Virus record (IMG/VR): IMGVR_UViG_3300045988_139196
From: a virus
Strand: one strand, 5' to 3'
Length of the DNA: 64,000 nucleotides
A model generated the notes under the pieces. That model did not search any database. It was not told the origin of the DNA and worked only from the letters and a program-made list of their open reading frames with translations. The position numbers were made by a program, and so were the translations under genes. This document shows positions 1-64,000 of this stretch, piece by piece. How positions within the stretch are numbered: position 1 is the stretch's first letter; each line of letters begins with the position of its first letter.

Positions 1-395
1 AGAATGTGCCAAGGTAGATTATTCTTACTACAAAACAATAATTCATTCCATATTTGTTGTGATATTATCTCAATATCAGGATGTTTACGCATTTGCTCAA
101 ATATTTCCTTTGTTTCTTCAACCGTAAATTTGCCATAAACATTCTGAAACCACTTTGCCAATGTTTTATTAGTATCTTTCGGAAATAAAAATTTAAGTTC
201 ATCTGCTTTTAAAATGCTATATGTACCAAAGATATTGTAAAACATATTATGCTTTGAATTAAATCTAGCTACATCAGTTTCCCTTGTTCTAAGATTATCT
301 GTCTTAACCGCACCAAATATCTCTGCAACTGCACATAACTCTTTATCAAAACGACCATAACTCGCACTACCACTATATTTATAATCCATACCCAT
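1..395 (-). CDS. hypothetical protein, C-terminal part lies outside the window (N-terminus MGMDYKYSGSASYGRFDKEL)
   Basis: Own translation of minus strand. ATG at 395-393 follows an AGGTGA RBS (rc of 401-406). Frame stays open to position 1. Absent from the supplied track because there is no stop in the window. Confidence 0.5.
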   Translation of the reverse strand, partial: MGMDYKYSGSASYGRFDKELCAVAEIFGAVKTDNLRTRETDVARFNSKHNMFYNIFGTYSILKADELKFLFPKDTNKTLAKWFQNVYGKFTVEETKEIFEQMRKHPDIEIISQQIWNELLFCSKNNLPWHI

Positions 396-403
396 ATAAT
401 CAC

Positions 404-898
404 CTACTTTACAAGTTCAAAATATTTTACGAAATCTTCCCAAACAATGTTTATTGTACCGCCTAATATATTAGTTTCATATTTAGGTTTCCAAGCAATG
501 GGGCGTAAAGCAACATAAATAATAGTTATATATTCATTAATGGGTATAATCTTTGTATATGAAAAGAGTATGTCAATAGTAAATTCAGTATTTGTTGGTA
601 TTGTTTCTATAAAAGCACCCTCAAAAATAGAGTCATTAAAAATATAATCTTTAATACATCTATATTTTCTTCCTTTTATATATTTATTAACAACATTAAG
701 ATAGTCATTCTTTTCGCCATATCTCTTTAATTCTCTATCTGTTGCCCATCTTCTTGTATTATCAGAAAGGTCTACAAGATAATTGTCATTTATATAATAA
801 ACAACTTTACCTATCATAGGCTTGGTAAAAGAACTTACATATATTACTTTATCTCCTATATCATATCCACTAAATCTATCATATCCACTAAATCTCAT
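404..898 (-). CDS. hypothetical protein
   Basis: Track ORF 404..925. Start moved to the internal ATG at 898, which follows GGAGGG (rc) and sits just after the stop of the upstream gene. N-terminus has a duplicated RFSGYD motif. Confidence 0.55.
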   Translation of the reverse strand: MRFSGYDRFSGYDIGDKVIYVSSFTKPMIGKVVYYINDNYLVDLSDNTRRWATDRELKRYGEKNDYLNVVNKYIKGRKYRCIKDYIFNDSIFEGAFIETIPTNTEFTIDILFSYTKIIPINEYITIIYVALRPIAWKPKYETNILGGTINIVWEDFVKYFELVK

Positions 899-900
899 TT

Positions 901-1371
901 TTACCCTCCAAAATAAAGCCACCACTTAGAAGCTTTTGCATTTATCTGCTTTTCCTTCAACTCAGTTATCTTCTTATTATTATCTTGATACACCTTTATC
1001 TGTTTCTTTACGAGTTCATCTGATTTTAAATCAGGATAAAGGCTTACAAGAGTAATAGAACTTTCAGAAGAAGTCATTGCATATGTATCACTTTCATATT
1101 CTTGATACTGCTTTACAACTGTATCAATTTGTTCTTCAATTTGATTATTTTGTTGTTCGTACATAGTAATCATTTCTACTGTATATTTAGATTTTACAAC
1201 CGAAGCTGTAAATCCTAATGTTGCAAATAAACAAGTAATTGTTGTAAAACTGAACAGGATTAAAGAAGTAAACCAACCTGCTGTATCCTTTCCAGCTTCA
1301 TTACCTTTCTTATTAAATATTATAGAAATAATAAGCATAGTGATTGATATAATAAATAAAAGTATAATCAT
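901..1371 (-). CDS. membrane protein with two N-terminal TM segments and a C-terminal coiled coil
   Basis: Hydrophobic stretches IILLFIISITMLIISIIF and WFTSLILFSFTTITCLFATLGF, followed by a charged heptad-like region. Confidence 0.55.
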   Translation of the reverse strand: MIILLFIISITMLIISIIFNKKGNEAGKDTAGWFTSLILFSFTTITCLFATLGFTASVVKSKYTVEMITMYEQQNNQIEEQIDTVVKQYQEYESDTYAMTSSESSITLVSLYPDLKSDELVKKQIKVYQDNNKKITELKEKQINAKASKWWLYFGG

Positions 1372-1458
1372 ATATAATTCTCCTCATATGTAAAATGTAA
1401 ACTAAGTGATAGTTTGTGTATAAATTGTGTATAAAAGATGAGATATGCGTTAATGGCG

Positions 1459-1487
1459 TTGACAAGTTAATTGACCCATGTTATAAT
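1459..1487 (+). promoter_or_regulatory. consensus sigma-A type promoter
   Basis: TTGACA (1459-1464), 17-nt spacer, TATAAT (1482-1487), directly upstream of the small plus-strand ORF. Confidence 0.6.
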
Positions 1488-1534
1488 AAAACAAAAAGGT
1501 AAACAACTTGAAGTAAACAAAAGGTGGTGAAAAT

Positions 1535-1696
1535 ATGTTAGAAATATTCAATAGTTTACTAAGTGTAATATTGTTTATAGGCAATATGTGTAAACAACTA
1601 ATAATCAACGTTCCATTCTTGGGATTTGTTCTTATTGCCCCGATCGTAACAGGTATCTTTAAATTTATAAACCACAAAGTCAATAAATACATCTAA
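1535..1696 (+). CDS. 53-aa hydrophobic peptide (type I toxin-like, holin-like or exclusion peptide), function unknown
   Basis: Own translation: MLEIFNSLLSVILFIGNMCKQLIINVPFLGFVLIAPIVTGIFKFINHKVNKYI. RBS AAAGGTGGTGA lies 5 nt upstream. Has its own promoter and terminator. Too short for the supplied track. Confidence 0.5.
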   Translation: MLEIFNSLLSVILFIGNMCKQLIINVPFLGFVLIAPIVTGIFKFINHKVNKYI

Positions 1697-1706
1697 TATT
1701 CATTCG

Positions 1707-1737
1707 TAAGCCACTCTTTTGAGTGGCTTATTTTTTT
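1707..1737 (+). terminator. rho-independent terminator
   Basis: Stem TAAGCCACTC/GAGTGGCTTA with a TTTT loop, followed by a T7 run. Confidence 0.7.
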
Positions 1738-1739
1738 GT

Positions 1740-2009
1740 TTATTCATCGCCACAGACCCAATTTTTCAGTTCGTCTGCTGATTTCTCGCACGTTGGTTTC
1801 ATCTTAAAGAATTTCCAATGTGAACCATAGTCCACCATAAGTTCCATATCTTTAAACCAATAACGCCTATAGCGTTCTACATTACACAATGCGTTGTCTA
1901 TGATGTAATCATTAATAGCCTGATTACATTCTTGTGGAGTTTTGTAACTCCCTATAATCTTTTTGCTTATACTTTTCTCACCGTATTTCATCAAGTAAAG
2001 TTTAATCAT
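1740..2009 (-). CDS. hypothetical protein
   Basis: Track ORF with a GGTGGTGA RBS (rc) upstream. No recognisable motif. Confidence 0.55.
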   Translation of the reverse strand: MIKLYLMKYGEKSISKKIIGSYKTPQECNQAINDYIIDNALCNVERYRRYWFKDMELMVDYGSHWKFFKMKPTCEKSADELKNWVCGDE

Positions 2010-2073
2010 TTTATCACCACCTTTGTTTTACGTTATTTTATATTTGTAACCTAAAATACGTTACAAAATATTT

Positions 2074-2149
2074 TGGTTGGACTAGCTGGATTCGAACCAG
2101 CGGAATGAGAGAGTCAAAGTCTCTTGCCTTACCACTTGGCTATAGTCCA
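2074..2149 (-). tRNA. tRNA-Gln (anticodon UUG), CCA encoded
   Basis: rc reads TGGACTATAGCCAAGTGGTAAGGCAAGAGACTTTGACTCTCATTCCGCTGGTTCGAATCCAGCTAGTCCAACCA. Acceptor TGGACTA/TAGTCCA, T-loop GGTTCGAATCC, anticodon loop CTTTGAC. Confidence 0.85.
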
Positions 2150-2262
2150 ATATTAGCACTGCTTTCACAGTGCTTTTTGTTCACCTGCCTTTACAAATCA
2201 GTTTGCAATTTGTAATCAACTAATCGATGAACCGTTATCGTTGTCGGCAACCGTAACCGACT

Positions 2263-2338
2263 TGGTGCAACTTAGGGGACTCGAACCCCTGACCCTTTGA
2301 TTAAAAGTCAAATGCTCTACCAACTGAGCTAAAGTTGC
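2263..2338 (-). tRNA. tRNA-Lys (anticodon UUU), CCA encoded
   Basis: rc reads GCAACTTTAGCTCAGTTGGTAGAGCATTTGACTTTTAATCAAAGGGTCAGGGGTTCGAGTCCCCTAAGTTGCACCA. Acceptor GCAACTT/AAGTTGC, anticodon loop CTTTTAA. Confidence 0.9.
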
Positions 2339-2429
2339 AAGTGCAGGTATCACACTACATTCCCTTATGGTGGGATAAGCTCTGTACCTGCTATGCCAAT
2401 TTGCTTTGTACGGCATTGGCAAACTGTAC

Positions 2430-2514
2430 TGGTGTCACTGACGAGACTCGAACTCGCATGGATTTTTCCGAGGAATTTTAAGTTCCTTGTGTATACCTAT
2501 TCCACCACAGTGAC
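2430..2514 (-). tRNA. tRNA-Leu (anticodon UAA), type II with long variable arm, CCA encoded
   Basis: rc reads GTCACTGTGGTGGAATAGGTATACACAAGGAACTTAAAATTCCTCGGAAAAATCCATGCGAGTTCGAGTCTCGTCAGTGACACCA. Anticodon stem AGGAA/TTCCT, loop CTTAAAA. Confidence 0.85.
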
Positions 2515-2560
2515 ACGTCTTATGTTAATTCTACCGTGCTACATTTGAGATTATGATTAT

Positions 2561-2589
2561 AGTATACTACTACTTTTGAGATGTGTCAA
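2561..2589 (-). promoter_or_regulatory. consensus promoter driving the tRNA cluster
   Basis: Minus strand reads TTGACA-catctcaaaagtagtag-TATACT with a 17-nt spacer. A 27-nt stretch is identical to the plus-strand promoter at 23538. Confidence 0.6.
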
Positions 2590-2675
2590 CATGTATAGAC
2601 CAAAGTTTACAAAATATTAATAATTATAGATAATAAAAAAACGAGACCTTAACGATCTCGTTTCTGTGTTAAAAT

Positions 2676-3647
2676 TTAGATTTTTGATCTCTTAGAACAT
2701 TGCTCCAAATATATTTTATATTCTTGCACAATACCCTTACGAGTTAAATTATAATCAAAGAAATCTAATGCTTGACTCAAGTTCTTGCCATTCTTACCCC
2801 CAATATCTTCCGTTCTGTACACGTTTAATAAATATTTATTCGCTCTATAAAAGAAACCCGATTTACTGATAATATTTAATTTCAGGTAGATTTTTGGCAC
2901 AATAATTCTCCTAATACTATTAACAACATTAACCGAGCTAGTGCCACTGGATATAGGACGAAATAAATAATCATTTGTGTTATATGCTTTTGATATGTTA
3001 GTATTATTATATGTGGTTACATCTCTCGATTTACCACAGATATTTTGCGGTTCTTTCCCAAAATGCAATGAATAAATATTATTACATAACTCTTTATGCA
3101 GCATATTAGATACATCTGAAAAATATTCAGAGGTTAAATCTATTGTTTGCCTTTTCCCATTCTGCTGTTTTACCCATAGAACCTGCCTATCAATATCGTA
3201 GTCGCCTTTTTTTATTTTAGATAAAGCACTTTTTGGAACTCCAATCCATAATAAATGGCACATTAACTTGATGTAACAGGAATACGCACTTACCTCTACT
3301 GACCATATGTCTATATCAGGGTTATTCATCGCCTTGTCAATAGCATCATTCAGTTCTTCAATATCAGTGATAAAATTTACTTGAAATTGTATATCTTCAA
3401 TATCGCAATTTATATCTGCAAAACTGAGCCAACTCTTTAGCAGCATTTTACTGATCCTAAAACTACCAAGAGTCGAATTATCTTTTAAAAAGTTAGCAAT
3501 ATTATCATGAAGTGTCTTTTCTTCATTGTATTTTTTCAAAAAACTGTTCAAAGTTGATGCTTTTTTCTTTAACGTTGTATCGCTGGTAATATTCGCTTCC
3601 TTTTCGATATATTGATGTATCGAAAATTCCAACTCTTCTTTTGTCAT
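2676..3647 (-). CDS. hypothetical protein
   Basis: Track ORF 2676..3677. Start moved to the ATG at 3647, which follows a GGAAGGACGG RBS (rc). No recognisable motif. Confidence 0.55.
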   Translation of the reverse strand: MTKEELEFSIHQYIEKEANITSDTTLKKKASTLNSFLKKYNEEKTLHDNIANFLKDNSTLGSFRISKMLLKSWLSFADINCDIEDIQFQVNFITDIEELNDAIDKAMNNPDIDIWSVEVSAYSCYIKLMCHLLWIGVPKSALSKIKKGDYDIDRQVLWVKQQNGKRQTIDLTSEYFSDVSNMLHKELCNNIYSLHFGKEPQNICGKSRDVTTYNNTNISKAYNTNDYLFRPISSGTSSVNVVNSIRRIIVPKIYLKLNIISKSGFFYRANKYLLNVYRTEDIGGKNGKNLSQALDFFDYNLTRKGIVQEYKIYLEQCSKRSKI

Positions 3648-3753
3648 AATAAAACCGTCCTTCCGAATATAATACATATAACAAAAAGCAATCTATTATA
3701 GGAAAATATTGTACTAATTATTATATGTATTATACCAAAAAAACGGTTAAAAG

Positions 3754-4179
3754 TCAAGCTAGTTTTTGGTTAGCACTAACATCGTGTGAAGTTAATGCAA
3801 GAGAAATGCAAATTGCTTGAGAGATTCTTCTCATTTCATTCGGAGTTAAGTGACCCAAATAATTAACTATCTTTGTCTTGCTAATCGTAGCAAGTTGTTC
3901 ACATAGAACGACGCTTGTTTTAGCCACTCCACTCGTTTTGTTAAGCAGGACATGAGTAGGGAAGTATGTTTTATTTTTTGAAACATTTGATGTTAGCGGT
4001 GCGACTATTAAACATGGTGAATATTTATTTCCAATGTTATTTTGCACAACTATTGCTGGACGCACCCCTGCCTGTACAGAACCTCCTACATCAGGAAAGC
4101 TTACCAAAATCAAATCTCCTCTTGTTATCTCTCTGTCACATATTTTTGTGTTATTTTCTTTAAAACAAATTTTTTCCAT
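3754..4179 (-). CDS. MazF/PemK-family endoribonuclease toxin-like protein
   Basis: RGDLILVSFP..GSVQAGVRPAIVVQNN..NKYSPCLIVAPLTS..PTHVLL..SVVLCEQLATISK matches the PemK/MazF SH3-like core. ATG at 4179 lies 9 nt after GGAGG. Confidence 0.7.
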   Translation of the reverse strand: MEKICFKENNTKICDREITRGDLILVSFPDVGGSVQAGVRPAIVVQNNIGNKYSPCLIVAPLTSNVSKNKTYFPTHVLLNKTSGVAKTSVVLCEQLATISKTKIVNYLGHLTPNEMRRISQAICISLALTSHDVSANQKLA

Positions 4180-4305
4180 AAACAACGTCCTCCTTTCTTT
4201 TTATTTAACGTTTTGTTGTTGTCGTTGTTTATTTTTCTTCTTTTTCTATATTATAACCGTACAACTTTTAATATTCATTGTATTTTGATGAATATAATGT
4301 TAAAT

Positions 4306-5166
4306 CTATCTTAATATTTCCATTGAGCCTAAATCATTTCCAAACATAGAAATATTAAGCGTTGCTATCTTTTCTCTTTTCTCAAAAATATTACACAAAT
4401 TAATGATAATTGGCTCTATGTAGCTTTTCTTGTAAAACATATCTGCATTAAATTTGCTCAAGCATCTATTCTCTTGCAAACTCCACAAGCCAATAAAACA
4501 TTTCTTATGCAGCTTGTCATACATTATATAGGGTGTAGCGGCTCGATTATGGTCAACAGCCAAAGTTCCGCAATCGAGTATTTCGCATAGCTTATCTATA
4601 TTTAGCAATTCAAAATATAGATATTGCAAGTTACTGATCTGACTCTTATTAAGATTGCCTAGTGCATATGTGTCGATAAGTAATGTAATCTTATCATTCT
4701 CAACGCTTGACCTAGTTTCATCAATATAATCTTCTTTCAGTAATTCCGTAATTTCAACCCACTGCTTTTTCTCTAGCGGAAAGAGTGGCATAGAAGCCAC
4801 TAAACGTTCAGGAACGTATCGGCAGGAAATAGTTAAAGTGACATCATGTATTCCTATTATAATAGTATCTCTTGCAATGCTTATAATAGCTGATGAAAAG
4901 TCATATTCAAGCCGACCAATCGTCATGCAGTAATCAAGTAGAACTAAATCTTGTGTCCTGTCTAGCTCCAAGCATAGAAAACCATGATCTATCCCACAAA
5001 TATCTTGTAAATCCTCAAAACCACCCCTATATTCTTCTTTAATAATTGGATTGTCAGTTAGCTTCAGAGCTGTTCCGTATATTTTGTCATTATTTTTGTT
5101 GTTTGTAAGTATAAATTCGTTATAGCATTTATTGCATACTAATTTTATTAATTCTTGTAAGACCAT
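4306..5166 (-). CDS. hypothetical protein (286 aa)
   Basis: Track ORF with GGGAG RBS (rc). No recognisable motif. Confidence 0.55.
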   Translation of the reverse strand: MVLQELIKLVCNKCYNEFILTNNKNNDKIYGTALKLTDNPIIKEEYRGGFEDLQDICGIDHGFLCLELDRTQDLVLLDYCMTIGRLEYDFSSAIISIARDTIIIGIHDVTLTISCRYVPERLVASMPLFPLEKKQWVEITELLKEDYIDETRSSVENDKITLLIDTYALGNLNKSQISNLQYLYFELLNIDKLCEILDCGTLAVDHNRAATPYIMYDKLHKKCFIGLWSLQENRCLSKFNADMFYKKSYIEPIIINLCNIFEKREKIATLNISMFGNDLGSMEILR

Positions 5167-5399
5167 TTTTACAACTCCCTTTTAATTTTAATCTTTGTAA
5201 AAGAACATCTGTTCTAATATGCTTATACTATACTATAAAACAAATGTTCTGTCAAGTGATTTATGTCCATTATTTTGTACAGTATATTTTACCACACAAT
5301 TAAGGTAAATATTAGTAAAACTAATTCCCACTGCCTTAATTTTATCACCATTCAATACTTAAATCAATGATAAATTATTCCCAAAAATAAATACACGAT

Positions 5400-5582
5400 T
5401 TAACAGCGACAATAGTTTCTTCGGAAGTTCCATACAATTCCGATATAAACTTCTTTTCGGGTTGATGGGAATGAAAAAGACTCTCCATTCTCATTTACCC
5501 ATATCTCATGCGACCCCTTACCTCTGCGTGAGTATGAAAACCCACGCTCGGCAAGCAGTCTTTTAAATTTGTTTATGTTCAT
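5400..5582 (-). CDS. HicA-like mRNA interferase toxin
   Basis: FKRLLAERGFSYSRRGKGSHEIW matches the HicA/YcfA dsRBD-like motif (G-x-GSH). Start set at the internal ATG (MNINK) after an AAAGGAAC RBS. Confidence 0.6.
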   Translation of the reverse strand: MNINKFKRLLAERGFSYSRRGKGSHEIWVNENGESFSFPSTRKEVYIGIVWNFRRNYCRC

Positions 5583-5649
5583 TTTGTTGTTGTTCCTTTC
5601 TTTTCTAATTTTTGCAAGATTTGAAAACAAAACTTGCATTTTATTTACT

Positions 5650-6426
5650 TTAGTTTGTTGTATTACACTTTCTCAACATTCTAATAATTCCACTCTGACC
5701 CTTTGGCGTTACCATAGGAGTGAGTCCTATTCTGACTGCGCCATTCTGTATGTATGAGCTTTCTTTAAGCTGAAACCATGGCTGAGTGTCTATGTACCTT
5801 TGATAAGGCATATTCTTATGACCGTCCTTACAGCCTAACACTTTCTTTTCTCTCAAAAAATTAAATAGCCTTGTTCTGCCTATCTTTATTCCGTTCTTAG
5901 TTGCCAACTTTGCCATGTCGTTCATTGATATACAATCTTCAGAAGTTTGTATATGACTTGCAAAGTCCACAAGAGGTTTATCCTGCTCTATCTTATTATT
6001 AAGCTGTCTGATCGTTGATAGATTGAGCCTGAACAATTCTCTCGTCTGAGCATCGGCATTTGGCAGATAGGTGTTAATGAACATCTCGTCATTGGCTACA
6101 TAACCGCCTGTCTTGCGTATAGTCGGGAGAACTTCTGAAGTGACCCAACGTTTAAATGTTTTAGCCTTTGGTAGCTTACTTCCGAGAATAAGAGAATACA
6201 AGCCAGACTCATTAATGATAGTCATTGTTTGCTTTCCACCAAGGACGCCCTGAAATGGGGCGTCATTTTTATCATCATCATCAACGTGCCTTGCAATGGC
6301 ATTTCTTGCCTTTGTATACCCCAAAATCTCAGCCACATCTTTTCCGACAAACCAAGGCTCTCCGTCCTTAACTATTGTCCTCACTGTTCCAAATTCCTTG
6401 TTTGTGAATGTTTTAATTCCGTCCAT
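5650..6426 (-). CDS. phage antirepressor, Bro-N domain plus KilAC-like C-terminal domain
   Basis: FTNKEFGTVRTIVKDGEPWFVGKDVAEILGY..ARNAIARHVDDDDK..INESGLYSLILGSKLPKAKTFKRWVTSEVLP is a typical Bro-N sequence. C-terminal half is KilAC-like. Start set at MDGIK. Confidence 0.8.
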   Translation of the reverse strand: MDGIKTFTNKEFGTVRTIVKDGEPWFVGKDVAEILGYTKARNAIARHVDDDDKNDAPFQGVLGGKQTMTIINESGLYSLILGSKLPKAKTFKRWVTSEVLPTIRKTGGYVANDEMFINTYLPNADAQTRELFRLNLSTIRQLNNKIEQDKPLVDFASHIQTSEDCISMNDMAKLATKNGIKIGRTRLFNFLREKKVLGCKDGHKNMPYQRYIDTQPWFQLKESSYIQNGAVRIGLTPMVTPKGQSGIIRMLRKCNTTN

Positions 6427-6517
6427 TTTCTTTGTCCTTTCTGTTCTTAATTTACATTGTTGTTTGAAATTTCCTGCTTGCAAGCATAAAAATACACTAT
6501 TGTCAAAGAAATAGTTC

Positions 6518-6546
6518 TTGACAGCAGTGTTTACTCATGATATAAT
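6518..6546 (+). promoter_or_regulatory. consensus promoter, antisense to the RHH-antirepressor operon
   Basis: TTGACA (6518-6523), 17-nt spacer, TATAAT (6541-6546). Confidence 0.6.
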
Positions 6547-6552
6547 ATATTT

Positions 6553-6661
6553 ACCAGAAGTAACACTTGTCAAAACACCATTACTATAAGTAATGTGCTT
6601 GTGTACTTTTGTTCACCTGACAACTCTGCTTGACTTTCCACGGACAGCAGAGTTGTTTTTT
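6553..6661 (+). ncRNA. candidate ~110-nt antisense sRNA (sar-like)
   Basis: Bounded by the consensus promoter and a terminator (stem CAACTCTGCT 6621-6630 / AGCAGAGTTG 6646-6655, then T6). No plus-strand ORF. Lies in the intercistronic region between the RHH gene and the antirepressor gene. Confidence 0.45.
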
Positions 6662-6842
6662 ATTTGCCAACAATAGTTTTAGTTTCGTTTAGCCTTAGTA
6701 CCAATTCAAACTTGTCATCTACATACATTTTCATGAATGTTTCCAACAAATCGTTCATTTTAATGCCGTTAATAGCACATTTTGACTTGAACTGATTTTG
6801 AATTTCGCTGTCTATTGTTGTTGTGAACGGTTTTCTATCCAT
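6660..6842 (-). CDS. ribbon-helix-helix (Arc/CopG-like) DNA-binding protein
   Basis: 60 aa. KPFTTTIDSEIQNQFKSKCAINGIKMNDLLETFMKMYV fits a beta-alpha-alpha RHH pattern. First gene of the operon containing the antirepressor. Confidence 0.55.
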   Translation of the reverse strand: MDRKPFTTTIDSEIQNQFKSKCAINGIKMNDLLETFMKMYVDDKFELVLRLNETKTIVGK

Positions 6843-6870
6843 TATTATTTTCTCACCTGCCTTTTATTAT

Positions 6871-6899
6871 AGTATAATTTATTTTTATATGTTTGTCAA
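6871..6899 (-). promoter_or_regulatory. promoter of the RHH-ant-hicA operon
   Basis: Minus strand reads TTGACA-aacatataaaaataaat-TATACT with a 17-nt spacer. Confidence 0.55.
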
Positions 6900-7076
6900 C
6901 CATATAAAAATAAAAATCTTTCACAAAATTCTAGCGTATTTTTTGTTGAAATACACAATTTTAGTTTCTGAGATATTACACTTAAACCCTAAATCTTGAT
7001 TTTCAGCCTAAAATATGCTAAAATTTTCTTATAAAAAGTAATTCTAATTAATCTTAGAAATTGGAGGAAATAAAAA

Positions 7077-7736
7077 ATGAGCAAAATAAAATTAATTCTT
7101 ATCGCACTCATGACAATATTAGCATTGTCCTCATGTAATAGTAAAACAACAAGTTCCATATCTGACAGTAATTTCACTACCACTACAACAATTACAACAA
7201 CCACCACTCCCACAACAACTTCTCATACTTTGACAACAACCAAACCATCAACTACCACAACCACTTCCAAATCATCAACTACTACCACAACGACTACAAC
7301 CACAACGACAACTACAACTACCACGCATGATTATAGTTCTGAAATAAGTGCTTTAGAGCAAGAAAATAATCGCCTACAGGGTGAAATCTCCACCTATCAG
7401 AACGAAATAAACAATGAGCAATCTGATATTTCCATCTATGAAATCTATAAATCGGATGCCGAAGATGATGTTGAGGAGGCTAAAATACAGCTTGAAAACG
7501 CCAATAAGAAAATGGTTAAAGTTTATGGTGATGGCGGTTGGACTACAGAAGTTGACTCAGAAGCAGTTTCAAAGGCTCAATCTCACTTAGACGATTGCCA
7601 AAGAGTTGTTGACGTGTACAATGAACTTATATCAGAAAGTCAAAGTAATATTGATTATTATAACACTTGTATATCCAATAATCAAAGTTCCATTGAAAGC
7701 AATAATAGTCTTATAAACGATTATCGTAGCAGATAA
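7077..7736 (+). CDS. lipoprotein with a poly-Thr linker and C-terminal coiled coil
   Basis: Signal peptide with lipobox LALSSC, a Thr-rich low-complexity region of about 65 aa, then heptad-like SEISALEQENNRLQGEISTYQNEINN. Good RBS GGAGGAAATAAAAAATG. Confidence 0.7.
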   Translation: MSKIKLILIALMTILALSSCNSKTTSSISDSNFTTTTTITTTTTPTTTSHTLTTTKPSTTTTTSKSSTTTTTTTTTTTTTTTTHDYSSEISALEQENNRLQGEISTYQNEINNEQSDISIYEIYKSDAEDDVEEAKIQLENANKKMVKVYGDGGWTTEVDSEAVSKAQSHLDDCQRVVDVYNELISESQSNIDYYNTCISNNQSSIESNNSLINDYRSR

Positions 7737-7758
7737 TCATAAAACAGGAGGTAATACC

Positions 7759-8118
7759 ATGAAGAAAATTTGTTCCATTCTTGTGATTGCAATAGGAATA
7801 ACACTATTTGTGATAGGTTATACAACAAAAATTCCAAGCAAAAATTTAACCACATTTTCAATTTTGGAAGGTGACAAGTATAGTGCCATTGACGAATATG
7901 TTGGCGGTGACGCTTACAACTATATCATAGGAGCTTCACTTGTCAGCGGTAAAATAGCCGCTGCGAAAATTGAGAGAGTAATTTTCATATCCACTGGCTC
8001 ATTAATTTTCTCCATTGGCATAATTGGTTTTGCATTTTCATTTAAAACCAAAGAAAAGAAACCTAAAGAAAAAAAAGATGTTGGCGAGCAGGGTGACTTG
8101 TCACAAACTAACGAATAA
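7759..8118 (+). CDS. membrane protein
   Basis: N-terminal TM segment ICSILVIAIGITLFVIGY and C-terminal TM segment VIFISTGSLIFSIGIIGFAF. RBS AGGAGG. Confidence 0.6.
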   Translation: MKKICSILVIAIGITLFVIGYTTKIPSKNLTTFSILEGDKYSAIDEYVGGDAYNYIIGASLVSGKIAAAKIERVIFISTGSLIFSIGIIGFAFSFKTKEKKPKEKKDVGEQGDLSQTNE

Positions 8119-8144
8119 AATTTACAAAGTTCCACAAAATAGTA

Positions 8145-8173
8145 TTGACAAAATGAGTATAGTATGCTATACT
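8145..8173 (+). promoter_or_regulatory. promoter of type III TA locus A (extended -10)
   Basis: TTGACA (8145-8150), 17-nt spacer, TGcTATACT (-10 at 8168-8173). About 26 contiguous nt spanning the -10 and leader (AGTATGCTATACTATAAATGATGAAAG) are identical in the locus B promoter. Confidence 0.6.
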
Positions 8174-8204
8174 ATAAATGATGAAAGGTAGTTATTTACC
8201 ATTT

Positions 8205-8294
8205 CCGCTTACCAATATGCGGGATATAAATGGTTGGGTTGAAAGTTTTCCGCTTACCAATATGCGGGATATAAATGGTTGGGTTGAAAGTTTT
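8205..8294 (+). ncRNA. type III antitoxin RNA: two exact tandem 45-nt repeats
   Basis: CCGCTTACCAATATGCGGGATATAAATGGTTGGGTTGAAAGTTTT occurs twice (8205-8249 and 8250-8294). It sits between a promoter and a terminator, directly upstream of a ToxN/AbiQ-like ORF. Confidence 0.7.
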
Positions 8295-8327
8295 AAGCCT
8301 TGCCGTTGTGGCAGGGCTTTTAATTTT
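8295..8327 (+). terminator. rho-independent terminator between antitoxin repeats and toxin
   Basis: Stem AAGCCTTGCC/GGCAGGGCTT followed by TTTAATTTT. Confidence 0.6.
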
Positions 8328-8342
8328 GGAAGGTGAAAAATA

Positions 8343-8849
8343 ATGGTTGAACATGGCTTTTATATAATTGATGATTTATTCTTCAAGAAATTTAACGACC
8401 CTTTTCTAAAAGGAAATAAATCCGAAAATCGTCCTCATTACTATTGTTTTAAAGATACTAATGAAGGACTATATTGGATAATTCCTTTAAGCTCACGCAT
8501 TAACAAGTATCAAAAGATAATCAACCAACGCTTAAAAAATCATAAGCCATGTGATATATTACATATTTGTACTCTGAGCAATGGAAAACAAAGTGTATTT
8601 TTAATACAAGATATGTTTCCCATTACTCAAAAATATATCAAGCGTAAATATACCATTAATTCCAATCACCTCATTCTTAAAAATCAAAATGAAATACGAA
8701 TTATTAAACAAAAAGCTGAACGTATTCTTAATCAGATCAATCGAGGTCAACATTGTATTACAACTTGTGCCGATGTATTATCTATCAAAAAAGAACTGCT
8801 GTTAGAACTACAGATAGAAACTCAAACAGCGGACACTCTGACTTGTTGA
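8343..8849 (+). CDS. type III TA toxin, ToxN/AbiQ/CptN-like endoribonuclease
   Basis: FYIIDDLFFKKFNDPFLKGNK..NRPHYYCF..GLYWIIPLSSRINKYQKI..SVFLIQDMFPITQKYI has the ToxN/AbiQ family layout. The genetic context is the canonical type III TA arrangement. Confidence 0.7.
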   Translation: MVEHGFYIIDDLFFKKFNDPFLKGNKSENRPHYYCFKDTNEGLYWIIPLSSRINKYQKIINQRLKNHKPCDILHICTLSNGKQSVFLIQDMFPITQKYIKRKYTINSNHLILKNQNEIRIIKQKAERILNQINRGQHCITTCADVLSIKKELLLELQIETQTADTLTC

Positions 8850-8901
8850 TTTGTGTTTTTTGAATTTGCATAAAATTCCATTCAAAACTTTTTGAAAAGC
8901 A

Positions 8902-8930
8902 TTGACAAATTGACAATAGTATGCTATACT
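8902..8930 (+). promoter_or_regulatory. promoter of type III TA locus B
   Basis: TTGACA (8902-8907), 17-nt spacer, TGcTATACT (-10 at 8925-8930). Confidence 0.6.
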
Positions 8931-8962
8931 ATAAATGATGAAAGATTATCTCTATCATCTCT

Positions 8963-9087
8963 AATTTACGCTTCGCAATGTGCGACACAGAAACATTGTA
9001 GATACAATTACGTTTCACAATGTACGGCAAAGTAACATTGTAGTATTCAATTTACGCTTCGCAATGTGCGACACAGAAACATTGTAG
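8963..9087 (+). ncRNA. type III antitoxin RNA: about 2.9 tandem repeats, 43-nt period
   Basis: Repeat 1 (8963-9001) and repeat 3 (9049-9087) are identical: AATTTACGCTTCGCAATGTGCGACACAGAAACATTGTAG. Repeat 2 (9006-9043) is a diverged copy. Confidence 0.7.
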
Positions 9088-9089
9088 TG

Positions 9090-9132
9090 ATGCTGTCATT
9101 TTGGTTAATCTGAAGTGACAGCATATTTTTTT
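9090..9132 (+). terminator. rho-independent terminator
   Basis: Stem ATGCTGTCA (9090-9098) / TGACAGCAT (9116-9124), followed by ATTTTTTT. Confidence 0.65.
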
Positions 9133-9151
9133 GTATTAGGAGTGTCAAAAT

Positions 9152-9640
9152 ATGACGGAACATGGTATGTACTTTATTACACCCGACTATTATCAACTTA
9201 TTCGAGATGTAGGAGGAACTTGGAATGATTGCAAGGAAAGACCCATTGTTTGTTTGATTAAGTCCACCGAAAATTCCAAATTGTATTGGGCAATACCTGT
9301 AGGCAAAGTAAATCATCGTGACACTAAAGCTATTAATCGTATTTATTCCTATATAAACAAAGATCCAAGAAATATTGCTTCTTGCTTTTATCACATTGGC
9401 AAGACAACCACCAAATCTATTTTCTTTATTAGTGATGCTTTTCCTGTAACAGATGTCTACATAGACAGAATTTATGAGGGCTATGATAAACAACAATATG
9501 TCATTGAAAACAATAATCTTCTGTCTGCTCTGAAATATAAGCTCCAAAGAATTTTAAGTTATGAAAATGCTAATCCAAATTTCTTCCGTCAGCATATTAC
9601 CGATGTTAAAAGAAAACTATTAGACGAAATTAACAATTAA
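9152..9640 (+). CDS. type III TA toxin, ToxN/AbiQ/CptN-like endoribonuclease (paralogue)
   Basis: MYFITPDYYQLIRD..KERPIVCLIKS..KLYWAIPVGKV..SIFFISDAFPVTDVYI aligns with the 8343 and 55678 proteins. RBS AGGAG. Confidence 0.65.
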   Translation: MTEHGMYFITPDYYQLIRDVGGTWNDCKERPIVCLIKSTENSKLYWAIPVGKVNHRDTKAINRIYSYINKDPRNIASCFYHIGKTTTKSIFFISDAFPVTDVYIDRIYEGYDKQQYVIENNNLLSALKYKLQRILSYENANPNFFRQHITDVKRKLLDEINN

Positions 9641-9657
9641 ACAAAAGAGGTATTCTT

Positions 9658-9990
9658 ATGTCCGAAATTAAATCAATAACAGACCAAGAAATATTATCAT
9701 ACTGGAACTCAATTAAATCCGTAAGAGGAGTTGCTATTAAACTCGGTATCTCGTGGCAAAGAGTTATGAAAAGTCTTTCTAGTTTAGGTATTATAGTTAA
9801 TAATACCCACGCCAAAATCACTCAATACCACAAAGAAGGGAAGTCGGCTAATGAGATTGCCAACTTAATGAATATGAACGTTAATGTTGTGAAAGCCTAT
9901 CTCCCACGCAACAGACCTCAATACAAGGTTAATCAATCTAAAAATGCTCTAGCAGTACAGAGGAGTAAAGAACGCCACAAGAAACGCTAA
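9658..9990 (+). CDS. small helix-turn-helix DNA-binding protein
   Basis: Two HTH-like segments: VRGVAIKLGISWQRVMKSL and GKSANEIANLMNMNVNVVKAYL. Confidence 0.45.
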   Translation: MSEIKSITDQEILSYWNSIKSVRGVAIKLGISWQRVMKSLSSLGIIVNNTHAKITQYHKEGKSANEIANLMNMNVNVVKAYLPRNRPQYKVNQSKNALAVQRSKERHKKR

Positions 9991-10016
9991 AGGGACTTTT
10001 AAAAGTCCCTTTTTAT
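9989..10016. terminator. bidirectional terminator between convergent genes
   Basis: Stem AAGGGACTTTT/AAAAGTCCCTT flanked by A and T runs. Confidence 0.6.
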
Positions 10017-10873
10017 TTTACATACTTATCCACAACTTCCTTGCCCACTTCCATTTTTAACATTTGCTCTTTTACGAGTCTGCTATCGCAGCCACTATAA
10101 TGTTGCTCAGTTATCCTCAAATCAGAATGTCCTAAGCTCTGACAGGCAATACGCAAATCTCTAATAACATCTTCACTGCCTTTTTGAATACAACTAATAT
10201 AAACGGAATGTGTCTGCCTAAAGCTGTGAGTGCTATATTTACCTTCTATGCCATGTTTGGCGGTTATATTCTTTAGAAATGTTGTAACGGAATTAAGTTC
10301 CATAGGAGCTATTCTGAGTAGTCTGCCGTTCCAATCATACTTCTCATTAGTATATATAATTTCTTCTTCTCCGTCCTCATTCAAGAAAATGTCCTCAATA
10401 TACTTCCTCTTACGTTCTCCACTCTGAAAAATATAATCTTCTGGGTCAAGTCCATAATACTTGATTATAAAACTCAGCATTTTCTTCACAGTATCACAAA
10501 GCCATGCCGTTCTCCATTTGTCCGTCTTGTCCTCTTGTAATGTCAAGTAATCTACAATTTTGCCGTTGTTATCGGTTAAATCCTTGACCCTCAAGGTCAT
10601 TATATCTCCGTAACGATAGCCTAAGTTACAAGCAAAAATTATAATATTTGCCTTGAAATATTTTTTGTTCTGAAACAAATCTTCCAAGAGAACATTCAGA
10701 TCATCGGGTCTGAACCAACTCGCAGACTTCTGCTTGCTTTCTTTATGCTTCGTAATAGCATTTCTGTGACCTTTTTTTCGTTTTGGCTGTTTTGTTATCT
10801 GTATTCCTGTCAGAAGTCTATCCGATAAATCGAAAATTTTGCAAGTTTGAGCTGTACTAATATTCATTTTCAT
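10013..10873 (-). CDS. tyrosine recombinase (phage integrase family)
   Basis: Catalytic signature: LGYRYGD (Arg I), HSFRQTH (His-x-x-Arg), LGHSDLRITEQHY (His/Tyr). Confidence 0.75.
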   Translation of the reverse strand: MKMNISTAQTCKIFDLSDRLLTGIQITKQPKRKKGHRNAITKHKESKQKSASWFRPDDLNVLLEDLFQNKKYFKANIIIFACNLGYRYGDIMTLRVKDLTDNNGKIVDYLTLQEDKTDKWRTAWLCDTVKKMLSFIIKYYGLDPEDYIFQSGERKRKYIEDIFLNEDGEEEIIYTNEKYDWNGRLLRIAPMELNSVTTFLKNITAKHGIEGKYSTHSFRQTHSVYISCIQKGSEDVIRDLRIACQSLGHSDLRITEQHYSGCDSRLVKEQMLKMEVGKEVVDKYVK

Positions 10874-10882
10874 TCACTCCCA

Positions 10883-11143
10883 TCATATACACAATGTAAA
10901 TATTATTCCTGCTATCAACATAACGCTTGTAAAGAGCAAGCCAAAACCACCATAGACAACGTTCTTCACTATCATTCTAACTTTTCTCTGGCGTTCTTCT
11001 CTGAGCCTTTGACGGCGTTTTGCTTTTAAATATGCCTTCCGCATATTATAATCTTGTTCTTCCTCTATCTTCCGTAGCTCTTCTTTACGATCGTTGTCTA
11101 GCATTTTCACAAAAAGTAATGTATTCGTATTTTCATTTTTCAT
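10883..11143 (-). CDS. small membrane-anchored protein
   Basis: Start set at the ATG after GGAGGAATAAAT. Charged N-terminal half and a C-terminal TM segment GGFGLLFTSVMLIAGIIFTLCI. Confidence 0.5.
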   Translation of the reverse strand: MKNENTNTLLFVKMLDNDRKEELRKIEEEQDYNMRKAYLKAKRRQRLREERQRKVRMIVKNVVYGGFGLLFTSVMLIAGIIFTLCI

Positions 11144-11251
11144 ATTTATTCCTCCTATATTTATTCCTGCATAAAGAAATACTCCTATCAATCAATGTGA
11201 TTAATAGGAGTATTTATATTTATTATATTAGTTTTATACACACAATCGCTT

Positions 11252-11806
11252 TCATATTGCAAGTAAACTGTCTATTTCTGCAAGTCTTTTAAGAAGCTTT
11301 TCACGCTCCACTTTTAAGCTTTCCACGTCTATATCAGATACGAGTTTAACGCCCTCGTGGTCTTTGATTTTGCTATAAATCGTTTCAGGAACACCTTTTA
11401 CACGAACGATTGTGTTCTTATCAGCCGCTATTCTAGGACTTTTGGCAGAGCCACCCGAAGTGGCAAAGCCACCGTTTATAAGCATTGCATTGTCGGAGAA
11501 AATAACCTCTCTGTCACGATAAAGTCTTTTCAGAACAACGATTGAGCCAACTCTGATTTCTCCGTCCTCGTAACCCTCAGTATAAGTGTCGAGGTCAAGA
11601 TCTACTGTGACAGTGCTAACCGCACCAAGTTCTCCGCATTCACCATAGCATTCGATGAGTAACGCCTTGACAGCTTCCTTGTTCTCCTCTGGGAAGACCC
11701 AGCAAGGGGCGTTCCACTTGCCCTGTATCTGCTTTGCCCCTGCGACAAAGCTCTTGTTATACGGACTGTTTACCTTGATTGTCTCGTTTTCAACTGTAAC
11801 TTTCAT
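11252..11806 (-). CDS. hypothetical protein
   Basis: Track ORF with RBS GGAGATAAAAC (rc). Visibly more GC-rich than its neighbours. No motif recognised. Confidence 0.55.
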   Translation of the reverse strand: MKVTVENETIKVNSPYNKSFVAGAKQIQGKWNAPCWVFPEENKEAVKALLIECYGECGELGAVSTVTVDLDLDTYTEGYEDGEIRVGSIVVLKRLYRDREVIFSDNAMLINGGFATSGGSAKSPRIAADKNTIVRVKGVPETIYSKIKDHEGVKLVSDIDVESLKVEREKLLKRLAEIDSLLAI

Positions 11807-11829
11807 GTTTTATCTCCTATTATATTATA

Positions 11830-12105
11830 TTACTTCTTATTGTCAGGGATCTTAGCCCACATTTTCTCTCGATAAGCCAACTCTTGGCTATAGGTTTCAT
11901 GCCATTGCTTATCCAGTTCTTTTCGTTCCTCAAGCGTAAGACTTCTACCCTCATCAATAGCCTTATAAAAGGCGTCATCATAAATCTTTTGAGCTTTGTC
12001 AAAAGCTCCAATTGGATTGTATTTTCTGTTAATTTCTCTCCGCTTATTTTCACTATGGTTCACACATAGATAAATAATAATCAAAATGATTGTTGCTAGT
12101 AACAA
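11830..12105 (-). CDS. small membrane protein
   Basis: N-terminal TM segment LLATIILIIIYLCV. The overlapping ORF 11820..12053 is judged spurious. Confidence 0.5.
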   Translation of the reverse strand: MLLATIILIIIYLCVNHSENKRREINRKYNPIGAFDKAQKIYDDAFYKAIDEGRSLTLEERKELDKQWHETYSQELAYREKMWAKIPDNKK

Positions 12106-12185
12106 TGTTTATTCCTCCTCATTCAGCTCATGCTCGTTGTAAATTTCTTCATTATTTCTAATTAATTATACCACAAAATTCCTCA

Positions 12186-12398
12186 TTAGTCAACTAGAAT
12201 TTTGTCGAAAACGTCCATAAAATCGGACAGTATGGCTATTTTTATTAACCACGTTTTACACTCGTCATCAGTATAGCCGCTACACTTCATTTGTGCGATA
12301 TGTAATCTAATACGCTCATTCCGTTCCAATGATCTGATACGTTCCATAAGACGCTTATCAGGGTGCTGTATTACCATGTTATTCTGCTTTTCTATCAT
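12186..12398 (-). CDS. hypothetical protein
   Basis: Start set at the ATG after GGAGGAATTTTAT. Confidence 0.5.
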   Translation of the reverse strand: MIEKQNNMVIQHPDKRLMERIRSLERNERIRLHIAQMKCSGYTDDECKTWLIKIAILSDFMDVFDKILVD

Positions 12399-12416
12399 AT
12401 AAAATTCCTCCAAAAA

Positions 12417-12503
12417 TTAATTATGGAAATGTTTAAAAGCTTCTTCTTTATCAGTACATATTGTTCCATTAGTAGTTATGAATGTGTGAATTTCTTTTAT
12501 CAT
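12417..12503 (-). CDS. 28-aa truncated paralogue of the 12539 and 13076 proteins
   Basis: Own translation: MIKEIHTFITTNGTICTDKEEAFKHFHN. It shares the N-terminal motif of the two upstream paralogues (MIEHIEYFKTTDGKEFKSAEEALTHE and MFTHTECFTTSDNKTFTSKEEAFNHE). Confidence 0.4.
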   Translation of the reverse strand: MIKEIHTFITTNGTICTDKEEAFKHFHN

Positions 12504-12538
12504 AAGTAATAATTCTCCTCTGTATAAACTTCTTTTAA

Positions 12539-13048
12539 TTAAATAAACCTATTCAAATTTTTCATCATATCCTCTAAGTTAGTTATTTTCTTCTTATAAT
12601 GGTCAAGTAAAATTATGTTATATTCTGTTGGTGGGCAAGTACTGTATTTAGACATAGTTTCATGCCAACTTGTTATAATGTCTTTCATATAATTCAATTG
12701 ATGGTTAGTACCGATTTCATACCAGCCCACACCCTTAAAGCTATTTGAATTAAAATAATATGCATCAATTTCATCATCTGTAAGATAAGCAAGCATTGCA
12801 ACAAAGTTAAAAGCATCTTTATTTTCGATATAAACATAATCTGCCTCATACCAAATATCTTTTGCAAGAGCTTTCAAGTTTTTGTCTTTAGGTATTTCCC
12901 AATAAGGTTCATCATCGTACTTATCATATCCAACAAGCTTAAACTTCATTACATCTTTATTTGTTTTAAGTTCATGTGTAAGAGCTTCTTCAGCACTCTT
13001 AAATTCCTTACCATCTGTTGTCTTAAAATATTCGATATGCTCAATCAT
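12539..13048 (-). CDS. hypothetical early protein, tandem paralogue family
   Basis: Shares the N-terminal motif and the central AFNF..L.Y/FKG.GWY motifs with 13076..13624. Confidence 0.6.
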   Translation of the reverse strand: MIEHIEYFKTTDGKEFKSAEEALTHELKTNKDVMKFKLVGYDKYDDEPYWEIPKDKNLKALAKDIWYEADYVYIENKDAFNFVAMLAYLTDDEIDAYYFNSNSFKGVGWYEIGTNHQLNYMKDIITSWHETMSKYSTCPPTEYNIILLDHYKKKITNLEDMMKNLNRFI

Positions 13049-13075
13049 TTATATTCTCCTTCAAGTTAAAAAAAA

Positions 13076-13624
13076 TTAAAAATGCTTATTGATATAACTA
13101 AATTCCGTAATTAAATCCGATAATACTTCTTTATCCTCTTCTAAAATATGGAGATTGATGTCAGTTTTATGCTTATTGTAGTTAGCTTCATCTACTTTTA
13201 CAGCAACTTCTAGTGTGTGTAAAACATCAATCATAAATTCAAATTTTTCTTCATAAAACATAGAGTATGCTCTATACCAACCAGTACCTTTAAATTTTGT
13301 ATAGCTTGCACACTTTTTATTATAATTAACCATATCTTCTGTGCTAGGTAAATAATAGACTAGATTACAAGCAAAATTAAAAGCTTCTTCATTTCCAAAA
13401 TAAATATATGTGGTTGTATTAGGATAAAATATACTTAGTGCAAGATGAAATAAATCTGTAAAGTCTATATCCACTTTATTATATCGGTCAGTCATAACAT
13501 TATAAGTTACAATTACAATGTCTTTAACTTTTTCATTTATTTCAAGTTCGTGATTAAAAGCCTCTTCTTTACTAGTAAAAGTTTTATTATCACTTGTTGT
13601 GAAACATTCTGTATGGGTAAACAT
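13076..13624 (-). CDS. hypothetical early protein, tandem paralogue family
   Basis: See 12539..13048. Confidence 0.6.
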   Translation of the reverse strand: MFTHTECFTTSDNKTFTSKEEAFNHELEINEKVKDIVIVTYNVMTDRYNKVDIDFTDLFHLALSIFYPNTTTYIYFGNEEAFNFACNLVYYLPSTEDMVNYNKKCASYTKFKGTGWYRAYSMFYEEKFEFMIDVLHTLEVAVKVDEANYNKHKTDINLHILEEDKEVLSDLITEFSYINKHF

Positions 13625-13646
13625 ATACTTATCCTTTCTATATCAG

Positions 13647-14061
13647 TTATAGCTTTATTACATTATCTTCTATAAATTTATTTAAGTTTCTATCAGCTTC
13701 ATAGAGTTTATCTAATTCCTTACGACAATCTTTAAGTAATGTTTCTTTTAAACTCTCTAAACAAGCATAATCACTTTTTTCAATATCTTCAATTATCTTT
13801 TTGAGATGTTTAATAATTTCAGAAAATAGGTATAGTCTGAATCATAACAAATGTGTTCTGCAAGGGTAATAAGGTCATTGAATTCCTTATCAACTTCCTG
13901 ACAACGCTTTTTGTAAATAGGGATATACCTTATAATTTTAAATAGTTTTGCCCAATCGTTTGTTTTAAGTTCCCATTCAAGAGCTTTCTTTATATCCGTA
14001 AATTTTCATTATCTGTTGTAATAATATAATCTCTGTTATCTTCATTAAAAATTGTAATCAT
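13647..14061 (-). pseudogene. frameshifted small early gene (at least 2 frame changes)
   Basis: Own translation: MITIFNEDNRDYIITTDNENLRI*. A second frame continues KKALEWELKTNDWAKLFKIIRYIPIYKKRCQEVDKEFNDLITLAEH. A third continues YLFSEIIKHLKKIIEDIEKSDYACLESLKETLLKDCRKELDKLYEADRNLNKFIEDNVIKL*. Confidence 0.4.
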
Positions 14062-14075
14062 AAACTTTATCCTTA

Positions 14076-14441
14076 TTACATACACTCCCTATGTTCTCTG
14101 TTTAGATTATTATCCACAATATCATCAAACCATCTTCCACCAACTTCAAATCTTCTCCTAATAAGAGTATTAGCATTTTCAATATCTGAAAGCATAATAG
14201 AAACAATAGTGCAATCACTAGGATAAGCATTATCTTTAGTAAGACCATATTCATTATTCATTACTTTACCTTTGATAACATAAACATTCACATTATCTTC
14301 TGTCTTAGCTGTTTCATTTATCCAATCAAGAAAATCTGGAATTGATTCTTCGCAAAGTCCTTCAATAGTCAGAGCACTATCATTATAAAGCTTATCAAGC
14401 ATTTCCTTATCTGTAACTCTAATAGTATTATAATTAATCAT
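14076..14441 (-). CDS. hypothetical early protein
   Basis: Start after GGAGGAATTAATT. Shares an ..IPDFL..I...A......VYV..GK..N.. segment with 14466..15047. Confidence 0.55.
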   Translation of the reverse strand: MINYNTIRVTDKEMLDKLYNDSALTIEGLCEESIPDFLDWINETAKTEDNVNVYVIKGKVMNNEYGLTKDNAYPSDCTIVSIMLSDIENANTLIRRRFEVGGRWFDDIVDNNLNREHRECM

Positions 14442-14465
14442 AATTAATTCCTCCAAAAAATATAT

Positions 14466-15047
14466 TTAGTTGTACTTCTTTGCTAGTTCTTCAAGGTCAT
14501 TCTGTATATCACAATTCTTAGCATATACACAACTTAGAACGTCCATAACCTTTGCAACACTGTTGGAAAGTTCATCATTATTATATTTATTTACAACTTT
14601 CAGCAATTCATCAAAAGCGTGTTTAACGTCTAAATCTAGGTCATTACCATAAACATATTCATCTTCCTTTATGTCAAGACCATTCAAATAGTCATTTAGT
14701 TCACGGAACTGTTTAAACTCAGAAGAAGCAAGTTTAGCTTCATAGTCTTTAACTCGATTACAAAGATAAGATGGATTTACAAATGCAAATATGTGATTAT
14801 CGTCCAGTTTATACTTAGCAAGTTCACCGAACAACTCATAAGATTTATTAAGTAGTTTGCCACTTGCTACATACACATCAGCTCCAGAACGCAAATTGGC
14901 AAATTTGTGTATCTCTTTCATAAACTTAGGCAAATCATCTTCTGAATTAAGTTCCATATATACAGATGCTTCACTATACATAAGACCGAACTTACAATCT
15001 ATATAGTCCATATCTTTTTCATCATCAAGTTTTATTATATTATACAT
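14466..15047 (-). CDS. hypothetical early protein
   Basis: Track ORF with RBS AGAGGTAATAAAT (rc). Confidence 0.55.
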   Translation of the reverse strand: MYNIIKLDDEKDMDYIDCKFGLMYSEASVYMELNSEDDLPKFMKEIHKFANLRSGADVYVASGKLLNKSYELFGELAKYKLDDNHIFAFVNPSYLCNRVKDYEAKLASSEFKQFRELNDYLNGLDIKEDEYVYGNDLDLDVKHAFDELLKVVNKYNNDELSNSVAKVMDVLSCVYAKNCDIQNDLEELAKKYN

Positions 15048-15067
15048 ATTTATTACCTCTAGCTTTC

Positions 15068-15376
15068 TTAATTATATTTATCTACCTCAGCCATTACTTC
15101 CTTGATAAAGTTAGTAATAATTTGCTTCTTACGTTCTTCATTCTTATAATAAAAGTTATCTGTGACATATGTAGTAACAAGAGTTACAAGTTTCTCTTTA
15201 GAACTGAATGTGTCTATAAAATCACAATGGGTATGAGGAATATTGTACATATCTTCCTCTGTATAAACATAGTTACTAGGATACAACTTATCATTGATTT
15301 CTTCTGTATCCAAACATATAATCAAATTCTTATCAACAGGGCTTGTATAATGTTCATAAAGCTTAAATGTTTTCAT
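15068..15376 (-). CDS. hypothetical early protein
   Basis: Start after GGAGGTTTTAACC. Confidence 0.55.
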   Translation of the reverse strand: MKTFKLYEHYTSPVDKNLIICLDTEEINDKLYPSNYVYTEEDMYNIPHTHCDFIDTFSSKEKLVTLVTTYVTDNFYYKNEERKKQIITNFIKEVMAEVDKYN

Positions 15377-15395
15377 GGTTAAAACCTCCAATTTA

Positions 15396-15605
15396 TCACC
15401 TTTTATAGCTATCTACGTTCCAAACATTTATGCTGAAAACGTCATTATAAATATCGTCAATACCTGACACTTCTGCACAGTTCATATCTTCTGGAATATC
15501 TCCATAATCTCCGTTATAAACCATTTTTTCTCCGTCGTCCGTCCATATCTGAATGTGCTGATTATCAGGGTCAAGAAATAGTTGCATAATATCACGAACT
15601 GTCAT
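15396..15605 (-). CDS. hypothetical acidic early protein
   Basis: Track ORF tightly packed against its neighbours. Confidence 0.5.
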   Translation of the reverse strand: MTVRDIMQLFLDPDNQHIQIWTDDGEKMVYNGDYGDIPEDMNCAEVSGIDDIYNDVFSINVWNVDSYKR

Positions 15606-15607
15606 AG

Positions 15608-15943
15608 TTAGATTACCTCCTCTTTAATCTCGACAACTCCAAACGGATTATCTTTTCTGCCCTCAAAATAAGCGTAACACTCACTGATTATACAGCCATT
15701 TTGATATGAACTGAGATCATTCACGTTCATCTTCTCACCATTTGCATTAAATAGCTCATATCTATCTATATAATTGCTAGTGCCATAAAGAATAAAAGTA
15801 CACTTAGTTTCTGTTAATGGATCTAAAATACTATTGATCTCATCATCAGTGATATTTGGATTTTCTGCTTCCCAAATTTTCCGTAAACACTCAGTATCAT
15901 TAATAGTAAATGTCACCTTGCGTGTATTTCCGTATTTGTTCAT
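15608..15943 (-). CDS. hypothetical early protein
   Basis: Start after GAGGAGGAATAAGACA. Confidence 0.55.
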   Translation of the reverse strand: MNKYGNTRKVTFTINDTECLRKIWEAENPNITDDEINSILDPLTETKCTFILYGTSNYIDRYELFNANGEKMNVNDLSSYQNGCIISECYAYFEGRKDNPFGVVEIKEEVI

Positions 15944-15947
15944 TGTC

Positions 15948-16304
15948 TTATTCCTCCTCATCGTCATCTATATGTTCGAGTTCATCAGCGACTTTTAGCA
16001 AAAACTCCTTTATACTATCAGCATCATCAATTAATACTCTTATACTGTCAGGCACTCCGCTTTTCCCTCTTAAATCAACCCACATTGCAGCGTGTTCATC
16101 AGCATCAAAAATCATCGCCATTTCTCTAAATGCTCTTATAAAGTCTTTAGAAGTACCGTTGTAAAAAACAGTTTCAACAACATCTTCTCCAGCATCGGAA
16201 TAAAATTCTACCTCTTGAAAAAATTCATTATTATCAGCTTCATATTTCTCCGATAATTTAATCCTATTGTTTCCCAAAACCTTAGTAATCTTTTTGTTTA
16301 ACAT
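15948..16304 (-). CDS. hypothetical acidic early protein
   Basis: Start after GGAGGTCTTATT. C-terminus reads ADELEHIDDDEEE. Confidence 0.55.
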   Translation of the reverse strand: MLNKKITKVLGNNRIKLSEKYEADNNEFFQEVEFYSDAGEDVVETVFYNGTSKDFIRAFREMAMIFDADEHAAMWVDLRGKSGVPDSIRVLIDDADSIKEFLLKVADELEHIDDDEEE

Positions 16305-16419
16305 AATAAGACCTCCGTTAATATATTTTTCCATTGCTATACATATAAATGAATGGTACTCTTTACAAGTATCTCCCTTGCTCCGAGTATATAAGAGGGG
16401 AATAATTCCCCTCAGAATG

Positions 16420-16602
16420 TTAAATCAATCCATTTTCTTTGAACTCTCTTATCAGCCCGTATTGTGTGCCAAGCTTTCTAAGTTTATTTTGTATTTCAGC
16501 TAATTCCGCATAGCTTATTGAGCTTTCTGACAAATCAGCTTGTAATTGTATTGCAAGTTCTCTTGTTCTTGCTTTTCCTCTTGTGTATTTATTAATATTC
16601 AT
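16420..16602 (-). CDS. hypothetical small protein
   Basis: Track ORF with RBS GAGGAGATAGTCTAATC (rc). Confidence 0.5.
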   Translation of the reverse strand: MNINKYTRGKARTRELAIQLQADLSESSISYAELAEIQNKLRKLGTQYGLIREFKENGLI

Positions 16603-16620
16603 GATTAGACTATCTCCTCT

Positions 16621-16986
16621 TTAATAGTATTCATTGAGATACTTGCTTTCAAGTTTTTTAACTTTTTCCGTTATACTGCTTTTATCCTTGCAAATGTCTA
16701 TAAAGTCAGCAGTATTACACATATTCAAGAGTTTATAATACTTTTCTTCAACAGTATATTTATTCCAAAAGATTAAATATTCCTCTCTCTGTTGCTTTGC
16801 GGCTTGTTCAATCCTTTTCATATCCTCACATGGAATGTAGTCTGTAGATACGTACAATTTGATTATTCCATTTGCGCTTATATGTGCTATCTGCTTACAG
16901 TCTTTATGTTCCATTACGGCTTTATTACATACTGTAATGCCGTTTCCTAAACAGCACATAAATAATTCAAAGTTCCGTTTGCTCAT
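16621..16986 (-). CDS. hypothetical early protein
   Basis: Start after GAGGAGGCTTGATTAT, 5 nt after the stop of the upstream gene. Confidence 0.55.
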   Translation of the reverse strand: MSKRNFELFMCCLGNGITVCNKAVMEHKDCKQIAHISANGIIKLYVSTDYIPCEDMKRIEQAAKQQREEYLIFWNKYTVEEKYYKLLNMCNTADFIDICKDKSSITEKVKKLESKYLNEYY

Positions 16987-16990
16987 ATAA

Positions 16991-17212
16991 TCAAGCCTCC
17001 TCATCGTCAAGACCATCGTCTATAAGGTCATCAATCTCCAGCTCATAACATAGGTCATTCAAGACCGCTTCTTGAGCAACTATATAACGATAAACATCAC
17101 GCTTTTTAGTGTTCTTTTTATCATTGTTATATTCCTTGTCTGCATACTCAAGTGCTTCCACTGTCTCGTTATACATTTTTATAATAATCTTAATCATTTC
17201 TTCTCTTGTCAT
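16991..17212 (-). CDS. hypothetical acidic early protein
   Basis: C-terminus reads ELEIDDLIDDGLDDEEA. RBS GAGGAGGAGTTAACC. Confidence 0.55.
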   Translation of the reverse strand: MTREEMIKIIIKMYNETVEALEYADKEYNNDKKNTKKRDVYRYIVAQEAVLNDLCYELEIDDLIDDGLDDEEA

Positions 17213-17239
17213 GGTTAACTCCTCCTCAAAACAGATATT

Positions 17240-17620
17240 TTATTTAGATTTGTTTTGCATCTCAAACTCTTCTAATTCCTCCCAATCAATTTCATCATAA
17301 TACGTTTCAGGGTATTGCCAATCAACGCCCTCATAAACGAAAACGGCTCTCCATTTAATATTGTCGCATAATTCCATGAAGTCAAGCTTTGTATACGTTG
17401 CTACATCTTCAAGCAAGCCGTTTTCATCGGTTTCGTCATAGTATTCAGGTATATAGCAGATCTCGTCATTTGCAAGTTCATCAAAGCTTTTGTCTGACTT
17501 ATACACATACCCTTGATCGGTGCAGAAAAAACCTATTTGATCTTCAAAATCACGTTTTTTAATACCTTGTTTAAGCAAGGTGTCTATTTTTTCTCTTGTT
17601 AAATATGGCTTATTACTCAT
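17240..17620 (-). CDS. hypothetical acidic early protein
   Basis: Rich in D, E, Y and W. RBS AGGAGGTAAACC. Confidence 0.55.
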   Translation of the reverse strand: MSNKPYLTREKIDTLLKQGIKKRDFEDQIGFFCTDQGYVYKSDKSFDELANDEICYIPEYYDETDENGLLEDVATYTKLDFMELCDNIKWRAVFVYEGVDWQYPETYYDEIDWEELEEFEMQNKSK

Positions 17621-17635
17621 GGTTTACCTCCTTGT

Positions 17636-18787
17636 TTATTTATACCATGTTGATTTTACGTCATTTAGATTTATCGGGCAAAGTAACATAAGCTGACTAT
17701 TATATTTATTTTCCTCAACATTTTTGAAGACTATAGGTTTCGATGCTCCACTATGGAACATTTTAATTCTGTCGCCCTCAAGATTTTTAATAGCATCCGT
17801 AAAGTATGTGAGATGATAGCCGCTAGTCTCAGAAATATTCAAGCCCTCAATATCAATGCTTCCATAAGGTGAGACAAGTCCATTATTCTTGATTGCAAAC
17901 ATATCCATAGTCTTTTTAACTCTAATCTCTTTAAAGTATTTCAAGTTTTCAAGCATATTCTTTTTCTCAAATTCAAATTCAGAGCTAAAACTACATGGAA
18001 TAGCTGCCTCCCATTTGAAATACTGCCCTTCAAGATTCCTGCTCAAGAGCGTAAAATCTTCCGACACAAGATTAAATGCTGTTATATCCTTAAACGATAT
18101 AATATCACATTCACCCTTTTTGAATTGCTTTAAAATTGAAAATGTGTTATTATTTATTGTAAACTCATTTTTAAAGCTCAAGCCGTTATCTTCCGTATCA
18201 GTGCTGATTGCAAGTCTATAGCCGTCAAGAGCTACCATTTTATTTGCCTTAAAATTAATACCTCTTAATATAGGCTTGAGATCGTCTTGTGTGTATATAG
18301 CATAGCTGATTGAATTACAACGCTCCATAAGCTTCTCAATCGTGTATGTATGTTGCTCAAGGATATTTGAATTATTTGAATTAATATTATCAATCCAAAC
18401 TTTTCCAAGATGTGCAAAAAGAGAATGTGCATCATTATCATTTACATCAGTTATTCCAGCTTTAAATGACTTTTTGCCGTCCTCAAAGTTGCACGCTTTA
18501 TCACTATCAAACGTGATAATTGTATCGCTGCCCTTGAAATATTTAAGAGCCTTTATAACTCTTTTCACGTCCTCAAGAGCAAACATGATCTTGTCATCGG
18601 TTATACAGCTTATAGTCTTACAGCCGATAACCTCCAGATTATTTGCGGAAATTTTCATTTTTCCGTCCTCAGCCTGGATAAACGCACTCCGCAAAAGATA
18701 GTCAGATGATTTTGTGTTAATGATCTTTTCCACCTGCTCGAGGGCTGCTACAAGGTTCTTTGTGTTTACTATAATTTTCGTGTTCAT
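17636..18787 (-). CDS. dnaN: DNA polymerase III beta sliding clamp homologue
   Basis: 383 aa. Aligns by eye along its full length with bacterial DnaN: LKPILRGINFKANKMVALDGYRLAI vs TRPILTGVNWK..ATDSHRLAL, LLSRNLEGQYFKWEAAIP vs FFSRLLDGNYPD, and GASKPIVF....QLMLLCPINL vs GAMRPFLI....QLILPVRTY. Confidence 0.8.
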   Translation of the reverse strand: MNTKIIVNTKNLVAALEQVEKIINTKSSDYLLRSAFIQAEDGKMKISANNLEVIGCKTISCITDDKIMFALEDVKRVIKALKYFKGSDTIITFDSDKACNFEDGKKSFKAGITDVNDNDAHSLFAHLGKVWIDNINSNNSNILEQHTYTIEKLMERCNSISYAIYTQDDLKPILRGINFKANKMVALDGYRLAISTDTEDNGLSFKNEFTINNNTFSILKQFKKGECDIISFKDITAFNLVSEDFTLLSRNLEGQYFKWEAAIPCSFSSEFEFEKKNMLENLKYFKEIRVKKTMDMFAIKNNGLVSPYGSIDIEGLNISETSGYHLTYFTDAIKNLEGDRIKMFHSGASKPIVFKNVEENKYNSQLMLLCPINLNDVKSTWYK

Positions 18788-18810
18788 GATTTTTTACCTC
18801 CGTATTGTTA

Positions 18811-19194
18811 TTAGTATCTACATTTTACGATCTGAATTATTCCAGACTTAATGCACAAGTCGGCTAGTTCGTCTTGTTCTTTAACCTTGTTGATTTCAGC
18901 TTGGAATATCTCAGGATTTTTAATTGCATACTTTTCCACAAAATCATTTTTTCTGAGATTATAGAGAAAATAATAGTTCCCATCAACGGCTACAAGCCTA
19001 TTGTAAAAATCCATAACTTTGATATTTTTCTTTCTCAACTTATATGCAACTTCAAATAAAGTTCGAGGAGGCAATAAGTTATTAATAACATTACAATTCT
19101 TTATAACTCCTTTTGTCTTGCCGTTATCGCCCTTCACTGTAATTGACGTTTTGCCGATTTTTATTTCCTCTCCGTTGATTTTTGTAATTTCCAT
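18811..19194 (-). CDS. hypothetical early protein
   Basis: Track ORF with RBS GGAGGTCAAATTTT (rc). Confidence 0.55.
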   Translation of the reverse strand: MEITKINGEEIKIGKTSITVKGDNGKTKGVIKNCNVINNLLPPRTLFEVAYKLRKKNIKVMDFYNRLVAVDGNYYFLYNLRKNDFVEKYAIKNPEIFQAEINKVKEQDELADLCIKSGIIQIVKCRY

Positions 19195-19328
19195 AAAATT
19201 TGACCTCCGTATTTTAAAATAAATGTTTTATTCGCTTTTCAAGCGTGTTATATGGTACTCTCAACGACTTCATGCGGTCATTTTGAGTATATAGGGCGGC
19301 TTGTGTAACCGCCCTCAGATCGTGTGTA

Positions 19329-19859
19329 TTATGCTTTTTCAGATCGCTCACATGGTATATCAGTGAGAACATAATCCCAGCTTGTACCCCAATGAGTGAC
19401 GCCCCACACATATAGATCTAAAGTTTCATTGTAGTATACTATTTCGTTAGTATATTCTTCAAGGATACTAGCACCTTGTTCAGAAATGATGAAGTATTGA
19501 AATATTTCTGAATACTGTTCACTGTTTTTAAGATCGTCAATTTCATTTTCCAATTCTGAAATTAATTCAAGATTGTCTTCTGCCTCTGCCTCCTCTAAGC
19601 GTTCTTGCAATTCTTCCAGTTTATCGGCGTATTCCTCATAATCAAGCGTATTGCCTTCTGAGTCCTCATAAGTTACATCAGAACCGCCAACCATGTCCCA
19701 GTAGCCGATCTCAGCCGTTGTTGATAAAATGTCATTGCACATAACAGCATCAAATGACTTTGCAAGCGTTGCATAGTCAACAAAACCATTTTGCTTACCA
19801 TAGTCTGAAATCTCGTTTCCACAAAAATGTGTGCCGAATATTGTTTGTGTTTTTGCCAT
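19329..19859 (-). CDS. hypothetical strongly acidic early protein
   Basis: Contains EYADKLEELQERLEEAEAEDNLELISELENEIDDL and a C-terminal WGVTHWGTSWDYVLTD. RBS GAGGAGGAATTTTT. Confidence 0.55.
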   Translation of the reverse strand: MAKTQTIFGTHFCGNEISDYGKQNGFVDYATLAKSFDAVMCNDILSTTAEIGYWDMVGGSDVTYEDSEGNTLDYEEYADKLEELQERLEEAEAEDNLELISELENEIDDLKNSEQYSEIFQYFIISEQGASILEEYTNEIVYYNETLDLYVWGVTHWGTSWDYVLTDIPCERSEKA

Positions 19860-19970
19860 AAAAATTCCTCCTCAAATATGTATCATTTTGGTTTATCTAT
19901 GTTGTATGGTGTGTTTATTTTCCTCGTGCGGAAAATTCCCACATATACCGCCCTTTATGGGCGGTTGTCA

Positions 19971-20183
19971 CTAAATCATTTTAAATGTAAATTTCACATT
20001 ATGAATGTGATCTGAATTATATCCACCTCCAGCAATCGCCCTCAGATCATCTCTAATGTATGATTTAATGTGATCCATGCCATAGAAATGATCGGGGTTA
20101 ATGGTATATGTATCGCTGAATGTAAATATCTTGCCTGGATACCATTTAGGCACACTCTTAATATTTGGATGCTTCTCATCCAT
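19971..20183 (-). CDS. hypothetical early protein; a possible 5' extension to 20225 is broken by an in-frame TAA
   Basis: A strong RBS GAGGAGGTCAATTATT precedes the ATG at 20225, not the ATG at 20183. A TAA at 20198-20196 is in frame with both. Confidence 0.5.
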   Translation of the reverse strand: MDEKHPNIKSVPKWYPGKIFTFSDTYTINPDHFYGMDHIKSYIRDDLRAIAGGGYNSDHIHNVKFTFKMI

Positions 20184-20341
20184 GGTGTACTTGATTTACG
20201 CAAAGATCTTAATTTTGCTACTCATAATAATTGACCTCCTCAAAGTCTTAAAGTTGTATGTTGTATAACGTGTAAATAATGGTTATGGTATCCGCTCCAC
20301 CTCATGCGGTTTTGTGGATATAAGGGCGTATAAACGCCCCT

Positions 20342-20611
20342 TTAAGCGTGTAAATACGCTTCTTTTTGGCTCATTTTTGTAACGCTATTGGCAGCGTGCA
20401 AAACGCTTTGCGGGATTCTATAGCCACAAATAACGTATTTGTCAAGGCGTGTGCTATAGCCTATTGAATAGTTCCAGCCGTAAACACCAGCGTTATAATA
20501 ATTAGTGCTATCGGTATAGGCATCAATGCTGCTATCATCAACAAGAATAAGGTCTTGACCGCTGATTATATTTTTTGCATCCATGTTTGTGATTTTTTTT
20601 GATGTATACAT
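20342..20611 (-). CDS. hypothetical early protein (first gene of the leftward arm)
   Basis: Track ORF with RBS GGAGGTAATTTT (rc). Confidence 0.55.
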   Translation of the reverse strand: MYTSKKITNMDAKNIISGQDLILVDDSSIDAYTDSTNYYNAGVYGWNYSIGYSTRLDKYVICGYRIPQSVLHAANSVTKMSQKEAYLHA

Positions 20612-21358
20612 AAAATTACCTCCATTTTTTTGGTTTACGTTTGTTTTTTTGTTTTTTTGTTTTGTCTGTTGTCTTATTTCTTTTGTTTTACTGTTCTACA
20701 CTTGACTTTTTATTTCTTTTGTGTTATCTTAAAATATGGTTGATTAAATTCAGATCATTGCACTGGATTCAATCGTATAGCGGTTAAAATAACCGCTAAA
20801 AGTTTAGGTAAACTATTAGCAAGATCCCTTTTTTTATATCCCAGAAATTCGAAAAACTGGATTAAAAACATTTTGAGCCTATCGTTTTTAAGATTTTCAC
20901 CGCCTACATTTGACGTTGTTCAATTCGGTTTTAGCCGGTTCGTACGGTGAAATATTTGATTTTCAAGTTGCAAAAATTTATTACTAGCCGTCACATGACC
21001 TTGCAAAAGTCAACTAGATTTTTTGTTGTGCGGTTGTCAACTCTTTTCATTTTAGATTTTCCGCTTTTTAGTGCTAGCGGTAAACTTACTTGTATCTGGT
21101 AAAGGGTTTTGCTTTTTGGTTTTTGGTTTATTCCCTTCCCTTACTGTAATTATATTATAACACATGGCGTCATGTATTACAATTGACTTTTTGCACAAAC
21201 ATGGAGTCATGTATTTATATAACTTGCACACACAATATATAGTGCATATTATTGTATTTTTGAATGATAACCGCTATATATAGTGATACTATGATTTATA
21301 AACGAAACTAAAATATTTGTAAGAAGTTACAAATATATAATTGAAATGAGGTTTAAAA

Positions 21359-21559
21359 TTGGACAATATAAACAAAAAGAAGATAGAGTATAATGCTGCA
21401 TACACTGCCAAAAATTACAAAAAATTATCGGTTAATGTGAAGCCCACAGATTATGCGGCTATTGACAATTATTGTAAAAAATCAAATATTAGCAAAGCTA
21501 AATTTATTGTAAAATGTTGTAAACACTGTATAGATCATGATATTAGTTTTGATGATTAA
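21359..21559 (+). CDS. ribbon-helix-helix DNA-binding protein (TTG start)
   Basis: KKLSVNVKPTDYAAIDNYCKKSNISKAKFIVKCCKHCI fits a beta-alpha-alpha RHH pattern. RBS GAGG lies 9 nt upstream. It is the only ORF in the 3.3 kb central region. Confidence 0.45.
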   Translation: MDNINKKKIEYNAAYTAKNYKKLSVNVKPTDYAAIDNYCKKSNISKAKFIVKCCKHCIDHDISFDD

Positions 21560-21899
21560 CTAGACCACAATATATAGTTGTTAATACAGTATTTATTACT
21601 TGTAATACACAATATACAGTATGCTTATATCTTGAGTTATAAGGCTACTAGCAAGCGTTATATACTGTTGTATATATGGGTGGTATGTTATACTTGATAG
21701 CCGTTAAAATGAATTTTAGAGCATACAATATATAGTGGTATTATAGTGTGTTATATATCGTGAGCTTGCAAGCGGTGATATTGCAAGGGATCTTGACGTG
21801 TATATGTTTGTATGTATATATGTATGTGTACAAATATTTGGACTGTTGTAAACGTGATTTTATTGAAATAAGTGTACGATTTTTTGGACTTATAAGGAT

Positions 21900-22915
21900 C
21901 TTTGAATGATCCTTTACTAATGGTTGCTAGTCAATTTGCATAATTTTATTAGTTGATTTTGTGCAATTTGCTAGTTTAAAATAGGGATTGAGTATTGAAT
22001 TTAAAGTGTATTTTAGTGAGTATTTACCACTTTGGCGGTAAATATGGAGTGAAATAGGGAATTGATAGGTTAAAATATTAATATAAAATGTTCAAATTTT
22101 AAAGATGATGATTAAGGGCGTTCGGTATATCGAATAGTAACCACCGATAAATATATTTAGCAAAAATCAAATATTAATAATAAACAAATATACTAAAAGT
22201 CAATTATTAACTTAATCAATAATTGATAAAAATCAAATATTATAAAGTCAATTGAGCTTGTATGAAGTCGGTAGAAATTATATTAACATTCTATGAATTG
22301 TGATACAATTATTTATATATGTGTTTTTGGCAAAAAGGCATATAAACCACGCAAATAAGCGGTTTTATGAATATGGTAAAGTAATTAATTAAAAAGACTT
22401 GTAGGGGTATCTTTACATTTATGGGAACATATGGAAACAAGATTATCCCCTTAGTAGTTCCACTCTATCCACACGCCCCAAAACCAAATCTAAAATCAAA
22501 ATAGCACTTTTTAAAATTCCTGCACACTATCCCACTACCCCACCAAAAAACCAAATTTTCATTCGATAATGCGTTCGAGTAAACCTCGTATCTATGCCAT
22601 TTTTTAAACTTTTTCAAACCCAAAAATATACTTAAATACACCGAAACACACCAAAATTAACTTGTAAACATTATTTCTATACCATAAGAAAACAACCTAT
22701 CACTCCCAAAAAATACACTCCATTAAAGACTATAATAGGTCTTATTTTTTTGTCCTAAAATGGCTATAAATCTAGTTTTACACTTAAACAATCACTCATT
22801 TAAAATTCAATTTTAATTCACTGTCAACTTATTAAATTACACTTCAGAAATAATATACTATCACCGAAACATCTCAAAACAATAAAAAACCATCAAAAAA
22901 ATCATTTATAAAACT
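21900..22915. repeat. long degenerate inverted repeat with a strand-composition switch near 22440
   Basis: rc of 21900-22140 is collinear with 22555-22915 at roughly 65-75% identity by eye. Example: rc-left AACCTATCAATTCCCTATTTCACTCCAT vs right AACCTATCACTCCCAAAAAATACACTCCAT. Example: AATCAACTAATAAAATTA vs GTCAACTTATTAAATTA. The plus strand is G/T-rich to the left of ~22440 and C/A-rich and G-poor to the right. Confidence 0.55.
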
Positions 22916-23537
22916 CATAAAATAACCTATTGTAAAAACGAAAAAACGTTTTTACGCCTTGATTTACAAGCAAAAACAACGAATATGCTATCGTAATTTT
23001 ACCGAACGCTCCGAAATAAAATGCTTAGACGAAAACAAAATGTTTAAGTAGTTGCCAGACAACTCATGCAAACAATAATCTTTCAACTGAAAAAATATCT
23101 GTGAAGATTAGCGTGACCGTAGGGAACGATAATCAAACAGGGAAGTTATATACGAGCGTAGCGAGAATATAACTGACTAGCTGTGCGCAGCACAATAATA
23201 AATACAAAGCTTCTTCAATAACATAATGTCAATACATTATCATTAATTATCATTATCGGTCATTATCGCTTTATTGCTCAATAGATATAACCACCTTAAT
23301 AGATGTAATCACAATGATCTTCATTTTATGTTAGTTAATTTCATGTAAGTCATTTAATGTTCTATCCTACATTATTTAATTTTTAATTTCACTTTCCCTG
23401 AACCTCTCTTATTTTCTGATTTTTAAATTTTATTTCACTTGCCTTGGCTTATAACCTCTAAAAATGCAATTGACTTAATTGCCTCAATGTAAACAACAAA
23501 TTAACACAAAAGTTACATATTTATGTTCAACTCACTA

Positions 23538-23566
23538 TTGACACATCTCAAAAGTAGTAGTATAAT
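23538..23566 (+). promoter_or_regulatory. perfect consensus promoter for the rightward arm
   Basis: TTGACA (23538-23543), 17-nt spacer catctcaaaagtagtag, TATAAT (23561-23566). Confidence 0.65.
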
Positions 23567-23751
23567 AACCGTAGTATCTCAAAAGTAGCATACTAAACTT
23601 ATGATATTAATATATCATATTGATTATTAGTTGTCAACAAGAAATTTATTCCTGTAAACAATTAATATTTAGAAGAAAAAACCTACACGCTTTAGCGGGT
23701 AGGAAGGATTCTCTTATTACTAAAGATATCTAATATTATTCTACTCTACAC

Positions 23752-23826
23752 TTTGACCTACACTTTTAGTATACAGATTGCACACTTTTTTGCATTTTGA
23801 CCTACACTTTTGGTATACAGATTGCA
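23752..23826 (+). repeat. two 31-nt direct repeats (44-nt period), candidate operators or iterons
   Basis: TTTGACCTACACTTTTAGTATACAGATTGCA (23752-23782) and TTTGACCTACACTTTTGGTATACAGATTGCA (23796-23826) differ at one position. Confidence 0.7.
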
Positions 23827-23904
23827 AAAATGGCGGACTAACAATAAATGGAAGACAGCAATAAAAGGTGGTGACAAATCATAACTGACAATTATTTTGT
23901 AAAA

Positions 23905-24654
23905 ATGCCCAAGAAATATATATACGCTGACTCAGCAGACAACTTTGAAATTTTATTGTATCGCTGTCTTAGTTACCTATATGAAACTAGAACAAGGACG
24001 GTAGGTACATCTATAAATGAAATTTTGGAATTGTGTCATTGTTCCATTTATAGTAAAGGTAACAGAGAAAATACTCATAGGATAAAAGCACTTTTCAATA
24101 TTTTTATTGCTAGGTCAGATTTGACTTGGGACAACCAATGTGACTATAAATCATCAAATAATGTCAATGCAAACGCTCATTTAAGATTCAAGGTCAACAA
24201 AGCGGTGTTTGATCCTCCAGATAATTTCGTAATATTATACGACACAGAATGGGACAAACTAATGTCTATTTCAAATAGGCTGTCTAAGTCAATACTTCTT
24301 CGTGTTTACTTATACATAAAGTCATGGAACTTTCAGAATACAGAAATTATAACAGAGAGTGTTTGTGGTTGTTACAAGAAAGAAACGATAATGGCAGAAG
24401 AATTACATATGTCGGTCAGACAGTTAGACAACTATTTAAAGGCATTATGTGATAATGGGCTAATAGTCAAGCATATTACAGGCTCTTATATAAAGAATGG
24501 CAAGGTCTATAATGCTCCTAACGTTTATGTGCTTAGTTCAGATCTGAACGTACAACAACATATCCGAGAAGCTGTTGACAGACTAAAGTACACCTATAAG
24601 GTAGATGAATTTCTACCAATGACACATAAGAACAAGAAAATTAGAAAGGATTGA
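23905..24654 (+). CDS. putative winged-helix DNA-binding protein (replication organiser or regulator?)
   Basis: wHTH-like segment EELHMSVRQLDNYLKALCDNGLIVKH. First gene of the rightward arm, just downstream of the direct repeats. Confidence 0.35.
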   Translation: MPKKYIYADSADNFEILLYRCLSYLYETRTRTVGTSINEILELCHCSIYSKGNRENTHRIKALFNIFIARSDLTWDNQCDYKSSNNVNANAHLRFKVNKAVFDPPDNFVILYDTEWDKLMSISNRLSKSILLRVYLYIKSWNFQNTEIITESVCGCYKKETIMAEELHMSVRQLDNYLKALCDNGLIVKHITGSYIKNGKVYNAPNVYVLSSDLNVQQHIREAVDRLKYTYKVDEFLPMTHKNKKIRKD

Positions 24655-25505
24655 TAAACGTGATAGATAATAAGATTATAGTATTTGAAAACGAGGACTT
24701 TGGAGAACTTAGAACGGTTGAGATTGACGGAGAAGTTTGGTTTGTAGGTAAGGACGTGGCAATGATATTGGGTTATGGAAATGGAAAAGTTAAAAGTAAG
24801 GCTTTAGCTAACGCTATAAAAGATCATGTAGATATTGAAGATAAAAGGTTCTTAAACTATGATGAACTTAAAGCGTACCAAAATGGTGACCTTAAAAATA
24901 TTAGCCACTATGGAATGACAATTATAAATGAAAGCGGTCTATATTCTCTTGTATTTGGAAGTAAATTGTCAACCGCAAAGAATTTCAAACACTGGGTAAC
25001 TTCTGAGGTTCTTCCTTCACTTCGTAAAACTGGTACATATAATACGCAGGCTTTTGAAGAATTAAAAGCAGAGGTAATAAATCTCAAAGAAGAATTAGAG
25101 AAAAACAAATTACCCAAGAAAACATATAGTCCATGGTTTGGTCGTATGCACCCTAAATATAAATTAATAGAAGATAGTCTTGGTATTACTAGGGGTGCAT
25201 TGTATAGAGAAATTCTTAAAGAGCTTGCTAACAGATACGGACTTGATACATACCAAATAGAACAAGACTATTTGTATGAAAATTGTTTGGATAAATGTTA
25301 TCCTCTTGACCCATATCAGTGTGTTCCGCAATATCGCAATATGATAGAAGATATTATTAATGAGTATTTAATCAGTAACAGTTTAGCTGATAAAAACGAT
25401 ATTATTGCAACTAAGAAATATAAGACAATTTTTTCAAAAACTAATTCTAAGACTGATTTTAATGAGTCTTACTTTAACACAGAGGACGGTGAAAACAATG
25501 AGTAG
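24651..25505 (+). CDS. Bro-N domain antirepressor-like protein
   Basis: FENEDFGELRTVEIDGEVWFVGKDVAMILGY..INESGLYSLVFGSKLSTAKNFKHWVTSEVLPSLRKTG. Start is TTG at 24651 or GTG at 24660. Confidence 0.75.
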   Translation: MINVIDNKIIVFENEDFGELRTVEIDGEVWFVGKDVAMILGYGNGKVKSKALANAIKDHVDIEDKRFLNYDELKAYQNGDLKNISHYGMTIINESGLYSLVFGSKLSTAKNFKHWVTSEVLPSLRKTGTYNTQAFEELKAEVINLKEELEKNKLPKKTYSPWFGRMHPKYKLIEDSLGITRGALYREILKELANRYGLDTYQIEQDYLYENCLDKCYPLDPYQCVPQYRNMIEDIINEYLISNSLADKNDIIATKKYKTIFSKTNSKTDFNESYFNTEDGENNE

Positions 25506-25668
25506 AAATCGCAAAACAACTTCTTTACAACAACTATTCCCTGAAGATTATATATACGAGGTTCAGGACAAGCCTTTAGACGACAATGAAGAATATTTAA
25601 GGTTTCGCAGTGAGTATTGGACTATGCTGGCTGAAACTGACGATACATACAAAGAAGATTATATGTAA
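25498..25668 (+). CDS. hypothetical small acidic protein
   Basis: Start moved to the ATG at 25498 after GAGGACGGTGA. Confidence 0.45.
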   Translation: MSRNRKTTSLQQLFPEDYIYEVQDKPLDDNEEYLRFRSEYWTMLAETDDTYKEDYM

Positions 25669-25691
25669 GATAAAATAAAGGAGACAACAAA

Positions 25692-26396
25692 ATGAACAAT
25701 TTGAAACTTGTAGAAACAGACATATTTAATGAAATCGCAACTTGTGACTTTTGGGGTAACGCCAACAATGAGTATCTTGTCACAAGAGAACAGATTGGTA
25801 GAGCATTGGGCTATAGTAATCCTGCAAATGCAATTAAAAATATCCATTTAAAGCATAAAGAAAGGTTAGATAAATTTTCAACTCAGCTCACTTCAAAACA
25901 AATTGAAGGAAATAGACAGATTGAGCGTAAAAGAACATTTTATAATTTACAAGGTGTTTTACTTATCATTCAATATTCACAAGTACCTGAGCAATTAAAA
26001 GAAAATTTATTGACAAAAATCAAAAGCAAAATGGGTAATAAGGAAATCGTTGTAATTACAGAACGCAAAGAATTGAATTTTATTAATGATTTGGAGGAGA
26101 TTTTGTCAGTTTTTCTGATTAAAGGAATCAGACAATTTCGCATAGGAAATAAATATAGAATCGACTATTACATTCCCACTATAAAAGTTGCCATTGAATA
26201 TGATGAAAATTCTCACAAGCTTTACAACCAAGATGAAGAAATAATGCGTGAAACTTTTATAAAAGAGCAATTAGGTTGTAAATTTATTAGGATATCAGAC
26301 GATTACAATAATAATAAAGGAATAGGTCTAGTCATAAAGAAATTAATAAATTGGGGTATTTTAAAATCAGGACTGGAGGTAATGAACAATGCCTAG
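25692..26396 (+). CDS. antirepressor-like N-terminal domain fused to a PD-(D/E)xK (DUF559/Vsr-like) nuclease-like domain
   Basis: N-terminus FWGNANNEYLVTREQIGRALGYSNPANAIKNIHLKH. C-terminus YRIDYYIPTIKVAIEYDENSH..FIRISD resembles the D..(E/A)xE..H core of Vsr/DUF559-type nucleases. Confidence 0.5.
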   Translation: MNNLKLVETDIFNEIATCDFWGNANNEYLVTREQIGRALGYSNPANAIKNIHLKHKERLDKFSTQLTSKQIEGNRQIERKRTFYNLQGVLLIIQYSQVPEQLKENLLTKIKSKMGNKEIVVITERKELNFINDLEEILSVFLIKGIRQFRIGNKYRIDYYIPTIKVAIEYDENSHKLYNQDEEIMRETFIKEQLGCKFIRISDDYNNNKGIGLVIKKLINWGILKSGLEVMNNA

Positions 26397-26640
26397 ACTA
26401 ACAAAACTTACAGAGAGTGAGTATGCCAATGGTGTATTCGCAGAAGCCAAAAGAATAAACAATAACGAGACAATTCGTAAACAACCGCCTACAGAACAGC
26501 AAGTTAGATTGTGTCTTAGAGTGTTAAGAGATTTTCACATACATATAAACAAGGATAATATTCCTAGATTTAAAAGTGTTCAGGAATTAGAGCTTTGGCA
26601 AAAGAAAATGATACACAATAAATTATATGACAATAACTAA
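26389..26640 (+). CDS. hypothetical protein
   Basis: Track ORF that overlaps the upstream stop by 8 nt (translational coupling). Confidence 0.5.
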   Translation: MPRLTKLTESEYANGVFAEAKRINNNETIRKQPPTEQQVRLCLRVLRDFHIHINKDNIPRFKSVQELELWQKKMIHNKLYDNN

Positions 26641-26659
26641 AACGGAAAGGTAGATTAAA

Positions 26660-27697
26660 ATGACAGAAAACAACAAAACTATGGTAACAGTATTTGAGAG
26701 CAAAGATTTTGGCAAGGTAAGAACGGTAGATATTGATAACAAGATTTACTTTTGCGGTTCTGATGTGGCAAAGGCGTTGGGGTATTCAAGACCAGCGGAC
26801 GCAATAACATCTCATTGTAAAGGGGTCTGCGTTTTACCGACCCCTTCGGCTGGAGGTGTACAGAAAACAAAATTCATTTCAGAGGGTGACGTTTATCGTC
26901 TTATAGCACATAGTAAACTCCCTTCCGCAGAACGCTTTGAGAGTTGGATATTTGACGAGGTACTTCCAACTATACATAAAACAGGCAGTTATATTGCGGC
27001 AGGCTCGGAAAAAGACAATGAACTAAAACTATTGCAAGCTACGGTTACTCAGCTTCAGAATATGTTACTTGCATTATCGGCTAAGAAAATACCAAATGAA
27101 AAAGCTTTGAACATATGGAAGAAACAAATTAGCACTCCGCTTATAGTGAAGTTACAGGATAATGCTTTACGAACTACAGGTGAGGTTGTTGAGTTTGCAG
27201 ATATGCTACATAGAGTTTATACTCAAATGACTTCAATGTTTGGCTTTTGTACTGTTACGGCTCTTAGTGAGTTTACAGATAAGTACAATTGTGATTGTAC
27301 TACAATACAGCCAAGTATTATAAATGCTATTGCGGATAATCATGTATATCAGGCTTGGTTTACTCAGGCTTGTAATCAGCTTATGATTTGTGTAGGTAAT
27401 GGGGATAGGTTTACATCTGACGATGGTTGTACTTATAATGCTACACAGTTTACTTTAGAGGACAGCTTTGATTTTATTGCTTACACACTGGCAGAGGTTA
27501 TGAATGATAGATCGGCTCATCATGCACACACGCTGTCTATGGTTTATAAGAAGATAAACTCCACGAGAGGTTGGCATAATCAAATGACTAGGAAGAAGGC
27601 AAAGACTAAGAAAGATGTAATATTGTCTGATAGAAAACAGTTTACTAAATTTGTGTTAGCTAGCAATGAAATTATAAAGGAATTGAGAAGGAGTTAA
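26660..27697 (+). CDS. Bro-N domain protein with an unknown C-terminal domain
   Basis: FESKDFGKVRTVDIDNKIYFCGSDVAKALGYSRPADAITSHCK..ISEGDVYRLIAHSKLPSAERFESWIFDEVLPTIHKTG. Confidence 0.75.
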   Translation: MTENNKTMVTVFESKDFGKVRTVDIDNKIYFCGSDVAKALGYSRPADAITSHCKGVCVLPTPSAGGVQKTKFISEGDVYRLIAHSKLPSAERFESWIFDEVLPTIHKTGSYIAAGSEKDNELKLLQATVTQLQNMLLALSAKKIPNEKALNIWKKQISTPLIVKLQDNALRTTGEVVEFADMLHRVYTQMTSMFGFCTVTALSEFTDKYNCDCTTIQPSIINAIADNHVYQAWFTQACNQLMICVGNGDRFTSDDGCTYNATQFTLEDSFDFIAYTLAEVMNDRSAHHAHTLSMVYKKINSTRGWHNQMTRKKAKTKKDVILSDRKQFTKFVLASNEIIKELRRS

Positions 27698-27701
27698 ATT
27701 T

Positions 27702-28004
27702 ATGAGAACATATACGGTAACAAGCAAAGTAACCGCAGAGGAACGTGAGGTTACAATTAACATTTCATGCGAGAATGGCGAGTGGGTCGCTAATTTGTAT
27801 ACCTGCATTGAGAAGTATGCTAACAAATGTAAAAAGCAAGGCTGGAAACAGATTGATGAAACAAGACACACTGACGGTACGTTTATCGGAGCTACATTTA
27901 TTGCTCCTGCCAAAGCCATTAGTATTAGAAACGCTCACCCAACTAAAAGAGTTATCTCAGAAGAACATAAACAAAAGCTTTTAGCTGCGAGAAATAAAGA
28001 TTAG
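27702..28004 (+). CDS. hypothetical protein
   Basis: Track ORF. The overlapping ORF 27745..27984 is judged spurious. Confidence 0.5.
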   Translation: MRTYTVTSKVTAEEREVTINISCENGEWVANLYTCIEKYANKCKKQGWKQIDETRHTDGTFIGATFIAPAKAISIRNAHPTKRVISEEHKQKLLAARNKD

Positions 28005-28013
28005 TTAAAATTG

Positions 28014-28105
28014 TACATTAATTGTGTTAATTTTACAGCTAAATTGTTTTGAGTATAATTTTACTTGTAAAGTATTACTCTTTAAAATTTAACACAATTA
28101 ATGTA
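28014..28105 (+). promoter_or_regulatory. perfect 17-bp inverted repeat bracketing a promoter-like element upstream of the RNA polymerase gene
   Basis: TACATTAATTGTGTTAA (28014-28030) and its exact reverse complement TTAACACAATTAATGTA (28089-28105). TATAAT at 28054-28059 lies between them. Confidence 0.55.
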
Positions 28106-28158
28106 TGTTCCTGACGGTAGAACGTAGATTATGATAGATATAAAGATAGGAGATATAA

Positions 28159-30834
28159 ATGGCATTAAATAAACTATATTATGTGTATGGACTTGACACA
28201 GCTTGTTTTTACACTGATAAAGAAAATGAGATTGAAAAGTATTTACTAAAGGCTAGGCGTGTTAAGAACAGATTTAAACAGAGGTACGTTGATAATAAAA
28301 ACAATCTTTCGCCAAAGAGACAAAAGCTCTATCAGCAATTAAATAAACTCGTTATAAGGCTAAAGTCTGAATTGAAAGAAGAATTACATAAAAACATAGG
28401 ACTAACTCGAAACGTGAGAATGGATAAGATCGTTGACAAAAACGGAGAGCCGTCTATTAGAAAGAGGGTTTCTATTTTTGATAGTTCTTTGACAAGATAT
28501 TTTGGCTTAAAGGAAAGAGAATTTAATACCGAGATACTTATAATTAAGGTCTATTTTTACGATGTAGCTGAGAGCATTGTTAAAAATGGTTTTTATATGA
28601 ATGGCTATAAATATAAATTTTTCTCGGCTTCAGCAGGGCAGATAAGAACAAAAAAACTTGTTGCGGTTAGAGAAGATTTGTTGCTTAAATATTGGAATGC
28701 CTTGACCGCTGGCTTAACCGTGGAGAAAATCAACAAGTTGGGCGGTATGAATATTAACAAATATTTAGCATATTTGGCTTTATGCAATTCTGCAACAGAC
28801 CTATGGGAAGATTTTAACATTGATCGTTGTATTGTTGTTGATGATTTTGAAAATGTAATTCATGATACGGTTGATTTTATAGACGATAAAACCTACGAGA
28901 TTACAAGAGTAACGAAAGATTTAGATTTTACACAAACTGATGGCTGTGGAATGATTTTACCATATCTAACTGATAGAAATTTTATGGTTAGACTACCGTG
29001 GATAAAGGGTTTATTGGCTAAATTTGATTTCGTAAAATTCATTAAGGATAACAATGCAACAGGAATCGTAAAAGATATTTATGGCACAACTCACAATATA
29101 ATTGATGAAAATATTCAGATAATTTTCACTAAGAGCCAGTTAAAAATGTGGAAATATTTTGACAGTTGGGAAGAGTATAAAAACAATTTTAAAAAATATG
29201 GCTGTACCGCAGGTATATGTAATCGTGAAGAAAGCGTAATATCAGACTCGGTTATAAATTATCAGATGATACAAACTCTAGCTGATATGACGGATAGCGA
29301 AATAAAAGAATTGGCAAAAAGTAACATAGAAGAAATAGATAAAATTGCCTCTGATGTACCAACAATGCTCAAAGTTTTTGGAGCTGATAAATCTAATTGT
29401 TATAAAACTGGTTTTCAAAAGTGCCTTGAAATTTATCCTGAATTGCTTTCTGACTTATATTGCAGGAGTATGTTAAAAGATATAAAAAAGAAAAAAGAGA
29501 AAGAATTATGGTCTGCACGTTTTGATATGGGTGGTAAATATAGCTTTGTCATACCAGATTTGTATGCGTTTTGTGAATGGCTGTTTTTGGGGATAAAAAA
29601 TCCAATGGGTCTTTTACAGAATGGTGAAGTATGTTGTAAGTTGTACAATGACAATGAAAAATTAGATTGTCTTAGAAGTCCCCACTTGTATATAGAACAC
29701 CCAATAAGAATAAATAAAACACAATTTGATTGGTTTGATACCAATGCTATTTACATAAGTTCTCATGACCTTATTTCAAGAATAGTACAATGCGATTTTG
29801 ATGGAGATAAATTGCTTGTGACAAATAATTCAACGTTGGTTAGCATAGCAGAAAGAAATATGAATGGTATTGTTCCTTTATTTTACAATATGCGTAAGGC
29901 AGCGGCAGAAGAAATATCAGTGAGTTCTTTATTTAAAGGCTTGTTACTAGCATATAATGGAGGCAATATTGGTACACCGAGTAACAATATTACAAAAATA
30001 TGGAATAGTGGCAAAATGAATAATGAAAAAATGCAAGCTGTTAAATGGTTAGTGGCAGAAGTAAATTATACTATAGACTATGCTAAAACGTTGTACAAAC
30101 CACAAAGACCTGAAAAGGTTGACAAAATTATCAAGCAATACACTAAAAACAAAATACCTTATTTTTTTATGTATGCCAAGGGCAAAAAGAAAGAACAGGT
30201 AAAACCATTGTCTTTATGCACTGTTGATAGAGTTAAAATGCTTTGTCCCAAAAGAAAAATCAACTTTAATTTTACAAACTCAAATATCGGCAAATTTGAT
30301 TATAAGGTTTTGATGAATAATCCAGATATAGAATTTAATCAAAACATTGCAGACAAATATAAAGAAATATCAAGTACGTTAAATTTTAAACATACAGATG
30401 ATAGCAAAATGAATAATTATCTTGCGGTGTTTGATGATGCAAAAAGCAAATTATTCAGTTTACCATATTCCAAAAACGTAATTATTGATAATATTATCAT
30501 TGATTTGTTCCACAATAGGCGTACCGCTTTAAAGAAAACATTTTGGCTCTTATTTGGTGACGAGGTGTACAATAACATAAAAAGAAATATTGGTAGTAAT
30601 TTTATACAATGCGAAAAATGTCATAAAAGATTTTATAAACATAGTTCCAATGAAAAATATTGCAATAAGTGCAAGGGTTATCAAAAAATTAAAACAAAAA
30701 CTTTGATCTGCTGTGATTGTGGTAAGGAGTTTGCGGTAGATAGTCAAAGTCGAAAAATTAGGTGTGAAGAATGCCACAAAAAAGAAAGAAGCAGGATAAA
30801 TAAAAACTATCGAGAAAAGACCAGTTCGTTTTAA
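28159..30834 (+). CDS. YonO/RdRP-like single-chain two-barrel RNA polymerase with C-terminal Zn-ribbons
   Basis: DFDGD at nt 29794-29808, preceded by LRSPHLY (nt 29671-29691). YKFFSASAGQIRTKK (nt 28621 onward) resembles the FS.SQ.R barrel motif of cellular RdRPs and YonO. C-terminus carries CEKCHK..CNKCKG and CCDCGK..CEECHK. Confidence 0.6.
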   Translation: MALNKLYYVYGLDTACFYTDKENEIEKYLLKARRVKNRFKQRYVDNKNNLSPKRQKLYQQLNKLVIRLKSELKEELHKNIGLTRNVRMDKIVDKNGEPSIRKRVSIFDSSLTRYFGLKEREFNTEILIIKVYFYDVAESIVKNGFYMNGYKYKFFSASAGQIRTKKLVAVREDLLLKYWNALTAGLTVEKINKLGGMNINKYLAYLALCNSATDLWEDFNIDRCIVVDDFENVIHDTVDFIDDKTYEITRVTKDLDFTQTDGCGMILPYLTDRNFMVRLPWIKGLLAKFDFVKFIKDNNATGIVKDIYGTTHNIIDENIQIIFTKSQLKMWKYFDSWEEYKNNFKKYGCTAGICNREESVISDSVINYQMIQTLADMTDSEIKELAKSNIEEIDKIASDVPTMLKVFGADKSNCYKTGFQKCLEIYPELLSDLYCRSMLKDIKKKKEKELWSARFDMGGKYSFVIPDLYAFCEWLFLGIKNPMGLLQNGEVCCKLYNDNEKLDCLRSPHLYIEHPIRINKTQFDWFDTNAIYISSHDLISRIVQCDFDGDKLLVTNNSTLVSIAERNMNGIVPLFYNMRKAAAEEISVSSLFKGLLLAYNGGNIGTPSNNITKIWNSGKMNNEKMQAVKWLVAEVNYTIDYAKTLYKPQRPEKVDKIIKQYTKNKIPYFFMYAKGKKKEQVKPLSLCTVDRVKMLCPKRKINFNFTNSNIGKFDYKVLMNNPDIEFNQNIADKYKEISSTLNFKHTDDSKMNNYLAVFDDAKSKLFSLPYSKNVIIDNIIIDLFHNRRTALKKTFWLLFGDEVYNNIKRNIGSNFIQCEKCHKRFYKHSSNEKYCNKCKGYQKIKTKTLICCDCGKEFAVDSQSRKIRCEECHKKERSRINKNYREKTSSF

Positions 30835-30847
30835 ATAGAAAATGGAC

Positions 30848-30886
30848 AAATACCTCGCAAATACGTTGTTTGCGAGGTATTTTTTT
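30848..30886 (+). terminator. rho-independent terminator
   Basis: Stem TACCTCGCA/TGCGAGGTA followed by T7. Confidence 0.7.
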
Positions 30887-31073
30887 GTCTAAAATGCTTA
30901 AAAATCGCTACCCATATGGAAAGAGTATTTTGCTAATTTACAAATCTAAAGAGTAATTTTTTCTTTTTAAGCAAATAAACATACTAATCCATAATATATT
31001 ATAACACGCACAAAGTCAATATTCAATAGGCATTGTGTACAAAATTAAAATTGAAAAGGTGGTTATTTTACAC

Positions 31074-31241
31074 ATGATTTTCGTCACAAAGGACGAGGCG
31101 GATTATCTTCGTCAGAACATTAAGAACGTTAAGATTTTCAAAACGTGCCGTCTGAAAAACAATGGCTCTAATCGTGGTAAGAGATACGCAGAGGAAACAT
31201 CTGCGGTTGTTAATCTGCTTGCCAAGTACAGAGCTGATTAA
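31074..31241 (+). CDS. hypothetical small basic protein
   Basis: Start moved to the ATG after AAAGGTGG. Confidence 0.45.
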   Translation: MIFVTKDEADYLRQNIKNVKIFKTCRLKNNGSNRGKRYAEETSAVVNLLAKYRAD

Positions 31242-31314
31242 AAAAATATCTTACAGTACGTCTGTAAGGGTGGGTATATCCCACTAACTTATTTAGAAAA
31301 GGAATTTATTTTTT

Positions 31315-31938
31315 ATGACAGTAACAGAAGAACTTCCAATTTCCATTGTAGATAGTTTGGATAAGAGAACATATCCTACGCCTGAAGAGTATAACTATTG
31401 GAAATCGAGAGAAAACAGAACATTTTTTATTGATTACGAGGTAGATGAGTTTTATAACCTCATTGAATTAAGCAAAGTTATTATTCAGATGAACATGGAA
31501 GAAAGAGAAATTAAAAATCCAAAGCCAATCTTTATTTTCATTCATAGTTATGGTGGAGATATAGAACAGGCAAATTATTTTTGTGACCTGATACAGAGTA
31601 GTCATATTCCTATCGTTACTATTGGAATGGGTGTTGCTATGAGTGCAGGCTTTCTTATTTTTCTTGCTGGCAAGCGTAGATATGCGTTTGAACATTGCCA
31701 AATGCTCGTTCATCAAGGCTCTACTGCTTTTCAGGGTAGTGCTGCTGAAATTGAGGAAGCTCAGAAAAATTATAAGAAACAGCTTGAGGGCATGAAGTCA
31801 TATATCCTCGCAAGGACGGACATTGATGAAAAGACTTTTAATAAAAATAGAAATAAAGATTGGTATTTATCTCGTGATGAACTTGTGAAGTACAAAGTGG
31901 TCGATAAGATTGTCACATCGTTTGATGAAATTAATTAG
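31315..31938 (+). CDS. ClpP-family (S14) serine protease
   Basis: GVAMSAGFLIFLAG (catalytic Ser context) and MLVHQGS (His context). Length is typical of ClpP. Confidence 0.7.
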   Translation: MTVTEELPISIVDSLDKRTYPTPEEYNYWKSRENRTFFIDYEVDEFYNLIELSKVIIQMNMEEREIKNPKPIFIFIHSYGGDIEQANYFCDLIQSSHIPIVTIGMGVAMSAGFLIFLAGKRRYAFEHCQMLVHQGSTAFQGSAAEIEEAQKNYKKQLEGMKSYILARTDIDEKTFNKNRNKDWYLSRDELVKYKVVDKIVTSFDEIN

Positions 31939-31949
31939 GCGGTGTTATC

Positions 31950-32660
31950 ATGGGCAAGAAAAATAATAATACAATAACCTCGTATGATAACCCACCTGAG
32001 AAAATTGACGGTGATCTGTTTTATAGTCTACAATTAGATAAAGAACAAGAAGAATTTGCTAATGCAATTTGGAACAAGGACAATGATATTATTTTCTGTA
32101 ATTCCAAAAGTGGAAGTGGCAAAACTACTATTGCCATTGGTATAGCAAATTTACTTGTGCAGTACCAAATGTTCTCAAAGATTATTTATATTGTTTCGCC
32201 TTGTGCAGAAGGCAGGTTGGGCTTTCTACCCGGTGATGTAACTTCAAAGAGTGAGGTTTACTATGAACCACTCTATAATGCACTACAGACACTTGGTATA
32301 AATCCATTTACGGCTGTATGTACAAATAGTCTTGTTTCTGAGAAGTATGAAGAAGGCTATATCAAACCTCTTACGGACGTTTACCTTAGAGGCGTCAACT
32401 TTAAGGACGCAGTTATTATAATTGACGAGTCTCAGAACGCAACTTTTGACAATCTTAAAAAGACTTTAACAAGAATAGGTGAAAACTGCAAGACAATTTG
32501 CATAGGACATACAGGACAAATTGATTTACCTAATCATAAGGCAAGTGGATTTGAGAAATATCTAAATCATTTTTCAGGAAAAGAACATTGTCAGATTTGC
32601 GAGTTACATACTAACCATAGAGGTTGGGTGTCAACTTGGGCTGACGAATTGGAGGATTAG
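31950..32660 (+). CDS. PhoH-like ATPase
   Basis: Walker A SKSGSGKTT and Walker B with the PhoH signature IIIDESQN. Confidence 0.7.
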   Translation: MGKKNNNTITSYDNPPEKIDGDLFYSLQLDKEQEEFANAIWNKDNDIIFCNSKSGSGKTTIAIGIANLLVQYQMFSKIIYIVSPCAEGRLGFLPGDVTSKSEVYYEPLYNALQTLGINPFTAVCTNSLVSEKYEEGYIKPLTDVYLRGVNFKDAVIIIDESQNATFDNLKKTLTRIGENCKTICIGHTGQIDLPNHKASGFEKYLNHFSGKEHCQICELHTNHRGWVSTWADELED

Positions 32661-32665
32661 AATAA

Positions 32666-32845
32666 ATGGCTAAAATAACAAAAAAGAACGTTCTGTCGGT
32701 ACAGGGCATTGTAAACATAGAGAATGGAAAAATAACATTTAGCGTTGAAGATATTGAGGGTGAAATTGCCCTTGCGGAACTTATGTCAGATTTCAACGGT
32801 CAGGAAGTAAAACTGTCTGTAAACCAGACAGATGAAATTGCATAG
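32666..32845 (+). CDS. hypothetical 59-aa protein
   Basis: Own translation: MAKITKKNVLSVQGIVNIENGKITFSVEDIEGEIALAELMSDFNGQEVKLSVNQTDEIA. RBS GGAGGATTAGAATAA. Its TAG stop is in frame with the next ORF. Confidence 0.5.
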   Translation: MAKITKKNVLSVQGIVNIENGKITFSVEDIEGEIALAELMSDFNGQEVKLSVNQTDEIA

Positions 32846-32914
32846 TGGGAGGAATTTAAAATTTCTACATACAAAAGATTTGAAGGCGAGTCTGATGACG
32901 AGCTTATATTTAGA

Positions 32915-34063
32915 GTGTGCAAAGATAAGGACAAGATAGGTACTTGGAATGATGTCAGGGATATTTTAAATAATTTGCTTTACGCTGATTTTGGCGAGTC
33001 AACTTATCGTAAGAAATTTCAATGCTTTGAGAAAATGTTCAATGCAAATCAGAAAACTTTTGCAGACACAGAAAACACCCTTAATGAAATTCAAGACCAA
33101 ATTCGTGAATTAAAGAAAGAGCGATATAAACTTCAAACAGAGAAGTTGGAGAATAATAGATGGCTTAGAGAAAATGCACGAGATGAATTGATAACTGAAA
33201 AAATAGTCAATGCAATTTCTGATATAGACCCTATTATAGTTCCTGATTATTTGTCGGGAGTAAATAATAGCAAGTCTGCGATATTGGCATTTACTGATTG
33301 TCACTTTGGCATAGAGTTTTGCATAAAAGATCTATTTGGCAATGTAATAAACGAATATTCTCCAGAGATATTTGAACGCAGAATGTGGAATATGCTTGAA
33401 AAAGTTGTTGACATTATTGCTAAAGAGGACTTGGCAGAAATTAATGTTTGGGAACTTGGCGACAGTATATCAGGACTTCTCAGATTAAATTCTCAACTTA
33501 TGCACCTTAGATATGGTGTTATAGATTCGGCAATAAAGTATGCTGAATTTCTTGCTAATTGGCTCAATGATCTTTCGCAATATGTGAAAGTGAATTTCCA
33601 AATGGTTAGGGACAGCAATCATTCACAACTTAGACTTCTCGGACAGCCTAAGAACAGTTTTCCCGATGAAAACATGGCAAAGGTGATTATTGCTTTCATA
33701 AGGGAAAGACTTAAATATAATCGAAATGTAAACATAATTGAGAATGAAACAGGCTTTTGCTTTAGCGATGTTGAGGGTTATAACGTGCTTGGTTGTCATG
33801 GTGAAGTAAAGGATTTACAGAATTGCACAAGTTCTTTTTCAAGAGCGTACAATACAAACATTGATTATGTTTTGGCAGGTCATGTACATCATCAGACCTC
33901 AAAGGAAAATGCAAAACATTCAGAGGTGCTTACAGTACGTTCTATGGTAGGTACTGATGATTATGCGATGTCCTTATACAAAACTTCTGACACAGGTGCA
34001 AGCCTGTTTATATTTGATAATGAATTTGGCAAGATTGCCAACTATGATATAAAAGTAAAGTAG
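32915..34063 (+). CDS. calcineurin-like metallophosphoesterase with an N-terminal coiled coil; start codon uncertain
   Basis: Motifs ELGDSISG, RDSNHS, GCHGE and AGHVHH. The frame is open back to 32846, and GGGAGG at 32847-32852 sits well upstream of the first canonical start (GTG 32915). Confidence 0.65.
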   Translation: MCKDKDKIGTWNDVRDILNNLLYADFGESTYRKKFQCFEKMFNANQKTFADTENTLNEIQDQIRELKKERYKLQTEKLENNRWLRENARDELITEKIVNAISDIDPIIVPDYLSGVNNSKSAILAFTDCHFGIEFCIKDLFGNVINEYSPEIFERRMWNMLEKVVDIIAKEDLAEINVWELGDSISGLLRLNSQLMHLRYGVIDSAIKYAEFLANWLNDLSQYVKVNFQMVRDSNHSQLRLLGQPKNSFPDENMAKVIIAFIRERLKYNRNVNIIENETGFCFSDVEGYNVLGCHGEVKDLQNCTSSFSRAYNTNIDYVLAGHVHHQTSKENAKHSEVLTVRSMVGTDDYAMSLYKTSDTGASLFIFDNEFGKIANYDIKVK

Positions 34064-34453
34064 GTGAATACTATGATGATTAAAAAGAGTTATAACGATT
34101 TTGATACTTTCATGCAGGATATTATAGATGTATATTTGGAAAATGAGGGCTTTAGTGTTTTATGTGACTACAAGTTGGCTTGTAAGATTATCAAGAAATT
34201 TTTATCATTTGACGATAAGACTAAAATTAATTCTATTTCTCTTGATCCGCCTGAGTGGAACGGATATGGTGGCGAATTTGTTGTTTCAACTTTTGAAAAC
34301 GAGTTGTTCTGTGAAAGAGCAAGACGTGACGATAAGCCAATAATTGTTGGTGATGAGAGTATTGTTTTCGTTCAGCGAGATTTTGTCGGCAAGGATTTTA
34401 TTGAAGAAGATTATGTTCCAAAGCTTTATTTTGGTTTTACAATTAACGAATAA
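34064..34453 (+). CDS. hypothetical protein
   Basis: Track ORF, abutting the upstream stop. Confidence 0.5.
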   Translation: MNTMMIKKSYNDFDTFMQDIIDVYLENEGFSVLCDYKLACKIIKKFLSFDDKTKINSISLDPPEWNGYGGEFVVSTFENELFCERARRDDKPIIVGDESIVFVQRDFVGKDFIEEDYVPKLYFGFTINE

Positions 34454-34516
34454 TTTGTAGTTAAATACAACTCCTTTTATTATATTTTGCAGGATAGCAA
34501 GCGTTATCCTGCATAT

Positions 34517-34592
34517 TGTCGGATAGCTCAATCGGTAGAGCAATGCACTGTTAATGCGGAGGTCGTGAGTTCGAGTCTCACTCTGACAGCCA
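34517..34592 (+). tRNA. tRNA-Asn (anticodon GUU), CCA encoded
   Basis: TGTCGGATAGCTCAATCGGTAGAGCAATGCACTGTTAATGCGGAGGTCGTGAGTTCGAGTCTCACTCTGACAGCCA. Acceptor TGTCGGA/TCTGACA, anticodon loop CTGTTAA, T-arm GTGAGTTCGAGTCTCAC. Confidence 0.8.
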
Positions 34593-34944
34593 AAACAGAA
34601 CTCAATACGCCTCTTAAAAATGCGTACCACGTTGAGTCTTTTAAATGAAAAATCTGACGAGATTTTTGCATGGATAGTTGACAAAGTTTTGTTGACTATC
34701 CTTAGTTTTAATTACAAAGTAATTCAACCTTACGCACCTCTTAACAATGTGTCCCAGTGAGGGGTATTTTGAGTTATGGTTTTGAGAATTTTGTATTACT
34801 CAAAAAAACAAAATTCAAGCCCTTGTGGGCGAAATAAAGAAGATCAAGTGTGAGGGTAACACTTTAAAGAAACCCCAAATGAAGAATAAGTGCTAAAAGC
34901 GACACTCTAAAGAAAGCTTGAGATTAGAAGAAAGGAGAGGTTAA

Positions 34945-35931
34945 ATGGCTAAGAAAAGCAAACGTATTCAAGTACATGATGATGAAATACTTTCAAAAAT
35001 CAATTCTGAAACAATGAAACTATGGAACAAATATAAAATTGATATGTCACTTAGAGAACTCTCCGAAAAGACTATCGCAGGCTATCAAAATGATTTAGAG
35101 TCTTGGTGGATATACATATATAAAAATCAGGGCAACCAAAGTATTGTTGATCTGACGGAAGATGATATAACTGAATTTTTATATTTTTGTAAAACTGAGG
35201 GTAATAATTCAAGACGTATGAAAAGGCGTATGGCTTCAATTTCAGCTTTTTATAAATTTCTGCGTAAGAAGAAGTTAATTACAGAAAACCCAATGGAATT
35301 TATGGATAGACCTAAGAAAGATACAGATGTTATTACTCAGACGTTTTTAACTGTTGAACAGGTGCAGGAATTAAGAATTGCCTTGCAAAACTTAGTAGAA
35401 AACGCTGACACACATCATAAGAAACATAGGGCTTTACAATATCAGTGTTATGCTCTATTTTCATTATCTACAATGGCTAGGGTTAATGCGGTTGCGAATA
35501 CTAAGTGGGAACAAATTGATTTTGACAATAGGGTTGTCAATGATGTAGTTGAAAAAGAAGGCTACGTTGTAACTCTTTATTTTTCGGAAGAAGTTAAAGA
35601 ACTGTTGTTAGGTTTGCTTGAGTACCGCAAGACAAATAATATTATTGACAATGGCTATGTTTTTGTTTCTTATACAGACGGAAAGTTTGATAAGGTAACT
35701 AATGGCACATTAAATTCTTGGTGTCATATTATTGGTGAAATGATTAATGTTCCAACGCTACACGCTCACGATTTTCGTCATTCGGGAGCTACGCTATATA
35801 AAAACGCAGGTATGTCACTAGAAGATGTTTCGGCATTGCTCAACCATAGTGGAACTGACGTGACAAGAAAATTTTATATTAGGGTTGATAAAAAGAAAAT
35901 TAGCCAGAATAAGGATAAATTTGATTTTTGA
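34945..35931 (+). CDS. tyrosine recombinase (XerC/D-like integrase with SAM-like N-terminal domain)
   Basis: N-terminal core-binding-like region (SEKTIAGYQNDLESWW..ISAFYKFL). Catalytic HDFRHSGATLY and LLNHSGTDVTRKFY. Confidence 0.75.
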   Translation: MAKKSKRIQVHDDEILSKINSETMKLWNKYKIDMSLRELSEKTIAGYQNDLESWWIYIYKNQGNQSIVDLTEDDITEFLYFCKTEGNNSRRMKRRMASISAFYKFLRKKKLITENPMEFMDRPKKDTDVITQTFLTVEQVQELRIALQNLVENADTHHKKHRALQYQCYALFSLSTMARVNAVANTKWEQIDFDNRVVNDVVEKEGYVVTLYFSEEVKELLLGLLEYRKTNNIIDNGYVFVSYTDGKFDKVTNGTLNSWCHIIGEMINVPTLHAHDFRHSGATLYKNAGMSLEDVSALLNHSGTDVTRKFYIRVDKKKISQNKDKFDF

Positions 35932-35937
35932 GCGATT

Positions 35938-35970
35938 AAGCACTCTGATTGAAAATTGGAGTGCTTTTAT
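35938..35970 (+). terminator. rho-independent terminator
   Basis: Stem AAGCACTC/GAGTGCTT followed by TTTT. Confidence 0.6.
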
Positions 35971-36007
35971 ATTGGCTTGAAAATTAAACAAATAAAAAGG
36001 AGGTGGC

Positions 36008-37099
36008 TTGATTACGCCAAGGAAAAAAGTAAAAACCCCTGTAAGTACAAAAATATGTACAGAATGTGGCAAGGAAAAACCACTGTCACAATTTTATACT
36101 ACTAGAAATAGTAATATTTCTACTGATGGCAAAACGGTAAATATATGTAAGTCTTGTGTTAAAAAGGGTTCTTATAATTCTGATGGAAGCTTAAATATAG
36201 AAGCGTTCCAAAAGAAACTAATGTTAATGGATAAACCATACATACCAGAAGCTCTTGACTCTGCTATGAGTGAAGTAAGAAGATCATTAGAATTGGGCAA
36301 GGGTAGAACCGATATTATAGGCTGTTATTTTAAGAATGTGTCAACATTGCCACAGTATACGAAATTATCTTTTTTGGACTCTATGAATTTGTTTAATCAA
36401 GGCAAGTCTATTACTGAGGCAGTAACTACAACGGAAAAACGCAATATACTTCCTCGAAACGAAGAAGTATATGTAAATATGGTTGATGATTTTGTTGTTA
36501 CAAACGATATTACCGACTTATTTGGCGAGGGGTACACAAAATCACAGTACCGAAAAATGAAGAAAAAGTTTGATAAATTAAAAGAAAACTACTCAATTCA
36601 AACAAACTTACACGAGGAAGCTTTAGCAACCTATGTTCGTTTTAAGGTGAAAGAGGAAGAAGCCACAGCAGCAGGAGATGTTGGAAGTGCTGACAAATGG
36701 AATAGAGCTGCCCAAGATGCTGCTGATAAAGCAAAGTTGACTCCAAAACAATTAACGCAGGCTGATTTGCAAGGTGGAGTAACTTGCATTTCGGAAATAT
36801 CAAAAGCTTGTGAACAAGCGGTTGATATTGTTGAAATATTACCTAAGTTTAAGTACCAACCTAACGATGCTCCTGATTTTATAATATGGTGCTATATTAA
36901 CTATGCTAGAAAATTAAAAGGATTACCTAAGTGTGAGTATAAGGAAGTGTACCAATTTTATGACGACATGAAGAATGAGTACATTTCTCAGTATGGAGAT
37001 CCCTATGGTATTTTTACTGATGATACATCGGAAAAAAATAGGAGTTCTGTTGAAACGTTTATAAAACTGCCAAAAGATTATGAGAATGGTGACAAGTAA
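36008..37099 (+). CDS. Zn-ribbon protein, candidate small terminase subunit (by position)
   Basis: CTECGK..CKSC near the N-terminus. Lies immediately upstream of the large terminase and overlaps it. TTG start after GGAGGTGG. Confidence 0.35.
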   Translation: MITPRKKVKTPVSTKICTECGKEKPLSQFYTTRNSNISTDGKTVNICKSCVKKGSYNSDGSLNIEAFQKKLMLMDKPYIPEALDSAMSEVRRSLELGKGRTDIIGCYFKNVSTLPQYTKLSFLDSMNLFNQGKSITEAVTTTEKRNILPRNEEVYVNMVDDFVVTNDITDLFGEGYTKSQYRKMKKKFDKLKENYSIQTNLHEEALATYVRFKVKEEEATAAGDVGSADKWNRAAQDAADKAKLTPKQLTQADLQGGVTCISEISKACEQAVDIVEILPKFKYQPNDAPDFIIWCYINYARKLKGLPKCEYKEVYQFYDDMKNEYISQYGDPYGIFTDDTSEKNRSSVETFIKLPKDYENGDK

Positions 37100-40077
37100 T
37101 GAACTGGCAAAGAATAAAAGATTTTGAAAAAAATAGTGATAGTGTATTTGGCAAAAATCTACATAATTATTACACTTTTATAAGTTGGGCTAAGTGGTAT
37201 CCTGATTTATTACTCGACTTAATGAAACCTGAAACAGGTGGGTTAAATCTGCATTTAGATCAACGCATATTTTTGCGTTGTGACGTTAGATTTATGAGTA
37301 TGTATGGAACGTTTAGCCGTGGATATGGTAAATGCGTAAGTGGAGACACTATGTTATTTACCGATGAGGGTATTAAAGAGATTGGTGAATATTTTAATTA
37401 TCAAAATAACGATGTAGAAACCTATTATCCTACACACGCAAGGGTTGTAAATAGATATGGTAACTTAGAATGTTCAACTTTAGGTCTTTATAATGGTAGA
37501 AAAAATACTATAAAACTGACAGATAGTAAAGGTTATTCTATAACAGCCACCCCTAATCATAGAGTACTTGTTATGAAATCAAATGGAAGTGTAGATTTTG
37601 TAAAAACAGAAGATATAAAGATTGGCGATTATTTGGTTATTAATCGCAAAAATAATATCTGGGGTAATAATAATAAAGTTGAATATAAAAATGAAATTGG
37701 TGCATATGTAGAAAGCTTATCTCAACAATCACGTTCACATTTGAATATCAGAGCAATGCCAGATGGAATTACATCTCAATTAGCATTGATTTATGGATAT
37801 TTGATTGGAGACGGTTGTATGACTTCAAAAAATACAATTATCTTTACTAATATAGGTGATGAGATATTAGACAAGTTTAAAAATATTACGCAGAAATATT
37901 TTAACGTTGATGTCAAAAAAAGAAGTGACAATAATTACGACTATGAAATTAATGACACTTATTTAAGAAAATATCTCGAAATTATAGGATTTGATTATAG
38001 TAGATCATATGATAAAAAAGTACCTAAATCTATAATGGTAGCTAGTAAAGATGTTGTGTCAGCATTTTTACAAGGCTTATTTGACACAGATGGTACAGTA
38101 GACAATAAAATTATATCTTTAACAACAGTGTCGGAAAAGTTGGCAAATCAAGTTCATTTTTTATTACTGAATTTTGGTATTGTTTCTAAACTAAGTATTA
38201 AGAAAACAAAAAGTAAATTTGGTAAAGCATATCAAATTTGCATATCGGGGAACGATGTTGGTATTTTTAAATCTGAAATTGGTTTTGGTTTAAAGAAAAA
38301 GGCTGATAAACTTGATAAGTTGTGCAATAAAAAACATAACACAAATACAGACATAATACCATATCAGAACGAATTAGTTAAATCTGTACTTAATGAATTG
38401 AATTTACATTGGAGCGTTTCAAGGGAGTTCAATCATATTACAAGTGGAGAATGTGATTTAACGTATTCTAAATTAGATAGGTTAATTGCTCTATTGAACG
38501 AAAAGGGAGTTGCAAATAACACTTTAAACGAGTTGTATGCAACTCATTATTTTTATAGTCCTGTTGTTAATATTGAACATACTGTTTCAGATACATATGA
38601 TTTTCATTTACCTCAAACACATTCATTTGTGAGTAATGGAATTATAAGTCATAACACATTTGACGAGGTACTTGCTATGGTCGTAGTAGCAATGCTGTTC
38701 CCAAATATTGAATTGGCTCTTTCTGCGCAGACTAAAGAAAATGCGGCAGATTTATTGAAATCAAAGTGGAATGAAATTGTAAAATTATATCCACTTTTAA
38801 AGGACGAAATAAGAGAAGCTAGGTTTTCAAAGGGAAATGCTTATATTGAATTTAAAAATGATGCGACCATAGATGCTATTGCAAATGCTCAAAGCACAAA
38901 GGGTCAAAGACGTAGAAGGTTAAAAATAGAGGAATCCGCATTGCTAAATAATGCACTGTTTCAAGATGCTCTTGAGCCTGTAGTTGAAGTTCCAAGACTT
39001 ACGGTTGGCAGACTTGCGATAGTAGACCCAATGGAACTTAATCAGCAAATTCATTTTTTTACAACGGCAGGATTTAGGGGTTCAGACGAATATCAGCGTA
39101 GTATTTCAATGTTAGATGATATGGAAAATCTAAAGGGAAAAATAGTTTTGGGAAGCAACTGGCAACTTCCGTGTTGGTATGGTAGGGGAAGTAATAAAAG
39201 CAAAATACTTTCAAAGAAGAAAAATTCTTCTGTTGTAGCCTTCGCCCAGAACTATGAACAAGAATGGGTCGGCTGTGCTGACGGTGCGTTGGTTAATATT
39301 AATAAACTAATGAATTGCCGTACTCTAACGGAAGCGGTTTTACAAAATCCAGATCCAGAACAAGAATATTATATGGGTGTTGACGTGGCAAGAAGCCAAA
39401 AAACTTCTAATAACCAATCTTCTATTGCTGTAGTGCGTGTAATTAGAAGTAAGGATAAAGGGAGAATTATTTACATTGATGTGGTGAATATCATTAATAT
39501 TCCTAACGTACTTAATTTTAATGCCCAAGCTGCTATTATCAAAAAAGTTCAAAAACTTTATATGGCTAAAGTAGTTGTATTAGATGCTAATGGACTTGGT
39601 GTTGGATTGGCTGATGAACTTTTAAAAGACACGATTGACAATTCTACAGGTAAGGACTTGGGCTGTTGGGACACTATTAATGACGATAATGTTCCAGAAG
39701 TTCCTAACTCACCACAAATACTTTACAATATGAAAGCTCAGACTTGGCAAAATGAAATTGTAAGCACTTTTATAGATATGGTGGATAGTGGCAAACTTAG
39801 ATTGCTGGAAAAAAGACAAGATAATGATTTTACCGATAATGAATGGGATAGTTTTGACGAGAAAGTTAGACCTTTTATTGAGACAGATGCTTTTATTGAA
39901 GAAGCTGCGAATTTAAAGATGAAACATCTTAATAACGGCAACATTACTATTGAACAAGTTGTAAAAAAAGTAAATAAGGATAGAGTTTCGGCATTGATCT
40001 ATGTGTTGTGGTACGTTAATAAATATGCTCAAGACATAAATAACGATGAATACGATTATTGTTGTTTATTCAATTAA
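37099..40077 (+). CDS. terL: terminase large subunit, interrupted by an intein in the Walker A loop
   Basis: The exteins join as FSRGYGK|TFDEVLAMV, giving a P-loop GYGKT. Walker B-like LKIEES follows, then a nuclease-domain-sized C-terminus. Size without the intein is 551 aa. Confidence 0.75.
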   Translation: MNWQRIKDFEKNSDSVFGKNLHNYYTFISWAKWYPDLLLDLMKPETGGLNLHLDQRIFLRCDVRFMSMYGTFSRGYGKCVSGDTMLFTDEGIKEIGEYFNYQNNDVETYYPTHARVVNRYGNLECSTLGLYNGRKNTIKLTDSKGYSITATPNHRVLVMKSNGSVDFVKTEDIKIGDYLVINRKNNIWGNNNKVEYKNEIGAYVESLSQQSRSHLNIRAMPDGITSQLALIYGYLIGDGCMTSKNTIIFTNIGDEILDKFKNITQKYFNVDVKKRSDNNYDYEINDTYLRKYLEIIGFDYSRSYDKKVPKSIMVASKDVVSAFLQGLFDTDGTVDNKIISLTTVSEKLANQVHFLLLNFGIVSKLSIKKTKSKFGKAYQICISGNDVGIFKSEIGFGLKKKADKLDKLCNKKHNTNTDIIPYQNELVKSVLNELNLHWSVSREFNHITSGECDLTYSKLDRLIALLNEKGVANNTLNELYATHYFYSPVVNIEHTVSDTYDFHLPQTHSFVSNGIISHNTFDEVLAMVVVAMLFPNIELALSAQTKENAADLLKSKWNEIVKLYPLLKDEIREARFSKGNAYIEFKNDATIDAIANAQSTKGQRRRRLKIEESALLNNALFQDALEPVVEVPRLTVGRLAIVDPMELNQQIHFFTTAGFRGSDEYQRSISMLDDMENLKGKIVLGSNWQLPCWYGRGSNKSKILSKKKNSSVVAFAQNYEQEWVGCADGALVNINKLMNCRTLTEAVLQNPDPEQEYYMGVDVARSQKTSNNQSSIAVVRVIRSKDKGRIIYIDVVNIINIPNVLNFNAQAAIIKKVQKLYMAKVVVLDANGLGVGLADELLKDTIDNSTGKDLGCWDTINDDNVPEVPNSPQILYNMKAQTWQNEIVSTFIDMVDSGKLRLLEKRQDNDFTDNEWDSFDEKVRPFIETDAFIEEAANLKMKHLNNGNITIEQVVKKVNKDRVSALIYVLWYVNKYAQDINNDEYDYCCLFN
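37333..38655 (+). mobile_element. 441-aa intein with a LAGLIDADG homing endonuclease domain
   Basis: Starts CVSGDTMLFT (Cys1), block B is TPNHRVLV, LAGLIDADG motifs are LIYGYLIGDGCM and FLQGLFDTDGTV, and it ends FVSNGIISHN followed by the +1 Thr. Confidence 0.8.
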
Positions 40078-40107
40078 TGCAAATACAAACGAAAGTGAGG
40101 TGAGGCT

Positions 40108-41769
40108 ATGCCTGAGAATATTGCAGAGAATACTGAGAATGTTATTGAAAACAATCAAGATAAAACAGAAAGTGCTTCAGAAACTAGCTCCATGTCAAAT
40201 ACGCAAGAGCGTTCCTATGAGTCAAATGCTTTTTATGAAATGACATCTGTTTGGGAAGATTGTATTGAAGATTTACCTATCGATATTGAGGATATTAAGA
40301 AATTTGCTCATAATCCGCAAATACATATAAAAAATATTCGCAAAATTTGTCGGTGGGCGTATTATGAAAATGGCTCTGTTATGACTTCTATCAACTATCT
40401 TAAAACCATGTTCACGTTAGATAAGGTGGTTTATTCAAAGTCAAAGACTAAACGCAAGAAGAAATTTGAAAATGCAAGACAGTTAATGCAACAAACTCTT
40501 GACACAATAAGATATAAGGAAGTTATTCGAGATAATTTGTTTAACGATATGATTGAGGGAATGGACTTTAAATACTTTGAGATTACAAAGTCCGTATTCG
40601 CTGACAAGTATCTTGATGACATTGATACTTTAAACATTGTAGAGATTAATGAACTGGGAGTTAAATGTGCCGTTATTAATTTGCCTGTTGACTATTGCCG
40701 TATAGTTGGCAGAAAGAATGGCTCACCTATTGTTGCTTTTGATTTAAGATATTTTGACGATATGGCAGAAGATGACAAAAGAAGAAAACTACAGGCTTTT
40801 CCAAGAGAAATTCGAGAAGCATATAGTAAATATTCAATTCACAATAATATTAAGTCATGGAAAGTTTTAAATAATGATAATACAATGGTAACAAAAATTA
40901 ACTGTAAGGCTATTAATCCTTATGGTGTTCCACTAATGATTTGTGCGTTGGACGATGTATTGTATGCAGATTATTTCACTTCTACAAAGCGGAATGTATT
41001 AGATCAGTTGAACAATCAAATTATTTATCAAACATTTCCTGAAGCAAAGGACGGACGTTGCACTTTGACGGAAAGCCAGCAGAAAAACCAACATAAAGTA
41101 GTTAAAGATGCTATTACTACAAGACAAAATAAATATGGCAAGTCATTTTTCTCACTTGCCGCAGGTACAAAATTAAATGACATAAAAGTTGACACTTCTA
41201 TTTTTGATGAAAAGAATGAAAATGCCAATAAATCAAAAGTGCCTGCCGATTTAGGTATTGCTAGTAGTGTCCTTGACGGTAATAGTACAGGAAACTATGC
41301 TGTTGCAACACTTAATTTGGAGTTGGTTGCAGGAAACGTATATGATTGGATAAATATGTTTATTATGGAATTGAATAAATGTATTAATGCCAATATTATT
41401 AAGGATAAAAAGCTTTATATGGAGTGTGCTATTTTACCTGTTACTTTTGTAAATAGAGATAAACAGGTTAAATATATGACCGACCTTTATGCTAGAGGTA
41501 AGGGGTCTTTGACGGCTTGGATTGCAAGCACTGGTTGGGATAGCGATGTATACTTGTCGCTTATGGATTATGAACTTGATAATGATTGGGAAAATAAATA
41601 TCCAACGCATAAGACGAGTTATACCATGAGTAGCAAAGACAACGACCCAAGTGATGCAGACCACTCAAATGGTGGTAGAAGTAAGGTAGCTGAAAAGACA
41701 AACGAAAATAGCATAATGAGCGAAAATCTAAATGGAAACGCTCAACCAAAACCTTCAACAACAAACTAA
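40108..41769 (+). CDS. portal protein (by position and size)
   Basis: 553 aa, directly downstream of terL, with acidic termini. No motif verified. Confidence 0.5.
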   Translation: MPENIAENTENVIENNQDKTESASETSSMSNTQERSYESNAFYEMTSVWEDCIEDLPIDIEDIKKFAHNPQIHIKNIRKICRWAYYENGSVMTSINYLKTMFTLDKVVYSKSKTKRKKKFENARQLMQQTLDTIRYKEVIRDNLFNDMIEGMDFKYFEITKSVFADKYLDDIDTLNIVEINELGVKCAVINLPVDYCRIVGRKNGSPIVAFDLRYFDDMAEDDKRRKLQAFPREIREAYSKYSIHNNIKSWKVLNNDNTMVTKINCKAINPYGVPLMICALDDVLYADYFTSTKRNVLDQLNNQIIYQTFPEAKDGRCTLTESQQKNQHKVVKDAITTRQNKYGKSFFSLAAGTKLNDIKVDTSIFDEKNENANKSKVPADLGIASSVLDGNSTGNYAVATLNLELVAGNVYDWINMFIMELNKCINANIIKDKKLYMECAILPVTFVNRDKQVKYMTDLYARGKGSLTAWIASTGWDSDVYLSLMDYELDNDWENKYPTHKTSYTMSSKDNDPSDADHSNGGRSKVAEKTNENSIMSENLNGNAQPKPSTTN

Positions 41770-41827
41770 AACCTAAGTTGCGTTTAGTGACTAGGTTTAT
41801 TTTATGTCAGAAAAGAGGTGAAAGTTA

Positions 41828-42979
41828 GTGTTTCATTGTGAAATAAGCGAAGCAAAGAGGTCGGACGGTCGCAGACGTGTAAAGTTGGTACTACACGAAA
41901 TTCATCAAGACCGTAATCACTATAACAAAAATGGTATTAGTTACAATGAGCAATATGTTAGAGATAACGCAGATAGTATTATTGGTATGCCTATTTGTGC
42001 AACATTTTTGGATAGTGAAAAAGATATTCCATACGACCATGGAATGACAGGTCAAGACGGCAATATGCCATTATTTGAAAATTCTGTTCAAGTAGGTTCT
42101 GCTGATGGTTGGTCTATTGAAGATATTCAGATTAATGGTGAGAAACATAAAGTTCTTATTGCCGAGGGTTATATTAATCAGCAACGTTATCCACATTTTG
42201 TTGAATGGCTTGAAAACAAAATCAATGATGGTGATACAATATATGGTTCTGTTGAGTTCGTTGGTAAGGGCAAAAATAAAATAGTGTATGACGGAGAGCC
42301 TGTCGAAAAAGGTAGAGTACCAAAAGTTTATGACTATAGTGGATATTGCATTTTAACTGTCGAGCCAAGTGACGATAGTGCAATACTGATAGAACTAAAT
42401 CAAAAGATAAAGGAGGACGAGAAAGTGGACGAAAAGACACTTAATCAGATTATTTCTGCTGTTGAGAATAAGATTACTGAACTCAATACTAAAAATGCAG
42501 ATTATGAGAGTAAGATTGCTGAAATGAATGAGATTATATCTACAAAAGATGCCGAGATAGCAACTCTTACAGATGAAAAGGCAACAGCCGAAACAAATGC
42601 TTGTCAGAAAGACGAGAAGATTAATGAGCTTAACGGACTCGTTGAAACAATGAAAGCAGAATTGAATGAACTTAAAAAGTCTGCAAAGATTGCAGAACTC
42701 AATTCAGCTCTTGGAGATTTTTCAGACGATGAAAAGAACATGGCAAAGGATAAGCTTGACAAGTTCAACGCAGATCCTATGGGTTGTGGTATCGAGGTAA
42801 ACGATATTGTTACAGAAATCAACGCTTGCATTGGTGCTGAAACAAAGAAGAAGGAAAAGGCAATGGCTGTTGAGATTAATTCTCAGAACAATTTTGCCGC
42901 TGACATATTTGGTTGCGTAGATACCGACAACGATGATGATAAGAATGACAAACTCGATATTGATAATCTGTTTGTATAA
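41828..42979 (+). CDS. scaffolding-like protein (globular N-terminal domain plus long acidic coiled coil)
   Basis: C-terminal half is heptad-rich and acidic (KITELNTKNADYESKIAEMNEIISTKDAEIATLTDEK...). Lies between the portal and capsid genes. Confidence 0.4.
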   Translation: MFHCEISEAKRSDGRRRVKLVLHEIHQDRNHYNKNGISYNEQYVRDNADSIIGMPICATFLDSEKDIPYDHGMTGQDGNMPLFENSVQVGSADGWSIEDIQINGEKHKVLIAEGYINQQRYPHFVEWLENKINDGDTIYGSVEFVGKGKNKIVYDGEPVEKGRVPKVYDYSGYCILTVEPSDDSAILIELNQKIKEDEKVDEKTLNQIISAVENKITELNTKNADYESKIAEMNEIISTKDAEIATLTDEKATAETNACQKDEKINELNGLVETMKAELNELKKSAKIAELNSALGDFSDDEKNMAKDKLDKFNADPMGCGIEVNDIVTEINACIGAETKKKEKAMAVEINSQNNFAADIFGCVDTDNDDDKNDKLDIDNLFV

Positions 42980-43003
42980 AAAATACGATTGGAGGAATTT
43001 TAA

Positions 43004-43462
43004 ATGATTAAATTTGCAAATATTGGTGATTTCAAGGTAGCGCAGAATTTTGGCTATCTCAAGACACCTGTTGTTCTTGAGAACGGCATGGCTGTTACAT
43101 ATGATCTTAAAACAAAGGCTGTTGCTCTGCCAACTGCAACAATGGCAAAGCAGGCTGGTCTTGCAGTTGTAATGAACAGAATTGATAAGCCTGAGACACT
43201 CACACCAAACGATTATAGAATTGAGATTGGTGAGTTTCCACGCATTTTTACTCTTGCTTCTCTTGCAGGACATCTTTTTGATATGGACGATGCAGTTGTA
43301 ACAACAGCTTATAATACACTCGCAGTAGGTAACAAGCTTGTCGTTGGTACTGACGGTAAGTGGGTTAAGAGTGCTGATGTTTCTGGTTATGCAGAGTATC
43401 TTGAAATTGTGGAAAAGACAAGTTTTGGCGGTAACGGACTTAGAGTCGTTGTACACGCTTAA
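43004..43462 (+). CDS. head-associated protein (decoration or auxiliary capsid protein?)
   Basis: Lies directly upstream of the major capsid candidate and has similar highly expressed-looking codon usage. Confidence 0.35.
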   Translation: MIKFANIGDFKVAQNFGYLKTPVVLENGMAVTYDLKTKAVALPTATMAKQAGLAVVMNRIDKPETLTPNDYRIEIGEFPRIFTLASLAGHLFDMDDAVVTTAYNTLAVGNKLVVGTDGKWVKSADVSGYAEYLEIVEKTSFGGNGLRVVVHA

Positions 43463-43497
43463 TTAATGAATGTAAAATAAAGGACGGTGTTTTAATA

Positions 43498-44592
43498 ATG
43501 ATTAATACTTCTTTTGAACTTAATAATCTGAATAAGTCTGAGGTTGCTGTCAAGAACGCAAAGGCTTTCAACGAAGTAGTTGAGATTTGTTCTGCTCTTT
43601 TTGCAGGCAAAGATACATCAAAGTACGGTCAGAAGGTAGACGCAGTACGTTCAAGAATTTCAAAGCTTGGTGAGCAGGCACTTGCAGGCGATAGTAGAGC
43701 AGTTGCAGAGATTAATACCATTGTAAAGTATATTATACAGCCAAGGCTTCTTGAGGCAACGAAGGTATTTAATTTCCTTGGTAATTATCGTGAGATTGGC
43801 TATGATGAGCAGCCAAGAATTAAGACTTATTCTTATGAGGGTCTTGATGCTAGACTTCAGGCTTCTGGTTCTGATGTAGGTTTTGCAGGTAGAAAGTGGG
43901 TAGAGTACCCAATCGTAACTCAGACAATTTCTTCTGGTATGGCTATTGATTATCGTGAGCTTGCTTCTGGTAATTTTGCTGGTACTGTAGCAGAGGAAAT
44001 GGCACAGGTACAGACCGACATGAACAACAAGGGTGTTGCTTATGTATTTGATGTTATCAAGTCTGCACTGAAGAACAACACTGAATATGTAAAGTTCTAT
44101 GGCGAGTATGACTCTGCTCCAACTCAGGCACAGGTTGATGGCATGATAAATAAGGTTAGAAAGCTTGGCAAGGTTGGTATTGCAGGTGACTTCTCACTTA
44201 TTTCTGGTATCTGCGATTGGAACGGTTATAAGACAGTTGGTTCTACACCAATCCCATTCTTCAATGCTACACAGGTAGATGAGATTGCAAGAACAGGTCT
44301 GAATGGCTTCTATAAGGGTTCAGCTCTTATTGAGCTTGAGAACCCTTATAACTTCACAAAGCCACTTGCTGATAAGTCAGGTTTTGACACATACTACAAT
44401 CCTAATGATCTGTGGTTTATTGCACAGGGAGCAAATTCTCCAGTAAATATCTTCAGACGTGGTGGTATTACAACTATGACAGGCAATGATGTTGAAACAG
44501 GTACAGTAAAGACACGTTTCGATATGGAGCTTGGTGCTGACGTTGTAAAGGGCAGAGAATTTGAAATTGGTCTGCTTACAAAGCAGGGTTAA
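43498..44592 (+). CDS. major capsid protein (by position, size and codon usage)
   Basis: 364 aa, following the scaffold-like gene. Visibly different codon usage (GGT/GCT/CTT-rich) typical of highly expressed late genes. Confidence 0.5.
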   Translation: MINTSFELNNLNKSEVAVKNAKAFNEVVEICSALFAGKDTSKYGQKVDAVRSRISKLGEQALAGDSRAVAEINTIVKYIIQPRLLEATKVFNFLGNYREIGYDEQPRIKTYSYEGLDARLQASGSDVGFAGRKWVEYPIVTQTISSGMAIDYRELASGNFAGTVAEEMAQVQTDMNNKGVAYVFDVIKSALKNNTEYVKFYGEYDSAPTQAQVDGMINKVRKLGKVGIAGDFSLISGICDWNGYKTVGSTPIPFFNATQVDEIARTGLNGFYKGSALIELENPYNFTKPLADKSGFDTYYNPNDLWFIAQGANSPVNIFRRGGITTMTGNDVETGTVKTRFDMELGADVVKGREFEIGLLTKQG

Positions 44593-44670
44593 TTACATAA
44601 TAATTATTGATGTGGCGAGGGTATAAACTCTTGCCACATTATTATTATATTTGAAAGGAAGATTGAAAAT

Positions 44671-45213
44671 TTGGCAAATGTAAGAAAAAATACAACTACT
44701 GCCACAATGAATAACGATATTACAGAAGTAAAGTCTAAAAGGGAAATTCAGCTTACCGATAGAGTATTTTTGGAAAACACTCGTAATTGGGAATTGGGTT
44801 TTAGGGCTGTGGAAACACAAAGAGATATTACTATTCCACCAAATGCAAAGAAATTTGCACAGCTTAATGTTGGAGAGGTTATGGCTCAGATACAGGAAGG
44901 TAATGGAATGTTCTGTGGTACTGACGGCTTTGGCAATAATGCTTATCTGAAAATTCTTGACGAGGATATAAGAAGATACGTTTTTTCACTTGACGAGAGT
45001 GATAATAATGATCCTGTTATTCTTGATATTAACAGTGTAAAGGCACTTCTTGGCATTAGCAATAAGGCTGATTTTATGGCTGAACTCTCAAGACTTGTAG
45101 TTACTGAAGGCGATAAAAAAATGATTATTCCACTTGCCAAAGAAGTTGGAATTGACAATGTGGCAGTTTATAAGCGTAACGAAATAGAAAATATTTCAGG
45201 CTATAAGTTTTAA
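44671..45213 (+). CDS. hypothetical structural-module protein
   Basis: Track ORF with a TTG start after AAAGGAAG. Confidence 0.45.
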   Translation: MANVRKNTTTATMNNDITEVKSKREIQLTDRVFLENTRNWELGFRAVETQRDITIPPNAKKFAQLNVGEVMAQIQEGNGMFCGTDGFGNNAYLKILDEDIRRYVFSLDESDNNDPVILDINSVKALLGISNKADFMAELSRLVVTEGDKKMIIPLAKEVGIDNVAVYKRNEIENISGYKF

Positions 45214-45230
45214 GAAAGGGTGTGGTTAAA

Positions 45231-45638
45231 ATGGCTACTACCTATGAAGATGTGGTCGCTGTTTTTGAGTCCACATTTCTTGAAAGGGTTGCGTTAAGCG
45301 ACGACCTTGTTTTTCAGTGGTTTAAAATGGCTTGTGGCGAGTTTTCAACTCAAATTAGTCAACTTTACTTTAATAATGAGAAAAGAATATTTACTGATAT
45401 TGACGGAAACGATATTGTTTTAAATCAGATAGTTGTTAATATATTGGGCTATACAATAAAGAGATTTTATTGTGAAAGACAATATAGCAAAATTGTCAAA
45501 CGTAGCAACATAGTTTCTAAAGACTTGTCAATAAACAATTCAGAGGGTGACAAAAGACAAGCTAAAGTTGAGATTGATTGGGTGAACTTTAAAATAGTTG
45601 ACCTTTATGAGCAACTTAAAGACACTGCGTATAATTGA
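45231..45638 (+). CDS. hypothetical head-tail connector-region protein
   Basis: Start set at the ATG (MATTYEDV). Confidence 0.45.
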   Translation: MATTYEDVVAVFESTFLERVALSDDLVFQWFKMACGEFSTQISQLYFNNEKRIFTDIDGNDIVLNQIVVNILGYTIKRFYCERQYSKIVKRSNIVSKDLSINNSEGDKRQAKVEIDWVNFKIVDLYEQLKDTAYN

Positions 45639-45647
45639 GGTGGTTGA

Positions 45648-46646
45648 ATGAGTAAAGAATGGTACTTAATTCAGCAACCGTATTATACGGAAGGTTCTGA
45701 AAAACCAGATTTGTTGTTTGATAGTGAAATGTCTTTTAATGACGTTTTAGAGGATAGTGTTATTGAAGATGATATTATTCTGTGCAGTGGAGTGTTTAAC
45801 GGTGAGAATTTTGAAAATGAATTTGCTACAAAGGGCATAATTCAGAATGAAACACCTGACACGCCAACACAAGCTTGGCAAAGACAGGTTTTGACTTATA
45901 TTAGTACAATATCGGACTATAAGTACATTAAATACGATAATAAGATTTGGCTAATATTGACCGAGCCTACAAATAACAAACTGTATGAAAAATCTATTTT
46001 GTATTTGTGTAATTATGTTATTAAGTGGCAAGACGAAAACGGCATAGTTCACTATAAGCCGTGTAATATTCAAAATGCTTCACAGTATAATTCAGGCACA
46101 AATGAGACAAAAATAATTACCATTGGCTACGATCAGTTGATGATGTACATTTCGCTTGACGAGGAAACGAAATATTTTCCTCATGATAAGCGTTTTTTTA
46201 TTGATTATAATGACAAAGAGCCTACACCTTATAGAATTACTAGACCTGATACTGTCAGCTTCTCTTTTGGAAATAGCAGATGTACGCACATTATCTTGTC
46301 AGAGAGTCAATACAATCCGCAGACAGATAGAATTGACCTTATGCTATGTGACTACTTTAAGCCTAATGATGCAACCAAACCTGTTGAAATATCTTACAGT
46401 GGCAATGCAGAAATTCGTTGTGGTGGTACAGTAAAAACATTTACTGCAAAAACAGATAAGAGTGTCACTTGGTCTTTGAAATTACTTGATAAACAACAAG
46501 ATTTTATTACCATGATAGTAAATGAAAATAAGGTAAAGATAAAGTGTTTAAACAACAATGCTTTAATCGGTAGCTCTTTTAAATTGGTTTGTACAGTTGA
46601 TGATGTTTTGTCTGAATTGTTAATTAATATAGTGGGAGGTGTGTAA
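45648..46646 (+). CDS. hypothetical structural-module protein
   Basis: Track ORF with RBS GAGGTGG. Confidence 0.5.
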   Translation: MSKEWYLIQQPYYTEGSEKPDLLFDSEMSFNDVLEDSVIEDDIILCSGVFNGENFENEFATKGIIQNETPDTPTQAWQRQVLTYISTISDYKYIKYDNKIWLILTEPTNNKLYEKSILYLCNYVIKWQDENGIVHYKPCNIQNASQYNSGTNETKIITIGYDQLMMYISLDEETKYFPHDKRFFIDYNDKEPTPYRITRPDTVSFSFGNSRCTHIILSESQYNPQTDRIDLMLCDYFKPNDATKPVEISYSGNAEIRCGGTVKTFTAKTDKSVTWSLKLLDKQQDFITMIVNENKVKIKCLNNNALIGSSFKLVCTVDDVLSELLINIVGGV

Positions 46647-46647
46647 A

Positions 46648-47127
46648 ATGCCAATAAATTCTGTTATATCGGAGTGGAAAAATAAAGCTATTTCTATGAT
46701 ATTATCACAAGATAATATATTAGATTTATTTGAAAAGGACGATGAAGAACTAGAAAATATTGTGTATTCTAATATATACCCTTTTTTATATATACCTTAC
46801 ACTCAAACTAATGTAGAATTGTATCTTAACATTGAAGTTTCAGTTCCGAAAGTAATATGGGGAGCATTTAAGGGTTATCCCCAAATGATAATCCAAATAA
46901 TTTGTCACCAAGATAAAATGAGACTTAACAAAGCTGGTATTTCCAAAACTAGAATGGATTATGTGTCTGAATTGTTAGGTCAGTTATTTAACAACTCAGA
47001 TGGTTGGAGTGGCAATAGAATACAACTTATTTCGGACGTACCAGATAATTTGTCACCTGTTTATAAAAGGCGTACCTTAATATTTCAAGGTGAAGAACTT
47101 ACGATAAATCCATGTGAGGGTAATTAG
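46648..47127 (+). CDS. hypothetical structural-module protein
   Basis: Start at the ATG after GGGAGGTGTGTAAA. Confidence 0.5.
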   Translation: MPINSVISEWKNKAISMILSQDNILDLFEKDDEELENIVYSNIYPFLYIPYTQTNVELYLNIEVSVPKVIWGAFKGYPQMIIQIICHQDKMRLNKAGISKTRMDYVSELLGQLFNNSDGWSGNRIQLISDVPDNLSPVYKRRTLIFQGEELTINPCEGN

Positions 47128-47129
47128 TT

Positions 47130-47882
47130 ATGGACGAGCTTTCGATTTATCGTAATAAAAAAGAAACATTTATGTTAGGCAAGTTTGAAATTCACAACCC
47201 AACTTTGGACGAGATTTCAGACGAGTCAAAACTAGGTGAAAAACAGTTTTGGGTCATTGTATCTGACATAATTTCAACTCCATATGATAGAAGGCTATAT
47301 CTTTGGAGCAAGGGTATTGATTTTAACTCAGTAGATAGTTTTGACTTGTTTTGTGATATTGTCGAAAATCATTTGCTAACTGATGTTTCATTTATAATCC
47401 GTAATATTGATTTTGGTAAGATGAAACGCTATATTGACACGAATAGCGGTGATATTATTTTATTTGATGTTTATAACAATATTCAAATAGGTAAAGCAGA
47501 TTATGAACTGCTTACTGAATATTTCAGGAAAATGCTTAATATCGCTGATAACAATATTAAAGATGGAAATGAACACACCCGAAAATGGAGATTACAATAT
47601 GAATTAGACAAGCTTGAAAGACAATTAGCTAGGGGTGAGTATCAAGAAAAAGAATTTCGCTCTATTTTGTTGCCATATATTTCAGCATTAACAAATATTG
47701 AAGGGTTTAAATACAACTGGGACACGGTTTGGTCGTTACCTATTAATGTTTTTTATGATTGTCTTTTAAGAAATCAAATCATAAATCAAGCACAGAAGCT
47801 TACCACAGGTTTGTATAGCGGTACTATTTATTATAAGGACATTAAGAATAAAGAAGAATTAAATTGTTTCCGTACATGGTAA
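47130..47882 (+). CDS. hypothetical structural-module protein
   Basis: Track ORF. Confidence 0.5.
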   Translation: MDELSIYRNKKETFMLGKFEIHNPTLDEISDESKLGEKQFWVIVSDIISTPYDRRLYLWSKGIDFNSVDSFDLFCDIVENHLLTDVSFIIRNIDFGKMKRYIDTNSGDIILFDVYNNIQIGKADYELLTEYFRKMLNIADNNIKDGNEHTRKWRLQYELDKLERQLARGEYQEKEFRSILLPYISALTNIEGFKYNWDTVWSLPINVFYDCLLRNQIINQAQKLTTGLYSGTIYYKDIKNKEELNCFRTW

Positions 47883-47914
47883 CGGAAACAATAGAAAATA
47901 AAGGAGGAAATAAT

Positions 47915-48709
47915 ATGTTTAATCCAGACAAATTGCTTTTTAAACAAGCTATTTCAGGTCAGATGTTTTCGCCTACTGACGGAGTGCTGTTTTGGACTCT
48001 TGAAGATTTGAAAGACGTAAACATTCAGACCAATGCTACTTCACAGGATAAGACAGATGCAACAGGTGCGGTAATTGCAAAATACTATGATGCTGATACA
48101 GCTCAGATTACAGGTAATACATCGTTCCTTACGCTGTCACTTCTTGCTGCTCAGTGGGGTACAGAAAAGAACGTTGCAAGTTCTACTAACAAAATTCTCA
48201 TTCCTAAAAGAGAGAAGATTAAGGTGGGTAGCGACATAACAAAGATTACTCTGAGTAAAGTTCCTGTGGGTGGAATATCATTCATTTATCTGCTCAATGA
48301 AAGGAAGGAACAGGTTGCTTCTTACAAATATGCAGCGGTAAATTCAGAAAAGGAATTTTCACTTGATGCGGCTAAGAAAGAAATTACACTTCCGACAGAT
48401 ACTGCTATCAAGGAAGGAATGACTATTCAGGTATATTATACATATGAGTCTGAAAATGCAGTTGACATTACAAAGAGTACGAATGATATGCCAAAATCAG
48501 GTGAATTTTGGCTTGAATCAATCTTTACAGATATTTGTGATAAAAATATTGAATATCATGGTTGGGTTGTCATGGCATCTGCACAGCTTTCTCCTGAGAC
48601 TCAGATACCACTTGACAAGACGGGCGACTTCCCATTTACTATTGACTCTCTGAAGGACTATTGTAGTGACGAGGGTCAGCTTCTGAGATTTGTTATTCCA
48701 GAGGATTAA
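47915..48709 (+). CDS. major tail protein candidate
   Basis: Start at the ATG after AAAGGAGGAAATAAT, one of the strongest RBSs in the module. About 265 aa, upstream of the chaperone-like genes and the tape measure. Confidence 0.45.
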   Translation: MFNPDKLLFKQAISGQMFSPTDGVLFWTLEDLKDVNIQTNATSQDKTDATGAVIAKYYDADTAQITGNTSFLTLSLLAAQWGTEKNVASSTNKILIPKREKIKVGSDITKITLSKVPVGGISFIYLLNERKEQVASYKYAAVNSEKEFSLDAAKKEITLPTDTAIKEGMTIQVYYTYESENAVDITKSTNDMPKSGEFWLESIFTDICDKNIEYHGWVVMASAQLSPETQIPLDKTGDFPFTIDSLKDYCSDEGQLLRFVIPED

Positions 48710-48710
48710 T

Positions 48711-49007
48711 ATGGAAAACAATCATGAGTGTGTTATTTGCGGTAATGGATATTATGCGTGTAATAAATGTGATAAAATAAATAGTTGGAGGAGATATGTG
48801 GACACCCCATCTTGTTATCAATTATTTTTAATCATAGAAGAATATATGCACGAGGTTATCTCCAAAGCTGAAGCGAGAAAACTACTTGCTAATATTGGTA
48901 TTACTTTTAAAACATTAAAAAAGGAAGATTATAAAGAGTCGGTTTATAATGTTTTGGCTGATATTACAAATTCAAAAATAGCACAACAAGTAAAAAAAAC
49001 TAAATAA
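48711..49007 (+). CDS. small Cys-rich (Zn-binding?) protein
   Basis: CVICGNGYYACNKCDK near the N-terminus. Confidence 0.45.
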   Translation: MENNHECVICGNGYYACNKCDKINSWRRYVDTPSCYQLFLIIEEYMHEVISKAEARKLLANIGITFKTLKKEDYKESVYNVLADITNSKIAQQVKKTK

Positions 49008-49013
49008 AATAGA

Positions 49014-49057
49014 AAGGGCGGTTATTATGATAAGTATTGACCGCCCTTATTTTTTTA
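49014..49057 (+). terminator. rho-independent terminator
   Basis: Stem AAGGGCGG/CCGCCCTT followed by ATTTTTTT. Confidence 0.7.
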
Positions 49058-49070
49058 TAAAGAGGTAGAA

Positions 49071-49517
49071 ATGACAGATAGAAGCAAGTTTAATGTAGAT
49101 AAAGACAAATCAAAACGTAGTTATAATGGCATTATTTTCGACTCAGTGTTAGAAATGAAATATTATCGTGATGTACTTTGTCCTTTAGTGGAAAGCGGTG
49201 AAGTGATTTCGTATGAGTTACAGAAACCATATGAACTGCAACCGAAGTTTGTTCACGATGGCAAAACTGTGTTGTCAATTAAATATGTCGCTGATTTCGT
49301 GGTTACTTATAAAGATGGTGTCACTGAAGTTATAGATACAAAAGGTATGCCAGACTCAGTGGCAATACTTAAACGTAAATTGTTTTGGTATTGCTATCCA
49401 GACATTACATATAAGTGGATTACTTATGCTAAAAAGTTTGGTGGGTGGATTGATTATGATGAGTGTAAGAAACTGAGAAACGCAGAAAAGAAACGCAAGA
49501 AAATGGAGGAAACTTGA
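49071..49517 (+). CDS. DUF1064-type protein (PD-(D/E)xK-like nuclease fold)
   Basis: YNGIIFDSVLEMKYYRDVL..GEVISYELQKPYELQP..IKYVADFVV..VTEVIDTKG..LKRKLF matches the DUF1064 pattern. Confidence 0.6.
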   Translation: MTDRSKFNVDKDKSKRSYNGIIFDSVLEMKYYRDVLCPLVESGEVISYELQKPYELQPKFVHDGKTVLSIKYVADFVVTYKDGVTEVIDTKGMPDSVAILKRKLFWYCYPDITYKWITYAKKFGGWIDYDECKKLRNAEKKRKKMEET

Positions 49518-50000
49518 ATGAAAAATAAGCTTAGTTTTGCGGAAATGCAGGCATTTATAAATAATGTAGTTAAAGGTACAGTTGAGTACGGAGCAGGATA
49601 TAAAGATATCTTGCGTGAATATTATACGCTCACTCTTTACGGAGAGCATAAGTTTTTATCAGACGATATTGCGGAGATTTATGATAGTGGAGAGTTGAAT
49701 AGGGAATATAATAATATTGATTGGAAGTCGATTGACGAAGATCAGTATTACTTAATTGGTATAGCTATTGACAGCGGTATTGACATGAATGTTAGATACA
49801 AAGCGGCTGAAAAGGTTATGAGCATGGCTAATATAGCTGTAACAGAGTTTGCAAACAAAGCAAAAGAAATGATAGAACAGATTAGTGTTGCTACGAAAGA
49901 TATTGACACTGAAAGCTTAAATGAAGTGTTAAAAACACTTAAAGATAGTAATGACATGGCAAATAAAATTGTAATTTCAAACAACAAGGACGGTGACTAA
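49518..50000 (+). CDS. tail assembly chaperone candidate (by position)
   Basis: 160 aa, acidic, upstream of the tape measure. Confidence 0.35.
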   Translation: MKNKLSFAEMQAFINNVVKGTVEYGAGYKDILREYYTLTLYGEHKFLSDDIAEIYDSGELNREYNNIDWKSIDEDQYYLIGIAIDSGIDMNVRYKAAEKVMSMANIAVTEFANKAKEMIEQISVATKDIDTESLNEVLKTLKDSNDMANKIVISNNKDGD

Positions 50001-50001
50001 T

Positions 50002-50268
50002 ATGTTCTTTGCAGAACAGGAAATAACACTCGGAATAGTTCCTAATGCTAGGAATATTCATAGGTTTGTGTATTTTACACAGGTACGCCCCTCTGTGGTT
50101 AATCTGACAACAGATAGAACGGTCAATGGTAAATCAATTATAGGTCTTTGTAGTCTTGGTTTAAGAAATGGTGACAAAGTTACGATAGAAACACATAGTA
50201 AAGTTTCTCAGGAGCAAGCTGACGAGGATTTAAAGCTTGTTGTAAAGTGGTTGCGTGGTGAGGAATAA
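50002..50268 (+). CDS. HPr-like protein lacking the phospho-accepting His15
   Basis: VVNLTTDRTVNGKSIIGLCSLGLRNGDKVTIETHS aligns with B. subtilis HPr [42 protein letters not shown] is replaced by VPNARNI. The Ser46 context (KSI) is kept. Confidence 0.6.
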   Translation: MFFAEQEITLGIVPNARNIHRFVYFTQVRPSVVNLTTDRTVNGKSIIGLCSLGLRNGDKVTIETHSKVSQEQADEDLKLVVKWLRGEE

Positions 50269-50739
50269 ATGGTTGTAAAAAACCTTAAAGAACTAGAGCG
50301 AGAACTAAGAGCAAGAATTGATTACGCTCTGCTTACAGATGTTGCCGAGGTTGTTACCACTGTTATGCTAGATCATATTGAAAGAGATGTTTACGATAGT
50401 TATGTACCACATGAATATGTAAGACGATACGATAATGGTGGTTTAATGGATATTAATAATATTAATTCTTCTATCGAAGGTGACACTTTAGTTGTTGAAA
50501 ACAACACAATGGCTAACCCTTATATTTTTGTACAGGGGAAAATGATTAAGTCAGATAATGCAGACCAAGAATTAGCACCTATCATTGAAAGTGGTTGGGG
50601 GTACGATTTTGGAAATTGGACGTATCATGGTGTTGCTAGACCATTTGTATACAACACAAAAGAGGATTTAAGGGATAACAAATATCATGTTATAGCTTTA
50701 AGGCAAGGACTTAAAAGACAAGGAATAGAGGTGAAGTGA
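50269..50739 (+). CDS. hypothetical tail-module protein
   Basis: Track ORF, abutting its neighbours. Confidence 0.45.
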   Translation: MVVKNLKELERELRARIDYALLTDVAEVVTTVMLDHIERDVYDSYVPHEYVRRYDNGGLMDINNINSSIEGDTLVVENNTMANPYIFVQGKMIKSDNADQELAPIIESGWGYDFGNWTYHGVARPFVYNTKEDLRDNKYHVIALRQGLKRQGIEVK

Positions 50740-50740
50740 A

Positions 50741-53700
50741 ATGGCAGATGATTTAAAAATACGAGTTCCTGTGGAACTTGACACAAGCAAAGTTAAAGAC
50801 GATATACCTAAATTAAATAATGTACTGGCAAATGACAATAAGGCTCATGCTAAAATCATTGGTGAGTTGGACTTGAATAAAACACAAAAGAAAATTCAAT
50901 CTCAACTTGCTACAATCAGCAAAAATCTAAAAATAGATATTGGTGGTTTAAATGTAACTTCTATTCAGAGTAGTATAAAGGCTGCTGAAAAACAGGTAAC
51001 TAGCTCTGTTAAAAATATAAAGCATGAGATACAGAATATTGACACAACTCTTGCAGAAACTTTTAAGGCAGGTTTTAATAAAGACGGACAGATAGATATT
51101 GTTAAAACTATTGAAAATGCAAGAAAAGTTTTGAGTCAGTTTGGCAATCCGACATTTTCATGGACTAAAGATAGTTCGGGTGAAGTCACTCAAATTACAG
51201 CAGAAATTACAAGTTTGACAGGTCAAGTCGAAAAACTGAAATATGCTCTGAACGAAACAAATGGGTCATTTGACTATCTATCGGGTAGTAGTTCTGAAAA
51301 GGGTATATTAAAGCTGATTGCGGATATTGATAAGGCTAAGTCGGATTATACTGCTAAACTTTCGGCATTTAAGTCAGCGAATAAAGGTATTGAATCGGGT
51401 ATAGGAAATGAAATTAATGCCGTTAATGCTGCTATTGACAATCTTGGCAAGGGTGGTTCTATTGCAGAGGTTGATAAACTATTCAATTCATTAAAAACTA
51501 CTGCAAGCAATATCAGGCAAAATTTAAAATCTCTTACAAGTTCTTTTAATGAAACTACAAATGCCGAAAACACTTTGGCTAAAATGCCTGCAACAATACA
51601 GGAAATATCAAATAGTTTTTCAAAACTTAAACAACAACCGTCAGAGGTTTCCGAATTAATTAGTAACTTAAATTCCCAATTAAATAAGGTCAATGAAACC
51701 GAAAGTCAATTTGGGCGAAACGAAAAATGGTCTGAAGAATATCGTGAGTTAGTTGTTTCGGTTAAAAAAGCAGAAACAGAAATAAAGAGCTTACAGTTAC
51801 TTGAAAGATCTGATAATTCTGAGGCACAGCAGCAAGCTCATTATTATAATAAGATGTTTGGTGAAATCAAACAGATTAATAAGCTTAAAAAGCAACAGGT
51901 CAATGCTGGCGAGCAAGAAAATGTTGAGCTAAAAAGACAGATTAAAAATCTTGAGAGTAGAGTTTCTTATGACGAGAAGCAGCTTAAAAAGAAGAAACTG
52001 ATTACAGAAGAACTTGAAAGACAAAAGAATGAATTAATAAACATTGGTAGGGAAGAACTTAGATTAGCCAATTCTCGTTCTGCTGATAAATCGTCAGCTA
52101 CATCTACTAAAACAGAAAATAATGTAGCTAGACTTACGCAAAATCTCACCACCTTAGAAACAAAATGGAAAGAGTCGCCTATTTTTAATGGAGAGTTTCA
52201 AGAAAAGTTTAATGAGTTAAAAACAAGTTTGTCTAATGTAGGTGGCGATCCTAAAGCATTAGACGAATATCGTATTAAACTCAATGAACTAACAAATGAG
52301 TTAAAGAGGGCAGATGTAGCTTATAAAGCTAGTTTTTCTAGCAATAAATCACAACAGAATATAGAAGCTACAAGGCAGAACATTAAAAAGTTAATATACA
52401 CAATTCAGACATGGCAACAGGCTAATACTAAAGCCATGGGCAAGAATACTTTTAATGGCGGTACATATCAGGTTGAAACTGATAATATGATAGCTTCACT
52501 CAAAAAGTTGCTTAATGCCAGTGATTTAACTGCGAGCGATTTGAAAGCCAATGTTGATAAAATCAATCGTAGTTTTAGGACAATGAGTTCTGAGGCACAG
52601 GCAGCAGGTGTGAACGGTTTAAGCTTTTTCGATAAGATTAAAGAGGACGCTTTAAAGTTCACAAGCTGGATGAGTTTGACTACTGTGATTTCAGGTATAT
52701 CCAGAGAAGCTGTTAAGTTCTATAATAATGTTGTAGATATTGATACAGCTATGACAGACTTGCGTAAGGTTACTGATAACACAAATCAGCAATATACCGA
52801 GTTCTTTGATAATATAGGTCAAAAGGCTAAAGATTTAAAGATTGATTTATCTGATCTTATTTCTCAAACCGCAGAATGGGGTAAACGTGGTTATAGCTTA
52901 GATGAAGCCGAAACACTTGCCACAAACTCAGGTATTTATTCAGTTGTTGGTGAAGTAGATAATGCAACAGCAGTACAAGACCTAACAACAGTTATGAAAA
53001 GCTATAACATGACAGTTGATGAGTCTATCAATATTGTCGATAAGTTTAACGCAATATCAAACAAGTATGCTGTTTCAGCGAGTGACATCGGTGATATGTT
53101 GTCAAGGTCAGTATCTTCACTGAGCGTAGCAGGAAATACACTAGATCAGGCAATAGCAATGGGTACAGCCATTACAGAAATAACTGGAGACGCAGCCGAA
53201 GCGGGAAATAGTTTGAAAGTCCTGTCAATGCGACTTCGTGGAGCAAAAACAGAACTTGAAGATGCAGGCGAGTCAACAGAGGGCATGGCGGTATCGACCT
53301 CAAAACTGAGGGAAGATATTAAAGCTCTTACTAACGTAAATGGCACAGGCGGTTTTGATATAATGAAGGACTCTCAGAATTTTAAGAGTACCTATGAAAT
53401 TATGAAAGGTATCGCCAATGTTTGGAACGATCTTACTGATACATCAAAAGCCGCTGTCATAGAGAAAATCGCAGGCAAGCAAAGAGGCAATACAATTACT
53501 GCATTGCTTACAAATATGAGTCAAGCGGATAAAATTGTTAATGACTCAATAGGCTCTGCTGGGTCTGCTATGTCAGAGTATGAAAAATACCTTGATTCCA
53601 TTCAAGGAAGAGTGCAAGGTTTTCAGACAAGTATTGAAAATTTGTCAGCTACTCTGATTAATGGTGATTTAGTTAAATTCGGTATCACCAGTGGAACACA

Positions 53701-53851
53701 AATTATTGATGTTCTTGATAATCTAATTAGTAAATTCGGTGTTTTAAAAACACTTATTCCTACCGTTATGGCAGGATTATCATTCAAAAACGTAGGTAAA
53801 CAATTATTAAAGATGCCAACTTATGCACAGCCACAAACTATATGTGCATAG
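50741..53851 (+). CDS. tail tape measure protein, 5' portion (the ORF terminates by reading into a group I intron core)
   Basis: Long coiled-coil N-terminus. TP901-family tape-measure core (DIDTAMTDLRKVTDNT..ISNKYAVSASDIGDMLSRS..AGNSLKVLSMRLRG). The last 9 codons plus the TAG overlap the P1 hairpin. Confidence 0.75.
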   Translation: MADDLKIRVPVELDTSKVKDDIPKLNNVLANDNKAHAKIIGELDLNKTQKKIQSQLATISKNLKIDIGGLNVTSIQSSIKAAEKQVTSSVKNIKHEIQNIDTTLAETFKAGFNKDGQIDIVKTIENARKVLSQFGNPTFSWTKDSSGEVTQITAEITSLTGQVEKLKYALNETNGSFDYLSGSSSEKGILKLIADIDKAKSDYTAKLSAFKSANKGIESGIGNEINAVNAAIDNLGKGGSIAEVDKLFNSLKTTASNIRQNLKSLTSSFNETTNAENTLAKMPATIQEISNSFSKLKQQPSEVSELISNLNSQLNKVNETESQFGRNEKWSEEYRELVVSVKKAETEIKSLQLLERSDNSEAQQQAHYYNKMFGEIKQINKLKKQQVNAGEQENVELKRQIKNLESRVSYDEKQLKKKKLITEELERQKNELINIGREELRLANSRSADKSSATSTKTENNVARLTQNLTTLETKWKESPIFNGEFQEKFNELKTSLSNVGGDPKALDEYRIKLNELTNELKRADVAYKASFSSNKSQQNIEATRQNIKKLIYTIQTWQQANTKAMGKNTFNGGTYQVETDNMIASLKKLLNASDLTASDLKANVDKINRSFRTMSSEAQAAGVNGLSFFDKIKEDALKFTSWMSLTTVISGISREAVKFYNNVVDIDTAMTDLRKVTDNTNQQYTEFFDNIGQKAKDLKIDLSDLISQTAEWGKRGYSLDEAETLATNSGIYSVVGEVDNATAVQDLTTVMKSYNMTVDESINIVDKFNAISNKYAVSASDIGDMLSRSVSSLSVAGNTLDQAIAMGTAITEITGDAAEAGNSLKVLSMRLRGAKTELEDAGESTEGMAVSTSKLREDIKALTNVNGTGGFDIMKDSQNFKSTYEIMKGIANVWNDLTDTSKAAVIEKIAGKQRGNTITALLTNMSQADKIVNDSIGSAGSAMSEYEKYLDSIQGRVQGFQTSIENLSATLINGDLVKFGITSGTQIIDVLDNLISKFGVLKTLIPTVMAGLSFKNVGKQLLKMPTYAQPQTICA

Positions 53852-54153
53852 GTCACACACGTTTTAAAATAAGGTTGCCAAATTGCTGAGAACGGCTAAA
53901 GCTTTGCGACTACTTATAGCAATGGCACTATAAGAGTGAGGAAACTCGGAAACAATAGCAAAGATAACATATGCTGAGATAAAAGTCTATTATACTATTA
54001 TAATAGGTGCTAAGTGTTATTAAAAATGTCAGGTCAGCAGCCAACCCCTATCGGGAGATACGGACTAGGTTCAGAGAGTAGACGGTAACTATCTTGTGGT
54101 GAGATAAAGGTGTACTCCAACTATAGGTAACACCTATAGCGTTTCTAAAAATG
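53822..54153 (+). ncRNA. group I intron catalytic core (P1-P9)
   Basis: P element AAATTGCTGAGAACGG (53880-53895). P4 is TGCTGA 53884-53889 / TCAGCA 54034-54039. P3 is GGTTGCC 53873-53879 / GGTAACT 54084-54090. R element GGTTCAGAGAGTAGACGG (54068-54085). P7 is GAGTA 54076-54080 / TACTC 54113-54117. P8 is ATCT/AGAT. P9 hairpin is 54121-54139. P1 is 53819-53829 / 53843-53853, with a single U-G pair at 53821/53851. Confidence 0.7.
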
Positions 54154-54338
54154 AATTATCCCTCATTTATTTAGTTTTGCCCTTTAACAGTAAGGGTGGG
54201 ATAAAACTGTTATTAATCATTTTGCATAGTGTTTTATTTTACACTATTCATTTGTGTATGTCAACACTAAATTTGTTCGTTAATAAAAATTTTACATTTA
54301 TATTTACATAATGTTTGTTAATGCAACCATTATATGGC

Positions 54339-54367
54339 TTGACATTAGTTCCCAATATGGGTATACT
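54339..54367 (+). promoter_or_regulatory. promoter of the MazEF-like operon, followed by operator-like repeats
   Basis: TTGACA (54339-54344), 17-nt spacer, TATACT (54362-54367). Then the palindrome TATGCGTTAAACGCATA and ACGCATAATTTATTA twice (54378-54435). Confidence 0.55.
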
Positions 54368-54534
54368 GATAATAGAAATATGCGTTAAACGCATAATTTA
54401 TTATTTACACGCATAATTTATTAGTTATACGCATATTTTAGGTGCTTGCCCCTATAATATAATAGAGGTGATACCGCATGGAAGAAACTAACAACAAAAA
54501 GAATGTACGTAAAAAGTAGCAGGAGTTGATAGAT

Positions 54535-54726
54535 ATGGCAGTTATGAGTAAACCTGTAAATCTTGCCTTCGTTGTTAGAGAAGATAAAGCGGACGAATTT
54601 ATTAATTCCAAGTCCTCCGCAGCAGTTATTTCAAAAATAAAAAAACAGGCAAGAGAGATGATGAAACATTCGACTTTTAACGGACAGCCATGGGGAGAAG
54701 ATATTAGGAAATCACTTGAAGGCTAA
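54535..54726 (+). CDS. hypothetical small protein
   Basis: Start at the ATG after GCAGGAG. Confidence 0.4.
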   Translation: MAVMSKPVNLAFVVREDKADEFINSKSSAAVISKIKKQAREMMKHSTFNGQPWGEDIRKSLEG

Positions 54727-54802
54727 ACTATAAAAGTTTCATTTTTAATCAACAACCATACACAAAGGTATAAAATTATTTCAAAATTTAGAGGTGAGGT
54801 TT

Positions 54803-54985
54803 ATGGCTAAAACAATAAATGTACAGAATACTAAGATGTCAGTTGAGGAATTTAATCAATTTATTACAGCCAATTTAGATTTTATACTGAGTAATGTACC
54901 GCACAATCCGACAATAAACAAAGATGATGAGTGGAATGATAAAATCTACGATAATTATGCAAAAATCGATGACGATAGGAAGTGA
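54803..54985 (+). CDS. candidate antitoxin of the downstream MazF-like toxin
   Basis: 60 aa with an acidic C-terminus (KDDEWNDKIYDNYAKIDDDRK). Ends 5 nt before the toxin start. RBS AGAGGTGAGG. Confidence 0.4.
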   Translation: MAKTINVQNTKMSVEEFNQFITANLDFILSNVPHNPTINKDDEWNDKIYDNYAKIDDDRK

Positions 54986-54990
54986 CATAA

Positions 54991-55380
54991 ATGGCGAAGA
55001 AACAATGGGAGTTGTGGTACGCTAATTTTCCCTTTGAAGATAAAAATATCTCAAAGGATAGACCTGTTATTATATTGAGTGTGCAACCTTTGTGTGTACT
55101 GTCAATTAAAGTGACAAGTCATGAAGTGAGAGAAGCCGATAAATATGATGTACCTATTACTCATTGGCAAGAGGCAGGATTAAAGCATGAGTCTGTAGCA
55201 CGAATTTCCAAAACCGTATCGTTGGATAACAGTAAGTTCCGAAGAAAAATTGGTGAACTACATAAAGATGATATTGATATTATTCTTGAAAATTATGTTC
55301 AGTTTTTGCTTGAGTCAGATCAGGTTAAAATGGAAAACGGCAAGGGTGACAACGAGTTACTGAACGCAGCAAATGAATAG
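54991..55380 (+). CDS. MazF/PemK-like toxin
   Basis: WELWYANFPFED..SKDRPVIILS......IKVTSH..........ESVARISKTVSLD fits the PemK-like SH3 barrel pattern. Confidence 0.55.
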   Translation: MAKKQWELWYANFPFEDKNISKDRPVIILSVQPLCVLSIKVTSHEVREADKYDVPITHWQEAGLKHESVARISKTVSLDNSKFRRKIGELHKDDIDIILENYVQFLLESDQVKMENGKGDNELLNAANE

Positions 55381-55389
55381 ACATAGAAT

Positions 55390-55421
55390 AAGACCCTAGA
55401 TTTTCTCTAGGGTCTTTTGTT
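55390..55421 (+). terminator. rho-independent terminator
   Basis: Stem AAGACCCTAG/CTAGGGTCTT followed by TTTGTT. Confidence 0.7.
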
Positions 55422-55470
55422 ATTGACATTTTCACTAATTTTTAGCTTGAAACTTTGTACATATTGTATA

Positions 55471-55499
55471 TTGATTTTTTGTCGTTAATGTCATATAAT
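55471..55499 (+). promoter_or_regulatory. promoter of type III TA locus C
   Basis: TTGATT (55471-55476), 17-nt spacer, TATAAT (55494-55499). Confidence 0.55.
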
Positions 55500-55531
55500 A
55501 TAGTAAAGAAATGATTCAAGAGATTGAACAC

Positions 55532-55632
55532 TTCAAATGTTTGTCGCTGCTAGATATGCGACTAATAAATAGTCTAGTTCAAATGTTTGTCGCTGCTAGA
55601 TATGCGACTAATAAATAGTCTAGTTCAAATAT
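55532..55632 (+). ncRNA. type III antitoxin RNA: about 2.2 tandem repeats, 46-nt period
   Basis: TTCAAATGTTTGTCGCTGCTAGATATGCGACTAATAAATAGTCTAG occurs at 55532 and 55578, with a partial third copy from 55624. Confidence 0.7.
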
Positions 55633-55662
55633 AGTCTCGCCTAGAGCGGGACTATTTGTTTT
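55633..55662 (+). terminator. rho-independent terminator
   Basis: Stem AGTCTCGC/GCGGGACT followed by ATTTGTTTT. Confidence 0.6.
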
Positions 55663-55677
55663 GAGGGGCATAAATTA

Positions 55678-56157
55678 ATGGAAGTTGGACATTTTTATTT
55701 TTTGGACAATCAATATTATCAAGATTTCAATGACGATAAGCTTATGAGCAATCATGAAACTGTTGATGGTGAAGTACATGGTCGCCCTTGCTATTGTTGT
55801 ATAAACACATCTGATAACGGTATTTATTGGGCTATTCCAATATCTTCGCAAGTTGAGAAATATAGAAAAATATATGATAAGAAGATTGACAAGAATGGAA
55901 AATGCGATACCATTGATTTTGGAAAAGTGCTTGGTGCAGAGAGAGCGTTTTTAATTCAAAATATGTGTCCTGTTACCGATAAATATATAAAGAATGAGTA
56001 TCAACATTTAGGTGTACCAGTAGCCATTGATTATATGACATATAAAAGAATAGTGTCTAAGGCTACAAAGGTGTCTGCTTTGGTACATAATAATAATTCG
56101 CATTTGATATTTCCAGATGTGTTGAAAATTGAAGAAGTGCTAAAGTCAAAAAAATAA
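55678..56157 (+). CDS. type III TA toxin, ToxN/AbiQ/CptN-like endoribonuclease (third paralogue)
   Basis: FYFLDNQYYQDFNDDKL..GRPCYCCI..GIYWAIPISSQVEKYRKIY..RAFLIQNMCPVTDKYIK. Closest by eye to the 8343 protein. Confidence 0.7.
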   Translation: MEVGHFYFLDNQYYQDFNDDKLMSNHETVDGEVHGRPCYCCINTSDNGIYWAIPISSQVEKYRKIYDKKIDKNGKCDTIDFGKVLGAERAFLIQNMCPVTDKYIKNEYQHLGVPVAIDYMTYKRIVSKATKVSALVHNNNSHLIFPDVLKIEEVLKSKK

Positions 56158-56176
56158 ATAGAATACAATGCAAATA

Positions 56177-56204
56177 AAGCTCCGATATTCTCGGAGCTTT
56201 TGTT
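56177..56204 (+). terminator. rho-independent terminator
   Basis: Stem AAGCTCCGA/TCGGAGCTT followed by TTGTT. Confidence 0.65.
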
Positions 56205-56276
56205 ATACATGAACACACATCGTTTACTTTCGTCCATTTGTACACTTGTGTACACTCATACACTCATATTCATTAT

Positions 56277-56702
56277 CTATTCTCTCAAATTAACATTTAC
56301 GTTAGTCCAATCCTTGCCGTCACGTTCCATAGTGACAGTATAGTACAATCTGCCCTTAACACCAAAACTATTTTCAGCGTCCACATAAGATGATACGGTG
56401 TAGCTATCATTATGATGTGTAATAAAGCTTTTATCATACATTGGATAATCTGCCGTGGCAGGGGCTTTTAACTGTTTGTTTACATAGAATTTAGCTGCTG
56501 TGTAAGCTTCTTGGCTGTAGTCTTTTTCGTAGTGTGAAATGTCGGATATTTTATCGACCAATCCTATAATAAAGAAAAATAATAATATAATGGCAAATAT
56601 AATTTTGCCAATAGAATAATGAACTTGTTCGGTAGCCTCGTTGTTGTTAGACATGGTATTTTCATTAGTTACATTGTCTGTTTTTCCTTGATTATTCGTC
56701 AT
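56277..56702 (-). CDS. single-pass membrane protein with an extracytoplasmic domain (exclusion-type moron?)
   Basis: TM segment IIFAIILLFFFIIGLV. The C-terminal AKFYVNKQLKAPATADYP...SYVDAENSFGVKGRLYYTV pattern is common in small Firmicutes envelope proteins. Confidence 0.55.
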   Translation of the reverse strand: MTNNQGKTDNVTNENTMSNNNEATEQVHYSIGKIIFAIILLFFFIIGLVDKISDISHYEKDYSQEAYTAAKFYVNKQLKAPATADYPMYDKSFITHHNDSYTVSSYVDAENSFGVKGRLYYTVTMERDGKDWTNVNVNLRE

Positions 56703-56889
56703 AACTATTCTCCTTTAAATTTTATATCAAAACTATAAATGAATAACTGTTAAGGTCTTTAAAACAGTTGAAAATGAGAGTAGTGGCAAGACTAATATTA
56801 GCGTATTAGGCAAGACTATAACGCAACTTTCAGATTTAAAGAACTTATTCAACAATAAATCAAATATAACCTTAATCCCTGCAAGTGAA

Positions 56890-59800
56890 GTGGCGAACGT
56901 TCGTCAGTTCAACAATCTTTTAGCACAGGGAAAATCTGTAGCTGAAGCTGAGTCAATAGCCTTGAAAGGCTGTTCTGAAACAACTCTCAATGTTGCCAGA
57001 AGTGCTAATGGTGCAGCAGTATCAGAAGAAATACTGTCTGCTTCTTTAAAGGGTGTTGCAACTTCCTCTAAGCTTGCTGCCGCTGGCATGAAAGTATTAT
57101 CAACCGTTGGTAATATGGCGGTAGGTGTTATCGCAAGTATAATCCTTGATGGTAGTATAACACTTTTTGATAATATTGTCAATGGTGCAGATAATGCAAA
57201 AGAAAGTTTAGCTCAGTTCACAAGTAGTTTCTCTGACTCTATTGACAAATTAGACGAAGAAAACAAGTCAGTAAATGAATTAGTAAATCGTTATGTAACT
57301 TTGGTTGCGACAACAGATGACTTGTCAACTGTTAAGGACGATTTGAATACTATTCAGGACAACTTAATTGATAAGTACGGTAATGAAGCTAAGAGCCTTG
57401 ACTTGCTTAATGACAAAATGTCTGAGAATATTAAGAAAATCAAAGAGTGGAAAAAAGAAAAGGCTGAGAGTGAACTTTATCAAGAGTCGGATATTACTGA
57501 TCCTGATGATAGTGATAGAAAGCTGAGTGTTAAAGAAGCCTATGATTTAGCACAAAAGAAATTAAAAGAGGGAAGCTCTTTTAACAAGGGTCTTTTTACT
57601 ACTGATTATGGTGGCAAAGGGCAAGCCTATGTATCAGACGGTCTATTCAGTGGCTATAATTCTAATGCTGATATCAACAAGGTCGGCTCTCGTGGTGATG
57701 GTGATTGGTACAGTTACAAGAATGACATTGAACCAATTCTCAAAAAGTATAATAACGTTGGTATAAGCACTAATGCTTATAGTAATTTACTTTTCGCAGG
57801 TACAATGCAAGAACGTATTGATACCATGCAAAAGGTTTATGATGAATTATCCGAGAAATGGGCAAACATTTCAAAAGACGATAATCGTAACAAGTGGTTG
57901 GCTGACTTGCAAAAAGAAATTGCCACTACAACAGAGGAATATGATAAACTTTCCAATGCCGTTGATAAATACAACGAAATTCAGAAAACACTTGAAAACT
58001 ATAACACAAGTGAAGAATTTAGTAAAGCATTTGATGAAGCTCAGAAAGCTACTGAAAGTTATAGTCATGCTGTAGAAACCAAAAACATTGATGATGTTGA
58101 TAGGCTTTATGATTTAACTCAGAAATACAAAGATAAGTTAATCAACTTGGCTAATGGTGACGAGGATTTAATTGACTATGTTAATACTTTCTTTGAAACT
58201 TTGCCTGCAAAATTAACAACAGGTACTTTTGATATTTCTGAGTGGACGGACGATATTGACGAAGTTCAGAATAAGGCAAAATCACTGAAAGATACCTTAA
58301 CGAGCCTGCAAGACGGAAGTATTTCGGATAGTGATTTAGTTGAACTGTTTAAATCATATCCTGACTTAGCTAAGTTCTCAGGCAACACGGAAAAGCTGAC
58401 AGAAGAAGTTAAGAAACTGATAAGACAAAACCCTAAAGAGCTGATAAATAGACTCAAAGAGTTATCAGACACATTGCCAAATGGCAACGATAAGGCTAAT
58501 GTGGAAGGTCTTATTTCAAGCCTTGAAAAGCTTGGAGAGGTAGCTTCTTCTATTTCCGAAGTTAAGCTGTCTGTAGACGATATTGAGAAAATTTATGAGG
58601 AAACGTTTGATGATCTTATAGATAAAGCCGAGGACGAGAAAGATGTTCTTGAAGAACAAAAGAATATTCTTACAGAACAAAAAACTCAACTTGACAATAT
58701 TATTTCTCAGTACGAAACCGTTGCAAACACAGTGGAGTCTTATATTGACGAGCAGAAATCAGCTATTGAGGACAGATACAATGCTGAAATTGATGCCATT
58801 AAATCCGTTAATGAAGAAAAACAAGATACTATTGACTTACAGGAAAAGTTAAATAATCTTGAAAATGCTAAAAAGAAAAAGGTAAATGTTTATTCTGAAG
58901 CTAGTGGTTGGCACTTAGAAACCAATACCGAGGAAGTAAACAAGGCACAGCAGGAATATGAACAGGCGAGTGCTGATAAACGTGTATCTGACCTTGAAAA
59001 ACAGCGTGACAAGGAAACTTCACTGTGGGATAAGTATAAACAACAGTGGCAAGACCTTATCAATAGCTCTACCAATACAGAAAATGAACAGCTTGCCAAA
59101 GATATTTTAGGCGTTAATTGGACGGACAAAATAGCACAGCAAGACACGAATATTCTTAATGACTTTGCGAGCAAATATCAATCTTATCGTTCTCAGCTAT
59201 CAGATCAGGTTGAAAAGGAAATTGAGAGCGTTGATAAAGAGATAACGGCTAAAAGCAAAGAAATTGAGGCATACAAGAAAGAAAAAGAAGCTTTATCAAA
59301 CTATGTTACAGATATTACGAATAAGAACAAAGACTACATAAAACAGTTGACAAACGTTTCTGAAAAAGAAATGCAGACTATGGAAGGTAGGACTAAGTTC
59401 TTAGAGGATTGTAAAAAACGTGCTAGGGAAGCTCTTGACTATTCTGATATTTCTGTTGAGGGTGCTAAATCGAATGGTTTGTATCTTGTTCAATATGACG
59501 GTGAAACTGTTGGAACAGGGCTTGATGAAGCACAAGCAGAACAGTTAAAATCTGAACTGTACGGCAAAATGGTTTCATCAGAACTCTTGGCTAACCCTAT
59601 GCTTGGTAAGAACAAGGGTGCATTAACAGCTATTCTTAACGCTTTAAAGAGTAAGTTTAACATTATTAAGCCATATCGCTCAGGTGGTATTGATGATTAT
59701 ACAGGGCTTGCTCAACTTCATGGAAAGCCAAATGCAGTTGAAACTATCTTCAATTCAGAGCAAGGCAGAAAGCTATACAACCTTGTGGCTAATACGGATA

Positions 59801-60027
59801 ACCTTGTCAATTATATTGGAGATAAGATTTATAACGGCATAACAGATTTGGTAAGGACAAAAATGTCCTCACCAAACAATATTCAAAATAGAAATGACAC
59901 AAACAATAAGACTATCGTATTCCAGATTGATACTGTCAATACAACAGACGGCACAACATTCTTAGAGCAGATGAACGCTTATCTGCAACAGGCTGATTTG
60001 GATAGAATAGTTGGTAAAAATTATTAA
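56890..60027 (+). CDS. tape-measure-like coiled-coil protein, likely the 3' portion of the split tape measure; 5' boundary unresolved
   Basis: No ATG or RBS. The frame is open from 56743. N-terminus has a hydrophobic Gly/Ala segment (AAGMKVLSTVGNMAVGVIASIILDG), followed by about 900 aa of coiled coil. Confidence 0.55.
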   Translation: MANVRQFNNLLAQGKSVAEAESIALKGCSETTLNVARSANGAAVSEEILSASLKGVATSSKLAAAGMKVLSTVGNMAVGVIASIILDGSITLFDNIVNGADNAKESLAQFTSSFSDSIDKLDEENKSVNELVNRYVTLVATTDDLSTVKDDLNTIQDNLIDKYGNEAKSLDLLNDKMSENIKKIKEWKKEKAESELYQESDITDPDDSDRKLSVKEAYDLAQKKLKEGSSFNKGLFTTDYGGKGQAYVSDGLFSGYNSNADINKVGSRGDGDWYSYKNDIEPILKKYNNVGISTNAYSNLLFAGTMQERIDTMQKVYDELSEKWANISKDDNRNKWLADLQKEIATTTEEYDKLSNAVDKYNEIQKTLENYNTSEEFSKAFDEAQKATESYSHAVETKNIDDVDRLYDLTQKYKDKLINLANGDEDLIDYVNTFFETLPAKLTTGTFDISEWTDDIDEVQNKAKSLKDTLTSLQDGSISDSDLVELFKSYPDLAKFSGNTEKLTEEVKKLIRQNPKELINRLKELSDTLPNGNDKANVEGLISSLEKLGEVASSISEVKLSVDDIEKIYEETFDDLIDKAEDEKDVLEEQKNILTEQKTQLDNIISQYETVANTVESYIDEQKSAIEDRYNAEIDAIKSVNEEKQDTIDLQEKLNNLENAKKKKVNVYSEASGWHLETNTEEVNKAQQEYEQASADKRVSDLEKQRDKETSLWDKYKQQWQDLINSSTNTENEQLAKDILGVNWTDKIAQQDTNILNDFASKYQSYRSQLSDQVEKEIESVDKEITAKSKEIEAYKKEKEALSNYVTDITNKNKDYIKQLTNVSEKEMQTMEGRTKFLEDCKKRAREALDYSDISVEGAKSNGLYLVQYDGETVGTGLDEAQAEQLKSELYGKMVSSELLANPMLGKNKGALTAILNALKSKFNIIKPYRSGGIDDYTGLAQLHGKPNAVETIFNSEQGRKLYNLVANTDNLVNYIGDKIYNGITDLVRTKMSSPNNIQNRNDTNNKTIVFQIDTVNTTDGTTFLEQMNAYLQQADLDRIVGKNY

Positions 60028-60046
60028 ATAAACACAAAAGTAACAA

Positions 60047-60080
60047 AGAGCCATTAATTATTTAGTGGCTCTTATCTTTT
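60047..60080 (+). terminator. rho-independent terminator
   Basis: Stem AGAGCCA/TGGCTCT followed by TATCTTTT. Confidence 0.6.
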
Positions 60081-60106
60081 AGAAATATTTTAAATTCAAT
60101 AAAATA

Positions 60107-60135
60107 TTGACAAACGTGGACGAATGTGGTATAAT
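60107..60135 (+). promoter_or_regulatory. consensus promoter of tnpA
   Basis: TTGACA (60107-60112), 17-nt spacer, TATAAT (60130-60135). Confidence 0.6.
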
Positions 60136-60167
60136 GTACTTATAAGAAACAATAAAGGAGTTTTTAT

Positions 60168-60818
60168 ATGAGTAATTATAAACCACAAGAATTTGCTGAA
60201 ATGATAGGTGTATCTGTAAAAACCTTGCAACGTTGGGACAAAGAAGGCAAACTTAAAGCATATCGCACTCCAACAGATAGGCGTTATTATACTCACAAAC
60301 AATATGTCGATTATATGGGTGATGGTAATAGTAAACACGGCAAAACGGTCATATATACAAGAGTATCTACTTCTAATCAAAAAGATGATTTACAAAATCA
60401 AGTCGAATTTTTAAAACAATATGCTAATGCAAAAGGGATTATTGTTGATGAAATCTTTGAAGATATAGGTAGTGGGTTAAATTACAATCGCAAGAAATGG
60501 AATAAACTTATTGAAGATTGTATGCTTGGATTAATAAAGACTGTTATTGTTGCTCATAAAGACAGATTTGTACGTTTTGGATATGAATGGTTTGAACGTT
60601 TTCTTAAATCTGATGGTGTTGAGATTATTGTTGTTAATAATGAAAAGGCATCACCAGAGCAAGAATTAGTTAATGATTTAATATCCATTATACACGTTTT
60701 TAGCTGTCGTATATATGGTTTAAAAAAGTATAAAAAGCAAATCGAAGGAGATGAAGAAATTGCTAAAGAGTTACAAGACAGAAATAAACCCAACGTTCGA
60801 ACAGAAACAAACAATTAA
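60168..60818 (+). CDS. tnpA: IS607-family serine recombinase transposase (MerR-like HTH plus resolvase domain)
   Basis: N-terminal HTH EFAEMIGVSVKTLQRWDKEGKLKAYRTPTDRRYY, then VIYTRVSTSNQKDDLQNQ containing the catalytic Ser. Confidence 0.8.
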   Translation: MSNYKPQEFAEMIGVSVKTLQRWDKEGKLKAYRTPTDRRYYTHKQYVDYMGDGNSKHGKTVIYTRVSTSNQKDDLQNQVEFLKQYANAKGIIVDEIFEDIGSGLNYNRKKWNKLIEDCMLGLIKTVIVAHKDRFVRFGYEWFERFLKSDGVEIIVVNNEKASPEQELVNDLISIIHVFSCRIYGLKKYKKQIEGDEEIAKELQDRNKPNVRTETNN

Positions 60819-61935
60819 TCGCACTATTGGAGTATGCAGATACGTTTACAACTTTTATCTTGCTCACAATCAAGAAATATATAAAACTGAAAAACGTTTT
60901 GTATCTGGAATGGACTTTTCTAAATGGATTAACAATGAATTCATTCTCAACAATCCTGACTTTCATTGGATAAAAGAGGTTAGCAGTAAGTCTGTTAAAC
61001 AAAGCATTATGAACGCTGAGAGAGCTTTCAAGAACTTTTTTAAAGGAAAATCAAGATTTCCAAAGTTCAAGAAGAAAGCAAAATCAGATGTAAAAATGTA
61101 TTTTGTAAAAACAAATGCTAAAACAATTATTCAATGTGGAAGACATAGAATTAAGATTCCTACCCTTGGTTGGGTAAGATTAAAAGAAAAAGGATATATT
61201 CCTACAAACCCCAAAACACATATTATCAAAAGCGGAGCAGTGTCTTGCAAAGCAGGAAGATACTATGTGTCGGTTTTAGTCGAAGAGCAGGAACATCAAA
61301 AGCCTGTTTTAAATGACTTTGGAATAGGAATAGACTTAGGTCTTAAAGATTTTGCCGTTTGTTCAAGCGGAAAAGTTTACAAGAATGACAACAAGAGTTC
61401 TAAAATAAGGAAACTTGAAAAGAAACTTAGACGTGAGCAACGTAGCTTATCGAGGAAATACGAAAGCTATAAGAAACTTAATAAAAATATGAAAGGAGTA
61501 GCTACTCGACAAAATATCCAAAAGCAAAAGTTAAAAGTACAGAAAATTCATCAAAGACTTGACAATATAAGAACAGATTATATCAATAAGGTAATATCCG
61601 AATTGGTGAAAACCAAGCCAATGTGGATTACTATTGAGGATTTAAATATATCAGGTATGATGAAGAATAGACATCTCTCCAAATCAATCGCACAGCAAAA
61701 GTTCTTTGAATTTAGGACAAAGCTACTTGCTAAGTGTAACGAATATGGGATTGAGTTAAGAGTCGTTGATAGATTTTATCCTTCTAGCAAAACTTGTCAT
61801 AATTGTGGTTGTATCAAATCTGATTTGAAATTATCGGATAGAACATACCATTGTTGTGAATGTGGTTATACAGAGGATAGAGATTATAATGCAAGTCTTA
61901 ATTTGCGAGATTGTCAAACCTACAAGGTAGCATAA
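60751..61935 (+). CDS. tnpB: TnpB RNA-guided nuclease (OrfB_IS605 family), catalytic residues intact
   Basis: N-terminus SYKTEINPTFEQKQTINRTIGVCRYVYN. RuvC I is IGIDLGLKDFAV, RuvC II is ITIEDLNISGM, Zn finger is CHNCGC..CCECG, RuvC III is DRDYNASLNL. Confidence 0.8.
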   Translation: MKKLLKSYKTEINPTFEQKQTINRTIGVCRYVYNFYLAHNQEIYKTEKRFVSGMDFSKWINNEFILNNPDFHWIKEVSSKSVKQSIMNAERAFKNFFKGKSRFPKFKKKAKSDVKMYFVKTNAKTIIQCGRHRIKIPTLGWVRLKEKGYIPTNPKTHIIKSGAVSCKAGRYYVSVLVEEQEHQKPVLNDFGIGIDLGLKDFAVCSSGKVYKNDNKSSKIRKLEKKLRREQRSLSRKYESYKKLNKNMKGVATRQNIQKQKLKVQKIHQRLDNIRTDYINKVISELVKTKPMWITIEDLNISGMMKNRHLSKSIAQQKFFEFRTKLLAKCNEYGIELRVVDRFYPSSKTCHNCGCIKSDLKLSDRTYHCCECGYTEDRDYNASLNLRDCQTYKVA

Positions 61936-62085
61936 ACAAGCTAACGTAGGTATGTACCGTAGGCTATACGGGAATTTACGCCTGTGGACTATACAAGAAC
62001 TTGTGAGTAGTCTTATGACAAAAGCATATAGGTTGAAGCAGGAATTTTCTCGATATGGATATATTTGTCCATATTTTGAGTAGCA
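61880..62085 (+). ncRNA. predicted omega-RNA (reRNA) scaffold of TnpB; boundaries approximate
   Basis: Inferred from the known TnpB architecture (scaffold overlaps the tnpB 3' end and the IS right end). A hairpin ATATGGA/TCCATAT lies at 62054-62076. Confidence 0.3.
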
Positions 62086-62096
62086 GGTGAAGAAAA

Positions 62097-64000
62097 ATGA
62101 TTATGACTCCTACATTGGTATTTCCTGATGATGAGGTTGTAAAGATAGATAAGCATAAGGACACAAACGGTGAATATGATCGTGCGCCACACTTCAGTTA
62201 TCAGTTTAATTGTACGGCAGGTTCGGCTATGCGTTGGGCATTGTGTGAGTACACAAACCTTAAAACAGGCGAGGTTAATCACTCTTATTTTCCAAAGGGT
62301 GGTGACATAAACATCTTTTACAATGGTGATAAAGTTGGTGTTAATGAGTTAGTTTTTAATGACATTGCAGAGAACGGTCATGATTACCAATATCGATACA
62401 TTCTTTTTCAAACAGACCCTACAACCATAGCTGACGACACTCAACATGGAGATGGTGTTGGTTTGTATGATATGTATTTCTGCCGTGGAAAAGTTCAGAG
62501 AGCAGGTTCTTCAACATTATTTTATATAAATAAGGAAATAGGCAATTTGAAAGACGCTTATTATTATGAACGTGCTGACGGTTCAAATTACCTAGTTGGT
62601 GGTGCATACATGGAGATAGGCGAGGAACGTAGATTTATTGAAAAGTATGACTACAAAACAGGCATGGTTACATTAAAATCTGCTTTTACAAATACACCAA
62701 CAGTAGGCATTGAATTTAGGATATTTACTAATTACTTTATAGATAAACCGCATTATGTAAAATGCAGAAACGACCCTGATTGTATTGTGACGGCTGAAGT
62801 AAATGAAAACAATTCTACTAGACCGATACATTGTGAAACAACGTATACTCACCCTAATCATGTCGGATTGAAATATTATAAGTATTATTTGTATCAAATA
62901 ATTAATTCAAATGTAGTCTATGACGGAACTATTCAGGACAGCACAAATGATACAACTCAGGTCAATCTTGGTAAAAGTATAGGTGAAAATATAGTAAATA
63001 AGTGTATTACTATAGAGGTAGAGCCTAGTGGAACAGAGGGTCATGTTACCGAGGGTATTAATGGTTTTATTTCTAACTACAATACTGCTACTGGAATGGC
63101 TATAATTTATTGCCCTGCAAACACTCAGTTTATAAAAGGTGCAAAGTTTACTGTTTATAGTGAAACACAGAAATTGATTGGCGAGAGTCCTGCAATTTAT
63201 AATTTCAGACTCGACTATGATTTCTATGCTATGCAGGCAGGAAATTCGTATTGTGTTGTTAGTGAGATTATGACACTTGACGATAAAATGTATCATTTTA
63301 GCAAAAGAGTATCGTTCCAAGGCAACGAGTTAGGTGATTTAGTAAACAACTTTAATTGTCTAATAATTAATAATCGTATAGCAATGCTGTCATGGAATAC
63401 AACTCTTAGTGGTACTGCAAAGATTTTTAGACGTAATGTAAATGAAGAAGATTATGTTTTTCTTGGTACTACTAATACAAAGAGCTTCTTTGACACAACA
63501 GTTGGCAATAAGCAGACTTATGAATATTATGTTTGTTACGGAGATTACAAACCATATAAATCAGAGCAAGTATCGGTAAACAAGGACGGTTGGTTTATAT
63601 ACTCTTTAACCGATTTGGGTACAAAATATAACAAAAAGTATTATGCTATTTCTGAGTGTTGGGAGTTTATAACAGGTATGACCGATAATGATATTACATC
63701 AAATATTGGTCTTGCGGTACACACAGGAACAGGTATTAAGCCAAAAACAACTAGAACAGTAACAGACTATGAGAGTGGTTCTTTCTCTGCTGATCTTTTA
63801 ACAATTAATTGCCCTGATGGTCGAATAGTCGATAATATTGACAGAGTAAAAGCATGGACAAAATTTATTAAAGGCAAGAATGATTTTATGTTAAAATCTC
63901 ATAAGGGCGATGTTTGGATTATAAATATCTCAGATAACCCTACTAGAATTTATGATAGCACAAGTGTATTAGGGCTGACTAATATTAAGTATGGTTGGAT
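62097..64000 (+). CDS. tail or baseplate structural protein, C-terminal part lies outside the window
   Basis: Own translation: MIMTPTLVFPDDEVVKIDKHKDTNGEYDRAPHFSYQFNCTAGSAMRWALCEY... The frame is open from ATG 62097 (RBS AGGTGA) to the window end. The supplied minus-strand ORFs here are spurious. Confidence 0.6.
   Translation, partial: MIMTPTLVFPDDEVVKIDKHKDTNGEYDRAPHFSYQFNCTAGSAMRWALCEYTNLKTGEVNHSYFPKGGDINIFYNGDKVGVNELVFNDIAENGHDYQYRYILFQTDPTTIADDTQHGDGVGLYDMYFCRGKVQRAGSSTLFYINKEIGNLKDAYYYERADGSNYLVGGAYMEIGEERRFIEKYDYKTGMVTLKSAFTNTPTVGIEFRIFTNYFIDKPHYVKCRNDPDCIVTAEVNENNSTRPIHCETTYTHPNHVGLKYYKYYLYQIINSNVVYDGTIQDSTNDTTQVNLGKSIGENIVNKCITIEVEPSGTEGHVTEGINGFISNYNTATGMAIIYCPANTQFIKGAKFTVYSETQKLIGESPAIYNFRLDYDFYAMQAGNSYCVVSEIMTLDDKMYHFSKRVSFQGNELGDLVNNFNCLIINNRIAMLSWNTTLSGTAKIFRRNVNEEDYVFLGTTNTKSFFDTTVGNKQTYEYYVCYGDYKPYKSEQVSVNKDGWFIYSLTDLGTKYNKKYYAISECWEFITGMTDNDITSNIGLAVHTGTGIKPKTTRTVTDYESGSFSADLLTINCPDGRIVDNIDRVKAWTKFIKGKNDFMLKSHKGDVWIINISDNPTRIYDSTSVLGLTNIKYGW

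Follow-up and report, generated by a model that had tools for sequence, protein, structure and literature searches.

Two toxin-antitoxin cassettes that lie side by side in one phage genome, with the same promoter in front of unlike repeats and unlike toxins, raise the question of what the second of them is. Is it a working type III module in its own right, why does it carry its neighbour's promoter, and does every unit of its uneven repeat array serve its own toxin? The window analysed here is the whole 64,000-nt stretch of IMG/VR virus record IMGVR_UViG_3300045988_139196, in which the second cassette, locus B, spans positions 8902-9640. It contains a consensus promoter, three units of ~43 nt, a strong terminator, a ribosome-binding site and an ORF of 162 aa, which is the canonical type III order and also that of CptIN from E. 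rectale (PDB 4RMO). The first-pass annotation had called it a second, adjacent type III toxin-antitoxin locus, and it is indeed complete, beginning with its -35 hexamer 53 nt after the stop codon of toxA (8849), as had been stated. We consider it likely that locus B is a functional type III module of a distinct and largely unannotated branch of the CptIN superfamily, in which the middle unit works and the promoter belongs to a slot for exchangeable cassettes. The features are collected in Table 1.

Table 1. Features of locus B and of the neighbouring loci, with positions in the window.
Feature	Positions	Strand	Details
Locus A	8145-8849	+	canonical CptIN
Locus A promoter	8145-8173	+	
Locus A repeats	8202-8294	+	45 nt x 2.1, perfect
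Locus A terminator	8295-8319	+	
toxA	8343-8849	+	
Locus B promoter	8902-8930	+	-35 TTGACA (8902-8907), 17-nt spacer, extended -10 TG-n-TATACT; consensus scan
Stretch shared with locus A	8916-8944	+	29 nt, same as 8159-8187
Leader ahead of unit 1	8945-8967	+	ends TAATTT, a weak version of the CAATT(T) that closes the inter-unit linkers
RF02920 (Fusobacteriales-1)	8964-9085	+	full-length match to the three-hairpin model, model positions 1-113
Unit 1 core	8968-8999	+	type a
Unit 1 helix S1	8968-8971, 8982-8984	+	5' ACGC, 3' GCG
Unit 1 loop L1	8972-8974	+	TTC
Unit 1 helix S2	8975-8981, 8993-8999	+	5' GCAATGT, 3' ACATTGT; A-rich loop up to 8992
Linker 1	9000-9009	+	AGATACAATT, with the family-conserved CAA; candidate toxin cleavage site
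Unit 2 core	9010-9041	+	type b; S1 ACGT/ACG, S2 ACAATGT/ACATTGT
Linker 2	9042-9053	+	AGTATTCAATTT, with CAA
Unit 3 core	9054-9085	+	type a, same as unit 1; no complete linker after it
Intrinsic terminator	9090-9133	+	between array and toxin gene; 15-bp stem, then T-run
Ribosome-binding site	9138-9142	+	AGGAG, 9 nt 5' of ATG; read from sequence
toxB	9152-9640	+	162-aa CptN-like toxin, predicted endoribonuclease
HTH-like ORF	9658-9990	+	right border of the cassette slot (9658-10012)
Bidirectional terminator	9989-10012	+	right border of the cassette slot
Locus C	55532-56157	+	canonical CptIN
Locus C repeats	55532-55630	+	46 nt x 2.2, perfect
toxC	55678-56157	+	

In the mechanism that we propose, a strong sigma-70-type promoter would transcribe the three tandem units, each of which would fold into an H-type pseudoknot with an A-rich third loop. 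Helix S1 (3-4 bp) would pair the bases just 5' of the UUC loop with the first bases past the 5' strand of S2, and S2 would form 7 bp (xCAAUGU/ACAUUGx). The terminator would end most transcripts, so that the RNA would greatly outnumber the toxin mRNA, and read-through would yield ToxB, an endoribonuclease predicted to have the CptN fold. By analogy with CptIN and ToxIN, ToxB may cut the precursor in its conserved CAA linkers, and the pseudoknots may then bind it in a complex that keeps it inactive. The model for this general type III mechanism is ToxIN of Pectobacterium and Bacillus, in which the RNA is cut by its own toxin and forms a closed inhibitory complex; the complex of CptIN is a 2:2 heterotetramer of protein and RNA (PMC4627078). 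It is along these lines that we infer transcription, neutralisation and stoichiometry at locus B. The middle unit would be a genuine working unit, and its difference from the outer two would be part of a position-specific heterogeneity, usually a-b-a, that is conserved in the family.

Loci A and C of the same phage are canonical CptIN systems. Their toxins pass the 90-bit cut-off of the NCBIfam CptIN model NF047359 with 168.9 (toxA) and 185.4 bits (toxC), and the repeat of locus A is a homologue of E. rectale CptI (PMC4627078). The promoter of locus C differs from the one found at loci A and B. ToxA and ToxB are 30% identical (E 6e-17), in line with the strong divergence from locus A that had been described for the repeat and toxin of locus B. 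Tandem type III pairs had also been called unusual, and they are rare here: a CptN gene lies at a distance of ≤3 kb in one of 80 species-level toxB-family loci, and this one (L001) is the same element as A-B. CptIN systems that are 35-44% identical do not cross-react (PMC4627078), and loci A, B and C would by analogy be expected to be orthogonal.

The promoters of loci A and B are essentially identical, as the first-pass annotation had noticed. Both have TTGACA-17-TATACT with an upstream TG (11/12 in the consensus scan), including the same -35 hexamer, and they agree at 41 of 44 nt overall (8144-8187 vs 8901-8944); from this sequence, the locus B promoter is presumably functional. The identity of about 26 nt that had been reported is real and extends without interruption over 29 nt, and the window contains exactly two copies of the 27-mer quoted at the time (at 8161 and 8918; 0 expected by chance). 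If transcription starts ~7 nt past the -10, only a few of the shared bases would be transcribed, so the common stretch is mostly promoter and not, as had been thought, leader. Within it, TAGTAT-GCT-ATACTA (8917-8931) forms a 6-bp inverted repeat overlapping the -10. We rejected this repeat as a sign of co-regulation evolved through an operator: it is confined to the two promoter copies and thus provides no independent evidence for one.

Related phages show where the shared promoter comes from. Positions 8100-9700 gave no blastn match among GenBank phages (INPHARED). A 28-nt core of the promoter is found exactly in 34 IMG/VR loci. It is present in 32 phage contigs whose left and right flanks are common to all, and between these flanks about nine contigs carry A and B, 19 carry B alone and four carry a ToxIN cassette. 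The toxin of this alternative cassette matches Pfam ToxN with 118 bits (L083) and had no match in NCBIfam. Two recombination joints were located, one in the promoter core and one in the -35 (L089), and toxB is intact and 97-100% conserved in 27 of the 32 contigs. What the shared promoter reflects is not simply evolved co-regulation but a slot that is polymorphic for its cassette in this phage lineage and has its joints inside the promoter. Such a slot would lie between a membrane-protein gene and the HTH gene, its promoter staying in place as cassettes are exchanged or duplicated by recombination, and the promoters of A and B would be identical because both cassettes occupy it. Hotspots for exchangeable defence or toxin-antitoxin cargo are familiar from P2 and P4 mobile elements. 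What differs in the slot of locus B is that cassettes are joined at the promoter itself and so, however unlike, end up behind identical promoter sequences. The HTH-like ORF at the right border is probably co-transcribed with toxB.

Judged by sequence profiles and structure prediction, ToxB is a divergent relative of CptN. It aligns over its full length with the NCBIfam CptIN equivalog NF047359 (57.7 bits, E 1.2e-15), below the cut-off that ToxA and ToxC pass. Profile-profile comparison with CptN (hhalign) gave 99.0% probability (E 3.3e-18, 154 columns), and CptN of PDB entry 4RMO is recovered by sequence with phmmer (E 1e-4). The AlphaFold2 model (pLDDT 93.9) has 4RMO_A as its best PDB match (TM 0.75/0.78) with MazF next, and thus predicts a fold of the ToxN/CptN/Kid-MazF type. 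Pfam PF13958 (ToxN_toxin) gave no match to ToxB at its gathering score, and neither ToxA, ToxB nor ToxC matched a PADLOC-DB 2.0 model at E ≤ 1. The homologues of ToxB form at least 665 clusters at 90% identity, from gut Clostridia, Fusobacterium, phages and Clostridium plasmids, and PGAP names them 'hypothetical protein'.

The presumed RNase activity of ToxB has to be seen against its altered active site. In CptN of E. rectale the site consists of S51-S52-R53, D81, S85 and Y104 (PMC4627078). Of these, R53, S85 and Y104 align with R56, S89 and Y108 of ToxB (hhalign), whereas ToxB has G51 and K52 opposite S51 and S52, an invariant H55 is inserted beside the arginine, and D81 faces a gap. Across the ToxB family, the Ser-Ser-Arg triad is aligned to Gly-Lys/Asn...His-Arg, and H55, R56, S77, C78, Y80, H81 and R146-T150 are invariant. 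The catalytic chemistry may therefore differ from that of CptN or, less likely, be lost.

The repeat array follows the dimensions that had been described for it, a 43-nt period and about 2.9 units. Tandem Repeats Finder (TRF) reports positions 8963-9088 with period 44, 2.9 copies, 80% matches and a score of 189, and the units are spaced by 42 and 44 nt (mean 43). This lies inside the published ranges for cptIN of 40-48 nt and 1.9-3.4 copies (Blower 2012, PMC3401426). Arrays of 39-46 nt and ~2.9 copies were found by TRF in most of the 80 toxB-family loci. Units 1 and 3 had been called identical and are so over 39 nt (8963-9001 = 9049-9087). The linkers between units are strongly conserved, their CAA being present at 93-99% in a profile of 114 linkers, which makes them candidate sites of toxin cleavage.

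Covariation strongly supports an H-type pseudoknot in each unit. Of 128 units, 126-128 form pairs 2-17, 3-16 and 4-15, at which 27, 32 and 58 double changes were counted, respectively. The covariation of 0.439, against 0.162 in shuffles, was equalled by 0 of 500 shuffles, in an alignment of 128 units that was partly chosen on pairing and is biased to that extent. In a control set picked by stem and spacing only, all three S1 pairs were present in 112 of 141 units. Units were collected with a hairpin-and-spacing finder, as a strict regular-expression anchor had missed many of them. Nested minimum-free-energy folding, which is uninformative for pseudoknots, pairs unit 1 with unit 3 and does not recover the three hairpins. 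An H-type pseudoknot with an A-rich third loop is also the plan of CptI, although S2 has 7 bp and L1 3 nt in locus B compared with ~5 bp and 1 nt in CptI, and three units are present rather than about two. Locus B is strongly diverged from locus A, but its toxin is a CptN relative and not an unrelated type, and its RNA is built on the CptI plan.

We next consider the middle unit. Compared with unit 1, it has 6 differences in 32 core positions and 9 in 44 aligned columns including linkers; the divergence reported for it is thus real, but at ~20% it falls short of the quarter that had been claimed. Unit 2 keeps every family-conserved base and both helices, and in S1 its C-to-T change is compensated by a G-to-A change in the pairing partner. 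Arrays in which the middle unit stands apart are common in the family. Classified by S1 sequence, 54 arrays comprise 28 a-b-a, 9 a-b-c, 12 a-a-a, 3 a-a-b and 2 a-b-b, counts that are phylogenetically non-independent; with toxins clustered at 70% identity the numbers are 11, 2, 7, 0 and 1, and a-b-a is again the commonest state. The differences between neighbouring units are mostly compensatory, with double changes outnumbering single ones by 50 to 7 at pair 4-15, 32 to 3 at pair 3-16 and 34 to 2 at pair 2-17. Units 1, 2 and 3 are closest to the units in the same position of distant loci in 26, 31 and 34 of 54 cases. The diverged middle unit is a family trait.

The first-pass annotation had raised the possibility that unit 2 is a pseudo-antitoxin directed against a different toxin. 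More generally, unit 2 might no longer serve ToxB, either as a decaying copy or as a decoy for, e.g., a ToxB-family or CptN toxin of the host. We consider this improbable. The compensatory changes and the family-wide conservation by position led us to reject a decayed copy, and with the distinct middle unit being a family trait the pseudo-antitoxin idea is left unsupported. The correlation with toxin divergence is also no weaker for unit 2 than for unit 1 (rho 0.33 vs 0.26), although these distance correlations show co-inheritance only and not co-evolution. Unit 2 alone has complete CAA linkers on both sides, and no orphan units of the A, B or C type were found elsewhere in the window. In favour of the idea, the core of unit 2 is 1 nt away from units of other species' loci, whose toxins are ~55-60% identical, and cross-recognition of foreign toxins is therefore conceivable. 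Mimicry of ToxI by a phage pseudo-ToxI has reportedly been described for ToxIN by Blower and colleagues (2012, PLoS Genet).

The same idea draws on array variation among related phages, which does exist. SNPs across the arrays of the phage population are structure-neutral, and two variants have an array of a single a unit, one with an intact toxB (L105) and one with a truncated toxB (L115). Assembly collapse may account for the single unit of L105, although the same junction recurs in L115, an independent assembly. Intact toxins with one unit are also present in L023/L027 and L042. Unit b is therefore dispensable at least sometimes.

A second alternative concerns the RNA as a whole. The array of locus B matches RF02920 with 88.7 bits (E 1e-10; gathering score 52.1) and is therefore not a chance repeat. 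This motif, Fusobacteriales-1, we take to come from the motif survey of Weinberg and colleagues of 2017. A literature search for 'Fusobacteriales-1' returned no result, and the motif is absent from the main text of that survey (PMC5737381). RF02920 was found at full length directly upstream of a toxB-family gene in 20 of the 20 loci tested, which come from six or more bacterial families and span Bacillota and Fusobacterium. Rfam types the motif as Cis-reg, and one could thus see in the three-hairpin RNA a leader that controls terminator read-through in cis rather than a processed antitoxin acting in trans. The constant position upstream of one gene family with a terminator after it would suit such a leader, as would the unusually fixed unit number (three in 61 of 78 loci) and the position-specific unit identities, a feature that fits one structured RNA better than an array of repeats. 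Nevertheless, sequence, profile and predicted fold all mark the downstream protein as a homologue of CptN, and each unit is an autonomous pseudoknot. Base conservation is highest in the single-stranded linkers, which would fit a nuclease site, and arrays of one, two and three units all occur with intact toxins. Type III arrays with their terminator act in cis as well, so the two readings overlap. We regard a purely cis-acting leader as quite improbable.

RF02920 is instead best read as a type III antitoxin array. Locus B is a full-length, above-threshold member with the three hairpins of the model. In contrast to the Fusobacteriales of the Rfam name, it comes from an Oscillospiraceae phage and is joined by many Bacillota, and its family shows a covarying pseudoknot helix that is missing from the Rfam model.

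That locus B is an inactive, passively carried remnant with a catalytically dead toxin, as the unconserved triad and the truncated toxB of one population variant (L115) might suggest, is very improbable, given that the same substitutions run through a whole family with many invariant residues, that the ORF is intact in 27 phage contigs and that the RNA structure is under purifying selection.

The ordered a-b-a array could be a functional design and not the outcome of drift. We regard this as rather unlikely, and it could take two forms. In the first, two RNA species would be required for the inhibitory complex or for its assembly on the nascent transcript: the middle unit, with a complete CAA linker on either side, would alone become a fully processed pseudoknot, and units 1 and 3 would retain the leader or the terminator tail. 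In the second, the S1 and S2 helices of adjoining units would be kept unlike, which would let tandem pseudoknots fold without cross-pairing. Should either version be true, this would be the first type III antitoxin with non-equivalent repeats, and RF02920, now an orphan 'cis-regulatory' motif, would become a widespread class of antitoxins.

Unlike repeats are not without parallel. The repeats of toxI and cptI are usually nearly identical, as are the perfect repeats of loci A and C next to the non-identical units of locus B, whereas TenpIN antitoxins have non-identical repeats (differing by up to 35%) that keep their pseudoknot potential (PMC12283969). TenpIN thus shares with locus B the tandem unlike units and the question whether all of them work, but it has a different toxin family and two-unit arrays, compared with a CptN-like toxin and ordered a-b-a units with compensatory changes. 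A cptIN locus has also been listed in F. nucleatum subsp. vincentii ATCC 49256 (Blower 2012, PMC3401426). This is the strain of a toxB-family locus in our set (L037), so the ToxB branch was probably already counted as cptIN in 2012.

Taken together, locus B is a type III module, an almost unannotated cousin of CptIN, carried by a phage whose host is a gut Clostridia bacterium. It ties the orphan Rfam motif RF02920 to a large family of 'hypothetical' proteins, and the two can be read as one type III class that NCBIfam, Pfam and PADLOC have missed. The repeats of a type III antitoxin are usually taken to be equivalent; in this family, units as a rule differ by position, with compensatory changes between them. 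Whether all repeats work as antitoxins, a question asked in 2025 for TenpIN, can be tested directly in the ToxB family. The fixed-promoter slot with its CptIN, CptN-like and ToxIN cassettes offers a natural example of how phages shuffle toxin-antitoxin and defence cargo, and it explains why very different modules carry an identical promoter.

Locus B lies on the + strand of phage DNA and forms a complete type III-style module; the window also carries a portal gene, a tape-measure gene, terminase-like matches and an integrase-family gene. Promoter, array, terminator, ribosome-binding site and ORF are all present at 8902-9640, which confirms its first-pass annotation as a second, adjacent type III-style locus. 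The three array units are separated by linkers of 10 nt and 12 nt.

Features of loci A, B and C in the window
Feature	Position	Strand	Description
Locus A	8145-8849		directly upstream of locus B, same layout
Locus B promoter	8902-8930	+	TTGACA-17-TATACT with TG upstream (consensus scan)
Locus B leader		+	short, between promoter and unit 1
Unit 1 core	8968-8999	+	
Unit 2 core	9010-9041	+	
Unit 3 core	9054-9085	+	
Locus B terminator	9090-9133	+	hairpin of 15 bp and T-run
toxB ribosome-binding site		+	AGGAG
toxB ORF	9152-9640	+	162 aa
Locus C	55532-56157		third locus

The toxins of A, B and C share 28-36% mutual identity. The toxins of loci A and C (toxA, toxC) are canonical CptN: on NCBIfam NF047359, whose cut-off is 90 bits, they score 168.9 and 185.4, and toxA also hits PDB 4RMO (E 6e-51). 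At 57.7 bits toxB falls under this cut-off, yet the match is full-length. Searches of Pfam and PADLOC gave no match to toxB. A profile of 31 members of its family matched CptN with 99% probability (E 3e-18), and the AlphaFold2 model (pLDDT 93.9) has CptN 4RMO_A as its top PDB match (TM 0.75/0.78, E 4e-10), with MazF toxins next. Sequence and model thus identify toxB as a divergent CptN relative. Of the active-site residues that Rao et al. (PMC4627078) list for CptN, R53, S85 and Y104 align with R56, S89 and Y108 of toxB; two active-site serines are replaced, an invariant His adjoins the Arg, and D81 stands opposite a gap. The family comprises at least 665 clusters at 90% identity and, at 50% identity, 100 representatives with E <= 1e-10. 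Nearly all members are unnamed or 'hypothetical', including those on PGAP-annotated Clostridium plasmids and a C. difficile phage-plasmid.

The locus B array is a full-length member of RF02920, 'Fusobacteriales-1' (88.7 bits), which Rfam types as cis-regulatory. We sampled 80 species-level loci encoding the toxB family, from hosts including Lachnospiraceae, Oscillospiraceae, Phascolarctobacterium, Enterococcus, Erysipelotrichaceae, Desulfosporosinus and Fusobacterium; the nearest to locus B (99%) is in Hominimerdicola aceti, family Oscillospiraceae. In most, a 39-46-nt array of ~2.9 copies and then a terminator precede the toxin gene, and RF02920 was found above threshold, full-length and just 5' of the toxin ORF in 20/20 loci tested. 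In Ruminococcus sp. zg-924 the toxB-family gene is followed directly by a skipping-rope RNA (RF02924, 55.1 bits; L021, 3493-3570).

Each unit follows the plan N4-TTC-(N)CAATGT-N4...A-rich...-ACATTG(N)-linker. Helix S1 arises by pairing of the 3-4 nucleotides preceding TTC with those that follow directly on the 5' stem strand (for example CGC/GCG, CGT/ACG, CCT/AGG, GCAC/GTGC, GACC/GGTC, AGTG/CACT). With the second helix, S2, this gives an H-type pseudoknot with the topology of CptI (PMC4627078). In a set of 128 distinct units, 126-128 form each of the three core S1 pairs, with 27-58 double substitutions per pair, and pairing in S2 reaches 99.9%. The covariation score of 0.439 compares with 0.162 in shuffles, 0/500 of which reached it, and with no more than 0.135 for slid partners. 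Since this set was chosen partly on pairing, we counted again in units picked by stem and spacing alone; of these, 112/141 have all three S1 pairs. The best-conserved bases of the whole repeat are the CAA of the linker (93-99% of 114 linkers; consensus TKATNCAAAN), a candidate toxin cleavage site by analogy with ToxN and CptN.

As first noted, unit 3 repeats unit 1 exactly (over 39 nt). The divergence of unit 2 also stands, at 6/32 core positions, though 'roughly a quarter' overstates it (~20% with linkers). A divergent middle unit is the rule in this family. Three-unit arrays occur in 61/78 loci, and the S1 types of 54 distinct ones follow the patterns a-b-a (28), a-a-a (12), a-b-c (9), a-a-b (3) and a-b-b (2), although these loci share ancestry; single-linkage clustering of the toxins at 70% identity leaves 11 a-b-a, 7 a-a-a, 2 a-b-c and 1 a-b-b. 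The closest pair is 1+3 in 27 arrays, 2+3 in 16 and 1+2 in 4. Type a itself varies by lineage (CGC, CCT, GCGT, GTGT, TCGC), which implies that units 1 and 3 change in step. Where neighbouring units differ, the changes are overwhelmingly compensatory, double versus single ones numbering 50 vs 7 (pair 4-15), 32 vs 3 (3-16) and 34 vs 2 (2-17). Units were closest to same-position units of distant loci in 26, 31 and 34 of 54 cases, against ~18 expected.

What, then, maintains this order? The middle unit is the only one between two complete linkers and thus maybe the sole fully processed species, for which a-b-a may be favoured. Another possibility is that a-b-a keeps neighbouring pseudoknots mutually incompatible; in the window CGU can still wobble-pair with GCG, which makes this argument weak here. 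The b unit can be lost, as shown by natural one-unit arrays with intact toxins (L105, L023/L027, L042). In L105 (3481-4115) the array is a fusion of units 1 and 3 that lacks unit 2; an independent assembly, L115 (OLOW01000291.1, 520-1300), has the same junction, its toxB truncated near residue 147 by a ~200 bp deletion that fuses it to the HTH gene. The earlier idea that unit 2 is a pseudo-antitoxin for another toxin is disfavoured. In unit 2 all invariant and near-invariant columns are preserved, S1 carries a compensatory change (C to T, matched by G to A), a G-U pair at the stem base has become A-U, and the core is one base away from units in other species, which argues for selection for the same fold; unit comparisons within the window and the family gave no pointers to a different toxin.

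The promoters of A and B were described as sharing ~26 contiguous nt; the identity holds, over a slightly longer stretch (29 nt; 41/44 nt over the whole promoter). A 28-nt core of it is exact in 34 IMG/VR loci on 32 contigs of 65-116 kb, flanked in every case by the same genes, one for a membrane protein (left) and one for an HTH protein (right). The cassette between them is A then B in ~9 contigs, B alone in 19, and ToxIN in 4 (L083, L088, L096, L099), the last with a 37-nt repeat (TTAATTCTCGGTGTTTCACTACCGCAAATGTGAGCTT; 2 or 3 copies, varying between phages), a terminator and a 173-aa toxin (Pfam ToxN, 118 bits). With promoter and flanks constant and cassettes differing, the promoter identity is most readily accounted for by a fixed slot promoter. 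Where B stands alone, the flank otherwise upstream of locus A is joined directly to the shared core, with the B leader after it; in L089 the joint is a different one, inside the -35, and L097 has a B/ToxIN hybrid leader. In the A+B state the slot promoter would have been duplicated, serving as a recombination handle, and loci A and B should be expressed alike.

An inverted repeat, TAGTAT-GCT-ATACTA, covers the -10 of both promoters (8160-8174, 8917-8931) and might be an operator, perhaps for the HTH protein binding at both. The HTH-like ORF (110 aa, 9658-9990) starts 18 nt past the toxB stop with no terminator between, and ends in a bidirectional terminator (9989-10012); it may be co-transcribed with toxB. 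The same gene follows the ToxIN cassette of L083. At the left border lie two moron-like genes, a Thr-rich lipoprotein-like ORF (7077-7736; low-complexity ACN repeats, 7233-7321) and a small membrane protein (7759-8118).

Elsewhere on the phage, locus C is directly preceded by a probable type II pair (54794-55380), a 63-aa ORF and a 129-aa MazF-like ORF (PHROG 1936, E 4e-20). The pair is enclosed by two tape-measure-like ORFs (50741-53851, 56890-60027) and thus forms a small TA island within the tail module. A 20-nt x 2.8 tandem repeat (GTTAAACGCATAATTTATTA, 54384-54440) lies upstream of the small ORFs preceding the MazF-like gene, and a RAGATH-18 RNA (RF03064, 69.4 bits; 61981-62044) near the tail-region end. 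Three tRNA genes cluster at 2077-2514 (-), with one more at 34517-34589 (+).

By sequence, locus B is a member of the CptIN superfamily and is predicted, by analogy, to work like CptIN. Falling under the curated equivalog threshold and lacking the Ser-Ser of the triad, it is filed as a distinct branch rather than a plain member; its Fusobacterium members were probably already counted as cptIN by Blower et al. (PMC3401426). A 2025 survey (PMC12283969) reports non-identical repeats in TenpI and describes near-identity as usual for toxI and cptI. The repeats of loci A and C fit this, being perfect; the units of locus B differ. The locus A repeat (AAGUUUUCCGCUUACCAAUAUGCGGGAUAUAAAUGGUUGGGUUGA, 8202-8294) is a clear homologue of the crystallised E. 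rectale CptI: both stems show compensatory changes, and the junction at which CptN cuts, GUUGA|AAG, is shared. Tandem pairing is indeed unusual: among the 80 sampled loci, a CptN gene next to the toxB-family gene was seen only in the same element. Since published CptIN systems 35-44% identical do not cross-neutralise (PMC4627078), A, B and C, at 28-36%, are likely orthogonal.

Taken together, these findings do not overturn the type III paradigm. What appears new is the link of RF02920 to the toxB family, the covarying pseudoknot helix, and the ordered array heterogeneity together with the promoter-anchored cassette slot.

Follow-up and report, generated by a model that had tools for sequence, protein, structure and literature searches.

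A predicted chromosome-end and packaging-start region, flanked by mirrored G-poor tracts, in an SPbeta-like phage of gut bacteria

A gene-free centre between divergent gene arms

The stretch of DNA analysed here (64,000 nucleotides, IMG/VR record IMGVR_UViG_3300045988_139196; hereafter the window) belongs to an SPbeta-like temperate phage with a YonO RNA polymerase. The polymerase ORF, whose product shares 42-45% identity with the YonO proteins of SPbeta, Perkons and D-1873, identifies the phage as SPbeta-like and serves to orient the region. PhoH, exonuclease, terminase and portal proteins are also encoded in the late arm. Hominimerdicola aceti carries the phage as a prophage, and the gut phage group to which it belongs includes at least 48 related contigs; the region described below sits mid-contig in nearly all of the related metagenomic contigs. 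No nucleotide similarity was revealed by a blastn comparison of the window with known phages. When viral contigs were scanned for the exact 14-mer TAGTAGTTCCACTC, the matches were mostly due to chance, and four further relatives were gained (L121, L152, L172 and L163).

Leftward genes stop at position 20611 and rightward genes begin at 23905. For the 3.3 kb between these arms, an earlier note on this DNA had recorded a single ORF of 66 amino acids. An ORF scan bears this out, with no ORF of 70 amino acids or more and with the 66-amino-acid ORF as the only plausible gene (Table 1). Hidden coding in the gap was ruled out on the basis of the missing ORFs and of the substitution pattern among 34 related loci, which shows no 3-nt periodicity, whereas 66% of the variability in a flanking gene falls at third positions. 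Although non-coding, the region is kept in all 48 relatives. The gap of SPbeta has the same arrangement, with yonP/yonO on one side and yonR on the other.

Table 1. Features of the central gap and of the genes that orient it (window coordinates; ^ marks the predicted block edge).
Position	Strand	Feature	Remarks
20612..21160	.	Upstream control region of the leftward (early, replication) arm	Palindrome and several (A)GCGGT words
20777-20795		Palindrome AGCGGTTAAAATAACCGCT	Stems conserved, loop variable among relatives
21232		Fourth copy of the 12-mer ACAATATA(T/C)AGT	Upstream of the ribbon-helix-helix gene
21359..21559	+	Small ribbon-helix-helix (Arc/NikA-like) gene	Points towards the predicted terminal block
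21567, 21609, 21725 (within 21567..21736)	+	Near-palindromic 12-mer ACAATATA(T/C)AGT	Three copies
21600..22199	+	Left sub-terminal tract	G/T-rich, C-poor on the + strand; outward on the - strand C/A-rich, G-poor
22200..22455	.	Predicted terminal block (short direct terminal repeat or pac block)	Placed by homology: SPbeta block of 251 bp, Perkons direct terminal repeat of 264 bp
22402..22473	+	Conserved boundary motif, 72 nt	GGGG(G)TAT-N-TTTACAT-TA ... CC-TAG(T/C) ^ A-TTCCA ... CACAC
22456..23000	+	Right sub-terminal tract	C/A-rich, G-poor on the + strand, outward towards YonO
23001..23200	.	Most conserved non-coding block	Higher G+C; small hairpins 23143-23173 and 23179-23190
23200..23700	.	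Allelic promoter/operator module	
23538-23566	+	Perfect sigma-70-type promoter	Faces promoter 23637-23609 (-); promoter scan 12/12 and 11/12
23545 and 23576		Two ATCTCAAAAGTAG operators	In the promoter/operator module
~23676-23706	-	Hairpin then T-run	
23749..23826	+	Two 34-nt direct repeats (repeat family D5), 44 nt apart	94% identical; upstream of the first rightward gene
23905..24654	+	First rightward-arm gene, 249-amino-acid winged-helix protein	
28159..30834	+	YonO-type single-subunit two-barrel RNA polymerase	Pfam RdRP 3.5e-15, phrog_8308 8e-232

Control modules in the outer parts of the gap

The outer parts of the gap would hold ordinary control modules that drive the two divergent arms: the ribbon-helix-helix gene and the 12-mer sites that go with it, an allelic promoter/operator cassette, and direct repeats ahead of the winged-helix gene. 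Nearest the leftward arm, 20700-20990 is 91-95% identical in 34 relatives. This part includes the palindrome that had been described previously, which is present with conserved stems. Reiterated short words had also been listed, and these are indeed over-represented in the region: GCGGT occurs nine times against 1.6 expected, AAAAATCAAATATTA three times (once within the small ORF, and at 22162 and 22228 in the predicted terminal block) and CACCGAAACA twice. Correctly oriented copies of AGCGG, considered as a possible Chi site, are found on the left side only, and the SPbeta tract has none.

The product of the 66-amino-acid ORF gives weak matches to an Arc-like repressor PHROG and to the NikA-like Pfam family. 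The surrounding stretch (21160-21560) exists as several alleles and is only 64-75% identical across relatives; small ribbon-helix-helix-like ORFs occupy the equivalent position in the related loci L063 and L052. The 12-mer has five matches in the window against 1.2 expected, four of them in this region, and the copies are more than 90% conserved. They are candidates for operators or -10 elements.

On the rightward side, the block at 23001-23200 is 98% identical among relatives, with 48 of 50 columns invariant at 23100-23150, and its diversity (pi 0.060) is similar to that of codon positions 1 and 2. Nothing remarkable was found in the folding of 23030-23215, with z-scores of only -1.8 and -1.2 for 23001-23200. 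The adjoining promoter/operator module occurs as two unrelated alleles among relatives, each with its own repeated word, and the promoter-operator cassette recurs at 2539-2600, upstream of the tRNA cluster. The SPBRE/MrpR system of SPbeta uses a short operator word that recurs at several early promoters (PMC10516654). The window resembles it in having pairs of the putative operator word ATCTCAAAAGTAG 31 nt apart (23545/23576 and 2539/2570). However, the words differ, and a second allele with another word exists in relatives; the likeness concerns this flanking module and not the predicted terminal block.

The core of the 34-nt repeats is variable among relatives, and the repeats are candidate binding sites for the winged-helix product of the adjoining gene. 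The matches of that protein are weak: in PHROG, a replication initiation protein (3e-6) and a DnaD-like loader, and in Pfam, HTH_45. A homologue with 42% identity carries the JGI name 'predicted transcriptional regulator'. It could be a regulator or an initiator-like protein.

An extreme composition switch near position 22440

The flip of the plus strand from G/T-rich to C/A-rich that had been seen near 22440 is real and extreme. In 200-nt windows the GC skew changes from +0.48 at 21700-22100 to -0.61 at 22500-22900, and the cumulative G-C curve has its maximum at 22434. The 500-nt window that begins at 22451 has the most negative skew (-0.60) of the 64 kb and also its smallest share of G (5.6%; mean 17.7%). 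Counts of G per 60 nt from 22441 onward are 4, 2, 7, 2, 4, 4, 2, 1 and 6, in agreement with the range of about 2 to 7 given before.

By contrast, the long degenerate inverted repeat that had been reported across the switch does not survive comparison with shuffled sequences of the same composition, which align almost as well. The best local score between the reverse complement of 21800-22440 and 22441-23100 is 28, a value reached by 104 of 300 dinucleotide shuffles (26.9 ± 3.1). A gapped alignment of the exact arms claimed gives 155 identities in 217 positions and a score of 37, against 31.4 ± 3.7 for shuffles, and an unrelated G/T-rich control stretch yields 149 of 190 identities in the same comparison. 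The apparent two-thirds identity is thus a by-product of composition, because two C/A-rich sequences are being compared.

A switch of this kind could be produced by a bidirectional replication origin, as had been proposed, with an AT-rich unwinding region flanked by initiator sites and with leading strands diverging where the skew changes. The cumulative GC skew of the whole window does have its minimum at 23-24 kb, but the arm-wide polarity follows gene orientation. Moreover, the local skew is reversed relative to outgoing leading strands (to the right C is in great excess over G, to the left G is in excess over C). The stretch at 22100-22400 is AT-rich (22-23% G+C), and two direct repeats precede the gene for the 249-amino-acid protein with its weak initiator match; these repeats, however, lie 1.3 kb from the AT-rich stretch rather than adjacent to it. 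There is no DnaA-box cluster, a single 8/9 match being present in the region, and the switch point itself carries the motif by which the mapped genome ends of SPbeta and Perkons are marked (see below). An origin at the switch is therefore highly unlikely. Elsewhere in the 3.3 kb an origin is possible, for example at the repeats at 23749-23826.

A boundary motif shared with SPbeta and Perkons

In SPbeta, the genome opens at a pac site placed in the gap that separates yonR from yonP (Kohm et al., bioRxiv 10.1101/2021.11.22.469490; Fink & Zahler 1982 cited there). The SPbeta pac block is 251 bp long, starts with GCTATGGGTACATCTG... and is packaged towards yonP; its authors interpret it as a pac site with headful packaging (bioRxiv 10.1101/2021.11.22.469490). 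The Psychrobacillus phage Perkons (MT325768) has a 264-bp direct terminal repeat (DTR) defined by PhageTerm (PMC13245101). This repeat ends ...GGGGGTAT...CCCTAAGC, with TCATCTATCCACAC directly beyond the edge.

The 72-nt motif at the composition switch of the window matches, with identical spacing, both the edge of the roughly 250-bp SPbeta block and the end of the Perkons repeat. It aligns without gaps with SPbeta, Perkons and L063, and the distance from GGGG to the edge is fixed at 52 nt. In each case the yonO-proximal edge carries the conserved sequence GGGGGTAT...TTTACAT...CC.TAG(C/T) directly before the boundary. The reverse complement of the start of the SPbeta pac block is the motif found in the window, and reads GGGGGTATATTTACAT...CCCATAGC in SPbeta; the boundary computed from the motif model falls exactly on base 264 of the Perkons DTR. 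When a profile of the motif was used with nhmmer, 22402-22473 was the sole match in the window (E 6e-12), with one match per relative and no other in 2.4 Mb. By eye, L052 has the same motif spacing, and the motif was not found in the examined stretches of D-1873, L067 and L068. A hairpin can be drawn at 22404-22453.

From this homology the right edge of a terminal block is predicted at 22455/22456, where the skew flips. The predicted block is AT-rich, with a skew near zero in all relatives. Its left edge is uncertain and is placed roughly at 22120-22264; one related contig begins at the equivalent of 22264. The distal edges, 250-264 bp away, begin CTTCGATTCCC... in SPbeta and CTTACGCTATTCCC... 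in Perkons. Their common word CTT.CG..ATTCCC is absent, with no similar word 190-340 nt upstream of the right edge, and the left edge was not fixed either when the window was aligned with SPbeta, Perkons and the L063 group. The record of phage BUCT083 is circular and uninformative on ends.

The resemblance to SPbeta extends beyond the motif. In both phages the site lies between divergent early and YonO/late arms, with a G-poor tract past the edge towards yonP/yonO and a stretch of opposite skew on the other side. However, the SPbeta gap is only about 950 bp with tracts of roughly 200-400 nt, whereas the window has tracts of 550-600 nt and extra regulatory modules in its 3.3 kb. The left-edge sequence is not shared, nucleotide similarity is confined to the motif, and the hosts are a gut clostridial bacterium and Bacillus, respectively. 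Perkons likewise encodes YonO and has a DTR that finishes with the same motif, and its G-depleted tracts are mirrored just inside both physical ends. Its termini come from virion reads, whereas those of the window are predictions.

A probable chromosome end and packaging start

A packaging role had been among the functions suggested for the region, and the homology of the switch-point motif with the SPbeta pac-block edge and the Perkons repeat end supports it. Judging from the sequence comparisons, the centre of the window is probably the chromosome-end and packaging-start region of an SPbeta-like temperate phage, in the joined form that exists in a prophage, circle or concatemer. This kind of feature is already known, and the window adds another member.

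During lytic growth, terminase would cut concatemers on either side of a block, about 200-330 bp long, that ends at 22455, and packaging would proceed rightward, to YonO and the late genes, as in SPbeta; both steps are modelled by homology. Virion DNA would therefore have the block at its ends and, immediately further in, the C-poor tract (21600-22199) at one end and the G-poor tract (22456-23000) at the other. The 5'-ending strand of either end would be C/A-rich (5-9% G) and its 3'-ending partner G/T-rich. The SPbeta block is read as a pac site with headful packaging and that of Perkons carries a DTR annotation, so that the cutting mechanism may be of either kind.

For this abundant, uncultured gut phage group, having a predicted packaging start and genome end should aid genome orientation, the assessment of completeness and the prediction of transduction. 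The single conserved edge motif also links the '250-bp pac block' of SPbeta to the 'short DTR' of Perkons, which suggests that SPbeta-like phages of distant Firmicutes process their ends by a common mechanism, and it shows which bases to mutate.

G-depleted tracts on both sides of the block

Read outward, both arms had been described as C/A-rich and G-poor. This is correct, and it is the most conserved property of the region. All eight tracts compared have 5-9% G when read outward, and such tracts extend 200-600 nt on each side of the block in every relative examined. Across about 40 distinct relatives the skew passes from +0.3 to +0.5 upstream of the block, through about +0.1 within it, to values of -0.55 to -0.72 downstream. 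In five gut-phage representatives, which belong to two lineages, no more than 48 nt separate the G-C change point from the predicted edge; in SPbeta, L052 and Perkons this point is inside the block or near it. In the window, the left tract (A.34, C.087, G.197, T.377) has a skew of +0.33 to +0.48, with the same sign in relatives, and the right tract (A.42, C.224, G.061, T.295) is similarly matched by relatives with skews in the downstream range above.

The composition persists even though the window tract cannot be aligned with that of the L063 group. Diversity in the left tract (pi 0.104) and the right tract (pi 0.084) compares with 0.11-0.165 at four-fold sites, such that these non-coding tracts evolve slightly more slowly than four-fold sites (0.6-0.9 times their diversity), which is close to neutral. 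No word is strongly over-represented across the eight tracts, the best being CCTAT and TCAAA at about two to three times expectation. Single strands of the right tract are only weakly folded, at about -7 kcal/mol per 200 nt where the background is -15.6 ± 4.3, whereas folding of the left tract is average.

One explanation is that the skewed tracts are a mutational footprint. Strands that end 3' would spend longer single-stranded and lose C by deamination, as the heavy strand of vertebrate mitochondria does, and unconstrained spacer would show the effect fully. The strand assignments fit: at both ends it is the 3'-ending strand that is rich in T and G and poor in C, and no skew is seen in the repeat itself, which would be exposed in both orientations. 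A rate of evolution close to that of four-fold sites and the lack of sequence conservation between subgroups are also as expected. Conversely, the tract edges are sharp, with the skew back to about 0 at 23000-23200, and its magnitude (0.6-0.9) is far above the skew elsewhere in the window. In Perkons the skew is not strongest nearest the end; at the left end its peak is set back 300-450 nt inside the repeat instead of abutting it. No clear gradient appears at the four-fold sites of the nearest genes, although these data are noisy, and the polymorphism spectrum of the tracts has no striking asymmetry. We regard a mutational origin as rather unlikely.

We tentatively favor, with low confidence, the alternative that selection acts on the composition of the tracts and not on their sequence. 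Strands that lack G or C are unable to form G-C hairpins, and 3' single-stranded tails, which might arise beside the repeat from end replication or 5' resection, would thus stay open. This openness might aid annealing of the repeats for circularization and for the formation of concatemers. The alternative, just as testable, is that any RNA transcribed outward from the end region on either side would be an untranslated, C-rich, G-poor and unstructured substrate for Rho, in which case the tracts would insulate the two arms. The tracts may thus constitute a selected, composition-defined, telomere-like strand asymmetry at SPbeta-like chromosome ends, serving structure-free annealing or two-way Rho-loading insulation, although we hold this to be somewhat doubtful; the diversity of the tracts, being close to neutral, leaves the selective reading tentative. 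If it is true, a G/T-rich, nearly C-free 3'-ending strand at both ends is maintained from Bacillus phages to phages of gut Clostridia despite sequence turnover. As far as we could find, mirrored G-poor sub-terminal tracts appear to be undescribed in the literature, including that on SPbeta. They are present in SPbeta itself, which is a tractable model.

The region might instead encode long non-coding RNAs, either C/A-rich and directed outward or G/U-rich and converging inward on the hairpin at 22404-22453, that regulate the lysis-lysogeny switch or packaging. In T7, pausing of the phage RNA polymerase at the concatemer junction assists packaging. Retention of a non-coding region in 48 of 48 relatives is consistent with such RNAs, as are an excess of promoter-like sites (39 versus 26 expected), tandem promoters in L052 that read into the block, and an sRNA candidate, ncr1052, reported in the yonR-yonP gap of SPbeta in the orientation of yonP. 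However, the near-neutral diversity, the lack of alignability between subgroups and the weak folding of the right tract, with the left one only at about the window background, all speak against such RNAs. A search of 20300-24300 against Rfam 15 gave no family match, either at the gathering threshold or at E values up to 1, save a chance match to mir-1993 at E 0.23. In addition, the right arm has its strongest sigma-70-type promoters beyond the tract, on the downstream side, in the window as well as in L063 and SPbeta. The pair of diverged transcripts that had been proposed rested on the inverted repeat, which is a composition artefact, although transcription of the tracts is in itself possible. 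Functional RNAs of this kind are quite unlikely.

Phage T7, which has no sequence or terminase relationship to the window, offers a further comparison. Its tracts are arrays of CCTAAAG, reportedly named SRL and SRR by Dunn and Studier in 1983 as short-repeat arrays beside the terminal repetition, whereas no repeated word explains the window tracts and T7-type heptamer arrays beside the repeat are absent among the eight tracts examined. The right end of T7 is also not mirrored, with a skew of -0.2 on the same strand. In a layout like that predicted for the window, however, the DTR of T7 is short (160 bp), and the roughly 200 nt next to it at the left end are non-coding, C/A-rich and G-poor, with a skew of -0.5 to -0.57; the early promoters come next.

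A gene-poor gap in an SPbeta-like temperate phage

The window has a G+C content of ∼33%, and its two gene arms diverge from a central gap (see table). Pfam and PHROG matching places a sliding clamp among the leftward genes, whereas the rightward arm encodes a winged-helix protein, three Bro-N proteins, an 891-aa protein (matches to Pfam RdRP and phrog_8308) and, farther right, a protease, PhoH, an exonuclease, a tyrosine-recombinase-like protein, the large terminase and the portal. Bacillus phage SPbeta has a single-subunit RNA polymerase, YonO, and the 891-aa protein shares 42-45% identity with it and with its homologues from Psychrobacillus phage Perkons and Clostridium phage D-1873. A Hominimerdicola aceti genome holds a copy of the first rightward gene (96% identical), and IMG/VR contains 48 loci related to the window. 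Taken together, the polymerase, the gene content, this copy and these relatives identify the window as a temperate, SPbeta-like phage whose host is a gut clostridial bacterium. The tyrosine-recombinase-like gene, located within the late arm, could encode an integrase or an MrpR-like recombinase-fold repressor.

Features of the window
Feature	Position	Strand or direction	Remarks
Leftward arm	404-20611	leftward	diverges from gap
Rightward arm	23905 onward	rightward	diverges from gap
66-aa ORF	21359-21559		sole plausible small gene in gap
Motif profile match	22402-22473		only match in window, E 6e-12
Predicted edge	22455/22456		
Sigma-70-type promoter	23538-23566	rightward	perfect; promoter scan
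Facing promoter	23637-23609	leftward	promoter scan
Cassette near-copy	2539-2600	-	directly upstream of tRNA-Leu/Lys/Gln cluster
Fusobacteriales-1 RNA	8964-9085	+	Rfam, over gathering score, 88.7 bits
RAGATH-18 RNA	61981-62044	+	Rfam, over gathering score, 69.4 bits
Bro-N genes	24651-27697		three tandem paralogues, anti-repressor-like, immediately after first rightward gene
tRNA-Asn	34517-34592		adjoins recombinase-like gene
Tyrosine-recombinase-like gene	34945-35931		
Large terminase ORF	37099-40077		992 aa; contains intein with LAGLIDADG homing endonuclease

The near absence of genes from the gap was borne out. The product of its one small ORF resembles ribbon-helix-helix (RHH) proteins (Arc-like PHROG, 0.009; NikA-like Pfam, 0.004). 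In an alignment of 34 related loci, 66% of the variability of a flanking gene lies at third codon positions, and periodicity of this kind is absent from every 150-nt window across 20640-23900.

The observation made in the earlier note is partly confirmed as a whole. Its composition switch is real, with GC skew of +0.33 to +0.48 over 21600-22100 and −0.40 to −0.61 over 22400-22900; its G counts per 60 nt were reproduced on recount, and nowhere in the 64 kb are skew and G content lower than in the 500-nt window from 22451. The short reiterated words are likewise present above chance expectation. The long inverted repeat did not survive analysis. When the reverse complement of the left half was compared with the right half, the best local alignment was equalled by about a third of shuffles; the exact arms claimed score 37 versus 31.4 +/- 3.7 for shuffles, and a neighbouring unrelated G/T-rich stretch gives even higher identity. 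The repeat was rejected, the similarity being that of any two C/A-rich sequences. Ranked by negative GC skew over 500 nt, the stretch at about 6800-7400 (−0.43 to −0.46) comes second in the window; it sits at another strand switch, between a leftward gene (5650-6483) and a rightward block beginning at 7077.

A switch-point motif aligns with mapped genome ends

More distant relatives, including L063, L066 and L061 (YonO 72% identical) and L052 (42% identity in a neighbouring protein), share no alignable nucleotide sequence with the window save for one island near 22452-22500. Reading of the sequences revealed a motif at the switch point that is common to the window, the L063 gap and the SPbeta yonP-yonR gap, with the layout GGGG(G)TAT, TTTACAT-TA, ∼30 variable bases, CC-TAG and A-TTCCA...CACAC. 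The ∼250-bp “pac-site region” of SPbeta begins GCTATGGGTACATCTGTTCCC..., with packaging starting at its far end and directed towards yonP (Kohm et al., supplement). The motif is the reverse complement of the first 55 bases of this region, and in motif orientation the SPbeta block edge reads ...CCCATAGC, then ACTTCC beyond the edge. Perkons has 264-bp short direct terminal repeats, defined by PhageTerm, whose end reads ...GGGGGTAT...CCCTAAGC, then TCATCTATCCACAC beyond the edge.

The window, SPbeta, Perkons and L063 sequences align without gaps from GGGG through the edge, and a profile made from these four finds exactly one site per relative and no further matches in the 2.4 Mb searched. The edge that it predicts coincides to the base with the annotated Perkons repeat end, and L052 carries the motif with an identical 52-nt spacing. 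By sequence comparison, then, the unique switch-point motif has homologues in two characterised relatives, at edges that have been mapped as a genome end or a pac block. In L052, a promoter-like unit (TTGTCAACATATTGTTTACTATAAT) is tandemly duplicated at 8527-8600, just left of the predicted terminal block and reading into it. In SPbeta itself, the 1.7-kb yonN-yonK gap (L050 1153-2835, minus strand) is G+C-rich (40-47%) relative to the phage.

The feature is most likely an SPbeta-like genome terminus or pac block, a kind already known, and the interpretation in the earlier note is partly supported, in its proposal of a packaging region. Another of its proposals, a replication origin, is a weak reading, since the local skew is of the wrong sign, a search of the region for a DnaA-box cluster found none, and gene orientation accounts for the arm-wide polarity. 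Terminase would act at the block ending at 22455 and, by analogy with SPbeta, packaging would run rightward. On this scheme the left arm would be the last part packaged and, given the usual last-in first-out rule, the first to enter the next host, in keeping with its early, replication-related content.

Mirrored G-depleted tracts near the ends

About 40 distinct sequences share one constant skew pattern, with values of +0.3 to +0.5 in the 600 nt located 300-900 nt before the edge, about +0.1 across the 300 nt preceding it and −0.55 to −0.72 across the 550 nt past it. The gaps of L063, L066, L061 and L052 carry the same pattern despite their failure to align. In five gut-phage representatives, which belong to two lineages (the L063 group and the family of the window), the G-C change point is no more than 48 nt from the edge; in SPbeta, L052 and Perkons it falls within the block or close to it. 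In Perkons, whose ends are known, the tracts lie just inside each repeat copy in mirror orientation, and therefore the 5′-ending strand is G-poor at both ends of virion DNA. Read outward, all eight tracts examined have similar compositions (A.32-.43, C.16-.29, G.05-.09, T.24-.36), and none contains a reiterated word that explains them. In T7 the left repeat is followed by a similar C/A-rich stretch, but it consists of repeated CCTAAAG words and has no mirror counterpart at the right end. As single-stranded DNA, the right tract folds very weakly and the left tract to an average degree. Mirrored G-depleted flanks are thus kept where sequence is not, and such sub-terminal tracts are a conserved property that has apparently gone undescribed so far.

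The gap measures 3.2-4.7 kb in every relative that has both flanks, and its core (21550-23200), found in 42-46 of 48 loci, is retained more widely than many of the genes nearby. Nucleotide diversity (pi) is 0.11-0.165 at four-fold sites of three flanking genes, 0.104 in the G/T tract, 0.100 in the central block, 0.084 in the C/A tract, 0.060 in 23001-23200 and 0.052 at codon positions 1+2. Sequence constraint is therefore only mild in the tracts and strong in 23001-23200. No other non-coding block of the region is as conserved as the latter (98% identity); it has two small hairpins, matches no Rfam family and shows no significant fold.

A serious alternative explanation for the skew of the tracts is a mutational footprint left where linear ends become single-stranded, since the tracts evolve at an almost neutral rate. 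Nonetheless, the tract edges are sharp, with skew back to ∼0 at 23000-23200, and neighbouring four-fold sites show no gradient, and for these reasons we favour a composition-level function. The tracts might keep sub-terminal single strands free of structure, such that annealing of the repeats is favoured, or could serve as two-way Rho-loading insulators. The mirrored tracts merit a direct test in SPbeta.

Control modules in the remainder of the gap

Elsewhere in the 3.3 kb, the sequence has the appearance of ordinary control DNA. Two ATCTCAAAAGTAG words lie on the rightward promoter, and the near-copy of this promoter-operator cassette (23538-23588) elsewhere in the window carries TTGACAcATCTCAAAAGTAGtagTATA.T and a second operator 31 nt further along. 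These repeated words resemble the SPBRE operators of SPbeta (repressor MrpR), one of which is at the yonP promoter, and the second cassette suggests that, as in that system, one repressor governs several early promoters. Four copies of the 12-mer ACAATATATAGT surround the RHH gene, and two 34-nt repeats lie upstream of the winged-helix gene.

Two segments, 23200-23700 and the stretch with the RHH gene and its promoter (21160-21560), have unrelated alleles even among close relatives (L001-L048), and their linkage is not strict. The second allele of the promoter-operator segment on the right bears a different reiterated word, TTAAACGAGTAC, as expected of immunity variation, and both segments are possibly immunity-specificity modules.

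The word (A)GCGGT is over-represented in 20779-22359 (9 copies versus 1.6 expected), nearly all copies lying left of the predicted end. AGCGG is the Chi sequence of B. subtilis, and the plus-strand copies are so oriented that an exonuclease coming in at the predicted right terminus would meet them head-on.

Follow-up and report, generated by a model that had tools for sequence, protein, structure and literature searches.

A probable group I intron with a toxin-antitoxin island in the tape-measure gene of an SPbeta-like gut phage

The tail tape-measure gene of an SPbeta-like phage is very likely interrupted by a group I intron of 2,933 nt (53822-56754, plus strand), which carries a self-contained accessory island and would be removed from the late transcript in the manner proposed below. 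All positions refer to the window, the whole stretch of 64,000 nt of viral DNA that was analysed. On the evidence of the sequence, the intron begins after U53821, ends with G56754, and separates a first tape-measure exon (50741-53821, plus strand; 1027 codons, ending in ...KQLLKMPT), in which PF10145 PhageMin_Tail is found at residues 695-912, from a second exon (56755-60027, plus strand; 1090 codons plus stop), which begins with VFKTVENESSGK. The ribozyme, from P1 to P9.1, makes up the first ~380 nt of the intron, with 2.55 kb separating this module from the 3' splice site. The original prediction had placed the ribozyme core at 53819-54153, an interval of 335 nt that captures the 5' module and omits both P9.1 and the remaining 2.5 kb of the 2,933 nt.

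A complete group I core can be folded from 53819-54202 on the plus strand, with P1, P3 to P9, the pseudoknot of P3 with P7, and P9.1 as an extension. P3 (53873-79/54084-90), P4 (53884-89/54034-39), P7 (54076-80/54113-17), which is pseudoknotted with P3, P8 (54091-95/54101-05) and P9 (54121-28/54132-39) can be read from the sequence itself. The Rfam alignment and the pair counts for each helix delimit P5 with its extension P5a-e (53894-54030), P6/P6a with its GNRA loop (54041-54069) and the whole catalytic core P3-P9 (53873-54139). The helices named originally (P1, P3, P4, P7, P8 and P9) are all present, some of them at slightly different coordinates. Further characteristics of this ribozyme are a spacing of only 3 nt between P7 and P3' and the large P5 extension. 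P9.1 (54158-54202) consists of an outer helix (54158-62/54198-202) and an inner hairpin (54179-84/54192-97); it is present in the minimum-free-energy fold and is kept in the homologue L026, while the outer helix, read by eye, changes from AUCCC/GGGAU in the window to CACGUC/GACGUG in the lineage L200.

The P1 hairpin (53819-53829/53843-53853; 11 bp, from sequence and pair count) holds the predicted 5' splice site. Its sole wobble, U53821·G53851, is invariant in all seven sequences of the pair count, in which three P1 pairs are changed on both sides, and in three lineages, represented by the window, L026 and L200, it coincides with a codon boundary (phase 0). Since 53819-53821 is an ACT codon, cleavage after U53821 would take place between codons; this early proposal gains from the retention of the U·G in three lineages and from a predicted 3' site that restores the frame. 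A UAG stop at 53849-51, within P1, closes the open reading frame, and the apparent tail YAQPQTICA* is thus predicted to be the translated P1 hairpin and a false C-terminus of the tape measure, just as had been supposed. Only 2-3 exon nucleotides are paired in P1, compared with the 4-6 usual in group I introns. The L1 loop varies freely among relatives, and no P10 was found between the L1/guide strand (53830-53850) and the 3' exon (56755-56762); not every group I intron has this helix.

A scan of 351 nt with the Rfam model Intron_gpI (RF00028) matched 53816-54139 end to end (model positions 1-253; 29.9 bits, E 5.6e-6), which falls below the gathering score of 50 bits. The model gave no match in Rfam scans of the whole 64-kb window or of a 3.4-kb stretch, and these negatives are filter losses and not evidence of absence, because the 351-nt scan recovered the match. 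A homologue at the same tape-measure site, L026 (73% identical), reaches 59.9 bits and exceeds the cut-off, so that the expected covariance-model hit is borne out by the homologue and by the narrow scan, while the window copy itself stays below the threshold. Searching GenBank phages with the ribozyme core by blastn returned no match.

Comparative support comes from pair counts on a hand-drawn structure of 83 pairs, with P7 treated as a pseudoknot, across seven sequences from three lineages (alignment A5); this alignment was used because that of 45 sequences from loci with the P4/Q pattern was too heterogeneous for pair counting. In these sequences 93.6% of cells are paired, against 30-44% with slid partners, and 18 pairs are changed on both sides, against 0-5 in the slid controls, a covariation signal drawn from only three lineages. 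None of 500 shuffles reached the observed pairing value. Every core helix is 92-100% paired across the three lineages, and among close relatives 53916/53931 goes from A-U to G-C in step. The tape measures of the compared lineages are only 44-52% identical, yet the helices keep pairing.

The 3' boundary is defined by the second exon. The exons join as ...KMPT|VFKTVENE... in phase 0, with a predicted spliced RNA junction of ...CCAACU|GUCUUUAAA. A terminal intron base G followed by a phase-0 exon 2 is seen in the window, in the sister allele classes B and C, in L200 and in L114, and exon 2 opens with GU in five alleles or lineages. Amino-acid conservation (VFK..NIS.LGK) begins at the first codon of exon 2, and the first start-type codon sits 23-45 codons in across the alleles and lineages compared; in the window there is none before codon 46 (GTG 56890), and the hydrophobic tape-measure segment comes after this region. 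In classes B and C an in-frame TAG immediately precedes exon 2. The tape measure of an intron-less relative, P0013 (32% identity), can be aligned across the junction with a single-residue gap, and distant tape-measure fragments, which carry P1-like tails, break off at the same ..NMP/..MPT site. A search of IMG/VR for an intron-less close allele, by means of the spliced-junction DNA pattern, gave one match, which was unrelated; in L198 and L026, whose contigs end or diverge before it, no exon 2 could be identified. Two further insertion positions, behind residue 822 and at residue 913 of the tape measure, are occupied in relatives.

These boundaries also bear on the reading that the ribozyme is a non-functional fossil, and that the tape measure consists of two proteins, exon 1 plus YAQPQTICA and a product of exon 2 with an internal start such as GTG 56890, which assemble non-covalently. 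It would fit the sub-threshold Rfam score of the window copy, the very short exon pairing in P1 and the absence of P10, the terminators inside the intron, and the annotation of such tape measures as separate genes by gene callers. In addition, an IS607-type element is located within J4/5 of the ribozyme in nine relatives, including a cultured isolate genome; the intron is probably disabled there, yet those prophages persist. Against it, pairing has been kept through the 18 two-sided changes between such divergent tape measures, and every lineage examined retains the U·G, the terminal G and a junction in phase 0. The exon 2 protein is conserved from its first codon, 23-45 codons lack a start, a stop stands directly before the exon in two allele classes, and the junction agrees with the continuous homologue P0013. 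We therefore consider a fossil improbable and favour an intron that splices.

The island inside this presumed intron starts with a promoter (TTGACA-17-TATACT, 54339-54367, plus strand; 11 of 12 consensus matches), which belongs to a 5' block common to all relatives. Just 3' of it, the tandem repeat finder locates operator-like 20-nt direct repeats (x2.8; 54384-54440, plus strand). The first gene after the promoter (54526-54726, plus strand) encodes 66 amino acids without a family match and recurs in most cargo classes ('fam1'). A putative type II toxin-antitoxin pair follows (54794-55380, plus strand), formed by a 63-aa ORF (54794-54985), called the antitoxin by position only as it has no family match, and a MazF/PemK toxin (54991-55380; PF02452, E 2.2e-12, 47.6 bits, cut-off 23.1; PHROG 1936, MazF-like). 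Terminator prediction places a bidirectional intrinsic terminator after mazF (55390-55416, plus strand). The next unit is a CptI-type antitoxin RNA (55532-55655, plus strand), in which a 46-nt repeat (x2.2, 100% identity in the tandem repeat finder; 55532-55630) precedes a terminator (55631-55655), and the CptN type III toxin (55678-56157, plus strand; NCBIfam NF047359 CptIN, 185 bits, cut-off 90; PDB 4RMO CptN, E 1.7e-22). By their sequence, CptN, the upstream repeats and the terminator together qualify as a type III toxin-antitoxin system of the CptIN family. A further terminator hairpin (56176-56200), called on the minus strand and with the same stem on the plus strand, separates cptN from a convergent gene (56277-56702, minus strand). 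The latter, read as the gene of a membrane protein, encodes 141 amino acids with an N-terminal hydrophobic segment ('fam0'; PHROG 13160, labelled unknown function) and is found at the same position in every cargo variant.

The usual cargo of group I introns is a homing endonuclease gene. No family match to such an endonuclease was obtained among the five cargo ORFs of the window or the cargo families of its relatives, and PADLOC matched none of the cargo ORFs. The variable toxin-antitoxin cargo, which is positioned outside 53819-54153, is the most unusual property of the element. A literature search of limited coverage for introns with toxin-antitoxin or defence cargo found nothing relevant, and novelty is for this reason unproven.

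The stretch from core to 3' splice site thus contains at least two plus-strand terminators (55390-55416 and 55631-55655), the third hairpin at 56176-56200 and the convergent gene, so that co-linear transcription would need a terminator-insensitive polymerase. A candidate is encoded in the window itself: the ORF at 28159-30834 matches PF05183 and is read as a YonO-like RNA polymerase, and in SPbeta a polymerase of the YonO type synthesises the late transcript as one long RNA. Host RNA polymerase would, in the lysogen, express the island from its own sigma-70-type promoter and stop at the island terminators. During lytic growth, by analogy with SPbeta, the YonO-like enzyme would read the late operon straight through. 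Guanosine would then attack P1 behind U53821, contacts close to the 3' splice site (after G56754) would bring this site to the core, and the exons would be ligated in phase 0 to encode a tape measure of 2,117 residues. Unspliced RNA would give only a protein of 1,036 residues with the P1-encoded tail.

If the cargo terminators instead stop transcription, there would be two separate RNAs, one of exon 1 plus the ribozyme and one of the 3' segment plus exon 2, which long-range pairings would have to bring together for splicing in trans. The two plus-strand terminators are strong, weak promoter-like plus-strand sites occur at 56554-56675, and there are candidate intermolecular pairings, one between exon 1 and exon 2 and one between the P9.1 loop and CAAAACUA. 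Split transcription is nevertheless very unlikely: none of the three promoter-like sites 5' of exon 2 is convincing (only 9 of 12 consensus matches, no better than shuffled sequence), the convergent gene occupies the segment just 5' of exon 2, and the window encodes the polymerase type that makes a single long late transcript in SPbeta. Outside organelles, no group I intron that splices in trans is known to us.

Splicing in cis raises the question of how the ribozyme finds a 3' splice site 2.5-5 kb off, past terminators and a convergent gene, and three tentative contacts may be involved. The first concerns CAAAACUA (56728-56735, plus strand), in the alignment the only block conserved across three divergent 3' end classes, which is complementary to UAGUUUUG at 54172-54179 within P9.1. 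The equivalents in L200 are AAAUUUUG and CAAAAUAU, with one compensatory pair noted by eye. A long-range pairing of this block with the P9.1 loop is tentatively suggested, the match in the window being weak on its own because about 0.7 perfect 8-bp complements are expected by chance. The second is a hairpin (56744-56770, plus strand) in which intron positions 56744-51 pair with exon 2 positions 56763-70 and the 3' splice site lies in the loop (AAG|GUCUUUAA). Its stem differs by allele class (AACUGUU/AACAGUU, GAUUG/CAAUC, GGUU/AACC), and it is the minimum-free-energy fold in three of five lineages but thermodynamically weak (hairpin z-scores from -1.3 to +1.2).

The third candidate, an exon-exon helix, would form between UUAAAGA of exon 1 (53807-53813, plus strand) and UCUUUAA of exon 2 (56756-56762). 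Such complementarity also exists in L200 (GAACAC/GUGUUC) and in L114 (11 bp), and the positional p values for the window, L200 and L114 are 0.0065, 0.014 and 0.0006, for a helix that was noticed post hoc. It is absent in L115. Attempts to predict exon 2 blind from its complementarity to exon 1, in L115, L254 and L275, either failed or gave no information, from which it follows that the helix is not general. On sequence grounds, it may stand in for P10.

The set of 45 introns (the window and 44 relatives) shows how variable the island is. The inserts measure 2.26-5.48 kb and comprise 42 distinct sequences in 11 cargo classes, and the ribozyme/5' module is 96-100% identical across the 45 copies despite the cargo differences. 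Judged from these sequences, the intron appears to be fixed in the phage lineage and its cargo to recombine freely, and the intron would accordingly offer accessory genes a site at which their presence within an essential gene is tolerated. TnpB genes are found in the cargo of L003 and L033, and an IS607-type tnpA-tnpB element in other relatives. This, together with a shared layout of 5' ribozyme and genes before the 3' splice site (PMC4227781), could suggest a degenerate IStron, a chimera of group I intron and IS200/IS605/IS607 element that lost its transposase and acquired other genes, a derivation that is extremely unlikely given that the IS copies were inserted secondarily, at positions that differ and in one case within the ribozyme, that the window copy has no transposase, that the P7.1/P7.2 and P9.0-9.2 expected of an IStron contrast with the 3-nt P7-P3' spacing and large P5 extension seen here, and that one orthologous tape-measure site is occupied instead of scattered ones.

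The phage that carries the intron is a temperate, SPbeta-like phage of gut Oscillospiraceae. The structural genes of its relatives match the YonB/YomW/YomU/YomN families, and a genome scan found the intron family in Hominimerdicola aceti, a candidate for the cultured host, in a Ruminococcus MAG and in an Oscillospiraceae MAG. Fusobacterium, considered as a host on account of a Fusobacteriales-1 RNA match, was ruled out by the same scan in favour of these bacteria.

Phage accessory and defence genes usually sit between genes. Should the favoured reading be true, an interchangeable toxin-antitoxin island in the intron of an essential structural gene would constitute a new kind of hotspot, and this would be one of few group I introns in bacteria with a payload that serves its carrier and not the mobility of the intron. 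We tentatively speculate, with some doubt, that across the SPbeta-like gut-phage clade the intron in an essential late gene could be a protected slot for exchangeable defence or addiction cassettes, expressed from their own promoter in the lysogen and removed at the RNA level during read-through by the lytic polymerase. Joining over 2.5-5 kb would then be achieved by an exon 1-exon 2 helix, in place of P10, stacked on the 3' splice-site hairpin, in a geometry like that of the anticodon arm that hosts bacterial tRNA introns. For annotation, the sequence argues for one tape measure of 2,117 residues and not a protein of 1,036 residues next to an orphan ORF. The same split has escaped notice in numerous phages from metagenomes and also in at least one isolate (Thomasclavelia phage TR-TP1), so that inferences on tail length and host range from such genes would be wrong.

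Several known systems share parts of this arrangement. The toxin, the upstream tandem repeats and the terminator of the window match the RNA antitoxin arrangement of the CptIN family (PDB 4RMO; NF047359), but this copy sits in the intron of a phage structural gene and has only 2.2 repeats. The view that group I introns are uncommon in tape-measure genes calls for correction, as TMP-IVS1, -IVS2 and -IVS3 have been described at three tape-measure sites in Bacillus cereus-group prophages (Tourasse and Kolsto, 2008; PMC2504315). These introns likewise occupy several insertion sites per gene, different introns are found at the same site in different phages, as here, and several of them likewise have no complete homing endonuclease gene. 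The TMP-IVS ribozymes are there assigned to IA1/IA2, whereas the window intron has no P7.1/P7.2 and a large P5 extension. The section on those introns mentions no multi-gene cargo, in contrast to the island described here, in which 2.5 kb of toxin-antitoxin genes, predicted to be transcribed independently, occupy both strands and come in 11 arrangements. The host clades also differ, the Bacillus cereus group on the one hand and gut Oscillospiraceae with an SPbeta-like phage on the other.

IStrons, in which a group I intron is fused to an IS200/IS605 or IS607 element (PMC4227781; bioRxiv 10.1101/2023.11.20.567912), likewise have a 5' ribozyme and protein genes in their 3' part, and splicing makes the insertion harmless. 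TnpB/IS607 sequences are even physically associated with the window-type intron in some relatives. The transposase is, however, integral to IStrons, which occur as dispersed copies with P7.1/P7.2 and P9.0-9.2 in their ribozymes (PMC4227781), whereas the window has none, a different ribozyme architecture and a single fixed orthologous site, and its cargo consists of defence- or addiction-type genes.

The organisation can finally be compared with that of the phage T4 nrdD (sunY) intron. Michel et al. in 1992 reportedly described for it a 5' core and a remote 3' junction with more than 1 kb of coding sequence in between, and the sequences beside that junction are said to pair back to the core. 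The window intron shares the 5' core and the distant 3' junction, with a back-pairing that is only tentatively identified. As its payload sunY has one ORF of the endonuclease type, on the same strand, whereas the window intron holds several operons, equipped with a promoter and terminators of their own, together with a convergent gene.

The group I elements at 53819-54153, at the end of the annotated tail tape-measure gene, match the original prediction in sequence, and each of P3, P4, P6, P7, P8 and P9 can be traced. The P1 hairpin has 11 bp (53819-29/53843-53), and its sole wobble pair, U53821·G53851, marks a putative 5' splice site at a codon boundary, 53819-21 being the ACT codon of ...K-M-P-T. 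As annotated, the 1,036-residue open reading frame (ORF) ends in YAQPQTICA, which is translated P1, with the UAG stop at 53849-51. In a 351-nt scan, 53816-54139 aligned to the full length of the Rfam model Intron_gpI (1-253; E 5.6e-6), but the 29.9 bits lie under its gathering score of 50 bits, and neither the 64-kb window nor a 3.4-kb sub-window returned an Intron_gpI match even at E <= 10.

Comparison between phages supplies the decisive evidence. Some 48 close relatives of the window phage in IMG/VR are 96-100% identical to it over the first 540 nt around the site; a more distant phage (L026, tape measure 52% identical) carries a 73%-identical ribozyme copy at the same codon, which scores 59.9 bits with Intron_gpI; and a genome scan revealed a third lineage with the intron, L200. 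Pairs were counted in seven sequences from these three lineages on a complete hand-drawn structure (P1, P3, P4, P5, a five-helix P5 extension, P6/P6a with a GNRA loop, P7 pseudoknotted with P3, P8 and P9). In this structure 93.6% of cells were paired, against 30-44% with partners slid by 1-3 columns, two-sided pair changes numbered 18 against 0-5 in the slid controls, and none of 500 shuffles equalled the observed pairing value, figures that reflect three lineages only and a structure partly derived from those same sequences. P9.1 (54158-54202) covaries by eye, AUCCC/GGGAU becoming CACGUC/GACGUG in L200, and the pair 53916/53931 changes in step from A-U to G-C among close relatives. On this comparative evidence, the ribozyme at 53819-54202 is a real group I fold. 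A predicted sigma-70-like promoter on the minus strand (54236-54264, TTGACA-17-TAAAAT, 11/12 positions) faces leftward, into the ribozyme and away from the cargo promoter; transcription from it would yield RNA antisense to both the core of the intron and the last part of exon 1.

The extent first proposed, 335 nt, holds the core, but the whole intron spans 2,933 nt. From 56743 on, an open frame encodes sequence typical of a tape measure, including a hydrophobic segment, and in all 44 relatives in which both exons could be placed an insert separates residue 1027 from this frame. Upstream of exon 2, three classes of divergent sequence can be told apart, and all converge at ...(A/U)AG followed directly by GUCUUUAAA. 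Classes B and C have an in-frame TAG immediately before GUC, and the open frame of the window class begins only four codons before it; protein-level conservation (VFK...NIS.LGK) begins at the GUC codon, and the first ATG/GTG/TTG of exon 2 lies 23-45 codons past it. Taken together, these observations place the last intron base at G56754 and the first base of exon 2 at G56755, with a predicted phase 0 junction that joins ...KQLLKMPT to VFKTVENESSGK....

The corresponding junctions are NTPV/VFQTIDAG in L200 and NMPS/VLTFF in L114, a locus with a different ribozyme; in both the intron ends in G and exon 2 begins GU. An alignment with P0013, an intron-less homologue with a contiguous gene (32% identity), crosses the junction with one 1-residue gap; no intron-less allele was found among the close relatives. 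Several distant tape-measure fragments break off at this site too, their tails reading, for example, NMPSYICCV or NTPFYVPLPCCA before the stop, and L114 gives a weak full-length Intron_gpI match (24.9 bits), so that, judged from these loci, this intron position is both old and in wide use. In L200 (reverse complement, 2538-3526) the same intron is short, at about 990 nt, and its cargo is a single minus-strand 120-aa zinc-ribbon-like ORF; the 3' splice site there coincides with the end of an in-frame AUG (UUUAUG/GUG). Sequence analysis shows a group I fold, matched splice sites and a frame restored over the junction, and we consider it quite likely that the element is a genuine intron, spliced now or in the recent past.

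P1 pairs only 2-3 exon nucleotides and no P10 pairing was found in the window intron; therefore, something else must hold the exons and the remote 3' splice site. A single block, CAAAACUA (56728-35), is conserved in all three 3' classes; it could pair with UAGUUUUG (54172-79), part of the internal loop of P9.1, an 8-bp match that is not rare by chance, and one of the pairs is compensated in L200. A hairpin also spans the 3' splice site; its stem differs between classes and is thermodynamically weak. Finally, an exon 1-exon 2 helix can be drawn in the window (UUAAAGA/UCUUUAA; positional p = 0.0065), L200 (GAACAC/GUGUUC; p = 0.014) and L114 (11 bp; p = 0.0006), values for a feature noticed post hoc; it was looked for and not found in L115, a distant relative, and in the intron-less P0013 gene a small hairpin folds around the homologous site. 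We regard these three candidate contacts as leads, not findings. The heptamer AACUGUU occurs twice, at 54203-54211 just after P9.1 and at 56745-56751 as the 5' strand of the splice-site hairpin, and nearly matches the ligated junction CAACU/GU; exon 2 AACAGUU(G) could therefore have three alternative pairing partners, in the window allele class only.

The cargo begins after P9.1 with a consensus-like promoter (54339-67, 11/12 positions), followed by 20-nt repeats (54384-54440), a 66-aa ORF, a 63-aa ORF with a MazF/PemK toxin behind it (PF02452) and a terminator (55390-55416). A 46-nt repeat (2.2 copies) with its own terminator lies directly before a CptN toxin (NF047359 at 185 bits; PDB 4RMO at E 1.7e-22), and by these matches the repeats, terminator and toxin are a complete type III toxin-antitoxin system. 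The cargo, which includes no homing endonuclease in the window intron, ends with a terminator hairpin (56176-56200) and a minus-strand gene (56277-56702) that has its start codon 52 nt from the 3' splice site and encodes a predicted membrane-anchored protein of 141 aa. With its own predicted promoter and terminators, the cargo is autonomous as far as sequence analysis shows. In the same phage, a 992-aa ORF (37099-40077) has an intein bearing a LAGLIDADG homing endonuclease (PF14890, PF14528), another selfish element. The Fusobacteriales-1 RNA motif, three hairpin repeats, occurs in the window (8964-9085) and in L115 (10142-10261) at 88.7 and 92.1 bits, the latter copy within the intron cargo; the phages bearing it seem to infect Oscillospiraceae rather than Fusobacteria.

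The 45 inserts represent 42 different sequences, which measure 2.26-5.48 kb and group into 11 arrangements. The 5' module with its promoter and the minus-strand gene are constant, and the genes between them are shuffled (the MazF pair, CptIN and four families without a Pfam match); two relatives have a TnpB gene in the cargo. An IS607-type tnpA-tnpB element (about 2.55 kb) interrupts J4/5 of the ribozyme in nine copies, eight from metagenomic relatives and one from the genome sequence of a cultured strain, Hominimerdicola aceti Sanger_31 (L004, L021, L037, L041, L047-L050, L199). In L004 (6968-9513, equivalent to window 53888/53889; site GCTGG/.../AACGG) it encodes a MerR-HTH/resolvase TnpA and TnpB. 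Such an insertion should disable the intron unless the element itself is removed. In the window (60751-62044), the Rfam motif RAGATH-18 lies 46 nt past the stop of a TnpB gene; in L004 (9379-9440), 74 nt separate it from the right end of the IS607-type element. These positions suggest that RAGATH-18 provides these TnpB proteins with their guide (omega) RNA scaffold.

We propose that host polymerase would express the cargo in the lysogen, that late transcription would pass the cargo terminators and that the tape-measure intron would then be spliced. Late read-through is suggested because the window encodes a polymerase resembling SPbeta YonO: we read the ORF at 28159-30834 (891 aa), which matches PF05183, as a YonO-like single-chain RNA polymerase, given also the SPbeta-type structural genes in relatives. 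In SPbeta, YonO reads the entire set of late genes as a single operon, and the flap domain, which serves in hairpin-dependent termination, is absent from it (PMC5467207). The reading of the intron as an accessory-gene slot and an alternative splice-site alignment, taken jointly, seem to us possible but rather doubtful.

The interpretation as a group I intron in a tape-measure gene is supported, but it has a precedent: prophages of the Bacillus cereus group have group I introns at three tape-measure sites, some without endonuclease genes (PMC2504315), and the bare claim is therefore not new. Like these prophages, relatives of the window phage carry extra inserts in tape-measure exon 1, after residue 822 (about 300 or 1,540 nt; L017 6286-6585, L023 4463-6000) and at residue 913 (about 467 or 1,790 nt; L027 6559-7025, L030 6559-8348), the latter with a weak full-length Intron_gpI match (23.5 bits, E 0.0016); both are absent from the window. 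In the isolated Thomasclavelia phage TR-TP1 (PQ571309.1, 23364-31193), the tape measure is annotated as separate coding sequences split by two 'HNH endonuclease' genes, and its homology starts upstream of one annotated start; the split regions are probably unannotated introns. The layout of the window intron resembles that of the T4 nrdD/sunY intron, where the core comes first, followed by a payload and a remote 3' splice site. It also resembles that of IStrons (PMC4227781), but, unlike these, the window ribozyme lacks P7.1/P7.2 and has a large P5 extension, and the element includes no transposase. Within an incomplete coverage of the literature, no description turned up of a group I intron, bacterial or phage, whose toxin-antitoxin cargo is multi-gene, bidirectional, self-promoted and strain-variable. 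Altogether, the element is a group I intron in kind, and it is new in its cargo and in the architecture of its 3' end.
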